This document shows, piece by piece, positions 1-32,000 of a stretch of DNA of 32,000 bases. Numbering within the stretch: position 1 is the first letter of the stretch; every line of letters starts with the position of its first letter. The position numbers and the translations under genes were made by a program. A model generated the notes under the pieces. That model was not told the DNA's origin. It saw only the letters and a list, made by a program, of their open reading frames with translations, and did not search any database. This DNA comes from Coriobacteriia bacterium (GTDB lineage Bacteria > Actinomycetota > Coriobacteriia > WRKU01 > WQUG01), in NCBI GenBank assembly GCA_009778715.1, contig WRFR01000001.1:111428-143427 (forward strand). The letters are read 5' to 3'.

Positions 1-1844
1 GGACAGCGGCCGACTTTGACGCCGGCGCGATTTAAGACGTATTCCGGCATAACATCGACCGGCGCCGAGGCGACAAGCGCTCTGATCTGATTTTTAATAC
101 GATCGAGGAATGCCTGGGCCCCTCGGTAATAATCCTTTGAGTTGGCAATGGCGTTTAAATCGTGTTCAAGGGCAGCCGTTAGGTGTGTATCAGTAAGCGC
201 GGGATCCAAGACGGTAGCGAGCATGTGCCCAAGCGGTGTTATCCGGTAAGACTTACGCACCTGTTCAAGGTAGCCGTTTTCAATGGTTGACGTGATGATG
301 GTGCTTCGGGTCCGCTCTGTACCGATGCCTTCTGCCCGTTTTAAGTCGGCTTTATACTCTGGGTCATCGATATCGGACGGGTTTTGCATGAACTTCAAAA
401 GCGTTGCGGCGGTAAAGAGCTTCGGAGGCGTTGTTTTGCGCTCAGAGACAGAGAGAACAGGGGCGGAAAGCTTCTGGCCTATCTGTAAGCTCGATATAGC
501 CTCATTAGCAGTTTTGCTGGTATCAGTAGTGTCGCAATGTTTTTCAAAGGCCTTATTTGGGCTTACAATCGCTCGAAATCCGGCCGACCTCACAATAGAG
601 GCCTGAGAGGTAAAAAGATGTTCTCCGATCGCGATTTTGGCCGTGTAGGCGTCATATTCCGCGGCAGCAGAGGTCGCCTGTAAGAGTCGCGTGATGATAA
701 GGCCTGCGATCCGGCGCTGGTTTACCTTGAGTTTGCGAAATACGCCAGGAGATAGAGTAGGCGTTGGAAGCAGCGCTGGATGCGACGCTTTATCGACCGC
801 TTTATCATCGACGATCAGATTAAGACGTGTTGGATCCAGCGTATAGACGCCAGCTAAGCCTTCATACTCAGAGGTGATGTCAGTGATAAGCTCACGCGTT
901 GAGTCGATCATATCGTGTGAGATATAACGGGCTGAGGTACCTGGATAGGTAATAAGCCCTTGCATGTAGAGATCTTCGGCAAGCGACTGGGTAAGTTCAG
1001 GCTCAAAGCCAAACTGCGTAGCGGCGTCTATGGAAAGGTCCGTTAAGTTATAGAGGTGTGGCGGCGCAGTTGACTTGGCCACCTTATCGACCGAAGTAAC
1101 GCTGGCCGCCTGGTCAGCGAGCTCGATGGCCAGAGCGCCAGCCGAGTCCCGGTTGTCCGCATCCATTGTTGTCGTAAAACCTGAGAAGGCGGCGTCGAGC
1201 TTATAGGAGAGCGCCGCAGTGAAGCTTTCATTGTTTGCACACCGACGCGCCACCTGCGCCACTATCCATGACTGGACGCGGCCGACGTGCAAAGTGCGCC
1301 CGTAGAGTACCGAGTAAAGCCTTGTCAGGTTCATCCCGATATACCAGTCTGCACATTGTCGTGCCCGTGCAGCCGCAAGGAGAGCAGAGAAGCGTTCTAT
1401 AGGCAGCAGATTATCAAGGCCGTTGCGTATAGCGCCCGGTTCAAGTGATGAGGTCCAAAAGCGCGATACTGGCATATCGATATCTAATGCCCGATAGATT
1501 AGATCAAAGATTAACTCTCCCTCGCGATCAACGTCTGTGGCCGATATGATGCCCGTAATATCGCCGCGATGAGCAAGCGCATAGATCGTCAGAAAGATCG
1601 ACTTTGTTGCCGCAAGGATCTTAAGCGGAATATCTTCTGGCAAGATAGGGAGCGTTTCAAGCGCCCATGCCTTATAGGTAGCAGGGTCGTACTCATCTGG
1701 CCAGCAGGTACCGACCAGGTGGCCTTGCGCTGCAACAAGCAACAGGTCCGGCGACTCATAGTAGCCGGCAGGATTCCAGGTAGCGCCTACCACATCAGCT
1801 ATGCGCTTGCATACGGAAGATTTTTCAGCAATCAGAAGTTTCAC
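1..1844 (-). CDS. Type IA DNA topoisomerase (topoisomerase III-like); the 3' end is cut by the window edge
   Basis: It is absent from the ORF track because no stop codon falls in the window. Hand translation from the GTG at 1844 gives VKLLIAEKSSV (TOPRIM Glu), ATDVDREGE (DxD), ADWYIGMNLTR, GRVQSW, PPHLYNLTDL and GLITYPGTSARY (active-site Tyr region). The frame is open to position 1. A GTGA overlap links it to the upstream ORF stop. Confidence 0.88.
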   Translation of the reverse strand, partial: MKLLIAEKSSVCKRIADVVGATWNPAGYYESPDLLLVAAQGHLVGTCWPDEYDPATYKAWALETLPILPEDIPLKILAATKSIFLTIYALAHRGDITGIISATDVDREGELIFDLIYRALDIDMPVSRFWTSSLEPGAIRNGLDNLLPIERFSALLAAARARQCADWYIGMNLTRLYSVLYGRTLHVGRVQSWIVAQVARRCANNESFTAALSYKLDAAFSGFTTTMDADNRDSAGALAIELADQAASVTSVDKVAKSTAPPHLYNLTDLSIDAATQFGFEPELTQSLAEDLYMQGLITYPGTSARYISHDMIDSTRELITDITSEYEGLAGVYTLDPTRLNLIVDDKAVDKASHPALLPTPTLSPGVFRKLKVNQRRIAGLIITRLLQATSAAAEYDAYTAKIAIGEHLFTSQASIVRSAGFRAIVSPNKAFEKHCDTTDTSKTANEAISSLQIGQKLSAPVLSVSERKTTPPKLFTAATLLKFMQNPSDIDDPEYKADLKRAEGIGTERTRSTIITSTIENGYLEQVRKSYRITPLGHMLATVLDPALTDTHLTAALEHDLNAIANSKDYYRGAQAFLDRIKNQIRALVASAPVDVMPEYVLNRAGVKVGRC

Positions 1845-2008
1845 TCGTTTGACTTTTCTATCCGTGCGCCACAGTATGGGCAATAGAGCCAATCGTGGTT
1901 GTCGATATTAAGCACTTTATCGGACACAATGCCATACTTAATAACGGCACATTGATGGCTGCGCACTGCGCTCTCAAAGTTTTTGAGTACTCGTTCTACT
2001 TCAGTCAT
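1841..2008 (-). CDS. Small 55-aa protein with an HxC...CxxC pattern (possible zinc ribbon), function unknown
   Basis: Hand translation gives MTEVERVLKNFESAVRSHQCAVIKYGIVSDKVLNIDNHDWLYCPYCGARIEKSNE. Its ATG overlaps the MTase stop (ATGA) and its stop overlaps the topoisomerase GTG, so it fits the coupled gene train. It is below the track length cutoff. Confidence 0.45.
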   Translation of the reverse strand: MTEVERVLKNFESAVRSHQCAVIKYGIVSDKVLNIDNHDWLYCPYCGARIEKSNE

Positions 2009-2913
2009 TGCTCTATCCTTTCAATTTCTGCGATCGCCTCAAAGATCGGATATATCTGCTGAGGAACAATCGCATTGCCTAAGCATCTAAGTCTGTCCAC
2101 CCGAGCGGAAACCCCATGAGCCATTCGACCCACGTCGGGTTCAGCTGCCCACCGATTTGATCGTTGAGATTGCGGGTCTTGGAAGGATCCTCGAAGCGAT
2201 CTCTTCGGCCCGTCCTGTAGTCCCTGGCCTGAGGCGTGGCAAACATCTTCACATAGGCTGGAAGGCATGGTGAGTGCCTTCTCATGTCGCTTGCTCCTCC
2301 GCTGCGCTTGCAGTCCGAGGCACTCGGCGTCGGAAACAGCTTGACTGCTCCGCTCAGTGTCAGTATCGGCTTGCTGTGATCGCCCCCGCTGTATTGATAG
2401 TCGCCGCGTTCGTTTGAGCGAGGCGTTGGCCACAATAAAACAGCGCTGGCGTTCTTGCGGGGCCGAGACACTGCAAGCTGGAAGTACAAATGCCCGAGCT
2501 TCGTAGTCAGCGGCTTCCAGGTCAGATAACGAGCGATCGAGGCCCATCTTGACGAAGCGAGCAACATTTTCTCCAATGACCCAATCGGGCCTGAGTTCCT
2601 GGATAACTCTAAACATTTCTGGCCAGAGGTAGCGGTCATCATCGAAGCCTCTACGCTTCCCGGCGCTACTGAAAGGTTGGCAAGGAAAGCCCCCACTGAT
2701 AACGGTAGCTGTGTGTAAGCCTGTTGCTTCATAGTAAGTCTCTTTCGTAAGTGTTCGGATGTCTCCGAAGTTCGGAACATCCGGCCAGTGTTTGGCATGG
2801 ACGCGACTGACATAGTCGTCAGTGTCGCAAGAACCGACATTTACAAAGCCAGCCCACTCAGCGGCCATATCAGCTCCGCCGATGCCAGAGAATAGTGAGA
2901 GGTGCGTTAACAT
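2005..2913 (-). CDS. DNA (cytosine-5)-methyltransferase, phage/ICE type, orphan
   Basis: Motif I is LFSGIGG, motif IV is GGFPCQPFS, motif VI is GENV and motif VIII is APQERQRCFIV. The C-terminus reads EPDVGRMAHGVSARVDRLRCLGNAIVPQ (motifs IX/X). The stretch between VIII and IX is low-complexity and R/S/Q-rich. Confidence 0.9.
   Translation of the reverse strand: MLTHLSLFSGIGGADMAAEWAGFVNVGSCDTDDYVSRVHAKHWPDVPNFGDIRTLTKETYYEATGLHTATVISGGFPCQPFSSAGKRRGFDDDRYLWPEMFRVIQELRPDWVIGENVARFVKMGLDRSLSDLEAADYEARAFVLPACSVSAPQERQRCFIVANASLKRTRRLSIQRGRSQQADTDTERSSQAVSDAECLGLQAQRRSKRHEKALTMPSSLCEDVCHASGQGLQDGPKRSLRGSFQDPQSQRSNRWAAEPDVGRMAHGVSARVDRLRCLGNAIVPQQIYPIFEAIAEIERIEQ
2079..2642 (-). CDS. Candidate overlapping ORF in an alternative frame of the C5-MTase gene (PTP-repeat / EWLMGFPxGWT protein). 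The frame is open up to 2840.
   Basis: The track lists a 253-aa ORF at 2079..2840, offset by one nt from the MTase frame. An internal ATGATG at 2642 is preceded by AGAGG 5 nt upstream. The translation reads KCLELSRNSGPIGSLEKMLL..SRWAS..LTWKP..LYFQLAVS..LLWPTP..LFPTPSASD..MFATPQARD..LNPTWVEWLMGFPLGWTDL. This looks like a real protein rather than off-frame noise. Expression is unproven. Confidence 0.35.
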   Translation of the reverse strand: MMTATSGQKCLELSRNSGPIGSLEKMLLASSRWASIARYLTWKPLTTKLGHLYFQLAVSRPRKNASAVLLWPTPRSNERGDYQYSGGDHSKPILTLSGAVKLFPTPSASDCKRSGGASDMRRHSPCLPAYVKMFATPQARDYRTGRRDRFEDPSKTRNLNDQIGGQLNPTWVEWLMGFPLGWTDLDA

Positions 2914-3461
2914 TTAGTACCACCATCCTCAAAATAAAGATGTTCTTGTCGCAACAATGGATCTATGCGTCCAGGTGATATCTCACAGCCATCAACACTA
3001 ATCGTTGAAGACAGCGATGGGCGAAACACCACAACAGCCGACGGAAACGGAGCGCTTGCTTTCGCATTGCTAAACTTAAGCCGACCGCGTATAAAGGTCA
3101 CTTGAGCATTCGGGTTGCCAAATATGTAGTCATGCCAATACCTCGTCTCAGTGCGTGCTGGAATAAGCATCACAATAGTGGCCCCACTCTTTGACTCTTC
3201 CGCTGCCTTTGCTACCCACTTGTCTATCTGGCGACCATAAGGAGGGTTTACCCAGACAGGACCGTAGCCGGTCCATGGCAACGCCAGCGCGTCTTTTTCC
3301 TCGTCAAAGTACACCGGGCACTTATGGTTTTCAGCAGAGGCTGCCGCATCAAGCCTGAAGTGATAGATCTCGTCAAGCGCGTTAAAGAAATCCTGGGGAG
3401 TTTCCCACTCATTGGAGTTCGATGACATGTACACACTTTTATTAATCATCAGCGGCCACAC
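2907..3461 (-). CDS. DNA N6-adenine methyltransferase, phage Dam family, orphan
   Basis: The sequence contains NEWETPQDFFNALDEIYHFRLDAAAS and the catalytic NPPY (VWVNPPYGRQ). The GTG at 3461 follows GGAGGG and overlaps the upstream stop (TAGTG). Alternative ATG starts lie at 3449 and 3428. Confidence 0.85.
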   Translation of the reverse strand: MWPLMINKSVYMSSNSNEWETPQDFFNALDEIYHFRLDAAASAENHKCPVYFDEEKDALALPWTGYGPVWVNPPYGRQIDKWVAKAAEESKSGATIVMLIPARTETRYWHDYIFGNPNAQVTFIRGRLKFSNAKASAPFPSAVVVFRPSLSSTISVDGCEISPGRIDPLLRQEHLYFEDGGTKC

Positions 3462-4429
3462 TACCCTCCGAGGATGTTTTTAGCTAGAGATCCCGCGCCA
3501 GCGATAACGGCGATATCGGCGACAAAGATACTGAGCATCTTAAGTACCGGCAAGATTAGCGTTGTGTTTTGGATCGCAGAGCCAACATCAACAGTAAGGC
3601 CGCCAGACCAGGCAAGCGCCGGGAGCAAACACAGCGCCAAAATGGCTATCGCAAACGAAAGAATAAGCGAGGAGAAATATGTCACAAAGTTTTTCGTTTG
3701 TGGGCGCGTTGTCTCAGATGCGTAGAGCGCCATAGGGATTGATCCAAACGCGGCGCAGAAGTACAGCTTGATAAACCGCACGACAGAGGTGACATAGACC
3801 ACGCAAAAGCCAATTATGACAGCGACCGCCATAATGATGGCATAGATTAAGCCGAGGGTCAGGGTAGAGGGGTCGGCGCCGGTAAAGTTGCCGGCGATGG
3901 TAAGCGTGTCATTGCTTGAGCCTACGATGCCCAGTATTCCTTGATACGTCTGAGTGCTGTAAGAGGCATGGTTAAAGGGATTAGTGTAGGTAAGATAATG
4001 GCCGTTTGGCATCTTACCCGTGATAATAACCTGCCCGATCGACCAGGCGAACTGGATAATGTAGGGCCAACAAAACACGAGGATGAGCAACACGAACCAA
4101 GTAAGGAAAAAGATAATAAGTTCGCTCTGCATCATATCTGGTTTTGATGTGTCGTAGAGCTGAGACTTTTGCTGCCATTCAGTAGCTTTAACGCCAAACA
4201 CGATAAGCAAGACGACTACCGCTACTGGCATCACAGCATACGTGTTGATTTTTATCATGAGATCCCAGATATTACCGTTTTGTCCCAGGGCTTGCTGAAG
4301 TGGCTGGGTGAGTATTGAGTTCTTGACAAGATCAGTAAGGACGGTTTGCGCCGTTTTGATATACCACGCGATCAGAGGCGTGATAAGATTGCTGAGGAAA
4401 TCCGTTATGCCCTGGGTGATAAACGACAT
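3461..4429 (-). CDS. Polytopic membrane protein, VirB6/TcpH-like T4SS channel component
   Basis: The 322-aa protein has multiple hydrophobic helices. It sits in the T4SS gene train, with an ATGA-type overlap to the upstream gene. The assignment rests on topology and position only. Confidence 0.6.
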   Translation of the reverse strand: MSFITQGITDFLSNLITPLIAWYIKTAQTVLTDLVKNSILTQPLQQALGQNGNIWDLMIKINTYAVMPVAVVVLLIVFGVKATEWQQKSQLYDTSKPDMMQSELIIFFLTWFVLLILVFCWPYIIQFAWSIGQVIITGKMPNGHYLTYTNPFNHASYSTQTYQGILGIVGSSNDTLTIAGNFTGADPSTLTLGLIYAIIMAVAVIIGFCVVYVTSVVRFIKLYFCAAFGSIPMALYASETTRPQTKNFVTYFSSLILSFAIAILALCLLPALAWSGGLTVDVGSAIQNTTLILPVLKMLSIFVADIAVIAGAGSLAKNILGG

Positions 4430-5331
4430 CAGAAATCGCCGCCATCGTCGGCAGTAAGCGTTTTAGTAGCCCTGTTATAGACAAGAGCAGCACGGATAGA
4501 TTTTGAGTTGAGCTGCCCAGTAAAAAGCGATACAAACTGGTTTTGCACTGGGTCATAGTGCACCTTGCCAGACCAGGTAACGTCGTCAAGAGTTGGATAA
4601 ATGGACTTGATATATGACGTAAGAGTAGATTTTGCCTTGGCGGCAGTGATACCGGGCATAAGCGCAAGATAGTTGATCGTGGCGGTCGCGGTAGGCTCGA
4701 AAGACTCTATCTGAAAAGCCTCAGCGGAATTAGGATCGACCAGCAGCGCACTATAGGTGGCAGAGGCGATAAACGCCTTGCTCGAAATGTGGTAGAACCC
4801 GTCACTCCCGTTTGTAATAGTAAGATTTACAGGGGCATACTGTCCGGCGAGCTCGATGGTCGCCTTAAGTTTTGCGTCACCTTGCGCTGAAAGCGTTTTC
4901 AAGGTGTAGTGGGTAGGAGGCAGCGCGTTATGCGTCTTCGTGTTCGTTTCAGTGAGCGTAGTAGGGGTAGCAGAGAGCTTGAAGGACTTGTCCTTAGATG
5001 TCCAAGCGGCTTTCGTAAGTATCGTCATCCACGACTGATAGAGCGCCGTCTGCTCTGTCTTATCGCCGACGCCTTCAATAATGACTGAGGCCGGAGGTGT
5101 GGTAGTCGAGTCCAGGCTATCGGAGGCCTTAGCGCGATCCTTCTGTGCAGAAACTGGCGTCGGCCGGCGCGGAGATGGGTGCAACGCTGTGCTCACAATC
5201 TTGAAGCTAACAAACGCGATCGTAACTATAACCAAAATGATGAGGAGTATCAGCACGATTCGATTCAGTATCGTGAGACGGCCCCACATTCTACCGAGTT
5301 TCCTTTTAAGCGGTTCCTTCATGGCAATCAT
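4429..5331 (-). CDS. Membrane-anchored conjugation protein (TcpC/VirB8-like by topology and position)
   Basis: The 300-aa protein has a single N-terminal TM (LTILNRIVLILLIILVIVTIAFVSF), followed by an S/T/P-rich linker and a soluble domain. It lies between the hydrolase and the VirB6-like gene. Confidence 0.55.
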   Translation of the reverse strand: MIAMKEPLKRKLGRMWGRLTILNRIVLILLIILVIVTIAFVSFKIVSTALHPSPRRPTPVSAQKDRAKASDSLDSTTTPPASVIIEGVGDKTEQTALYQSWMTILTKAAWTSKDKSFKLSATPTTLTETNTKTHNALPPTHYTLKTLSAQGDAKLKATIELAGQYAPVNLTITNGSDGFYHISSKAFIASATYSALLVDPNSAEAFQIESFEPTATATINYLALMPGITAAKAKSTLTSYIKSIYPTLDDVTWSGKVHYDPVQNQFVSLFTGQLNSKSIRAALVYNRATKTLTADDGGDF

Positions 5332-5339
5332 TCCTCTCT

Positions 5340-6962
5340 CTACTGCACCGTCACGCGGCCGTAGCCCACAATGACTTCAAGCACTCCGTTATTTTGAAAA
5401 CTTTGATACAGCGGCACTTCATTGACGCCCTCCGCCGGGTCGGCCGCCTGCACAAGTTGGTTGCTACCGATATAGATAGCGACATGTTCTATGGTGGAAG
5501 GATCTGTAGGGTCGCTACCCCAAAATATAAGATCTCCGGGCTGGAGTTCTGCGGCCGTGATTCGCTGAGTTGCGTTATATTGCGCCGCTGAGTTGTGCGG
5601 CAGCGTGATCCCGTAGACCTGGTTATAGGTCCAACACACAAGCCCCGAACAATCAAACGTATCCGGGCCCGCAGCGCCCCACACATACGGTTTTCCTACT
5701 TGCGCAAGCGCAAGCGCCACGACGCCGTTTGAAGCGCCGGTCAGCTGCGCGTAATAGTCTTGAGCGTATCCTTGGCGCGTAGGTAGGCTACTATCACCCG
5801 GGCGTTCATAGTTATAAAAAACATAAGCAGTTGCTGCATCTAAGTCGGTCAGGGCATTGAAACTGGCAAAGTCCATCTCACGCGAAGCATAAGGTGCCGC
5901 AGAGCCAGTTCCTGTGATCTCGGCCAGCATATAATCAAGCTGAATGTAAATATCGCTAAAAGGTTTACCTTGTGAAGCTGCGTAGTCTCGTAGCCCTTGA
6001 GCGCGACCCTGATACCATTGCACAATGCCGGTAGCTCCAATTGAATTGGTGTCAGTCGGATCCATACCCGATTCTTGTTTCAGGTTGCCCATTATGGCAG
6101 CTGTATGTAGCGCGTCAAATCCATGAGACATAAGATAGTTGGCCACAATCGCCTCGTTGCCAGTAAGCGATCCGGCATTTTGCTGGCCGTTAGCGGCGCC
6201 TACAATTCCAATGAGGATAATGGCCACCACAGCCAATACCGCGATGATAGCAACGACAAGCGCCCCTACGCCGAGAACAGCGCCGAGGCCAGCAGAGGTA
6301 GCGCCTGAAGCTGTGCCAGAGGCAGCAGCAGTCGCGCTACCGGACGCGCTGCTTGCGGCGGCAACCGTGCTGGTTGCCTCCATAGTTGATGCTGTTGTCG
6401 CGGCCCCTTCAATAGCGATCGCGCCATCTGTAGCTTCGGCCATAGCTAAAGTATCAGCGGCACCGTAAGCGGCATCAGCGGAGCCTGCGGTAGCGGCCGA
6501 CGTCTCAGGTCCGGCACCGGCGCCGAGCCGGTTAATAAGTGAGTGGCCATAGCTCAAACCTTGCTGACCATAGGTGGCGCTTTGATAAAGACTTTGTGAG
6601 TCTTCATCGTCGCCGGCCAGAAACGATACGGCTACCACGTCAGCTATTCGACGTTTACCAAAATTGACTGCTCGATTTTTCTGTTTGGCAATCTGGCGCT
6701 TGACAAAACCACCTTGAGCAACAATATCTTCGGCTTCATTATTTGTGCCAGAGGCGGCTAGAAAGCCGCCAGGCATTGAACTGTCAAGCTCAAGGTCAGG
6801 CATAGAAGTGCCCGCATCTGAGGTAAACATCTCAGCGAAGTTCACCTCAGCAAGCCCGGTAAGCCCTTCGAGCTCATCAGGCCCGGAGGATTGCGTCGGG
6901 AAGAAGATATCGTGGCTAAGGCCTCTCTCTTCAAGTGCTTGTTCGAGCGCGTCGTCAGACAT
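5340..6962 (-). CDS. Conjugation-associated bifunctional peptidoglycan hydrolase (lysozyme-like domain plus NlpC/P60)
   Basis: An A/S/T-rich low-complexity stretch and a central TM are followed by AAIMGNLKQESGMDPT..GIVQW (phage-tail-lysozyme/transglycosylase-like). The C-terminus reads GKPYVWGAAGPDTFDCSGLV..IEHVAIYIG (NlpC/P60 Cys-His). Confidence 0.85.
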   Translation of the reverse strand: MSDDALEQALEERGLSHDIFFPTQSSGPDELEGLTGLAEVNFAEMFTSDAGTSMPDLELDSSMPGGFLAASGTNNEAEDIVAQGGFVKRQIAKQKNRAVNFGKRRIADVVAVSFLAGDDEDSQSLYQSATYGQQGLSYGHSLINRLGAGAGPETSAATAGSADAAYGAADTLAMAEATDGAIAIEGAATTASTMEATSTVAAASSASGSATAAASGTASGATSAGLGAVLGVGALVVAIIAVLAVVAIILIGIVGAANGQQNAGSLTGNEAIVANYLMSHGFDALHTAAIMGNLKQESGMDPTDTNSIGATGIVQWYQGRAQGLRDYAASQGKPFSDIYIQLDYMLAEITGTGSAAPYASREMDFASFNALTDLDAATAYVFYNYERPGDSSLPTRQGYAQDYYAQLTGASNGVVALALAQVGKPYVWGAAGPDTFDCSGLVCWTYNQVYGITLPHNSAAQYNATQRITAAELQPGDLIFWGSDPTDPSTIEHVAIYIGSNQLVQAADPAEGVNEVPLYQSFQNNGVLEVIVGYGRVTVQ

Positions 6963-6966
6963 GTTG

Positions 6967-9900
6967 TTATGCCCTTATTCCAGCGGCAATAGCTGCGGCC
7001 TCACGCTCAGCTGCACGCGCGGCGGCCTCACGCTCTCCTGGATCGGTAGAGAACAGCTTATAGGTCTCAGAGTTCTTTTCCTCGTCGCTAAAGGTGTTAT
7101 TGATATGAACGATAACGTCATTGAACTTCGCTACAGCGACGCCTTGCGGGGCGGCGAGCAGCAAGTTGGCGTCTGTTTCTGAAAGATGAAGACGTGTGAC
7201 AAGCCCCTCAGTGTCCTTGTCACCAAACAGATCAAGGTCGGCTTGCTGATACATAATCACCGAGGCACTATCAGAAAGTATGTGCTTTAAGATCGGGTGC
7301 TCAAGAAGGTGTGCGGCATTTTGAGTGATTCCACAGGGGATAAGCCCGAAACTGCGACCCTCGAACCAGAACTTACGGGCATACTCAAGAGCGGTGGGGG
7401 AGTCGCCTACTTTATGAAACTCGTCGATATAGACATACGTCTCATAGCCGTGTGCCTGGTTATAGAGAAGCAGATTCCAAATTTGCATTAGCACAACGAG
7501 CATGCCGAAAACTTTCAGCGATGGGTCAAGCTCTGATATATCAAAATCGATCAGGCGCGCCGAGAGATCGACGTTTGTGTGATGAGCAAAAACGTCCAGT
7601 GCGCCTTCTGCAAAGATAGAGAAGTCATCAGCAAGGTCCAGCGCTTTTGAGGATGGATCCCGCCGGACGTTTTCATAGAACTCAAGCAGCGTGGGCATAG
7701 CCTCAGCAACGCCGTAGTTTTCTTTTTTGAGCTGGTCATAGCAGGCCTTAATGGCACGCGATATGATGCCCTGTTGAGCGTTAGAAAGCGTCTCGCCGGG
7801 CCTTGCCGCTACTGTTGACAAAATATAGATCAAGTCAGCGGTTCTCGATGTGATAGGATCACGACCGGCGACCTGATAGTAGGATGGTATATCGAAAGGA
7901 TTGATATGTTCGGTACTGTCAGCGGTACCATGCCAAATGGTGCCGCCCCAACGCTCTACCAGAGGGTTGAATTCATGGTTTTTCGTGTCAAGAATATAGA
8001 CACGGGCTCGTGGCTGGCGCATGAGAACGCCGCTTACCTCGACATCGACCCCGAAAGTTTTTCCGAATCCCGGCTTACCGAAAACCATCTCTGAGCGGTT
8101 GTTCGAGTTGCGGCGATCGTAGGTAATAAGGTCGCCGGTTTCCTTGACGCGGCCATAAAAGATGCCGCCTGGCTCCTGTACTTTCGTGTTGGTAAAGGGC
8201 ATGAATATGGCGGCCTCATAAGAAAGGAAAGCGCGATTGAGCTCTACCATATCGTTGCCAGTAGGTAGCATTGTGTTAAAGGCCTGAAGCTGCTGGCCAG
8301 AAAGTGGCGCGATGTTTTGGCGCGATTGATGAGTTTTCGCTTGCAGAGTAAAACGATTGGTATTTAGCTCTTCAAGCGTGTCGCCATAGATACAGAGTAA
8401 AAGGGTTCCCAAAAACAAGTTCTGATCCTTTTGCTCCATGGCGTCTATCTGTTCATTGACTTGCTTTATACGGTTTTGCATGAACGGAGTTACGGCCATT
8501 GAAGGCAGCACGCCATGCGTTGAGTAGTCCTGCATGTTCTTACCGATACGCGAATCCATGTTGCGGAGTTTGCTATACAGTTCGGCCGTGGCTTCGGTGT
8601 TATCGATAGCCGTAAAAGTTAGCGTGGCCGCCATCGGAATATCAAGGTTAAAGATATCTGAGAGAATGGTGTCTTTTGGCCGACGAGGAAGGCCACCCTT
8701 GTTCGGCCAATAGAGCGCCTGGGCGTACTTATCGCCAGCCATAAAGATACGCTTATCGCCGCCGGGGTAGAAGTCGTAGCCACCGATAGGCGCGAGATAA
8801 TCTTTCGCATCCAGTCCGGCGAGATCAGCCATCGTGAAGTTATAGTCCTCCGGCACTTCTCCGGGCGCCGTGTACTTAAGCATTACTTTAAGGCGTTCTA
8901 CGCCATCAAGTACGCGCGGGTTGGCACGGATAAGTTCAAGCTTTTCTGAGGCAAGCCGTACCGCCTGGGCAAGCAGTGGTCGCGCCTCTTCAAGGGTATA
9001 GGCCGTAACCGCAATAGTGAGGTATCGATACCTCTTGACGTTATGCTGGGTTTCGGAAAGCGCTGTCTGAAGTCGTGCGTTGTCCTCGTCGGCAAAGACC
9101 TGCATATCCGCCTGATCTTGATCTGGGGCCTTAAACTCTTCAAAAAGCTCTCCGCGTGTCACAGGTTCATTGATGATATGGACCTTGAAGCGCGTACCCG
9201 GCATGAATCCGTTGTATAGCGCAATGAGTGTGTTATAAATATAGGCCTGATCATGTTCGCGATTGTAAAGGTAGTTCACGTCGTCAAAGGCAACAAGGCG
9301 ACTGAAGACGCAATCCCCGTCATGGCTGATCCCATCAGGCAAAACATTACGGAAGTAAAGGCAGCCTTGTGCCGTGTTGGCACGCAGAAGCGCGCGCTCC
9401 TCATAGTCACGCGCCAGATCTGTGAAGTCGTCATCAGAAAGAGCGGTAAGCTTTGCTACCTCATCGCCGACCGGATCAGTGACCTCATCCGGCGTTTCAG
9501 GCGTAGTGTCGGCGGTCGCGTTGTTGCTTTGAGGCTCTGGTAGCTTCTTATCGTCACGCGCAAGGTCTACGGGGCCTATATCAGAGGAGGTTTCAAGCGC
9601 TGCTATCTCACAAGCAACCGGAGCAAGCGCTGCATCCGGCATCTGAAGGGCACTCTCGCTATCGCTATCCACGTTCGTACTTAGTAGCGCTGTCGCGATC
9701 GGTTGCGCGGATATATCGGGCTTTAAGGGCTCTGGTGTCGTGACCTCATCGCTGGCCACGGTTGTGTATTGTGGCTCTGAACTCTCTGGTTGCCTGTATA
9801 TATCGGGCTTTAAGGGCATCGATGGGGCGGCCTCATAGCTGGGCAGCTCGATGGCTTCATCTAACATCTCAGGCGCCGTCGTTTCGCTGCTCGTGTTGCG

Positions 9901-10029
9901 CCTTTGTGCCTCGGGTTGCTTGCCCGTATCGGACTTTAAGGGCGCTGATATCGGCGCTTCGAGTTCTTGCTGCTGCATGATCAGTGCGTATTGCGGGTGT
10001 TTTTGTTTTCTTTTTCTGTTGTGGCTCAT
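6967..10029 (-). CDS. VirB4-family T4SS ATPase (TcpF/PrgJ-like) with a long acidic/proline-rich N-terminal extension
   Basis: Walker A is GKPGFGKT and Walker B is VYIDEFH. The preferred start is the ATG at 10029 (MSHNRK), 7 nt after GAGGAG. The track ORF starts at 10044. Confidence 0.9.
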   Translation of the reverse strand: MSHNRKRKQKHPQYALIMQQQELEAPISAPLKSDTGKQPEAQRRNTSSETTAPEMLDEAIELPSYEAAPSMPLKPDIYRQPESSEPQYTTVASDEVTTPEPLKPDISAQPIATALLSTNVDSDSESALQMPDAALAPVACEIAALETSSDIGPVDLARDDKKLPEPQSNNATADTTPETPDEVTDPVGDEVAKLTALSDDDFTDLARDYEERALLRANTAQGCLYFRNVLPDGISHDGDCVFSRLVAFDDVNYLYNREHDQAYIYNTLIALYNGFMPGTRFKVHIINEPVTRGELFEEFKAPDQDQADMQVFADEDNARLQTALSETQHNVKRYRYLTIAVTAYTLEEARPLLAQAVRLASEKLELIRANPRVLDGVERLKVMLKYTAPGEVPEDYNFTMADLAGLDAKDYLAPIGGYDFYPGGDKRIFMAGDKYAQALYWPNKGGLPRRPKDTILSDIFNLDIPMAATLTFTAIDNTEATAELYSKLRNMDSRIGKNMQDYSTHGVLPSMAVTPFMQNRIKQVNEQIDAMEQKDQNLFLGTLLLCIYGDTLEELNTNRFTLQAKTHQSRQNIAPLSGQQLQAFNTMLPTGNDMVELNRAFLSYEAAIFMPFTNTKVQEPGGIFYGRVKETGDLITYDRRNSNNRSEMVFGKPGFGKTFGVDVEVSGVLMRQPRARVYILDTKNHEFNPLVERWGGTIWHGTADSTEHINPFDIPSYYQVAGRDPITSRTADLIYILSTVAARPGETLSNAQQGIISRAIKACYDQLKKENYGVAEAMPTLLEFYENVRRDPSSKALDLADDFSIFAEGALDVFAHHTNVDLSARLIDFDISELDPSLKVFGMLVVLMQIWNLLLYNQAHGYETYVYIDEFHKVGDSPTALEYARKFWFEGRSFGLIPCGITQNAAHLLEHPILKHILSDSASVIMYQQADLDLFGDKDTEGLVTRLHLSETDANLLLAAPQGVAVAKFNDVIVHINNTFSDEEKNSETYKLFSTDPGEREAAARAAEREAAAIAAGIRA
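9711..9943. repeat. Dispersed direct repeats ATATATCGGGCTTTAAGGGC within the VirB4 5' region
   Basis: An identical 20-mer occurs at 9711-9730 and 9798-9817. A degenerate copy lies at 9926-9943. On the minus strand these encode PLKPDI / PLKSD. Confidence 0.8.
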
Positions 10030-10375
10030 GGGAAATCTCCTCATTATAGAAAGGGCACAAATCCTCCCAGGAATTTGTAATCACATACGGACGGAATGGG
10101 CGGCGTTGAACATAGAAGTACACTTCAAGCCACTCAGAAAACGGCAAGTGATCGAAGTGGATGAAACCAGCGGCGATGATGCACGCGGCAACTACGATAA
10201 AAACTACCACCACAACAGGAACCGGCAGCTTGAGCACGCCAATACCGACCACATTAATGACAACTGACGCGCCAAGAGCCGTGAGAATGTACTTGACCTT
10301 ATCGCGACCAATTCCGAGGTTGGTGACAGTTTTCTCGTAGCTATAGGTGTCCTCATGTAGTGTAATCGGCTTCAT
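9869..10375 (-). CDS. PrgI/VirB3-like small membrane protein
   Basis: An N-terminal HEDTYSYEKTVTNLGIGRDKVKYIL is followed by two hydrophobic segments. The gene lies immediately upstream of VirB4. Its basic C-terminal tail of about 53 codons overlaps the VirB4 start in another frame. Confidence 0.65.
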   Translation of the reverse strand: MKPITLHEDTYSYEKTVTNLGIGRDKVKYILTALGASVVINVVGIGVLKLPVPVVVVVFIVVAACIIAAGFIHFDHLPFSEWLEVYFYVQRRPFRPYVITNSWEDLCPFYNEEISHEPQQKKKTKTPAIRTDHAAARTRSADISALKVRYGQATRGTKAQHEQRNDGA

Positions 10376-10734
10376 GAGAGCATACCCTTGCAGCCAGTGC
10401 CAATCCAGGCAGCAACAGCAACGACGATCAGTCCAGCGACGATACCGCCAGCATGATTAGCTTGCAGGGCCGCGCTCCCATGCTCCTCGTTAGTGGACAT
10501 GGCGTAATTTTTAACGTTAGTGGCCGTATACATAGCGCCAGGGACCGCAAAGATTGCAGCGATCAGTAGCAGTGTGCCGTTAAGTGTGCCGTCATAGCCG
10601 CCTGATACCGAGTTAAGGTAGTTCGCGGCATAGGCCGCGTGCGGTGCGATGAGTGTCGCGGCGCCAGCAAAAATAGCTGGTATCCACGTATACTGTTTTC
10701 TTACTTTACTTGCAAATGTGTTTAGGGTTTTCAT
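10372..10734 (-). CDS. VirB2/TrbC-like small secreted membrane protein (putative)
   Basis: The ATG at 10734 follows GGAAGGA and lies just after the T4CP stop at 10751. The signal-like N-terminus ends in AYA, and two hydrophobic helices are separated by a polar loop. The longer track ORF (to 10998) overlaps the T4CP gene and is not favoured. Confidence 0.5.
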   Translation of the reverse strand: MKTLNTFASKVRKQYTWIPAIFAGAATLIAPHAAYAANYLNSVSGGYDGTLNGTLLLIAAIFAVPGAMYTATNVKNYAMSTNEEHGSAALQANHAGGIVAGLIVVAVAAWIGTGCKGMLS

Positions 10735-10750
10735 ACTATATCCTTCCTGT

Positions 10751-12964
10751 TTAACTCTGAGGTCTTTTTTGCCGGTACTCTGTATGGATATATGAGACAT
10801 CGCTGCCATCCTTGCCGGATACATAAACGGTGCTACGAGCGCCAATGGGCCGCGCACGGGTTGAGTGTTGCCGCTCCTCGGCGCTATGATCTGGAAACTC
10901 CGGCACGTAGGTATCGAGGTATTCAGCTTTTTGTCCAATGCGCAAGCCGATATAATCGCCGTTTTTAATGCCAAAGCGGCGGCCGTGTCTGATGGCATAG
11001 GTGCGCTGGCCTATCTTGAAATGCACGCTAGGAAGCAACCAGGGCAGAAGCAGGGTAGGGCCGCCATACTGAATCTTTGGCCAAAGTGGGCGACGGTGCC
11101 CGGGATCCACATAACGGTAGAGCGAGTTATGCTCATTGATATAGCGCTTGTCGATCCTTGAGTTAAACGAGGATACCTGAATAAGTAAGTGAGAGCGTGG
11201 GATCCTGCCAACCTCAGAAGGATCTAATAAAGCGCGGGAATCTATTTGGTCGCGTGCCACATCGGTTGACTGTTTTTCTCCACCGCGCGACGTTACCGCA
11301 TCATGGGCAACAGTCAGCTCGCCGGCACGTTCGCTAAAGGCCTTATTGACCTCATAAGAGCCAGTACCTAAAGTGACCCAGACGCCGCAAAGCTCACGGA
11401 TTGTTTGCGCGGCCTCACGGCCGTAAAGCTCCTCAATTTTTACAAAAGAGAGCGTAGTGATCAGCCAATAGAAACCATAAGAACGCGACACCCCGATATT
11501 GTTATCGAGGTCAGGAACACGCCCAAAAGCCAAGAACTCATCGATCATAACTTCGATCAGCCCGGCCGCTTGACCACCATGGAAGTTATCAACCAGATAG
11601 ACTATACGGCTCATAAGCTGGTTTAAGAACATGCCATTTAAGAAATGGAACGTAGAGTTTCGTGCGTCAGACACAACGAAGATGACCGTTTTCTTACCCG
11701 GATCGAGCAACTTGTCGAAGTGAAACTCATCGTGGCTCAAAAGCGTCTGAATACGGTCGGCCGTAAAACGCGAGAAGGAGGCGTGAACCGATCCCACAAT
11801 AGAAGCTACCGTTTCAGGAGATCCGATATTATCCTTGAAGTGTTGCCACTGTCTTACGACCCAGTGTTGCGGTTGTGCTACCTCATAAGTGATAAAACCA
11901 GCCGCGTCAGCGTCTGGCACGCCAATGCCGACATAACGCTTGCCGGTCTTTACCTGGTTAATAAGCCGCTCAAAAAGTGAAATATCTTGACCGGGATCAG
12001 GTAGCAGCATATCGACAAGCTCCAAAAATGTTTTCATAGAACGCGATCCAGGGCAGAAGTAGTGCATATAGCCGCCGAGACATTGGATGATGATACGTTT
12101 TTGATCCTGAAAGAACTGCATATCGCCAGTAATATTTTTGTCAACATCTTTTGTGCCATTGACGATCATATCGGCGATCCGCATAATCTCGACCTGGGGA
12201 TCGAGCGTTGATTTATGCCCCGGGCTCAGACCTGCCTTATCATCAAGGCATGCCCACATATCCCAGCAGTTAGACTCCAGCGGATTATAGGTATTAAAGA
12301 CCTTAATATCAAAGCCCAGAAACTTGAACAGCCATCCAACGCGACGCAAAATATCGCCTTTGGTGTCCCCAATAACAAGCAGCTTCAAAGCCTTGTTTTT
12401 TACTGTGCGAAGGATCTGCGTCATGATGTAGGTTGACTTACCACCGCCAGGCTCAGCAGTCACAAACACAAAGGGGAAGCGGAAATACTTATGGCTTATG
12501 GTAGTAGCCGCAAGACCAAGCCGCGTCCACTTACCAAGCTGCCAATTATCTGAAGGATCATCGCGATCAGCAAAATTGCGCATGGCCCACCAGGACGCAA
12601 GGCGTGCGGAACCTTTTTCCTGGCCATACATTTTATTACGGCGAGAATGATCCCAGAAGTAGCGCCACAAGAAAGAAACCCAGATATAGACAACCAGGAC
12701 GCCAGCAAATATAAGACCGATATGGCTTAAGAACACCAAGCGCGGGAATGTTACCGCTTGATGAAACATTGCGCCAGTTATAAGGACAAATCCTTGCTTG
12801 TGTAGTATCACGTCAAAGAAGCGCCCTGCATAGATCGTGCGCGAAAATGCCACGAAAAGACCGACAACGAACAGTGTCGTTACTCCGAACAAAAACGGAT
12901 TGCGAATAAGCCCCCGCAGTAGCGGCCGCGCGTGCTTTGATGTCTGTGAAGGTACGGCAGTCAC
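10751..12964 (-). CDS. Type IV coupling protein (VirD4/TraG family)
   Basis: N-terminal TM helices are followed by a Walker A TAEPGGGKST and a Walker B-like VMIDEFLAFG. The protein is 737 aa. The GTG start directly abuts the upstream stop. Confidence 0.85.
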   Translation of the reverse strand: MTAVPSQTSKHARPLLRGLIRNPFLFGVTTLFVVGLFVAFSRTIYAGRFFDVILHKQGFVLITGAMFHQAVTFPRLVFLSHIGLIFAGVLVVYIWVSFLWRYFWDHSRRNKMYGQEKGSARLASWWAMRNFADRDDPSDNWQLGKWTRLGLAATTISHKYFRFPFVFVTAEPGGGKSTYIMTQILRTVKNKALKLLVIGDTKGDILRRVGWLFKFLGFDIKVFNTYNPLESNCWDMWACLDDKAGLSPGHKSTLDPQVEIMRIADMIVNGTKDVDKNITGDMQFFQDQKRIIIQCLGGYMHYFCPGSRSMKTFLELVDMLLPDPGQDISLFERLINQVKTGKRYVGIGVPDADAAGFITYEVAQPQHWVVRQWQHFKDNIGSPETVASIVGSVHASFSRFTADRIQTLLSHDEFHFDKLLDPGKKTVIFVVSDARNSTFHFLNGMFLNQLMSRIVYLVDNFHGGQAAGLIEVMIDEFLAFGRVPDLDNNIGVSRSYGFYWLITTLSFVKIEELYGREAAQTIRELCGVWVTLGTGSYEVNKAFSERAGELTVAHDAVTSRGGEKQSTDVARDQIDSRALLDPSEVGRIPRSHLLIQVSSFNSRIDKRYINEHNSLYRYVDPGHRRPLWPKIQYGGPTLLLPWLLPSVHFKIGQRTYAIRHGRRFGIKNGDYIGLRIGQKAEYLDTYVPEFPDHSAEERQHSTRARPIGARSTVYVSGKDGSDVSYIHTEYRQKRPQS

Positions 12965-14344
12965 CTACATCGCCACTTTTGGAGCCGGAGTATGCTTTGG
13001 GATGTTTATCGCAGGTTGTACTTTATGAGATGCGTCGGCAGCCTCGCGTAGCACTGCTTCTTTGCGCTCTTGATAGACCGTGTTTTTGATAGCAGCGTCT
13101 GAAGCGTGGAGTTTGTTATGGCTCAAATCATCTAACGCGCGGCGAAGCGCGTCCTGGTTAGAAGCCTGGCAGCGCAGCAGATACGACCCGTCTGGTTCCA
13201 AATGTGCATCAAAGACGATGCCACGCTCCATTAAAGCGACCGCGTAATCGTCAATATCAAACGCTACTACAGCGAGCGGGAAATCAAGGCGATCCGCGAT
13301 CTCGAAGGGTTTACGTTGGAGGGCATGTTGTCTGAAATGGGTAGCAGAGTTCTTAAGATCTTGCTGCTGGCGTATATAGGCCACACGCTCAGCTGCGAAC
13401 TTTTCATCTAGCACCTGCGCTGTGATCGTATGCAAGCTTGCGTCCTCTCCAGTAGCGGCAAGTACCTGCACGGTCCCCGAATCACCCAGTCGGCGCGCTT
13501 CAAGCTGAAGCCCTGCGTCCGTGCCCCGTTTCATGACCTCGGCAGCCGCGGCGCTATCCAGGACAAAGTACGGACGATCGAGAGCGTAGGTGTAAGACAC
13601 TTCTGGCACATTATCAGTGATTGACTCTACAACCGACTCTACATAGGGCCGCAGATCCTCGCTGAAGAACACGTCAACAGCATCTTGTCCGGGAACCTCA
13701 TAAAAGTCGAAGTCCTCAAGTCGCGGAAGCGCGTCGGTAGGTTCAAGACCAAGGTCGGCATAAGCCTGGGCGATATTGCTCTGAGCAGAAGCAGTCGCAT
13801 CGTAGGCGTTTTGTGCCCGGTCGCGTGACTCTTCATAAGCGCTACCAGCAAGAACGATATCGGTTTCATCAGCGCTCGTGATACGACCATCGGTTACAGC
13901 CTTAGTCGTTAAGCTACGATCAAGATGCTCTGGATCAAGAGCAAGACCATACTTCGCTACCTGAGAATTAAAACGATTTAAAGCGGCATTTTGTGCACTG
14001 CTGCGATCACGTGCGGCCGCGTCCAAATCGACCTGTTGTTCACGCAATGTCGCAACATCATTAAGCCGCTTTTTAAAGACCTCGCAATCGGCGGTAGCAA
14101 GGGTGATCCTGCACTGATCTTGTACCCAGGTATTACCCCGGACTTCCTCTAGGCGTGCTGGTAGATCACGTTTTTGCGCGTCAAGTTGCGCTTGCAATTC
14201 TTGACCCCAGACAGCGGCGCCCGCTTGGCGTTCAGCGGTACCTGTTTTAACCCGTGATGCTACCTTGCGCCCAAGACCTCGCAACGCCTCGGTTGAATAC
14301 CTAAAAAGCCATTCAACGACTTGATCTTCTGCATCAGCTGGCAT
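12965..14344 (-). CDS. Acidic soluble protein of unknown function, translationally abutted to the coupling protein
   Basis: The 459-aa ORF has no TM segment and no catalytic motif that I recognise. It has a coiled-coil-like N-terminal half and two similar alpha/beta-looking modules in the C-terminal half. Confidence 0.8.
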   Translation of the reverse strand: MPADAEDQVVEWLFRYSTEALRGLGRKVASRVKTGTAERQAGAAVWGQELQAQLDAQKRDLPARLEEVRGNTWVQDQCRITLATADCEVFKKRLNDVATLREQQVDLDAAARDRSSAQNAALNRFNSQVAKYGLALDPEHLDRSLTTKAVTDGRITSADETDIVLAGSAYEESRDRAQNAYDATASAQSNIAQAYADLGLEPTDALPRLEDFDFYEVPGQDAVDVFFSEDLRPYVESVVESITDNVPEVSYTYALDRPYFVLDSAAAAEVMKRGTDAGLQLEARRLGDSGTVQVLAATGEDASLHTITAQVLDEKFAAERVAYIRQQQDLKNSATHFRQHALQRKPFEIADRLDFPLAVVAFDIDDYAVALMERGIVFDAHLEPDGSYLLRCQASNQDALRRALDDLSHNKLHASDAAIKNTVYQERKEAVLREAADASHKVQPAINIPKHTPAPKVAM

Positions 14345-14356
14345 GATTACTACCTA

Positions 14357-14521
14357 CTAGCGGCGTCCCCGGCGCGTGCCGCCGCCGAAGGCGCGAGTGC
14401 CGCCACCACGTCCAGCTTTGCGCTTGCGCGCCGACCTTATTATGATAATGACGCAGACAACGATAAATCCGACGCAGACAACGCCGAAGACCCATTGTAT
14501 TGTTTGTATAAATGCGTTCAC
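14357..14521 (-). CDS. Small 54-aa single-TM peptide with an Arg/Gly-rich tail
   Basis: A GTG at 14521 lies 7 nt after AGGAG. The hand translation is MNAFIQTIQWVFGVVCVGFIVVCVIIIIRSARKRKAGRGGGTRAFGGGTRRGRR. It fills the gap between ssb and the 459-aa gene and is below the track cutoff. Confidence 0.5.
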   Translation of the reverse strand: MNAFIQTIQWVFGVVCVGFIVVCVIIIIRSARKRKAGRGGGTRAFGGGTRRGRR

Positions 14522-14551
14522 TGCTTTTCTCCTGTTCTTTAGACTCTTTTA

Positions 14552-14962
14552 CTAAAATGGAATATCTTCAGTCAAGACCTCGACTGACGGTGCATCTTGG
14601 CTGGGCGGCTCATAAGATGTGCTGGCTTTGCCGTCACGCGCTGACATAAACTCGACATCATCAGCCACGATCTCGACCTTGCTACGCTTATCACCTTCTG
14701 ATGTCTGCCACGAGCTCCAACGCAAGCGACCGGACACCGCGACCTTCATACCCTTGTGCAAGTAACGCGAGAGACCTTCGCCGCGCGCACCCCAAACCAG
14801 GACATCGAAGAAGTTCGGAACGTCTTCCCATTGATCGGTTTTCACGTTCTTCTTACGATCATTGACCGCGATACCGATTTGTAGCACCGTACTGGTGGCG
14901 GCCTGGCGCAGTTCCGGATCCCGCGTGAGATTCCCTGTTACAAATACTCGATTGATACTCAT
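14552..14962 (-). CDS. ssb: Single-stranded DNA-binding protein
   Basis: The sequence starts MSINRVFVTGNLTRDPELR and has an OB fold. The C-terminal acidic tip ends in DIPF. The ATG at 14962 follows GAGGAAGGAG. The track start at 15046 is rejected. Confidence 0.92.
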   Translation of the reverse strand: MSINRVFVTGNLTRDPELRQAATSTVLQIGIAVNDRKKNVKTDQWEDVPNFFDVLVWGARGEGLSRYLHKGMKVAVSGRLRWSSWQTSEGDKRSKVEIVADDVEFMSARDGKASTSYEPPSQDAPSVEVLTEDIPF

Positions 14963-15067
14963 ATGAACTCCTTCCTCTTGTAAAACTATCCTTTGCTCTT
15001 TTCCCCAGCCTCGCCAAGAGCTGCCGGCACATCTGCTCGGCTCCATGTCTAATAAAATTCAGCGCGT

Positions 15068-16777
15068 CTACAAATGAGCTTTCAGCGTGGGTTTTTGTGC
15101 GGCCATACCTTCAAAAATGTTTGCTGGAGTTTCGCTTTGTTTTGCGGTCTCATGGTCCTGCTCGGCCTGGGCCGCACCGAGACGAGCAGCCAGTACCGGC
15201 TGCTGGCTTTCAGCGGTAGTGGGGGAGTTGATAAGATCGAGACCAAGGGTCGTCTCATCAGTTATCATGCCGGTAGTGATAACGCCAAAAAGATCGGTAT
15301 TGCGAAAATCAGCTCCGCGACAATCTGCTCCAGCAAAGCTTGTAGGCCTGGCCCCGTTACGGTCAGGATGATTGTTGAAGTGCGCAAGCTGAAAATTCGC
15401 ACCTCTAAGATCAGCTCCGGAAAAATCAGCACCTAAGCACTGGGCGCTGATGGCGCATATATTGTGGCAGTCAGCATCGTGGAGATCTGCATTGAAAAAC
15501 TGCATACCAATGCAATTAGTGTCAGACAGATCAGCGCGAGCGCCTTCTTGTTCTGAAGTACTAAGCCACAAGTGATGAGCTCTGAGAATTTCATTAAACT
15601 CATCATCGTGTTGCTGAACTTTTAGGATCCGCATATCGCCGCTCCTTCTGATTGATGGTTCGCGGTCCTGTAAGTTTCTGATGCCAGTAGCGACTTCACT
15701 TTGTTTTGCAGCGTCATGGTCTTGCTCGGCCCGAACTGCACCGAGACGCGCGGACAGTTCTGGGCGCTGGGTTTCAGCAGGCTTGGCGCTAAGCGTCTTA
15801 TCAATACGCTCTATGAAATCCTGGGCAGCTTTCTGAATGGTCGTAAGCGACTGTTGGAGTTGCTTCAAATCCTTATCTTCTGCCCACCCGGCGATGTATC
15901 CGAAACTGTAATCAGATGTATCAATACCTAAATACCCGGAAACAATATAGGCAACGCTTTCGGCCTCAAGCTCCTTAGCCGATTCACTGAGATCATTGGA
16001 CAGATCAGCATGAAGCGTGGCGTGGGTCATTTCATGAATAAGTGTCTTGATTGTCTGTTCTTGCGACATATCACTTCGAACAACAAGCTGGCCGGTGTTC
16101 AGGTTTTGCAAAGCGTTGATGCGAGGTGCCAGGAGAACAAAGTAACCGTTCGCGCCATTATTAAGGTAGGCAAAATCATCTTCTGTACCGAAGTCCACAG
16201 GATAGGGAGAAATTTCTACTAAGGTGTCGATAAGCCTGTCATAACCTGCGACGGCGCCGGTGAGCTCCGTGGCAAGATAGGCTTCTTTGGGTAAAGGTTG
16301 TCCTGATGTTTGTGAAACATCAAAGACCGACACCGGAACATAACTCATCCAGGAAAGCTTTGTTTCATACTTTCCATCCGGGCGTTGTGTGACTTTCTTT
16401 GCTGCATCCTCACTACTTAGATCCTCTGACTTCATCACATCTTTAATCGCTTGATCTTTTGTCACGTAAAGATAAGTTGACGTTCGTTTCGCTGGCGCGA
16501 GGATCCGGATACCATGCTCACCTTTATTGACCATGCGCTTATGCTCATTTTTCCAGGTGTTAAATCCTGCGATGTACTCAGCGTCAGGACGTTGTAGCAT
16601 TATAAGAATAATATTGCGATGAGAGTACTGGTGAAAGCGGGCATGGAATTTGAGATACTTCTCATAGCGTCCACCGTCGGCAAAAATATCTTTTGTGCCA
16701 GATTCTAACTGAGCAAAGAGATCCTTGATCTCAGCGGCGCGCTTATCATCGCGTGTATGTTGAGGAACTGTAGCCAT
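15068..16777 (-). CDS. ardC: ArdC-like anti-restriction protein: an N-terminal ssDNA-binding domain plus a zincin HExxH protease, fused to a C-terminal pentapeptide-repeat domain
   Basis: The ArdC-N signature is YSHRNIILIMLQRPDAEYIAGFNTWK..VNKGEHGIRILAP. The metalloprotease signature is LIHEMTHATLH..EAESVAYIV. The C-terminus carries about 14 A(D/N)LXX pentapeptides (ADLSDTNCIGMQFFNADLHDADCHN..ADFSGADLRGANFQL..CRGADFRNTDL). Confidence 0.85.
   Translation of the reverse strand: MATVPQHTRDDKRAAEIKDLFAQLESGTKDIFADGGRYEKYLKFHARFHQYSHRNIILIMLQRPDAEYIAGFNTWKNEHKRMVNKGEHGIRILAPAKRTSTYLYVTKDQAIKDVMKSEDLSSEDAAKKVTQRPDGKYETKLSWMSYVPVSVFDVSQTSGQPLPKEAYLATELTGAVAGYDRLIDTLVEISPYPVDFGTEDDFAYLNNGANGYFVLLAPRINALQNLNTGQLVVRSDMSQEQTIKTLIHEMTHATLHADLSNDLSESAKELEAESVAYIVSGYLGIDTSDYSFGYIAGWAEDKDLKQLQQSLTTIQKAAQDFIERIDKTLSAKPAETQRPELSARLGAVRAEQDHDAAKQSEVATGIRNLQDREPSIRRSGDMRILKVQQHDDEFNEILRAHHLWLSTSEQEGARADLSDTNCIGMQFFNADLHDADCHNICAISAQCLGADFSGADLRGANFQLAHFNNHPDRNGARPTSFAGADCRGADFRNTDLFGVITTGMITDETTLGLDLINSPTTAESQQPVLAARLGAAQAEQDHETAKQSETPANIFEGMAAQKPTLKAHL
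15131..15216. repeat. Direct repeat copy 2, flanking the pentapeptide-repeat module (partner at 15695-15780)
   Basis: An ungapped hand alignment of 86 nt gives 68 identical positions. The two copies encode ARLGAAQAEQDHETAKQSE and ARLGAVRAEQDHDAAKQSE. Confidence 0.8.
15695..15780. repeat. Direct repeat copy 1, flanking the pentapeptide-repeat module (partner at 15131-15216)
   Basis: Same alignment as for the partner copy. Confidence 0.8.
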
Positions 16778-16778
16778 C

Positions 16779-16796
16779 AGAGATCACCTGATCTCT
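16779..16796. promoter_or_regulatory. Perfect palindrome AGAGATCA-CC-TGATCTCT directly upstream of the ardC start codon (candidate operator)
   Basis: The 8-bp arms are read directly from the sequence. The palindrome contains two GATC sites and covers the ardC ribosome-binding region. Confidence 0.5.
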
Positions 16797-16849
16797 CCAG
16801 GCCGACCGAGCAGCATTGACACGCTGATAAATCTAACAATATTACCCAT
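16784..16849 (-). CDS. 21-codon leader mini-ORF upstream of ardC (possibly an ssb 5' remnant)
   Basis: An ATG at 16849 follows GAGGAAGGAAAG. The translation is MGNIVRFISVSMLLGRPGEIR. Its TGA lies inside the putative ardC SD (AGGTGA), 6 nt before the ardC ATG. Coding status is uncertain. Confidence 0.3.
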   Translation of the reverse strand: MGNIVRFISVSMLLGRPGEIR

Positions 16850-17074
16850 CTCTCTCTTTCCTTCCTCTTTGTTGCAGCGTTTCCCAGCCTCGCCCGCTGC
16901 TGCTGTTCCCAATCGCCTTGTTGGTTTCCGTAGAACGAGGCACTTGAACAGCTCCAAATTCAAAACTTACTGCGGCTCCCACCAGCCGCTGTATTTACCC
17001 GCAGGGTCGTGGAAGGGGGGAATTTGACCCTGTACCGCCTGACATGTTCTTCCTTCCAAAAATCTCATCCTGAA

Positions 17075-18121
17075 TCAGTCCTTCCAAATTAGTTGGCACA
17101 TAAACTCGCCATAGTCGTTGCTTATGAAATGTTTCACAAAACCACCGAGTGTTTTGGCTGGACACACGTCAAGATATGTCGTAAGCTTTTCCGGTAAAAT
17201 CTGCCAACCAAGACGCCTGGCGAGATGAGAAATATATGAAATTATCCATCCGAGTTTTGCGTCAGTATCGGGGAGATTTGAGGTAAGGTCGTTACTGGTA
17301 ATGTACTTGCGCAGCAACCGCACAACTTCTTTGCCTTGCTCGTCGTCAACAACGGCAGGGCGTATCATGGCCACGAAGTCGTTTGTGTATCTCTTTTCGT
17401 TTTGTTGTGAAACCGCTCTTTTGCTCTTTTCTGAGGGTCGCACCAAAGCACCTTCTTGGGTACTAGAGGTAAAGTGCTCTTTACCATATAAGTACTCTTT
17501 ATTAGTAAGGGGTTCAGGATCTGAACACCCGGTGTTCAGGATCTGAACACCCCCCTCAGAAACGGGCAGGTCAGCAGGGGTGTTCAGGATCTGAACACCC
17601 CCCTCCAGACATTTGTTCGTATCGGGATAATCTGTAGTACCTATCTCTAGATCAGTAACAGCCTCAACACATTCCGGCACGTAATTAAACAGCGCATTGA
17701 TAGGGTCTACGAGCACCCAGTAGTTAGTGCCGCCATCCGGATTTTGGCGTGTCTGGGGGATCCGTTCGTAGTCAATTAAGCCAACCGTCTTAAGCCGAGT
17801 TACAGCTTCTGAAGCCGCACCTTTAGAGATCCCGAATTTTGTAAGTCGTGATGTTGAACCGGTATAAGAACCGGACGTGGTGCCTTCTGTTAGATCGGGC
17901 CGGGAATAGCCGTAGATAACAGCATAGACAGTCAACTCTGAAGGCTTGAGATGATAAATACTACGAAGCGACTTGTAAGTACACCAGACCGATTTATCAT
18001 CACGGGTCTCAAAGCGATCACGAGTCATCCAGGTTTCGGTTTGCCAATAGTCACGCTGATTAAAGACCGTCGATATAAGTAGCTGTTGACGATCAAGCCC
18101 TGTGCTTGCCAGACCAGACAT
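17075..18121 (-). CDS. Winged-HTH DNA-binding protein, putative replication/transfer initiator of the element
   Basis: The N-terminal half reads LKPSELTVYAVIYGYSRPD..GSYTGSTSRLTKFGISKGAASEAVTRLKTVGLIDYERI (wHTH-like). It is the first gene of the train and contains palindromic DNA repeats encoded as EGGVQILNT x2. Function is inferred. Confidence 0.5.
   Translation of the reverse strand: MSGLASTGLDRQQLLISTVFNQRDYWQTETWMTRDRFETRDDKSVWCTYKSLRSIYHLKPSELTVYAVIYGYSRPDLTEGTTSGSYTGSTSRLTKFGISKGAASEAVTRLKTVGLIDYERIPQTRQNPDGGTNYWVLVDPINALFNYVPECVEAVTDLEIGTTDYPDTNKCLEGGVQILNTPADLPVSEGGVQILNTGCSDPEPLTNKEYLYGKEHFTSSTQEGALVRPSEKSKRAVSQQNEKRYTNDFVAMIRPAVVDDEQGKEVVRLLRKYITSNDLTSNLPDTDAKLGWIISYISHLARRLGWQILPEKLTTYLDVCPAKTLGGFVKHFISNDYGEFMCQLIWKD
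17509..17605. repeat. Three copies of a 21-bp palindrome GGTGTTCAG-GAT-CTGAACACC inside the initiator-like gene (candidate iterons, operator or oriT)
   Basis: The copies lie at 17509-17530 (one mismatch), 17531-17557 and 17579-17605. The last two share 27 identical nt. Each centre contains GATC. Confidence 0.85.
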
Positions 18122-18257
18122 ATCTTCGCGCCTCTCTAACAGGCCAGAACCACCTCCGGATCATCGCGAATGTCTGATAATATATATTATGTTAATTATT
18201 GAATTATGTACCTGAGCAGGGGTTTCTTCCCTCCAGCGTATAGTAAGTGATGCGTTA

Positions 18258-18956
18258 TCAGGATGAAAAAGTCAGCTGCCCTGCCTTGATAAGATGGACA
18301 ACACCCAAAAGGCTTTCCAACACCTGATCGGCTTGTTCGCGTATCCCGGGTGTTGGCTGCAGTACATCGGGCACCATGATCACATAGGCGCCTGCGCCAT
18401 GGCCCGCCTGTACGCCAGCAAATGAGTCTTCCAATACGAGACACTGCTGGGACGCTACCCCAAGGCGCTCTGCAGCCATTAGGAAGATATCAGGAGCTGG
18501 CTTGCTTGCGGGCGCCTGGTCTCCCCCTACGACCACCTGAAAATATTCCTCGACCTGTGCGCTTATGAGATGCTCTTTAACTCGTTCGGTCCTCGTCGAG
18601 CTTGCAAGCGCACACGGTACACTCTTATCCCGCAACACGCTCAACAGCTCGATCAAACCAGGTTTCTTCGGAGGACCCTGATTCCTGATGTAATCACGAT
18701 CCAGCTCCCAGAAACGCGCTTCAATCGCACGATAGGTTGCTTTGTCGCCCGCGCACATCTCAGAAAATATTTTCTGCGTTTCCTGATGAGTCTTACCGAT
18801 CGCCTGCGTATACCGCTCCATACTCAAGGGCTCACAACCGAACTCAGCGCCCGCCTGATTGAGTAATCGCCATCCCAGACGCTCCGTATCAAACATCAGG
18901 CCGTCCATGTCAAAAATGACAGCAGCAAGCGTGGCTACATCGCGCATTTCAGTCAT
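18258..18956 (-). CDS. HAD-superfamily hydrolase (beta-phosphoglucomutase-like subfamily)
   Basis: Motif I is VIFDMDGLMFDTE. The typical HAD motifs ASS(T) and LVLEDSFAGVQAG are present. The protein is 232 aa. Confidence 0.85.
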   Translation of the reverse strand: MTEMRDVATLAAVIFDMDGLMFDTERLGWRLLNQAGAEFGCEPLSMERYTQAIGKTHQETQKIFSEMCAGDKATYRAIEARFWELDRDYIRNQGPPKKPGLIELLSVLRDKSVPCALASSTRTERVKEHLISAQVEEYFQVVVGGDQAPASKPAPDIFLMAAERLGVASQQCLVLEDSFAGVQAGHGAGAYVIMVPDVLQPTPGIREQADQVLESLLGVVHLIKAGQLTFSS

Positions 18957-20137
18957 GTTTTGGCCTCCTCTTGCAGCCTTGTCGCTGGCAAAACCAGACG
19001 CAACAAAATGGGCGCCGCTACCGTGGCTACAATAATGGCGATTACGATCGCTGAGTAATACGTACGGGAAAGTATCCCGCTACTTAAGCCCAGAGTGACA
19101 ATAATGAGTGCCATCTCTCCGCGCGGTGTCATGCCAGCGCCAATGCGCAACGCGTCAGCATTCGAGAACTTCCCCGCCTTTGCTCCCAATCCTGCGCCCA
19201 AAAGCTTACTGACCACGGCGGCCACGCAGAGTACAACGATCAGCAACCAGGAATCCTTCAGGCCCATGAAACGTAGTTGGAGCCCAATACTCGCGAAGAA
19301 AACCGGAATGAAGCAGAACGAGCCTAACGCTGAGACCTGCTTCTCAGTCACGTCGATATTGATCGGTGTGTCAGTATCAGAGATGATGAGCCCGGCAAAA
19401 AAGGCGCCCAGCGCAGCACTCAGACCACAAAGATAAGCCACATAGGCAAACGCCAGGCAGATGACAAGAGAGACCAGGGTCTCCGCCCCCTCCATCGGAA
19501 TACGCGAAGACAAGGAAAGCAAAGGCCGGATCAGCCATTCGGCGCATACGAACAACCCGACTGCAAACAAAGCGATCATGCCCAGCACCATCGGGAGCGA
19601 CGTCGCAGGAGCGCTCCCCTGCCCCACCACCGGGAAGAGGACCATGAACACCGACACCAACAACACGGCGATGATATCATCGATGACCGCCGCGCCCAGG
19701 ATAGTGGCGCCCAAAGAGGATCGCAGGTGGCCCATCTCCTTAAGCGCTTCCACCGTAATCGAGACTGAGGTCGCCGCGAAAATGAGTCCCCAGAAGAGGG
19801 ATTCCGGGACAGCAATATGCCAGATCATCCCGATCAGGAAAAAACAGACAAACGGCACGATGACCCCGCCAATTGCCACGGTCAAGGCAGGTTTGAGATA
19901 GCGTTTGAGCAGCGGGATCTCCGCCTCAATGCCTGCCAGAAACATCAGAAGAATAAGGCCGATCTCGGCGAAATCAGTGATGATCGCGCCGGGGCGAAGC
20001 CAGTTGAGCACCGCTGGCCCCAGCAGTACGCCGACCAGCAATTGGCCCACAACCGCCGGAAGTTTGACTAAACGGAATAATGCTCCTACTATCGTCGAGG
20101 CTGCTAGGATCAATAAAAGCGAGACAACGATCTGCAT
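18953..20137 (-). CDS. Cation:proton antiporter (CPA2 / Kef-type Na+/H+ exchanger family)
   Basis: The 394-aa protein has about 11-12 TM helices and typical GPAVLNW..EIGLILLMFLAGIE motifs. Confidence 0.8.
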   Translation of the reverse strand: MQIVVSLLLILAASTIVGALFRLVKLPAVVGQLLVGVLLGPAVLNWLRPGAIITDFAEIGLILLMFLAGIEAEIPLLKRYLKPALTVAIGGVIVPFVCFFLIGMIWHIAVPESLFWGLIFAATSVSITVEALKEMGHLRSSLGATILGAAVIDDIIAVLLVSVFMVLFPVVGQGSAPATSLPMVLGMIALFAVGLFVCAEWLIRPLLSLSSRIPMEGAETLVSLVICLAFAYVAYLCGLSAALGAFFAGLIISDTDTPINIDVTEKQVSALGSFCFIPVFFASIGLQLRFMGLKDSWLLIVVLCVAAVVSKLLGAGLGAKAGKFSNADALRIGAGMTPRGEMALIIVTLGLSSGILSRTYYSAIVIAIIVATVAAPILLRLVLPATRLQEEAKT

Positions 20138-20139
20138 CG

Positions 20140-22275
20140 CTACATCATCTCATAAGGGTCGACATCAACTGCGATCTTGACACCCACGGGAGTCTTAATA
20201 CGTTGCAAGGCGGTTTTTACGATCGGACCTAAGGTGGTCTCAGGCCCGGACTTAAGCATCAGGTGGAAGCGCCAGAGTTTCTTGGCGCGCTCTATGATAC
20301 AGGGCGTGGGTCCCAGGATACGGACGCCAGCGTGTTGCAGCTCAACGTCAGCACGAAGCTCATGGCCCAGTTCTTCGGCGTAGGCAGCAACTTTCTCCTT
20401 ACCAGCCGAGGTCAGAAGTATATTACACAGATGACCATAAGGCGGGTACTGCAAACCAGCGCGCAGGCGGCGCTCCTCACCATAGAGTCGTTCCTCATCA
20501 TGATGCGCGGCAGCGGTGATAGCTGACTCTTCGGGCAGATAGGTCTGTACGATGACCGTGCCCGGTAGATCAGCGCGCCCTGCACGTCCCGCGACCTGTT
20601 CAAGAAGTTGATAGGTACGCTCAGGTGCGCGAAAATCCGGCAGATTCAGCGTGATATCAGCCGTAACAACACCGACCAGAGTCACGTCCGGGAAGTCCAA
20701 GCCCTTGGCAATCATCTGCGTGCCTACCAACACCCCGCTCTCCAGTTCTTGAAACTCACGGAGCAATTCTTCGTGAGCGTGAGCGCCGGTGGTCGTGTCG
20801 CGGTCCATACGCACAATGGGCCAGTCAGGGATCAGGCGCCGCAGCTCCTCCTCGACTTGTTGGGTCCCGACCCCGAACTTGCGTAAATAAGGCGACCCAC
20901 ATTCAGGGCACTTGTCTGGCACGCGCAGGATCGCGTTGCACTGGTGGCAGCGTAAAGTATTATCAGTCGCATGAAATGACAGCGATGTCGAACAACTCTC
21001 GCAGTGCGGCACATAGCCGCACTCCCGGCACAGTAAAAATGAGGAGAAACCGCGCCGATTGAGCAGCAGCATCGCCTTCTCTCCCCTGTTGTGTACGTCT
21101 TTGAGCGCCTGCTTCAGCTGCGTAGAAAACATCGAACGATTGCCACTTTCAAACTCGCGCGTCAGATCGACGATGCTGACCGGCGGAAGAGGCTGGCCAT
21201 TCACGCGGTGTCTGAGCGTAAGCTTGCAATAGGGCAAGACCGTATTACTCCCCCGCTCTGCGGCCTGCAGACTTTCGAGTGAGGGGGTTGCGCTTCCAAG
21301 GACCAGCACGGCGCCATGCAGCAGAGCCAACCGCTCAGCCACCTCGCGCGCATGGTAACGTGGCGAGTTGTTTTGCTTATAGGAGCCGTCGTGCTCCTCA
21401 TCAATGACGATAAGGCCCAGGTCATGATGTGGCGCAAAGAGCGCAGATCGGGCGCCCACGACTACCGGAGCCTCACCCGAGCGAATACGCTCGAACTCAT
21501 TGGCGCGTTGGCGCGGCGTCAGGCGTGAGTGAAGTACGGCCACCCGGTCGCCGAAGCGAGAACGATAGCGCCCGACAGTCTGAGGCGTCAGCGATATCTC
21601 GGGCACCAGCGTCAGGGCCGTCTTACCTGATTGGAGTGTTTGCTCGATGGCTTGCAGGTAGATCTCCGTCTTGCCCGAGCCGGTGACCCCGGCGATCACA
21701 AAAGCTTTCGCTTCGCCTTCCGTCATGGCCGGACTCAGCGCCGCCAACGCTGCCTCCTGCTCTGTACTCAGGTGCTCCGGGCGCTGAGCAGTCATTATGC
21801 GCATGAAAGTCTTATCGGCCGTCTGAGAGCTTCCTGTGGCCTCAGCAGGGGTTTCTTCCGCGCCGCTTTCTGACTCCCGCACCCCACTGCCTTTTTTCTT
21901 GCGCGATTTAGCTGGCATGACTACCTCATAGCCAGCTTCGTCACTTTTCCTGAGTTTTGGTAACAGCGCAGGCGCCAGGAACAGGCGCAAACAGCTTATA
22001 AGAGGAGCCGCATAATAGGACGCCATCCAGGAAGCAAGTTCCAGGGTTCTCTCATCAAATACCTGCCTTACCAACACCTGCTCGATTGGCTTTGTGTTTT
22101 CATCAGGCATCGCCCAGATCTCGCAACCGACCACATAGCCCAAAGCCGAACGCGAGCCAAACTCGACCAGAACGCAATCTCCGAGCTGGGGCGCAGGCTT
22201 ATCCCCCGTCCAGCTATACGAAAACGGCGCGTCAAGCGCGCGCGCCGGAATATCAAGTAAGACCTCTATCAGCAT
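20140..22275 (-). CDS. priA: Primosomal protein N' (replication restart helicase PriA)
   Basis: Walker A is GVTGSGKTEIY and the DEAH-like box is IDEEHD. The Cys-rich zinc region reads CRECGYVPHCESCSTSLSFH..CHQCN..CPECGS. Confidence 0.92.
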   Translation of the reverse strand: MLIEVLLDIPARALDAPFSYSWTGDKPAPQLGDCVLVEFGSRSALGYVVGCEIWAMPDENTKPIEQVLVRQVFDERTLELASWMASYYAAPLISCLRLFLAPALLPKLRKSDEAGYEVVMPAKSRKKKGSGVRESESGAEETPAEATGSSQTADKTFMRIMTAQRPEHLSTEQEAALAALSPAMTEGEAKAFVIAGVTGSGKTEIYLQAIEQTLQSGKTALTLVPEISLTPQTVGRYRSRFGDRVAVLHSRLTPRQRANEFERIRSGEAPVVVGARSALFAPHHDLGLIVIDEEHDGSYKQNNSPRYHAREVAERLALLHGAVLVLGSATPSLESLQAAERGSNTVLPYCKLTLRHRVNGQPLPPVSIVDLTREFESGNRSMFSTQLKQALKDVHNRGEKAMLLLNRRGFSSFLLCRECGYVPHCESCSTSLSFHATDNTLRCHQCNAILRVPDKCPECGSPYLRKFGVGTQQVEEELRRLIPDWPIVRMDRDTTTGAHAHEELLREFQELESGVLVGTQMIAKGLDFPDVTLVGVVTADITLNLPDFRAPERTYQLLEQVAGRAGRADLPGTVIVQTYLPEESAITAAAHHDEERLYGEERRLRAGLQYPPYGHLCNILLTSAGKEKVAAYAEELGHELRADVELQHAGVRILGPTPCIIERAKKLWRFHLMLKSGPETTLGPIVKTALQRIKTPVGVKIAVDVDPYEMM

Positions 22276-22403
22276 AGTTCAATTATAACAAGCGCCCCGG
22301 ACAAGATTGCTGCTCGCGGTATTTCTATGCATCGTCTGATTCTGGTGCTATGATAACGCTCTGAGGATTGCACTGAATCCATGATCTGAGAAGGAGGCTC
22401 CCC

Positions 22404-22628
22404 ATGGAACTGTTCTATTTTCCCGAGTGCCCGTTCTGCAACAAAGTACGTGCCTATATGGCCGAGAACAATATCGAACTCCCCCTACTCAACGCTCATG
22501 AACCGGAAAACGAAGCGCGGCTTATCGAGCTTGGTGGCAAACGCCAGGTCCCTGCGCTCTTACATGATGGCGAGATCCTCTATGAGAGCTACAATATCAT
22601 CGCGTTTCTAGAAAACCATCGCTCATAG
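22404..22628 (+). CDS. Glutaredoxin-like small redox protein
   Basis: The 74-aa protein has a CPFC active-site motif near the N-terminus and RQVPAL (cis-Pro region). An SD GAAGGAGG lies upstream. Confidence 0.75.
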   Translation: MELFYFPECPFCNKVRAYMAENNIELPLLNAHEPENEARLIELGGKRQVPALLHDGEILYESYNIIAFLENHRS

Positions 22629-22667
22629 GTTTAGCGACTATAAGCAAACCAGACTTAACGCGCAGAT

Positions 22668-22997
22668 TCAGCGGCGATAATACTGTTGGAGATCATAGAG
22701 AGCGTGCTTCTTGCTATCATCGTGTTTGGGCTCTACCTGGATGGCGGCTAAAATTCCAGCCGCAACCGCTCCGATCAGTAAATAACCGGCATATTTAAGG
22801 TCCTTCTTCATGACCATTTTCTGAGTGGCGGACCCACAGGCTGCGCAGTAAGGCACATCGACGACCGCGGTCGCATCGAAGGTCGTCTTGCCCGTGTCAT
22901 GATCAGCCGTACTGTGGCGGTCATCATAATGCTCCCGCTCGTAGATACCGAATATCACGTGCTGGTCGGTCTCTTTCTGGCAGTACTTGCATTGCAT
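22668..22997 (-). CDS. Hypothetical zinc-ribbon protein with a C-terminal TM helix
   Basis: The 109-aa protein has CKYC...CAAC pairs and a hydrophobic LLIGAVAAGILAAI segment. An SD AAAGGAGGATCC precedes the ATG. Confidence 0.6.
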   Translation of the reverse strand: MQCKYCQKETDQHVIFGIYEREHYDDRHSTADHDTGKTTFDATAVVDVPYCAACGSATQKMVMKKDLKYAGYLLIGAVAAGILAAIQVEPKHDDSKKHALYDLQQYYRR

Positions 22998-23093
22998 GAG
23001 GATCCTCCTTTGGATGGTCAGATCTCATCACATGCTTTCTGAAACTATTATCTCTTAGAAATAAGGGGAAAGAAAACAATGTTATAGTAGCAA

Positions 23094-23276
23094 CATCATC
23101 AAGAGGCTGGTTAAGCGCTTGTGTGGCGTTTTCCGGCAGTTGGATCGAGGGACCGAGCCCGATGACATCCCGGCAACCGACGCACAGAAGCGCGCACGGT
23201 GCCCCTTCTCGGCAGCTTTGGCTGGAAGATGACTTGTACGAAATGTACCCTCGCTCCCAGCCGCGAGGGTTTTTTG
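23094..23276 (+). promoter_or_regulatory. SAM-I (S-box)-like riboswitch leader of metK, ending in an intrinsic terminator
   Basis: The core elements appear in the correct order: CAUCAUCAAGAG ... GGAUCGAGGGACCGAGCCCGAUGACAUCC CGGCAACC ... GGUGCC ... CAGCuuugGCUG ... GAAGAUGA (the P1 3' side pairs with UCAUC). An extra hairpin at 23106-23137 sits in J1/2. The element was not folded computationally. Confidence 0.55.
23248..23276 (+). terminator. Rho-independent terminator (expression platform of the metK leader)
   Basis: The stem is CCCTCGC-tcccagcc-GCGAGGG, followed by TTTTTT. It ends 52 nt upstream of the metK ATG. Confidence 0.7.
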
Positions 23277-23327
23277 TTGCGCGAGGTGGCCCCCGGGCCG
23301 CAAGCGCTGACGCAGAGGAGGATCATA

Positions 23328-24560
23328 ATGGCACAGAATTACTTGTTCACATCCGAGAGTGTGACCGAGGGGCATCCCGATAAGATCTGCGACCAAATAT
23401 CAGACGCAATACTTGATAGCATCCTGAAAGATGAGATCCGACGTGAGGCCGACCAACCGGGAGGCCTGGAGCAGGTCCGCTGTGCCTGTGAGACCTTCAC
23501 GACCACTGGCCTGGTCGTGGTGGGTGGCGAGATCCGCACCCGCGCTTATGTAGACGTGGATACCACCGTGCGCCGCGTCATAGATGAGATCGGTTACAAC
23601 GATGCGACCTATGGCTTTGACTCGAAAACCTGTGGTGTGATCTCCACCCTGCACTCGCAGAGTCCTGATATTGCGATGGGTGTCGACGAGAGCTTCGAGT
23701 ACCAACGCGGTGAGGGCTGTGATGATCCGCTTGAGGGTATCGGAGCAGGGGATCAGGGCATGATGTTCGGCTATGCCTGCACGGATACCTCACAGCTCAT
23801 GCCGATGCCGATCTATTTAGCGCATCGCTTGGCCGAGCGCTTGACAGCGGTACGCAAAAGTGGGCAGTTGGGTTACCTGCGTCCTGATGGCAAGACTCAG
23901 GTATCCGTACGCTACGAGGATGATCGCCCCGTTGCCGTCGAGAAGATTCTGATCTCTTCCCAGCATGCCGACGGCGTTGATATCGAGTCTCAGATGAAGC
24001 CGGATTTCATCGAGCAGATTATTCGGCCCGTCTTCGAGTTGGAACACTTGGATTTCTCTAATGCGGAGGTCTACGTAAACCCTACGGGTCGTTTTGTCAT
24101 CGGCGGACCGATGGGCGACTCGGGTCTGACCGGGCGCAAGATCATCGTCGATACCTATGGTGGCTTCGGGCGCCATGGCGGCGGCGCGTTCTCGGGAAAG
24201 GACTGCACGAAGGTCGATCGCTCAGCGGCCTATGCCGCGCGTTGGGTGGCCAAGAATGTCGTGGCGGCTGGCCTGGCGCGGCGCTGTGAGATCCAGCTTG
24301 CCTATGCCATTGGCGTGGCAAAGCCGTTCTCGATCATGGTCAACACTTTCGGGACCGAGGAAGTTGCCCCCGAGGCGATTGAAAAGGCAATCGACGAGGT
24401 CTTCGACCTGCGCCCCGGTGCGATTATCCGCGACCTCGACCTGCGTCGCCCGATCTTCCAGAAGACAGCGGCCTACGGTCACTTTGGCCGCCAGGAGGAA
24501 GGGTTCACCTGGGAGCAGTGCGATCGTGTCGATTCGCTGAAAGCAGCTGCCGGAGCATAG
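23328..24560 (+). CDS. metK: S-adenosylmethionine synthetase
   Basis: The sequence starts [26 protein letters not shown] and contains [12 protein letters not shown] and GGGAFSGKD. The ATG at 23328 follows GAGGAGGA. The track start at 23199 lies inside the riboswitch and is rejected. Confidence 0.95.
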
Positions 24561-24626
24561 TTACCTGATCGATAAAATACCAAGTGTTATGGTAGTAATC
24601 GTATAAATCGTTTTCGAGGAGTGATC

Positions 24627-26123
24627 ATGTCTACTGATCCTGTTACTACTGACACTGCCGCCCGCCCCGTGCGCGTGCGCTTTGCCCCCTCGCCTACCGG
24701 GTCATTGCACCTGGGCGGAGCGCGTACTGCTATCTATAACTGGGCGTTCGCGCGCGCAACCGGAGGCAGTTTCATCCTGCGCATCGACGATACTGACCCC
24801 GAGCGCTCGACGCCTGAAAATATTGCTCAGATCATCAGCGCCCTGGAGTGGCTTGGCATTGACTGGGATGAAGGCCCGGTTCGTGGCGGAGACTACGGGC
24901 CCTACTTTCAGACCGAGCGTGCTGCCTCGTATGTGCAAGCGCTTGAGACCCTGCAGGCAAACGGCTGGGCTTACCGCTGCTTCTGCACGCCAGTCGAGCT
25001 TGCCGCCAAGCGTGAGATCGCGCGTGCCAAGGGTGGGTCCGCTGGCTACGATGGCGCCTGCCGCACGCTAAGTGAAGAGCAGTCACAGGCGCGCGCTAAC
25101 GCGGGAGAGCCCTTCGTATGGCGCCTGAAGATCCCTGTAGATCATGGCGCGATCGCCTTCAACGATGCGGTCTGCGGCCACACGGAGTTCCCGGCTGATT
25201 CGATCGATGACTTTGTGCTTGTGCGCAGCGATGGCTCGCCGACCTATAACTTTGCGAGCATCGTCGATGATGCCGCGATGGCCATCACCCATGTTATCCG
25301 TGGCAATGACCATGTAAGCAACACGCCCAAGCAGATCCTCGTGCTCGAAGGCCTCGGCGCGCCTATCCCGAACTTTGCCCATCTCTCGATGATCAACGGG
25401 CCGGATGGTAAGAAGCTGAGCAAGCGCCATGGCTCGACCGGCGTTGAGGAGTATGCCGATGAAGGCTATCTACCCGAGGCGCTCATGAACTACCTGGCAT
25501 TGCTGGGGTGGAGCCTTGACGGGGAGACCACGCTCATCGACGCGGATACCTTAAAGACCCACTTCAACTTGGAACACATCGCGAAACGTCCCGCAAACTT
25601 CGACTTCACCAAGCTCACGTGGATGAACAGCGAATACTTACGCGCAATGGAGCCCGAGCGCTTCGCGCACCTCATGGTTGAATGTCTCGCGCGCGCAGGC
25701 CTGGTCGCTTACGACGACTTTGAACAGCGCCCCGACTGGTATCTGACGCTGACGCCGCTTGTCTCAGAGCGCACCAAGCTCCTGACCGATATCGCCCCGA
25801 TGACTCGCTTCCTATTTGTTGATACCGTAGAACCCGATGAGACGGCTCGCAAGAAGGTACTGGAGAAAGATCCGACGCTGGTTGAGCGTGCCCTGCAGGT
25901 TGCTCAGGAGATCCTGGAAAACATTGATCCGGAGAACTGGGATACTGAACATATCGAAGCCGCGATGGCTGACTTGCCTGATTCAGTAGGCGCGAAGCCT
26001 CGCTTGGCCTATCAGCCTCTGCGCGTAGCCGTAGCAGGATCGACCGTTTCTCTTCCCCTCAACGAATCAATGGAGCTGCTCGGTCGCGAGAAGACTCTTG
26101 CCCGCATCCGCGCACTGCTGTAG
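24627..26123 (+). CDS. gltX: Glutamate--tRNA ligase
   Basis: The sequence reads RFAPSPTGSLHLGGARTA (HIGH-type), with KLSKRHG (KMSKS-type) and THVIRGNDH. The ATG at 24627 lies 5 nt after GAGGAG. Confidence 0.92.
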   Translation: MSTDPVTTDTAARPVRVRFAPSPTGSLHLGGARTAIYNWAFARATGGSFILRIDDTDPERSTPENIAQIISALEWLGIDWDEGPVRGGDYGPYFQTERAASYVQALETLQANGWAYRCFCTPVELAAKREIARAKGGSAGYDGACRTLSEEQSQARANAGEPFVWRLKIPVDHGAIAFNDAVCGHTEFPADSIDDFVLVRSDGSPTYNFASIVDDAAMAITHVIRGNDHVSNTPKQILVLEGLGAPIPNFAHLSMINGPDGKKLSKRHGSTGVEEYADEGYLPEALMNYLALLGWSLDGETTLIDADTLKTHFNLEHIAKRPANFDFTKLTWMNSEYLRAMEPERFAHLMVECLARAGLVAYDDFEQRPDWYLTLTPLVSERTKLLTDIAPMTRFLFVDTVEPDETARKKVLEKDPTLVERALQVAQEILENIDPENWDTEHIEAAMADLPDSVGAKPRLAYQPLRVAVAGSTVSLPLNESMELLGREKTLARIRALL

Positions 26124-26130
26124 TACCTTC

Positions 26131-26187
26131 ACGTCGGGCGCCGACGTCATCTCGCGCTCACGTCATCCCGGGCTTGACCCGGGATCT
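26131..26187. terminator. Two GC-rich hairpins between convergent gltX and metG (candidate bidirectional terminator / REP-like element)
   Basis: The hairpins are ACGTCGG-gcg-CCGACGT (26131-26147) and TCCCGGG-cttga-CCCGGGA (26165-26183). Neither has a clear U-tract. Confidence 0.45.
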
Positions 26188-26236
26188 AGGATACGAGATT
26201 TCGCCGGGACTCAGAACGACGGATCAATAATAAAGC

Positions 26237-28372
26237 TTAGAATTGGCTGGGATGGCGCTTGAAGAAGTCAGTACGCGGCGGCAATTCCGTCACGGCGTGG
26301 AATCCAGATGCCTTGTCAACATCATCCAGCACGCCCTTATAACCGTCAAAGGCGTGTTCCCACGAATAGAACTCACGCTCCTGGACCGGCACTGCAAGAT
26401 ATTCATAGACCATGCGTGTGCCCCAGGGGGCAATAGGATGCATCATGAGGCAGGCGGCTTTGAGCAGATAGAAGGCAGTGGCTATCACGCGTTGCCGCGC
26501 TGCGGGATCCTCCACTGTTGCTTTACTCTCGTCAGTCCAGTACTTATTAGCGCGACGTATGTAGGTGTCCGCAAGCTGCATGATGCTGTGAAACTCTTGC
26601 CGATACATCAAGTCCTCATAGTCCTCAAGCACCGACGCCGTGTCTTTGACGAGCGCGTCGTCGATCTCATCAAGAGGCATACGTCCGCCACAATCGTGTG
26701 CCGCGGCGTAGAAACACGAGCGCGCCAGACGGTTAAGCACATTAGTGAGCAGACTGCCCTCTTTGAGTACGGGGTCGCCCTCAGTCTGGGGTGCGCCTTC
26801 GTTGAGAGGCTTGGGCTGAAAGCTCACGTTTCTTTGCCCCAGGCCCAGCGCGATAAAGTGTGCGCGCAACTGCTCAGCCGTGTAGTAGTCGAGCAAGTCG
26901 ATAGCCATAGGAGGCTTGATGGACCCCGATGACGAGGCCTTCTTACCGAGGAACTGCAAATGATAGTTGGCTATCAGCTGGGTCTGTTGTAGCTCTCCGG
27001 GCGCGGGGTCTACTGGCAGGACGCAGGGTAGGTCATCATTTGTTGAAGCAGGGTTGTTGCTGGTAACTCTGCTTGCAGAAACTTCAGGCAAAGCACTCCA
27101 CAGGGCGGTCTGTGCGACTCCATAGAAATAGATGTTGTCTTGCCCGATAAACTGATAGACACGCGCCCGGGGATCGCACCAGTACTGCTGCCAGGCCTCC
27201 CCGGCGCGGTCCTTACGTTCCGGATTAAGGCTTTCGACGCCACGCGCTCCCACGCCGTACTCGATGCGCGCACGCGTAAAGCTGATAGGCGCCCAGAGCG
27301 ACTCAGGCCAGCACCAGACCGTCAGCCCGTCAATGCCTTCCAAAACAGGCGCAGGCACACCCCAGGCAATGTTTCCCGTTATCCTGAAGGGTACCAGTGT
27401 CTTTCCTGTTCTGAAACGCACGCCTGCTCCGGTCAGGACGGAGAGCGCATTCTCGCGACTTGCAAGGTCTTCGAACTCAAGCTCAAAGGATGCCTTGCCT
27501 TTCTCAGCGGGTCTGAAGGCATGCTGAGGCAACTGCGGTTTTAGCTCCTCGTAGACGTCGAGATACTCGTTTTTTACGTAGATGATGGGCGGGACCAAGA
27601 ACTCTTCTATCGTTTTGAGCACGACGCTACGCGTGGCGCCCTCGCAGGCGCGGCTGTCGACGTAACGCTGCAAAAGCTCCCTGAACGCAGGCAGATCGAA
27701 ATACCAGTTTGAAACTTCGCGCATCACGGGCGGCTTGCCGCTCACGGTACTTACAGGGTTAAGCAGATCTTTGGGCATGTACTGGTGGCCGAGATCGCAC
27801 TCGTCCGCATAGCCCTTCTCAGATTTACAACCCTGCACGGGGCAGTACCCCACAACTTGCCGACCATTGAGAAAGGTGTGCGCTTCTTCGTCATAGAACT
27901 GCGCCGAAGAGAGTCTTTGCAAGTGGCCGTTATCGTAGAGGCGCTTCAGTATCTGGTCGGTGACCTCGCGGTGCGCCTGCCCTGACGCTCCGATACCCGA
28001 GCCTTCGTAGATATCAAGTGATATCCCGTATTCTTTGAGCGCCTCAAACTGCCGAAGGTGATTGCTCTCGACAAAGTCCTCGATGGTACCGATCGTGGGG
28101 TCATCTGCGGCCCGTTTGCGGTATTCTTCTGCGATGGGAGAGCCATAGCAGTCTGTTCCGCAGACAAAAAGCACATTCTCCTCTCCGATGCGGTCACGCA
28201 AAAAGCGCGCGAAAATATCTGCCGGTACAAACACACCGCCAACATGGCCAAAGTGCAGCCCCTTGTTGCCGTAGGGCATTCCCGCGGTAACAACGGCCTT
28301 GGCAGGCCACGGGGGACGCATAGATGATTTCTCTGTTATGCGATCAGTACTCAAAATCGCCTCGTTCAACAC
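26237..28372 (-). CDS. metG: Methionine--tRNA ligase (class I aaRS) with an atypical KMSKS loop
   Basis: The sequence reads PYGNKGLHFGHVGGVFVPADIFARFLR (HIGH), with VCGTDCYGSPI, a zinc knuckle CPVQGC..DECDLG and WGVPAP. The KMSKS position reads KASSS. The start may be the ATG at 28321 (MRPPWPAK) rather than 28372. Confidence 0.8.
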   Translation of the reverse strand: MLNEAILSTDRITEKSSMRPPWPAKAVVTAGMPYGNKGLHFGHVGGVFVPADIFARFLRDRIGEENVLFVCGTDCYGSPIAEEYRKRAADDPTIGTIEDFVESNHLRQFEALKEYGISLDIYEGSGIGASGQAHREVTDQILKRLYDNGHLQRLSSAQFYDEEAHTFLNGRQVVGYCPVQGCKSEKGYADECDLGHQYMPKDLLNPVSTVSGKPPVMREVSNWYFDLPAFRELLQRYVDSRACEGATRSVVLKTIEEFLVPPIIYVKNEYLDVYEELKPQLPQHAFRPAEKGKASFELEFEDLASRENALSVLTGAGVRFRTGKTLVPFRITGNIAWGVPAPVLEGIDGLTVWCWPESLWAPISFTRARIEYGVGARGVESLNPERKDRAGEAWQQYWCDPRARVYQFIGQDNIYFYGVAQTALWSALPEVSASRVTSNNPASTNDDLPCVLPVDPAPGELQQTQLIANYHLQFLGKKASSSGSIKPPMAIDLLDYYTAEQLRAHFIALGLGQRNVSFQPKPLNEGAPQTEGDPVLKEGSLLTNVLNRLARSCFYAAAHDCGGRMPLDEIDDALVKDTASVLEDYEDLMYRQEFHSIMQLADTYIRRANKYWTDESKATVEDPAARQRVIATAFYLLKAACLMMHPIAPWGTRMVYEYLAVPVQEREFYSWEHAFDGYKGVLDDVDKASGFHAVTELPPRTDFFKRHPSQF

Positions 28373-28593
28373 AAAACCCGATAAACTCCTGATAAATTAT
28401 CGCATAACCTCTGCTCCCCCATCAGTTAAACGAGCCAGTGTCCCCGTGTCGTTAAGTGCTTTTGCCACCAGTAGTTGAACGGTTTACGTGACGCGTGTGT
28501 TCAATCCTCTGTGAGATAATAGTTCGATCCTACTTGGCAATATGAGGGCACACCCACATCGTCCTGGCAAGACCTAAGAATCTCGGTAGAACA

Positions 28594-28660
28594 GATTCCG
28601 GCTCGGAGGCCGGAATGACAAGAGTCGGAGAGCCGGAATGACAGGAATCGGAGAGGAACC
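28594..28660. repeat. Palindrome ATTCCGGC-tcggag-GCCGGAAT plus a roughly 22-nt tandem repeat TCGGAG(R)GCCGGAATGACA, about 2.5 copies
   Basis: The repeat is read directly from the sequence. It lies immediately upstream of, and runs into, the SD of the 28664 gene. Confidence 0.7.
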
Positions 28661-28663
28661 ACT

Positions 28664-29170
28664 ATGGCGTTCAGAGAGATACGTAAAGCCCGGCGTGGGC
28701 AGACTATGAGCCTTCAAGATTGCAACGGAGTCCTTGATCATACGACCCATGGCGTTCTGGCATTGCTGGGCGATGATGATTACCCGTATGCGGTGCCCGT
28801 TTCTCATGCGCGCGTGGGCGCTACGCTCTACTTTCACAGCGCGCTTCAGGGGCACAAGTTGGACGCGATCAAGCACTGCGATAAAGCTTCTTTTTGTGTC
28901 GTTGATACCGATCAGGTCATTCCCGAAGAGTTCACGACTCACTATAAGAGCGTGATCGCCTGGGGTCGCGTTACGATTGTAGAAAATGACGAAGAAAAAC
29001 TCCAGGCGCTGACCGCGCTGGCAGATAAGTATTGCCGTGCCGGTATCGGCGCCGACTACGGGGAGGCGCTTGACGCTGAGATCGACAAGAGCTGGTCTGC
29101 CTGCTTGACCTTCAAACTCGACATTGAGCACTTGAGCGGCAAGCTCAGCAAAGAGCTGAAGGGCGTGTAG
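28664..29170 (+). CDS. Pyridoxamine 5'-phosphate oxidase-family FMN-binding protein (Nim-like)
   Basis: The 168-aa protein reads CNGVLDHTTHGVLALLGDDDYPYAVPVSH..LYFHSA..GHKLDAI..ASFCVVD..SVIAWGRV, typical of the Pyridox_ox_2/NimA-like split-barrel family. An SD GGAGAGG lies 7 nt upstream. Confidence 0.75.
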   Translation: MAFREIRKARRGQTMSLQDCNGVLDHTTHGVLALLGDDDYPYAVPVSHARVGATLYFHSALQGHKLDAIKHCDKASFCVVDTDQVIPEEFTTHYKSVIAWGRVTIVENDEEKLQALTALADKYCRAGIGADYGEALDAEIDKSWSACLTFKLDIEHLSGKLSKELKGV

Positions 29171-29176
29171 TTACCC

Positions 29177-29650
29177 ATGCTGGGACACCTCGGATTCTCA
29201 TGGATCGGAGCTATCTATCTGCTCGCGCTCTGGATTCCCAACATCATCTGGGCGCGGCATAAACCCACAGGCTATGATGCCTCAGGTGAAAACCCGGTGC
29301 TGGTGACCTTTGAGCGAATCGGTCAGGTCTTCAGCACCGTCGCGATCCTCTGTTTCAATGATCTTAATCCGCATGGATTTAACCACTGGTCCGTGTGGCT
29401 GGTACTCTCGATCTTGCTCATGATCCTCTATGAGTGCTTCTGGATCCGCTACTTTCACGGCGGACACACCCTGCAAGACTTCTACCGCCCGCTCTTCGGC
29501 TTCCCGGCGCCGGGCGCAAGCTTGCCCGTACTGGCGTTCCTGTTCCTGGGGATCTATGGCAAGCTGATCTGGCTCATTGGCGCTTCTGTCATCCTTGGTG
29601 TCGGTCACATAGGCATTCATCTTCAACACGCCAGGCGCCTCAACGCTTAG
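29177..29650 (+). CDS. Hypothetical integral membrane protein (about 4 TM)
   Basis: The 157-aa hydrophobic protein starts 6 nt after the preceding gene. Confidence 0.65.
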   Translation: MLGHLGFSWIGAIYLLALWIPNIIWARHKPTGYDASGENPVLVTFERIGQVFSTVAILCFNDLNPHGFNHWSVWLVLSILLMILYECFWIRYFHGGHTLQDFYRPLFGFPAPGASLPVLAFLFLGIYGKLIWLIGASVILGVGHIGIHLQHARRLNA

Positions 29651-29830
29651 GCGCCCAGTCCGCTGGCCCCTATTCGGGATCTGAGGGACCAGCCATATTG
29701 CTCCTCATCAAACCTATTCCTGCAGTGTAGATCCTCCTTTAACGTTTTTGCTGCTTATGTTATAGCATGTATGTTAGGAGAAGAAGAGTTCTTTGCGCGA
29801 GAATCCCTCGTTTTTAGAGGAGGAGGATAT

Positions 29831-30742
29831 ATGCAACAGGAAAAAGTCGTCGTTGGCGAAGGAACAGAATTCCCATTGGACAGTCTGTTGACCTTGCCGG
29901 ATGTAGCTGAGAGCGGCATCCCCTCTGTCGTGTTGGTTCATGGTTCTGGCCCGCAGGATAAGGATGAAACGATCAAGGCTGTGGCGCCGTTCCGTGACAT
30001 CGCTGAGGCACTTGCTGACAAGGGTATCGCGACGCTGCGCTACGACAAACGCACCCAGACCTATGGCAAAGAGATGATGGTACATCCCGGCAACATCACC
30101 GTAGAGAGTGAGACTATCGAAGACGCCATCCGTGCAGCTCATCTGCTGCGTGATGACCCGAGGATCGGCAAGGTCTTTATCCTGGGACACAGCCTGGGCG
30201 GTATGCTCGCGCCGCGCATTGACGCGGAGGGTGGCGACTTCGACGGGATCATCATTGCCGCAGGTTCACCTCGCACACTACGAGAGATCATGCTGGATCA
30301 GTTTGCTGAAACCAGCACACAGTATAAGGGGCTTATCAGAAAGATCGCTGACAAACAGGTCACCAAACTCGCGAAGGAATTCGCCGCCATCGATTCGATG
30401 ACCGACGAAGAAGCTCAGCAGAAGAGGTTGTTCGGCCAGACCCGCGCTTACTACTTCAAGGAGATGGAAGCGCATCCCGCAAGCCAGTATCTGGAGAGTA
30501 TGACCAAACCGGTCTTCATCTTCCAGGGCGATAAGGACTTCCAGGTTTATCCCGAAAAGGATTTCGAAGGATACCGTCAGCTCCTGGAAGGGCGCCCAAA
30601 TGTGGCTCTCAAGCTCTATCCCGGCCTCAATCATGTCTTCAATGATTCCTGCAAGACTCGCACGATCAAGGACTATGAAACCCCTGGTAAGGTCGATCCA
30701 CGTGTTACCGACGACATCGCACGTTGGATATTGTCGAACTAG
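29831..30742 (+). CDS. Alpha/beta-fold hydrolase
   Basis: The nucleophile elbow is GHSLGG, preceded by VVLVHGSGPQD. The ATG at 29831 follows GAGGAGGAGGA. The track start at 29771 is not favoured. Confidence 0.8.
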   Translation: MQQEKVVVGEGTEFPLDSLLTLPDVAESGIPSVVLVHGSGPQDKDETIKAVAPFRDIAEALADKGIATLRYDKRTQTYGKEMMVHPGNITVESETIEDAIRAAHLLRDDPRIGKVFILGHSLGGMLAPRIDAEGGDFDGIIIAAGSPRTLREIMLDQFAETSTQYKGLIRKIADKQVTKLAKEFAAIDSMTDEEAQQKRLFGQTRAYYFKEMEAHPASQYLESMTKPVFIFQGDKDFQVYPEKDFEGYRQLLEGRPNVALKLYPGLNHVFNDSCKTRTIKDYETPGKVDPRVTDDIARWILSN

Positions 30743-30745
30743 GTT

Positions 30746-31102
30746 CTACTTCCCCGCTTCGAACAGCTGGATAGCACAGCCGTTAAGATCAGTGAAATAC
30801 GCGAAACGGATGCCATCATGCCCGGGCGCAATGATATCGCTGTGCCGGATCTGGCGACTGTCAAGCAAGACAAGTTTTTTATCAAGATCGTCGACCGCAA
30901 AGCCAATAGTCAGCCCTTTTGCGTTGATAGGCTCAGCGGTATCATTCGCAATCAATTCCAACGCCGTCTCTCCCCCACCAAGAAAAATAATCGGCCCGTT
31001 TGGCGTCTCCAAAGTCCGTGCAACCGGCAACCCTAAAAGCCACTGATAAAACTCCACGGTTTCTGCCTGCTTAGCCGTTTGTACCGTCACATGCGTAATC
31101 AT
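30746..31102 (-). CDS. VOC-family (glyoxalase/bleomycin-resistance fold) protein
   Basis: The sequence starts MITHVTVQTAKQAETVEFYQWLLGL and ends in ..FTDLNGCAIQLFE, typical of small VOC proteins. The start is taken at 31102. Confidence 0.7.
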   Translation of the reverse strand: MITHVTVQTAKQAETVEFYQWLLGLPVARTLETPNGPIIFLGGGETALELIANDTAEPINAKGLTIGFAVDDLDKKLVLLDSRQIRHSDIIAPGHDGIRFAYFTDLNGCAIQLFEAGK

Positions 31103-31195
31103 CGTTATGCCCTTCTTCCTCCATTTATAGATAAAGTTCGTTATCAACTATACTTATAGTGCTACCGTGATCTTCTGCCATGCCTCTCATCGCAA

Positions 31196-31507
31196 CTAAG
31201 CGGAAAGTTGGCGGATCAGTTTGATTTCACCCGACAAACGATGCGAGGCATCCCATATATCAACATTTCGCTGTAGATTGAGCCATGACTCAGGTGAGCC
31301 TCCAAAGAGCGCAGACAACCTTAAAGCCATGTCAGTACTGAGCGCACGCCTCTCATGCACCAGCTCATTGACAGACTGGCGTGAGACTCCCATCATTTCG
31401 GCCAAATCACGTACTGAAAGCCCATAATCTGGCATATACTCCTCACGGATCATCTCGCCCGGATGGGTCGGTCGTCTTGTCATTGTTTTCGTATTCACGC
31501 TGTTCAC
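31196..31507 (-). CDS. higA: HigA-family antitoxin (XRE-type HTH)
   Basis: The sequence reads HPGEMIREEYMPDYGLSVRDLAEMMGVSRQSVNELVHERRALSTDMALRLSALFGGSPESWLNLQ. Confidence 0.85.
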   Translation of the reverse strand: MNSVNTKTMTRRPTHPGEMIREEYMPDYGLSVRDLAEMMGVSRQSVNELVHERRALSTDMALRLSALFGGSPESWLNLQRNVDIWDASHRLSGEIKLIRQLSA

Positions 31508-31512
31508 CTCTC

Positions 31513-31794
31513 TCAGTGATAATCACAGATCTCGACTTCATACGCATCGCCTTCCGAAAACCGAAAACAGATACGCCATTGGTCATTGATCGACACGGAG
31601 TGCTGGCCTTTCCTGTCGCCTTCAAGCCCATGGAGTCTATTGCCCGGTGGCACACGTAGATCATCAAGCCTCATTGCTGCATTAATTTGGTCGAGCTTAC
31701 GCACCGCACGGGCTACTACGTCGTTCGGAAGCCTACGAAAAGCTCCTGTCAGAAATAACTGCACGGTCTGTTTATCAGCAAACGACTGGATCAT
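31513..31794 (-). CDS. higB: HigB-type toxin (RelE/ParE superfamily)
   Basis: The 93-aa protein reads PPGNRLHGLEGDRKGQHSVSINDQWRICFRF..GDAYEVEICDYH. The toxin-first gene order is typical of hig modules. Confidence 0.85.
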   Translation of the reverse strand: MIQSFADKQTVQLFLTGAFRRLPNDVVARAVRKLDQINAAMRLDDLRVPPGNRLHGLEGDRKGQHSVSINDQWRICFRFSEGDAYEVEICDYH

Positions 31795-32000
31795 AATCTA
31801 ATTGTAACGTGCAACGTGACACAGGTCAAATGGTAACAACTGAACTGCCGTTGCGCCTACCGACTCAAGCGAACCAGAAGGTGGCGTACACTATCTTTCG
31901 CAAATTGAAAATTGAATAACTCATAAGACATGGCCTGTCCCGGTAACGCTATGATTTGTTTGACGACAAAATCGAGCAGAAAGGAACAAGCCATGTCAGA

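Follow-up and report, generated by a model that had tools for sequence, protein, structure and literature searches.

The window analysed here, a stretch of 32,000 nucleotides from a Coriobacteriia bacterium (contig WRFR01000001.1), carries on its minus strand two protein-coding frames that share most of their nucleotides. The longer one (frame A; 2005..2913, 302 aa according to the open reading frame list and its translation) is assigned as the catalytic subunit, alpha, of a C5 cytosine DNA methyltransferase; its ATG at 2913 overlaps by 7 nt with the stop of an upstream Dam-type methylase gene. The shorter one, beta (frame B; 2079..2732, minus strand, 217 aa), lies wholly inside alpha in its +1 frame and extends from ATG 2732 to the TAG at 2081-2079. 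The translation of frame A contains the catalytic motifs named in a preliminary description of this DNA, i.e., LFSGIGG (motif I), GFPCQPFS (IV), ENV (VI), QERQR (VIII), and LGNAIVPQ (X). When the two frames were searched separately, frame A matched Pfam PF00145 (DNA_methylase; E=1e-37, residues 3-183), TIGR00675 (109 bits; cut-off 100.65) and, over its full length, the PHROGs entry phrog_363 (E=4e-84). The Pfam and TIGR models cover the first ~180 residues only, and of the C5-methyltransferase profile positions 2-181 of 324 alone are matched by alpha.

The order of features along alpha delimits the dual-coding part of the gene. Motif I (FSGIGG, AdoMet binding; 2875..2892, minus strand) is situated upstream of beta and is not dual-coding, its third codon positions being saturated (H3 1.8-2.0 bits). 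Motif IV with the catalytic cysteine (GFPCQPFS; 2668..2691, minus strand) coincides with the N-terminal module of beta (…FLANLSV…), and the region of motifs VI to VIII (2443..2571, minus strand; ENV at 2563-2571, QERQR at 2443-2457), in which third-position entropy is suppressed, overlaps the conserved beta segment "EKMLLxSSxWxS…LTWK…". There follows a low-complexity, non-conserved, stop-free spacer (2150..2424, minus strand; approximately residues 164-254) with an amino-acid entropy of 2.8-3.8 bits, which leads from the catalytic core to motif X (LGNAIVPQ, residues 278-285; 2059..2082, minus strand, from the translation). Motif X is near-invariant in 68 homologs, and downstream of the beta stop third positions are saturated again. 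The low-complexity stretch had been described as lying between motifs VIII and IX; it is indeed present, but between motifs VIII and X, since there is no motif IX in frame A. Profiles, conservation, and the AlphaFold model agree that a target-recognition domain (TRD) and motif IX are absent from the alpha chain between motifs VIII and X, and a motif IX-like sequence is found in the translation of frame B, not of frame A.

The structure prediction for alpha is of the same tenor. The core and the motif X helix (pLDDT 86-95 for motif X) are modelled with confidence, and residues 188-279 have pLDDT values of 30-42 and no secondary structure; this part is predicted to be a disordered spacer leading to motif X. 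The modelled core, comprising motifs I-VIII, adopts the fold of the monomeric enzymes M.HhaI and M.HaeIII (PDB 2uyc, 1dct) and is superimposed on M.HhaI with E=1e-12 and an rmsd of 2.9 Å over 168 residues (profile E=1e-22). The large domain is the only part of M.HhaI that is matched, and according to the model alpha is without a folded small domain. By canonical architecture, a chain lacking both motif IX and a folded small domain is expected to be inactive alone.

Frame B is stop-free for 253 codons (2840..2079), as had been stated, and is thus open upstream of ATG 2732 to an ATG at 2840; the +2 frame of alpha contains 19 stops in the window, with a longest open run of 48 codons. ATG 2732 is located 47 nt before the alpha PCQ codons, the modal position across 120 loci, and the purine-rich, Shine-Dalgarno (SD)-like element GAAAGAGA (2739..2746, minus strand) is found 7 nt upstream of it. 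This element is weaker than the family norm AAAGGAGAG, and the closest relative has TTG where the window has the beta ATG. The preliminary description had pointed to AGAGG followed at 5 nt by ATGATG at 2642; these elements are present (2639..2652, minus strand) and constitute a possible alternative internal start at beta residues 31-32, but the start conserved in the family is ATG 2732, neither 2840 nor 2642.

Three parts can be distinguished in beta. The N-terminal module (residues 1-95; 2448..2732, minus strand) is overprinted on alpha motifs IV-VIII, includes G25, L58, S65, L70, and W72 among its invariant residues, and has a degenerate "QLTLFP" segment in the window. The variable region (2163..2447, minus strand) contains three (W/F/A)(P/T)TPxxxD modules, LLWPTPRSNERGD, LFPTPSASD, and MFATPQARD, the number of which differs among relatives; it is most likely the target-recognition domain. 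The C-terminal motif GGQLNPTWVEWLMGFPLGWTDL (2088..2153, minus strand) is near-invariant in 104 loci, and its amino-acid entropy is 1.08 in the beta frame versus 1.70 in the alpha frame. These nucleotides are translated as EPDVGRMAHGVSARVD in frame A and as NPTWVEWLMGFPLGWT in frame B; both are real motifs in the databases, as had been suspected. The beta stop TAG is formed from the alpha Leu-Gly codons (tTA Ggc), a placement shared by about half of the loci. A HIP1 site (GCGATCGC) and pentapeptide repeats had raised the possibility of a cyanobacterial host, which was rejected: HIP1 sites are not enriched (3 versus 1.4 expected), and the contig is listed by NCBI under Coriobacteriia.

The arrangement extends far beyond the window. 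Among 154 loci found through the beta motif in phages and many bacterial phyla, the beta ORF is nested in 133, inside a -1-offset ORF with motifs IV, VI, VIII, and X. Beta is essentially always co-encoded with alpha in the 154 loci, and the third frame is open for just 4-17 codons in most of them. The beta ATG is usually placed 35-50 nt (most often 47) before PCQ, behind a strong SD sequence and 0-5 codons downstream of a stop. The closest relative, whose alpha is 63.5% identical, retains a conserved frame B that runs for 227 codons without a stop, and DNA similarity to it is lost in the beta variable region (2163..2447) only; frame-B stops in close homologues, which would have spoken against a coding frame, are thus not found there. 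In E. coli genomes, the sole weak DNA match is a prophage gene of the same layout. Searches with beta retrieved 5,935 homologous proteins, mostly with end-to-end coverage, about 40,000 matching cluster representatives, and phrog_1008, annotated as "DNA methyltransferase" (E=5e-36), which bears out the initial suggestion that (L/W/F)PTP..D repeats together with EWLMGFPxGWT mark methylase-associated proteins of phages and integrative and conjugative elements (ICEs). No Pfam or NCBIfam model matched beta, and it has no significant similarity to curated families. Alpha and beta hence fall into two seemingly unrelated PHROGs entries which are both named "DNA methyltransferase", and we saw no indication in PHROGs that phrog_363 and phrog_1008 are encoded in overlap or constitute one enzyme.

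Whether frame B is a gene or an untranslated shadow ORF, kept open only through the amino-acid and codon composition of alpha, can be judged from the distribution of stops and from codon-position entropies. In 20,000 synonymous-codon shuffles of frame A of the window, a +1 ORF of at least 217 codons arose in 0.15% and one of at least 253 codons in 0.045%, so that from the window alone such an ORF is rare but attainable; furthermore, alpha is the dominant constraint over motifs IV-VIII. However, the G+C content is only about 53%, and at the family background of +1 stops (6.65 per 100 codons) a stretch of 217 codons would be open by chance with a probability of 3e-7. Per 100 alpha codons, there are 6.65 +1 stops before beta and 7.49 after it—i.e., about 7 outside the beta span—versus none across the 24,659 overlapped codons, a zero that holds partly by construction, as beta was defined as an ORF. 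A beta length of ~237 codons compares with a background of one +1 stop per ~15 codons, and the stop density of the +2 frame is 5-6.4 per 100 codons throughout.

The entropies are in line with these counts. At equal amino-acid entropy, the third-position entropy of alpha falls from 1.67 bits outside the overlap to 1.16 bits within it, and conserved four-fold codons of alpha have 1.89 bits outside versus 1.12 bits in the overlap (p=3e-5). In the stretch of motifs IV-VIII, the stronger constraint is that on alpha, and beta is constrained as well. In the TRD and motif IX regions, it is frame B, not frame A, that is selected: beta positions 1 and 2 are conserved with a free wobble position, the alpha translation is near-random, and in a beta-led codon alignment of the WPTP blocks positions 1 and 2 are near-invariant and the wobble position is saturated. 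Frame B is thus dominant over the "WPTPxAxD" repeats and the "NPxWVEWLMGFPxGWT" segment (motif IX), where frame A is merely kept open. Both frames are under selection. Given in addition the conserved SD sequence and ATG, a shadow ORF is hardly credible; the codon-position pattern, the start signals, and the 133 nested loci support the initial view that frame B truly encodes a protein, and, of the explanations offered at that time, it is an overprinted gene that the evidence supports.

A different way of denying beta an existence of its own would be a pair of compensating indels in a single-frame gene, due to sequencing or assembly error or to decay into a pseudogene. Damaged or fused variants do occur in metagenome assemblies and some genomes (L006, L030, L059, L092, L111, L114, P0122-P0139). 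Against this stand the recurrence of the two-frame layout in 133 of 154 diverged loci from isolates, metagenome-assembled genomes, and phages across phyla, with protein identities of 35-50%, and the purifying selection on both frames. Moreover, no single-frame relative joining an alpha core with beta-type TRD, motif IX, and motif X was present among the top matches of a spliced query. We therefore regard an artefact or decay, which had been listed as an option, as exceedingly improbable. The search for a single-chain ancestor with the spliced A-to-B-to-A chimera yielded only proteins of the alpha type and occasional alpha-to-beta fusions, in which the junctions are scattered and motif X is missing; versus Pfam, the chimera extended the profile match no further than alpha by itself.

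Programmed frameshifting, likewise proposed at the outset, would require a +1 shift after motif VIII and a -1 shift before motif X to yield a single-chain methyltransferase with motifs I-VIII, TRD, IX, and X. Such an A-to-B-to-A splice does restore the canonical motif order, and a T-run, TGTTTTATT, directly follows motif VIII in the window. The conservation pattern speaks a different language: ~95 conserved, stop-free codons of frame B precede any shift site, frame B has its own conserved SD sequence and ATG with a stop just before, and frame A stays open throughout, including ~100 codons that shifted ribosomes would never read. The relatives L021/L123, L097, and L106 serve as a natural control in this respect. 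In these, motif X follows motif IX in the beta frame, and the alpha frame stops just after motif VIII. Since the alpha frame is closed exactly in the loci where motif X sits in the beta frame, frame A is kept open only where it has to reach motif X. The sequence that follows motif VIII shows no nucleotide conservation (H about 1.4-2.0 bits) and no conserved slippery site, and the natural A-to-B fusions have scattered junctions and are devoid of motif X. In addition, the comparable enzyme M.EcoHK31I is active as two separately expressed polypeptides (PMC2836561). Frameshifting is, thus, a very unlikely explanation.

If beta is translated from its own start, the question arises as to what it contributes. 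Its C-terminal motif has been assigned as C5-methyltransferase motif IX, on the grounds that NPTWVEWLMGFPLGWT fits the motif IX pattern and its position directly before motif X, and that the relatives L021, L097, and L106 have motif X in-frame after this motif. Direct comparisons are less telling. In a BLASTP alignment of the motif IX- and X-containing beta of L097 with M.HhaI, the motif IX sequences align at a non-significant E=0.57; the beta profile gave no match to PDB sequences at E<=10; and hhalign of beta with M.HhaI gave no match. AlphaFold modelled beta alone with low confidence (pLDDT 62), and a Foldseek search with this model returned only noise and was uninformative.

It could accordingly be argued that beta is translated but not a methyltransferase subunit, acting instead as an independent DNA-binding, regulatory, or anti-restriction protein. 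The lack of significant similarity to solved structures or curated families, an N-terminal module without counterpart in canonical C5-methyltransferases, and the anti-restriction genes nearby would fit such a role. It leaves out of account, however, that alpha is devoid of motif IX and a folded small domain, that the C-terminus of beta resembles motif IX and is positioned, as expected, immediately ahead of motif X, that the beta of some relatives carries the essential motif X itself, and that beta is essentially always co-encoded with alpha. We consider an independent beta unlikely. Combining alpha and beta of the window regains the motif order of M.HhaI and M.HaeIII; the small domain with TRD and motif IX, which in M.HhaI belongs to the same chain, would here be provided in trans from the other reading frame.

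Two natural two-subunit enzymes offer themselves for comparison. [quoted passage not shown] Its beta requires the N-terminal part to associate with alpha and is suspected of using internal Met codons as additional starts (PMC2836561). [quoted passage not shown] Two differences emerge from what is described. The predicted TRD of M.EcoHK31I has been placed in alpha, with motif IX only being attributed to beta, whereas in the window the stretch from motif VIII to motif IX is selected in the beta frame and its alpha counterpart is predicted to be disordered; and M.EcoHK31I is part of a restriction-modification system, whereas the window gene has the appearance of an orphan methylase carried by a conjugative element. 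As regards the size of beta, the 1995 work of Lee et al. reportedly gave 176 aa for M.EcoHK31I, compared with 217 aa in the window.

The second enzyme, M.AquI from Synechococcus sp. PCC 7002 (Karreman & de Waard 1990), is a two-subunit methyltransferase which, according to a later account, is split in the variable region (PMC3404938). Its described division, with motifs I-VIII in alpha and motifs IX and X in beta, is shared by the relatives L021/L123, L097, and L106. Unlike in M.AquI as described there, motif X of the window resides in alpha, beta is fully nested, and beta has an N-terminal module of ~95 aa overprinted on the catalytic motifs of alpha. By analogy, this module is probably the part that docks to alpha, because the N-terminus of the M.EcoHK31I beta is reportedly required (PMC2836561).

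Taken together, we assign a probability of roughly 85% to the reading that the locus encodes a two-polypeptide C5-methyltransferase, composed of an alpha catalytic core and a nested beta responsible for target recognition and motif IX. Alpha (2913..2005) would be translated straight through, with motifs I-VIII followed by the disordered spacer and by a motif X helix folding back onto the core. Beta would have a separate ribosome-binding site within alpha and start at ATG 2732, perhaps at ATG 2642 as well; it would be read in the +1 frame to the TAG at 2079 and would supply its N-terminal module for probable docking to alpha, the modular WPTPxAxD region for probable target recognition, and motif IX. 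We infer both the translation of beta and its association with alpha; the two chains may assemble into an active enzyme, as has been demonstrated experimentally for M.EcoHK31I. In the conjugative element, the gene has a Dam-type methylase gene and an ArdC gene as neighbours, and anti-restriction genes occur in this neighbourhood; the enzyme would probably methylate the DNA of the element, with protection from restriction enzymes of the recipient as a result.

The nested layout turns out to be very widespread and mostly unannotated. On the contig of the window, the NCBI annotation contains alpha with a start that cuts off motif I, and that of JGI contains part of beta; PGAP overlooks beta in E. 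coli, and alpha goes uncalled by other pipelines. When two genes on the same strand are fully nested, gene callers accept only one of them. A literature search found no large-scale description of the nested arrangement in phages; a paper on P. larvae phages lists two methylase genes and leaves the nesting uncommented. The arrangement itself is already known from M.EcoHK31I, and it appears to be its scale and the placement of the TRD in beta that are under-appreciated.

A more far-reaching view, to which we give somewhat better than even odds, is that the locus belongs to a very large, essentially unrecognised class of obligate two-subunit C5-methyltransferases of phages, ICEs, and plasmids, in which the specificity subunit beta is overprinted on alpha. 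The docking module of ~95 aa would then have been born de novo in the +1 frame of motifs IV-VIII, and the widespread "EPxVGRVAxGxP" motif of annotated phage Dcm-like proteins would be mostly the shadow of a hidden motif IX. Target specificity would be swapped by recombination of beta modules, with alpha tolerating any stop-free spacer. If this is true, C5-methyltransferases made of two polypeptides would be common and no rarity, and it might be necessary to reconsider the published assignment of the M.EcoHK31I TRD to alpha. For methylome work and REBASE-style prediction, the two-frame layout matters in that alpha cloned without an intact beta frame would probably be inactive and the determinants of target specificity would be looked for in the wrong subunit. 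Targeted methylation has already been built on naturally split methyltransferases (PMC2836561), and for such engineering the family offers thousands of natural alpha/beta pairs. In evolutionary terms, it represents a large, well-sampled natural case of same-strand dual coding over more than 200 codons, and the twofold switch of the dominant frame along the gene makes it a useful test for methods of overlapping-gene detection.

The methyltransferase gene on the minus strand combines two overlapping open frames, and its best-supported interpretation is that of a two-polypeptide C5-methyltransferase. Frame A (alpha, 2913..2005, minus strand) is a 302-aa ORF whose translation contains motifs I (LFSGIGG), IV (GFPCQPFS), VI (ENV), VIII (QERQR) and X (LGNAIVPQ); the match to Pfam DNA_methylase and TIGR00675 is restricted to its first ~180 residues, i.e., profile positions 2–181 of 324. 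Frame B, the +1 frame of A, is stop-free for 253 codons from 2840 to 2079 (minus strand), confirming the openness noted in the preliminary description, and the +2 frame contains 19 stops. All strings quoted there were found, including AGAGG 5 nt before the ATGATG at 2642 and the double reading of the same bases as EPDVGRMAHGVSARVD and NPTWVEWLMGFPLGWT. When the synonymous codons of frame A were shuffled 20,000 times, 0.045% of the trials produced a +1 ORF of 253 codons or more.

The frame-B protein (beta, 217 aa from the ATG at 2732) yielded 5,935 protein matches at E ≤ 1e-3, mostly of 200–300 aa and most of them spanning the whole query, none with a Pfam domain. An exhaustive search with a beta profile retrieved 40,152 cluster representatives at E ≤ 1e-3 (24,430 at E ≤ 1e-10; 3,111 at E ≤ 1e-30), and DNA searches revealed relatives in phages of Lactobacillus, Lacticaseibacillus and Paenibacillus. 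One of them, Paenibacillus phage Likha, has a nested pair of CDSs with a +1 offset, each annotated as “DNA cytosine methyltransferase”. Fetching of 160 loci covered viral contigs and genomes of Bacillota, Proteobacteria, Bacteroidota, Chlorobiota, Acidobacteriota and Patescibacteria. In 133 of the 154 loci with the C-terminal motif of frame B, the frame-B ORF is fully nested in a −1-offset ORF carrying motifs IV, VI, VIII and X; in most loci, the third frame has an open stretch of only 4–17 codons. Stops in close homologues had been named beforehand as a sign against a real gene; in the closest relative of the window alpha (63.5% identity), frame B is open for 227 codons, so that this sign is absent. 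The two-frame arrangement is conserved and not accidental. Conservation of the layout also excludes a sequencing error or a pseudogene and speaks against the compensated frameshifts considered earlier.

Several loci deserve separate mention. Alpha/beta loci occur at five places in the Roseovarius MAG OX638333.1 (L160–L164) and at three in Lihuaxuella thermophila (L102–L104), with identical match statistics within each genome, so that they seem to reside on a mobile element or prophage that exists in multiple copies. An enterobacterial version of the nested layout is found in an E. coli PT62 prophage (NZ_CP090448.1; locus L167, 2398–3135), where PGAP annotates a 245-aa alpha alone; its +1 frame is open over the entire gene, begins within a few codons of the alpha start (MSWLFSQALAEEY…), differs in its N-terminal region, ends with …GQLNPQWVEWFMGWPIGWTEL and then continues beyond the alpha stop. 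The beta ORF likewise extends beyond the alpha stop in seven loci (L010, L013, L031, L039, L042, L060 and L076; e.g., …GWTELGHSETQSFRKS…), with a C-terminal extension of ~140 aa in L076, and the 3′ boundary of beta is therefore variable across the family.

A start signal of its own precedes beta. Of 120 non-redundant loci, ~85% have the first beta start codon 35–50 nt (mode 47) upstream of the alpha PCQ codons, preceded by a strong Shine-Dalgarno sequence (e.g., GACAAAGGAGAGCTTTT|ATG) and by a frame-B stop 0–5 codons upstream. The ATG at 2732 in the window is located exactly 47 nt before the PCQ codons, where the closest relative has TTG, and follows a Shine-Dalgarno-like GAAAGAGA that is weaker than in the relatives. 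The sole unusual feature of this start region is the absence of the upstream frame-B stop, because of which the ORF extends to 2840. The ATGATG at 2642 (minus strand; beta residues 31–32), with AGAGG 5 nt upstream, could serve as an additional start; internal Met codons have been suspected to do so in the beta of M.EcoHK31I (PMC2836561). The beta stop, TAG at 2081–2079 (minus strand), is made of the alpha Leu-Gly codons with which motif X begins, a placement common to about half of the loci.

If frame B were a mere shadow ORF, it would be open without being a gene; this is excluded by its codon pattern. In an alpha-led codon alignment of 104 loci, third-position entropy drops from 1.67 bits outside the beta overlap to 1.16 bits inside, at equal amino-acid entropy (1.39 vs. 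1.42), and for conserved four-fold-degenerate codons from 1.89 bits (n = 12) to 1.12 bits (n = 23; p = 3e-5). Stops in the +1 frame amount to 6.65 per 100 alpha codons before and 7.49 after beta, and to 0 over 24,659 overlapped codons, the meaningful figure being length against this background, as beta is an ORF by definition; +2-frame stops run at 5–6.4 per 100 codons throughout alpha. In a beta-led alignment, alpha dominates over the beta N-module, which overlies alpha motifs IV–VIII and is also constrained in beta (amino-acid entropy: beta 1.60, alpha 1.19), while beta dominates in the variable target-recognition region (2.39 vs. 2.84) and in the putative motif IX (1.08 vs. 1.70). In the WPTP blocks, beta codons are almost invariant at positions 1 and 2 and saturated at the wobble position (1.5–1.9 bits), as is usual for a gene translated in this frame. 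Both frames are under selection, and the dominant one switches along the gene. Since beta dominates in motif IX, the alpha “EPxVGRxAxGxP” is largely a shadow of the beta “NPxWVEWLMGFP”; sequence related to this alpha motif before motif X is present independently in L097 and L021. Conserved nesting, an own start signal and selection in both frames support the overprinted gene proposed at the outset.

Programmed frameshifting, the other mechanism proposed, would join the two frames into one product. About 28 of the best 120 matches to a spliced query are alpha-to-beta fusion ORFs; their junctions lie anywhere between motif VIII and the late target-recognition region, and none of these ORFs contains motif X. 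They are probably sporadic indel variants or assembly errors that remain uninterrupted solely because neither frame has stops there. Among the metagenome proteins, the gene calls P0122–P0139, P0145, P0149, P0159, P0192 and P0197 switch from the alpha to the beta frame at widely differing positions, terminate with the beta stop codon and contain no motif X; some occur on several contigs. Frameshifting is further disfavoured by the start of beta ~95 codons upstream of any junction, by alpha being open across its middle and by the lack of conservation after motif VIII.

Variant loci bear on the same question. In L021/L123 (Brevibacillus borstelensis), L097 (Bacillota MAG) and L106 (Brevibacillus sp.), the frame-B protein runs from motif IX into motif X (e.g., …GFPIGWTDI…RLKACGNAVVPAH) and thus combines N-module, target-recognition region and both motifs in a single frame; exactly in these loci, frame A ends directly after motif VIII and is stop-rich beyond. 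Frame A thus stays open across the middle only where needed to reach motif X, which argues that alpha is read straight through in frame A and beta is a separate product. This division resembles that of M.AquI, although beta still overlaps the 3′ half of alpha.

The AlphaFold model of alpha (68-sequence alignment) reaches pLDDT ~90 for residues 1–178 and 280–302, with residues 188–279 at 30–42 and without secondary structure; it matches M.HhaI and M.HaeIII over ~168 of 327 residues, i.e., the large domain only, and the alpha profile aligns with M.HhaI residues 12–181. Beta alone folded poorly (pLDDT 62), and a fold search with this low-confidence model gave no informative match. We infer that beta is translated and associates with alpha: the catalytic core, followed by a spacer and motif X, would come from alpha, and beta, nested in the +1 frame of alpha, would contribute a module for docking, a modular region for target recognition, and motif IX. 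A beta role unrelated to methylation is unlikely, given that alpha lacks the small domain and that motif X is sometimes carried by beta.

As exceptions to monomeric C5-methyltransferases, one paper (PMC3404938) gives only M.AquI and M.EcoHK31I. The alpha gene of M.EcoHK31I contains all of beta in a different frame; motifs I–VIII and X belong to alpha and motif IX to beta, and both polypeptides were shown experimentally to be required (PMC2836561; PMC3404938). On the best-supported interpretation, the window locus shares this architecture, and its subunits would associate and be active likewise. It differs from the published description in the location of target recognition: the stretch from motif VIII to motif IX is under selection in the beta frame, its alpha counterpart being predicted as disordered. 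At the DNA level, the closest relative is 76% similar in the core and 89% in motifs IX/X, but similarity is undetectable across the VIII–IX region, and the number of WPTP modules differs; this loss and this difference fit a swappable specificity module.

Directly upstream, in the same operon, lies a Dam-type N6-adenine DNA methyltransferase gene (2907–3461, minus strand; PF05869, E = 1e-29), whose stop overlaps the alpha ATG at 2913 by 7 nt (ATGTTAA), suggesting translational coupling; alpha homologs begin at the equivalent of this ATG. Two different orphan-looking methylases thus adjoin on one element, and with no restriction enzyme gene evident beside them, alpha/beta is likely a protective orphan methylase. 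The neighbourhood (3461–16777, minus strand) is a conjugative element, encoding a multi-pass membrane protein without family match (3461–4429), a lysozyme and NlpC/P60 hydrolase (5340–6962), a VirB4-like ATPase (6967–10044), a VirD4/TraG-type coupling protein (10751–12964) and an ArdC-like anti-restriction protein (15068–16777; ArdC-N, M78 peptidase and pentapeptide repeats), all on the minus strand. Downstream, the ATG of a 55-aa ORF (1841–2008, minus strand) with a CPYCG motif and no match in Pfam or PHROGs overlaps the alpha stop by 4 nt (ATGA).

The window belongs to a contig of 143,427 nt, assigned by NCBI to a Coriobacteriia MAG. At NCBI, alpha (MCL2881386.1, 287 aa) begins at Met16, cutting off motif I (2869–2913 region, minus strand), and the JGI annotation covers a 162-aa part of frame B. 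The locus most likely is a new member of the M.EcoHK31I type, which is known but little cited; what seems under-appreciated is how large the family is, that its specificity region lies in beta, and that annotation pipelines systematically miss one of the two genes.

Follow-up and report, generated by a model that had tools for sequence, protein, structure and literature searches.

Polyvalent proteins are a class in which an ArdC-N header and a zincin MPTase precede effector or LPD domains of variable kind (Iyer et al., 2017; PMC5512222, in whose main text the word "pentapeptide-repeat" is absent). Polyvalent ArdC proteins are regarded as multi-tool kits deployed by conjugative elements on cell entry, and their gain of modules has so far been deduced only from domain shuffling. 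The ArdC of the IncW plasmids R388 and pSa (PDB 6i89 and 6sna) has a two-domain fold with the HExxH zincin motif, and R388 ArdC exerts anti-restriction without need for its protease activity (PMC7213743). Here, a stretch of 32,000 nucleotides from a Coriobacteriia bacterium (hereafter the window) was analyzed, in which a 569-aa ORF (15068..16777, reverse strand, as are all of its features given below) reads, in this order, ArdC-N, zincin peptidase, a first tail copy (A), a pentapeptide-repeat protein (PRP) gene that was probably captured, a second tail copy (B) and the terminal tail. Like the polyvalent proteins, it thus starts with ArdC-N, continues with the MPTase, ends with a C-terminal module and is carried by a conjugative element; three conflict-related domains are found in the one polypeptide, where the class is defined by at least two on a phage or conjugative element. 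However, it is small for this class, with three globular domains including an added beta-helix, and its module, which keeps its own Shine-Dalgarno (SD) sequence and ATG, lies between the two copies of an 84-nt tail duplication. With a probability of roughly 0.6, we read it as a small polyvalent protein of the ArdC type that captured a mini-PRP gene in its tail and serves the establishment of an integrative conjugative element (ICE) of the Gram-positive kind. New in this work are the position of M382 at the start of the PRP, the phage PRPs as the nearest free-standing relatives examined, and the resemblance of the repeat to a tail motif.

The 569-aa protein is identical to the NCBI entry [quoted passage not shown], and its first 331 residues form an ArdC-N plus an intact HExxH...E zincin core, so that the ArdC architecture extends to about residue 330, as a sequence-only reading of this DNA had already recognized. 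The ArdC-N ssDNA-binding domain (aa 1-167, 16277..16777) was found by Pfam (ArdcN, PF08401, aa 19-102, 31.9 bits for a cut-off of 22.6) and by Foldseek, and was modelled by AF2 with a pLDDT mostly above 90. The zincin-like metallopeptidase domain (aa 168-331, 15785..16276) matched Peptidase_M78 (aa 226-277, 23.2 bits, cut-off 22) and, weakly, MPTase-PolyVal (18.1 bits, under the cut-off of 27.5). Both the HExxH motif and the downstream Glu of the zincin fold are present, as HEMTH (aa 248-252, 16022-16036) and EAES (aa 271-274, 15956-15967). The best solved-structure match of the predicted core in Foldseek was R388 ArdC 6i89 (E 2e-7, more exactly 2.2e-7, probability 1.0), with a TM-score of 0.52 on the target over 299 alignment columns. 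The fold is therefore that of the R388 and pSa proteins, whereas identity to them is 17%, a match that phmmer against PDB misses, about 240 residues are added at the C-terminus, and the host element is of Gram-positive type.

When ArdC was used as query against 1.84 billion representatives, 1324 cluster representatives were retrieved at E<=1e-30, all with at most 52% identity and in proteins of 277-2182 aa. Within the matched stretch, the core reaches at most 52% identity to other proteins, and when the alignment spans the whole core, identity is about 48% or lower. Nearly all alignments stop at query aa 322-376, mostly at about 328-340, beyond which the family members carry partners such as LPD25, LPD16, YodL, RadC or PRP domains. 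The core hence belongs to a very large conjugative-element family with highly variable extra domains. The fusion architecture of the 569-aa protein itself remained a singleton when proteins were clustered at 90% and at 50%.

The C-terminal module opens with a lead-in (capping) helix, DDEFNEILRAHHLWLS (aa 391-406, 15560..15607; AF2 block-mean pLDDT 82-95), which agrees with the alignment consensus "LxxHxxW...GxRADL". It is followed by a predicted four-coil right-handed quadrilateral beta-helix (aa 413-506, 15260..15541), in line with Pfam, AF2 and Foldseek, and by an acidic linker (aa 507-521, 15215..15259; pLDDT <65). Eleven consecutive pentapeptide units run from aa 413, a 13-residue loop (aa 468-480, 15338-15376) then interrupts the beta-helix, and about five further units end near aa 505. 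The module had been noticed from the letters alone with a count of about 14 pentapeptides; its existence held, and the count becomes about 16 units in four coils. Pfam Pentapeptide (PF00805, cut-off 20.2) matched aa 430-469 of the full protein (E 4.9e-10, 39.2 bits) and, with E 1.3e-11 and 44.3 bits, the 188-aa product that could start inside the fusion. Modelled alone, the module reached a pLDDT of about 90-96 with a strand at each fifth residue, and the top 32 PDB matches in Foldseek were all PRPs or designed PRP solenoids, headed by Np275 (2j8i_A, TMt 0.77). These models support the insert being a true pentapeptide-repeat beta-helix of the right-handed quadrilateral kind, as had been foreseen. 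In the full-length AF2 model the PRP part is unfolded (pLDDT about 30), probably owing to a poor mixed alignment, and the PRP was read only from the module-alone model. The beta-helix is acidic in composition, with a pI of 4.6 and 13 Asp/Glu for 6 Lys/Arg over 98 aa.

The module is bracketed by a direct repeat of 84 nt with 80% identity, at 15131-15214 and 15695-15778 (spacing 564 nt), close to the 86 nt and 79% first proposed. The insert between the copies measures 480 nt (160 aa). The copies encode AETQRPELSARLGAVRAEQDHDAAKQSE and AESQQPVLAARLGAAQAEQDHETAKQSE. Copy A (aa 334-361, 15695..15778) is predicted as a helix adjoining the core (AF2 helix 339-371, block-mean pLDDT 74-87), and copy B (aa 522-549, 15131..15214) as a helix that would be part of the natural C-terminal tail. 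Homology between the copies ends sharply at either edge: 20 codons follow copy A up to an internal ATG, and 20 codons follow copy B up to the stop (last 20 codons TPANIFEGMAAQKPTLKAHL plus TAG, 15068..15130), these two segments being unrelated sequences. When the 50-aa segment of each copy (the repeat plus the next 20 residues) was searched by tblastn against the whole window, each retrieved its partner (E 3.5e-10 and 8e-11), and no third copy was found in the window. The copies differ by 8 changed residues and 5 purely synonymous codons. A degenerate DNA pattern for ARLGA..AEQDH gave 0 matches in GTDB genomes, and its single metagenome-contig match lies out of frame in a recombinase-like ORF and was dismissed as chance. 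The repeat sequence thus appears to be confined to this element.

According to the family alignments, ArdC-like proteins keep an anchor at their extreme C-terminus, [ST][IVLM]xxx[LMIF]xxx[KRQ] (approximately KKPS[IV]xxxLxxxK), present in 49% of C-termini vs 8% per 60 aa elsewhere. A first HMM, for which the last 48 aa of the homologs were taken as they stood, was contaminated by core sequence and missed the repeats; it was replaced by a model of the anchored motif. This model gave only two matches in the 569-aa protein, which are the two repeat copies: copy B reached 2.1 bits, where 1000 shuffles had their 99th percentile at 0.7 bits and their best score at 4.1, and copy A scored -3.2 bits, which taken alone is within noise. 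Of 120 long family members, 75 have the motif at their C-terminus and none has it beside the core. Among 121 long family members, only the present protein has a clear second tail copy beside the core. This is illustrated by the self-similarity between the post-core region and the C-terminus, with z=19.9 here and 5.6 and 4.6 for the next two proteins, both YodL fusions. The repeat thus seems to bear a weak resemblance to this C-terminal motif of ArdC-like proteins. The earlier expectation that a single copy forms the natural C-terminus of homologs survives only as this weak motif resemblance, public data holding no close relatives. The locus thereby points to a conserved tail motif at the C-terminus of the ArdC family, of which no earlier description was found. 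The motif was also considered as a signal common to other proteins of such elements; this was rejected, given that 356 six-frame ORFs (window, L004 and L005) yielded one internal match, in a relaxase, and no C-terminal one.

Between copy A and the module, a 20-codon linker (15635..15694) contains the SD sequence GAAGGAG (15648-15642); after a spacer of 7 nt comes an in-frame ATG (15634-15632; M382), from which a 188-aa product could start. These signals are present exactly as the sequence-only reading had reported them. M382 is likely to be the original start of a captured PRP gene. Indeed, M382 lies 22 aa upstream of the conserved lead-in Trp (W404), which in 39 of 55 PRP relatives stands 14-20 aa from their own N-terminus. 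Within 25.9 kb of coding sequence, the arrangement AGGAG-N5-10-ATG was counted at just eight separate sites, about five of which we read as real gene starts, and the same SD core precedes the start of the neighboring ssb gene (AGGAG five nt before the ATG). Codon usage differs along the ORF as well: AGA/AGG make up 6 of the 12 Arg codons of the insert vs 1 of the 17 that core and copy A have together (Fisher p=0.011). As a separate observation, three of the seven AGA/AGG codons of the whole ORF fall within the 20-codon linker.

Free-standing relatives of the module are found among phages. PHROGs returned phrog_7713 (E 2e-12), a structure search retrieved phage PRPs at E down to 6e-9, and the best viral structure matches include the "repeat five residue protein" of Eggerthella phage PMBT5, the host of which is one of the Coriobacteriia. 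The three free-standing PRP relatives that were examined each lie on a phage-like contig. These small phage PRPs (phrog_7713, Eggerthella phage PMBT5, Rheinheimera phage Barba13A) are like the module in size class, with a capping helix and a short beta-helix, and their N-terminus lines up with M382; they are, however, independent genes with only about 25-43% identity to it. With the C-terminal 243 aa as query, only generic PRPs were retrieved, at no more than 53% identity and over short stretches; none of the matches carried ArdC-N (PF08401) and none covered the repeat segments.

Fusions of ArdC with a PRP occur in 3 of 261 homologs. P0026 (505 aa) and P0056/P0237 (670/658 aa), from Firmicutes-type conjugative elements, likewise combine ArdC-N, a zincin domain and a C-terminal PRP, and have conjugative surroundings, with a relaxase and MobC, or YodL and TTRAP, nearby. 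However, their PRPs have no significant similarity to the present one (best blastp E 0.06), no duplication flanks their modules, and P0026 contains an extra middle region and P0056 an N-terminal extension. ArdC-PRP fusions are therefore rare and yet seem, from these comparisons, to have arisen independently, in at least two further lineages. The earlier remark that the combination is undescribed holds for the literature searched and fails for the sequence databases, where the two other independent lineages are found. Neither of these has an internal Met or an SD sequence at the module boundary, and a separate PRP product is hence no general feature of such fusions.

We infer, with good support, that the present protein was caught soon after a PRP gene had been captured in its tail. 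A free-standing mini-PRP gene of the phage or mobile-genetic-element (MGE) type, translation signals included, would have inserted in the C-terminal tail of a short ArdC of about 380 aa; the insertion would have duplicated 84 nt of the tail, leaving copy A beside the core and copy B near the C-terminus, the usual place of the family tail motif. Since no relative of the element is present in the databases, the state before insertion is deduced and not observed. The earlier image of a gene-in-gene scar is apt, because the embedded SD and ATG lie exactly where free-standing PRPs start, and the flanking repeats would be a duplication of the tail around the inserted gene. A whole small gene with ribosome-binding site and start codon inside a duplicated tail would offer a concrete model of module capture, in which the acquisition is still legible. 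As for function, the PRP might be a non-catalytic binding or decoy module, acting in the new recipient against a DNA-handling or defence protein of the host. It might be tethered to the incoming ssDNA via ArdC-N, be freed by the adjacent peptidase, or be made separately from M382; release by cleavage is weakened by the protease-independent anti-restriction of R388 ArdC. In a broader and unlikely version, the mini-PRPs of MGEs and phages would be an as yet unrecognized class of anti-defence decoys, mimicking nucleic acids or proteins, present here both as an ArdC-N-tethered form and as a free copy, and the tail would be a signal that must stay terminal, e.g., for type IV secretion transfer or partner binding. 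Such an obligation would explain why the tail was duplicated when the module was captured and, if true, would provide a general mechanism for the growth of polyvalent proteins. The link of small phage-type PRPs to an establishment and anti-defence toolkit makes them candidates for anti-defence screens.

Other origins have to be weighed against this capture. In a scenario to which we give a limited chance, two neighbors were fused by stop loss or a small indel, namely an ardC gene (core plus tail) and an independent PRP gene that had its SD within the 3' end of ardC, the second tail copy having a separate cause. This agrees with an SD and ATG kept at the native N-terminus of the PRP, with the distance of exactly 20 codons from each repeat copy to ATG or stop, and with a TAA in the +1 frame 9 nt past the ATG, as in an overlapping stop/start. 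However, it leaves unexplained the 80% identical ArdC tail copy at the C-terminus of the PRP, no other protein of this or two other elements ends in that tail, and the two 20-codon segments are unrelated. Moreover, no PRP gene was found beside ardC around the two closest ArdC homologs (P0203 and P0197, both in different element types). It is decidedly improbable that the protein is a recent neutral or mildly harmful chimera, whose PRP insert serves no purpose within ArdC and is decaying. Its singleton architecture would fit such a fate, as would repeats that differ mostly in amino acids and the fact that direct repeats of this kind are removable by recombination. Nevertheless, the reading frame is intact over 1.7 kb and the beta-helix is modelled at high confidence. 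Besides, with repeats only 80% identical, the fusion has outlasted substantial divergence without stop or frameshift, and the emergence of ArdC-PRP fusions at least two more times argues for a useful combination. If the PRP were inert, the locus would be no more than a neat case of gene fusion. As for an assembly or sequencing artefact of the fusion or its repeats, its chance is close to nil. The genome is metagenome-assembled and all copies are 100% identical, perhaps representing one population, but the reading frame is continuous and three different assemblies agree: the protein recurs, with DNA that is 100% identical, in a 143-kb NCBI genome contig, an ENA k141 contig (66.8 kb) and a Logan contig (two samples). 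In addition, an assembler could neither have collapsed nor have duplicated repeats that are only 80% identical.

The module had also been labelled as of the DNA-mimic type, which raises the question of whether the captured PRP is a topoisomerase-directed mimic like Qnr, MfpA, AlbG or McbG, protecting or modulating gyrase or topoisomerase while the element becomes established. We consider this very unlikely. QnrB1, MfpA, AlbG and McbG do share with the module the right-handed quadrilateral beta-helix and the acidic composition, the first three are among its structural matches, and one face loop recalls the Qnr loops. Moreover, the independent ArdC-PRP gene of L004 comes immediately after a gene for a type IA topoisomerase. 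Such topoisomerase genes are, however, common in these elements, and type IA topoisomerases are not known to be targeted by PRPs. Qnr and MfpA form dimeric rods of 8-10 coils, whereas the module, with four coils (about 20 A), is about half that length, no Qnr-type C-terminal dimerization helix is evident in it, and Np275 and the phage mini-PRPs match it best. The named family models failed by a wide margin (QnrA 18.6 bits vs a cut-off of 450, HetL 21.4 vs 260, Alr5209 20.7 vs 125), and besides NCBIfam QnrA no model of a topoisomerase-protecting PRP matched at E<=0.01. The label therefore lacks support. Neither ArdA nor Ocr was represented, by family or by structure, among the Pfam, NCBIfam, PHROGs, PDB and BFVD results, and in one study McbG and QnrB did not inhibit BREX (PMC7261183).

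Capture of the mini-PRP gene would have taken place in what is probably a Gram-positive-type integrative conjugative element. The window also encodes a coupling protein, a VirB4-like ATPase, a PrgI-like protein, an NlpC/P60 lysin, a single-stranded DNA-binding protein (SSB) and two methyltransferases. No relaxase was found among the scanned proteins of the window and no transfer origin was identified in it, and Rfam and tRNA scans of the window gave no matches. The adjacent 459-aa protein is an orphan that matches only itself, and no sister element was found in public data. The ArdC-PRP gene is the second ORF inward of the chromosome junction and is immediately followed by ssb (136 aa, 14552..14962, reverse strand; Pfam SSB E 8e-28), for which the ENA contig gives an identical gene call. 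This placement would be compatible with the leading region mentioned in the sequence-only reading, though it does not prove it. A frameshift in the C5 methyltransferase gene (2005-2913) was considered and rejected: the overlapping 253-aa ORF has no Pfam match, and the 302-aa ORF has its own C-terminal GNAIVP.

The ORF at 15068-16777 (minus strand) encodes a 569-aa protein joining an ArdC core to a pentapeptide-repeat protein (PRP) module, and three assemblies contain an identical protein, encoded by 100% identical DNA. Because these assemblies agree and the two copies of the direct repeat flanking the module differ from each other at 17 of 84 positions, an assembly artefact as the source of the fusion or of the repeats, a concern raised by the sequence-only reading, is very unlikely. 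Taking the structural and evolutionary descriptions jointly, the protein is considered to be a polyvalent ArdC protein that has recently taken up a PRP module (probability about 0.85).

Pfam placed ArdcN at aa 19-102 (over threshold), an IrrE/M78-type zincin at aa 226-277 (barely over threshold), a weak MPTase-PolyVal match and pentapeptide repeats at aa 430-469 (E 4.9e-10). The HEMTH motif lies at aa 248-252, followed by a candidate third ligand in EAES (aa 271-274). In the full-length AF2 model, the core (aa 1-331) has pLDDT values mostly above 90, and its best PDB match is R388 ArdC (6i89; E 2e-7, 299 columns, 17% identity). These data bear out the earlier view that the protein is a canonical ArdC up to about residue 330. 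When 1.84 billion cluster representatives were scanned exhaustively with HMMER, 1324 relatives were found at E<=1e-30, with at most 52% identity over the matched stretch and at most about 48% where the entire core aligns. Nearly all family alignments end at query residues 322-376, most of them around 328-340, while the matching proteins range from 277 to 2182 aa and carry partner domains including LPD25, LPD16, YodL and RadC. The family belongs in the polyvalent-protein class, whose members have ArdC-N as their N-terminal header and the MPTase as their hub (Iyer et al. 2017; PMC5512222).

The insert was modeled with AF2 on aa 377-569, using an alignment of 76 PRP relatives. The beta-helix expected from the sequence-only reading was obtained: a capping helix (aa 390-406) precedes about 16 pentapeptides arranged in four coils, with one strand per five residues. 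Most of aa 397-506 reached a pLDDT of about 90-96, with less confidence in a 13-residue loop (aa 468-480). Foldseek searches with this model returned PRPs and nothing else. The top PDB match was Np275, a short Nostoc PRP (TM-score 0.77 on target), whereas QnrB1, MfpA and AlbG matched structurally but ranked lower. Viral models, phage PRPs of 150-215 aa, matched better than PDB entries, and among the best was a PRP of Eggerthella phage PMBT5, which infects a member of the Coriobacteriia. Besides, the 188-aa product that could start within the insert falls in phrog_7713 (PHROGs, E 2e-12), and three free-standing sequence relatives that were examined sit in phage-like contigs (L006, L008 and L009). 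In L008, the relative adjoins a gene with a weak Mom-family match; L009 also has terminase and portal genes. The pentapeptide module is acidic (pI 4.6; 13 acidic versus 6 basic residues), and its scores with the NCBIfam models for Qnr, HetL and Alr5209 are only 18-21 bits, where cut-offs of 125-450 apply. Judged by these comparisons, the insert is a genuine PRP and nothing groups it with topoisomerase-directed DNA mimics. The label "DNA-mimic type" initially given to it was therefore not retained.

As had been described, GAAGGAG lies 7 nt ahead of an in-frame ATG at 15634 (M382), from which the 188-aa product could be made. Across 25.9 kb of coding sequence, eight distinct sites show the AGGAG-N5-10-ATG pattern, about five of which read as real gene starts (VirB4, HAD, MetK, the hydrolase at 29771 and probably others), and the neighboring ssb has the same AGGAG core. 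The lead-in W404 is aligned to a Trp in 55 of the 76 PRP relatives, lying 14-20 residues from their own N-terminus in 39 of these 55; M382 is 22 residues upstream of W404. Moreover, AGA/AGG make up half of the Arg codons in the insert versus 1/17 in the core (p=0.011). Read most simply, the putative SD and ATG are translation signals that a formerly separate PRP gene brought with it. A Met at the equivalent module boundary is absent in both other ArdC-PRP lineages.

The direct repeat, previously given as 86 nt and about 79% identical, is real and in the same places, and was measured as 84 nt with 80% identity (15131-15214 and 15695-15778, 564 nt apart). It has two copies only in the 32-kb window, its homology stops abruptly on both sides, and pattern scans beyond the element found nothing. 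Many homologs end in a common motif, roughly KKPS[IV]xxxLxxxK, followed by about 20 residues. Its regex anchor, [ST][IVLM]xxx[LMIF]xxx[KRQ], matches 49% of C-terminal 60-mers in the family versus 8% per 60 aa elsewhere. Among the 120 long homologs (at least 150 residues after the core), the motif lies within 45 residues of the C-terminus in 75 and next to the core in none. An HMM built from 116 motif windows, the fusion protein being left out, matched the 569-aa protein only twice, exactly at both repeat copies and in the same register. Copy B (aa 522-549) scored 2.1 bits, above the 99th percentile of 1000 shuffles (0.7 bits; maximum 4.1), and copy A (aa 334-361) -3.2 bits, which alone is not significant. 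The evidence that the repeat and the tail motif are the same is weak, and suggestive at most. This motif is kept at the extreme end whatever domains intervene, and no description of it was found in the literature searched. Comparison of each post-core segment with its own C-terminus gave the highest value for the fusion protein (z=19.9), followed by two ArdC-YodL fusions, P0004 and P0015 (z 4.6-5.6). In these two, post-core KPLTVEEHTKNSYEASAERS resembles the C-terminal tail QPLTMAERMAAAKEASKERS, which may be an older, decayed case of tail duplication around a captured module.

Most likely, the repeat is the family's own tail, duplicated when a PRP gene inserted into it; such an insertion, with duplication of 84 nt, would account for the sharply bounded duplication. 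Fusion of adjacent ardC and PRP genes through a lost stop codon fits as well, and accounts for both the retained SD and the exactly 20 codons that follow each repeat copy, but it leaves the ArdC tail on the PRP unexplained. The gene-in-gene scar proposed earlier is supported by the bounded duplication and the embedded SD and ATG, without being the sole fit. A sister element able to decide between insertion and fusion does not exist in databases, where the ArdC core has no close relative. The fusion locus shows module capture with unusual clarity, and it gives a lead on the mini-PRPs of phages and mobile genetic elements.

PRP domains were found in 3 of 261 family members examined (P0026, P0056 and P0237), also in conjugative contexts. 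P0056 and P0237 are related to each other, and none of the three PRPs has detectable similarity to the insert. By these comparisons, the ArdC-PRP combination has had three or more separate origins, a recurrence that favors function over accident. The sequence-only reading knew of no described combination of this kind in a leading region; indeed, the word "pentapeptide" is absent from the main text of PMC5512222, yet two more lineages exist in sequence data. In L004 (4319-8328), an unrelated conjugative element with an independent fusion, the P0056 gene comes immediately after the gene of a 659-aa type IA topoisomerase, with a MobC and relaxase pair close by; its place beside a topoisomerase gene may be chance or may hint at function.

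PRPs serve as binding scaffolds without catalytic activity, and some of them mimic DNA towards gyrase. Tentatively, and with more doubt than confidence, the module may be a decoy or adaptor directed against a host protein of DNA handling or defence while the element establishes; it could be tethered to ssDNA through ArdC-N, and perhaps also made as a free 21-kDa protein. R388 ArdC is active in the recipient against type I restriction, its protease activity being dispensable (PMC7213743). Polyvalent proteins, by one proposal, accompany the incoming DNA or act on it, and serve to deliver effector modules (PMC5512222). BREX was not inhibited by McbG or QnrB in one test (PMC7261183). Overall, the original observation (ORF, domains, repeats, SD and ATG) was confirmed, and its interpretation supported in part, the DNA-mimic label being among the points not supported.

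The setting, in what NCBI lists as a Coriobacteriia metagenome-assembled genome, is a Gram-positive-type integrative conjugative element. On the minus strand, a 348-aa protein with a weak winged-helix match (MarR-type; 17075-18121) precedes the fusion gene, which is directly followed by ssb, an orphan 459-aa protein (12965-14344), a coupling protein, a PrgI-like protein, a VirB4-like ATPase, a lysozyme/NlpC-P60 lysin, two unknown proteins and, last, side-by-side Dam-like N6-adenine and C5-cytosine methyltransferase genes (2005-3461). Chromosomal housekeeping genes (HAD hydrolase, Na/H exchanger, PriA, MetK, GltX, MetG) extend from about 18258 onward. No relaxase or endonuclease family was matched among the proteins scanned in the window, within which no transfer origin was identified. 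The methyltransferase pair without an endonuclease match is consistent with self-methylation being a second way in which the element counters restriction. The 459-aa protein matches itself alone among 5.8 billion sequences, and the proteins at 12965-14344, 17075-18121, 3461-5331 and 10372-10998 have no Pfam, NCBIfam or PHROGs match over curated threshold; from such searches, the whole element seems to be without sequenced close relatives. Beyond the methyltransferase genes lies a stretch of about 2 kb (1-2000) in which neither strand has an ORF of at least 110 aa and scans gave no Rfam family or tRNA; it may represent non-coding or degraded DNA of the element. Finally, three copies of a 20-22-nt palindrome, GGTGTTCAGGATCTGAACACC, lie at 17509-17605 within the ORF of the 348-aa winged-helix-like protein, where they code for the repeated peptide EGGVQILNT; two of them are 100% identical over 27 nt. 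They look like candidate iterons or a protein-binding site (replication or transfer origin) within a coding region.
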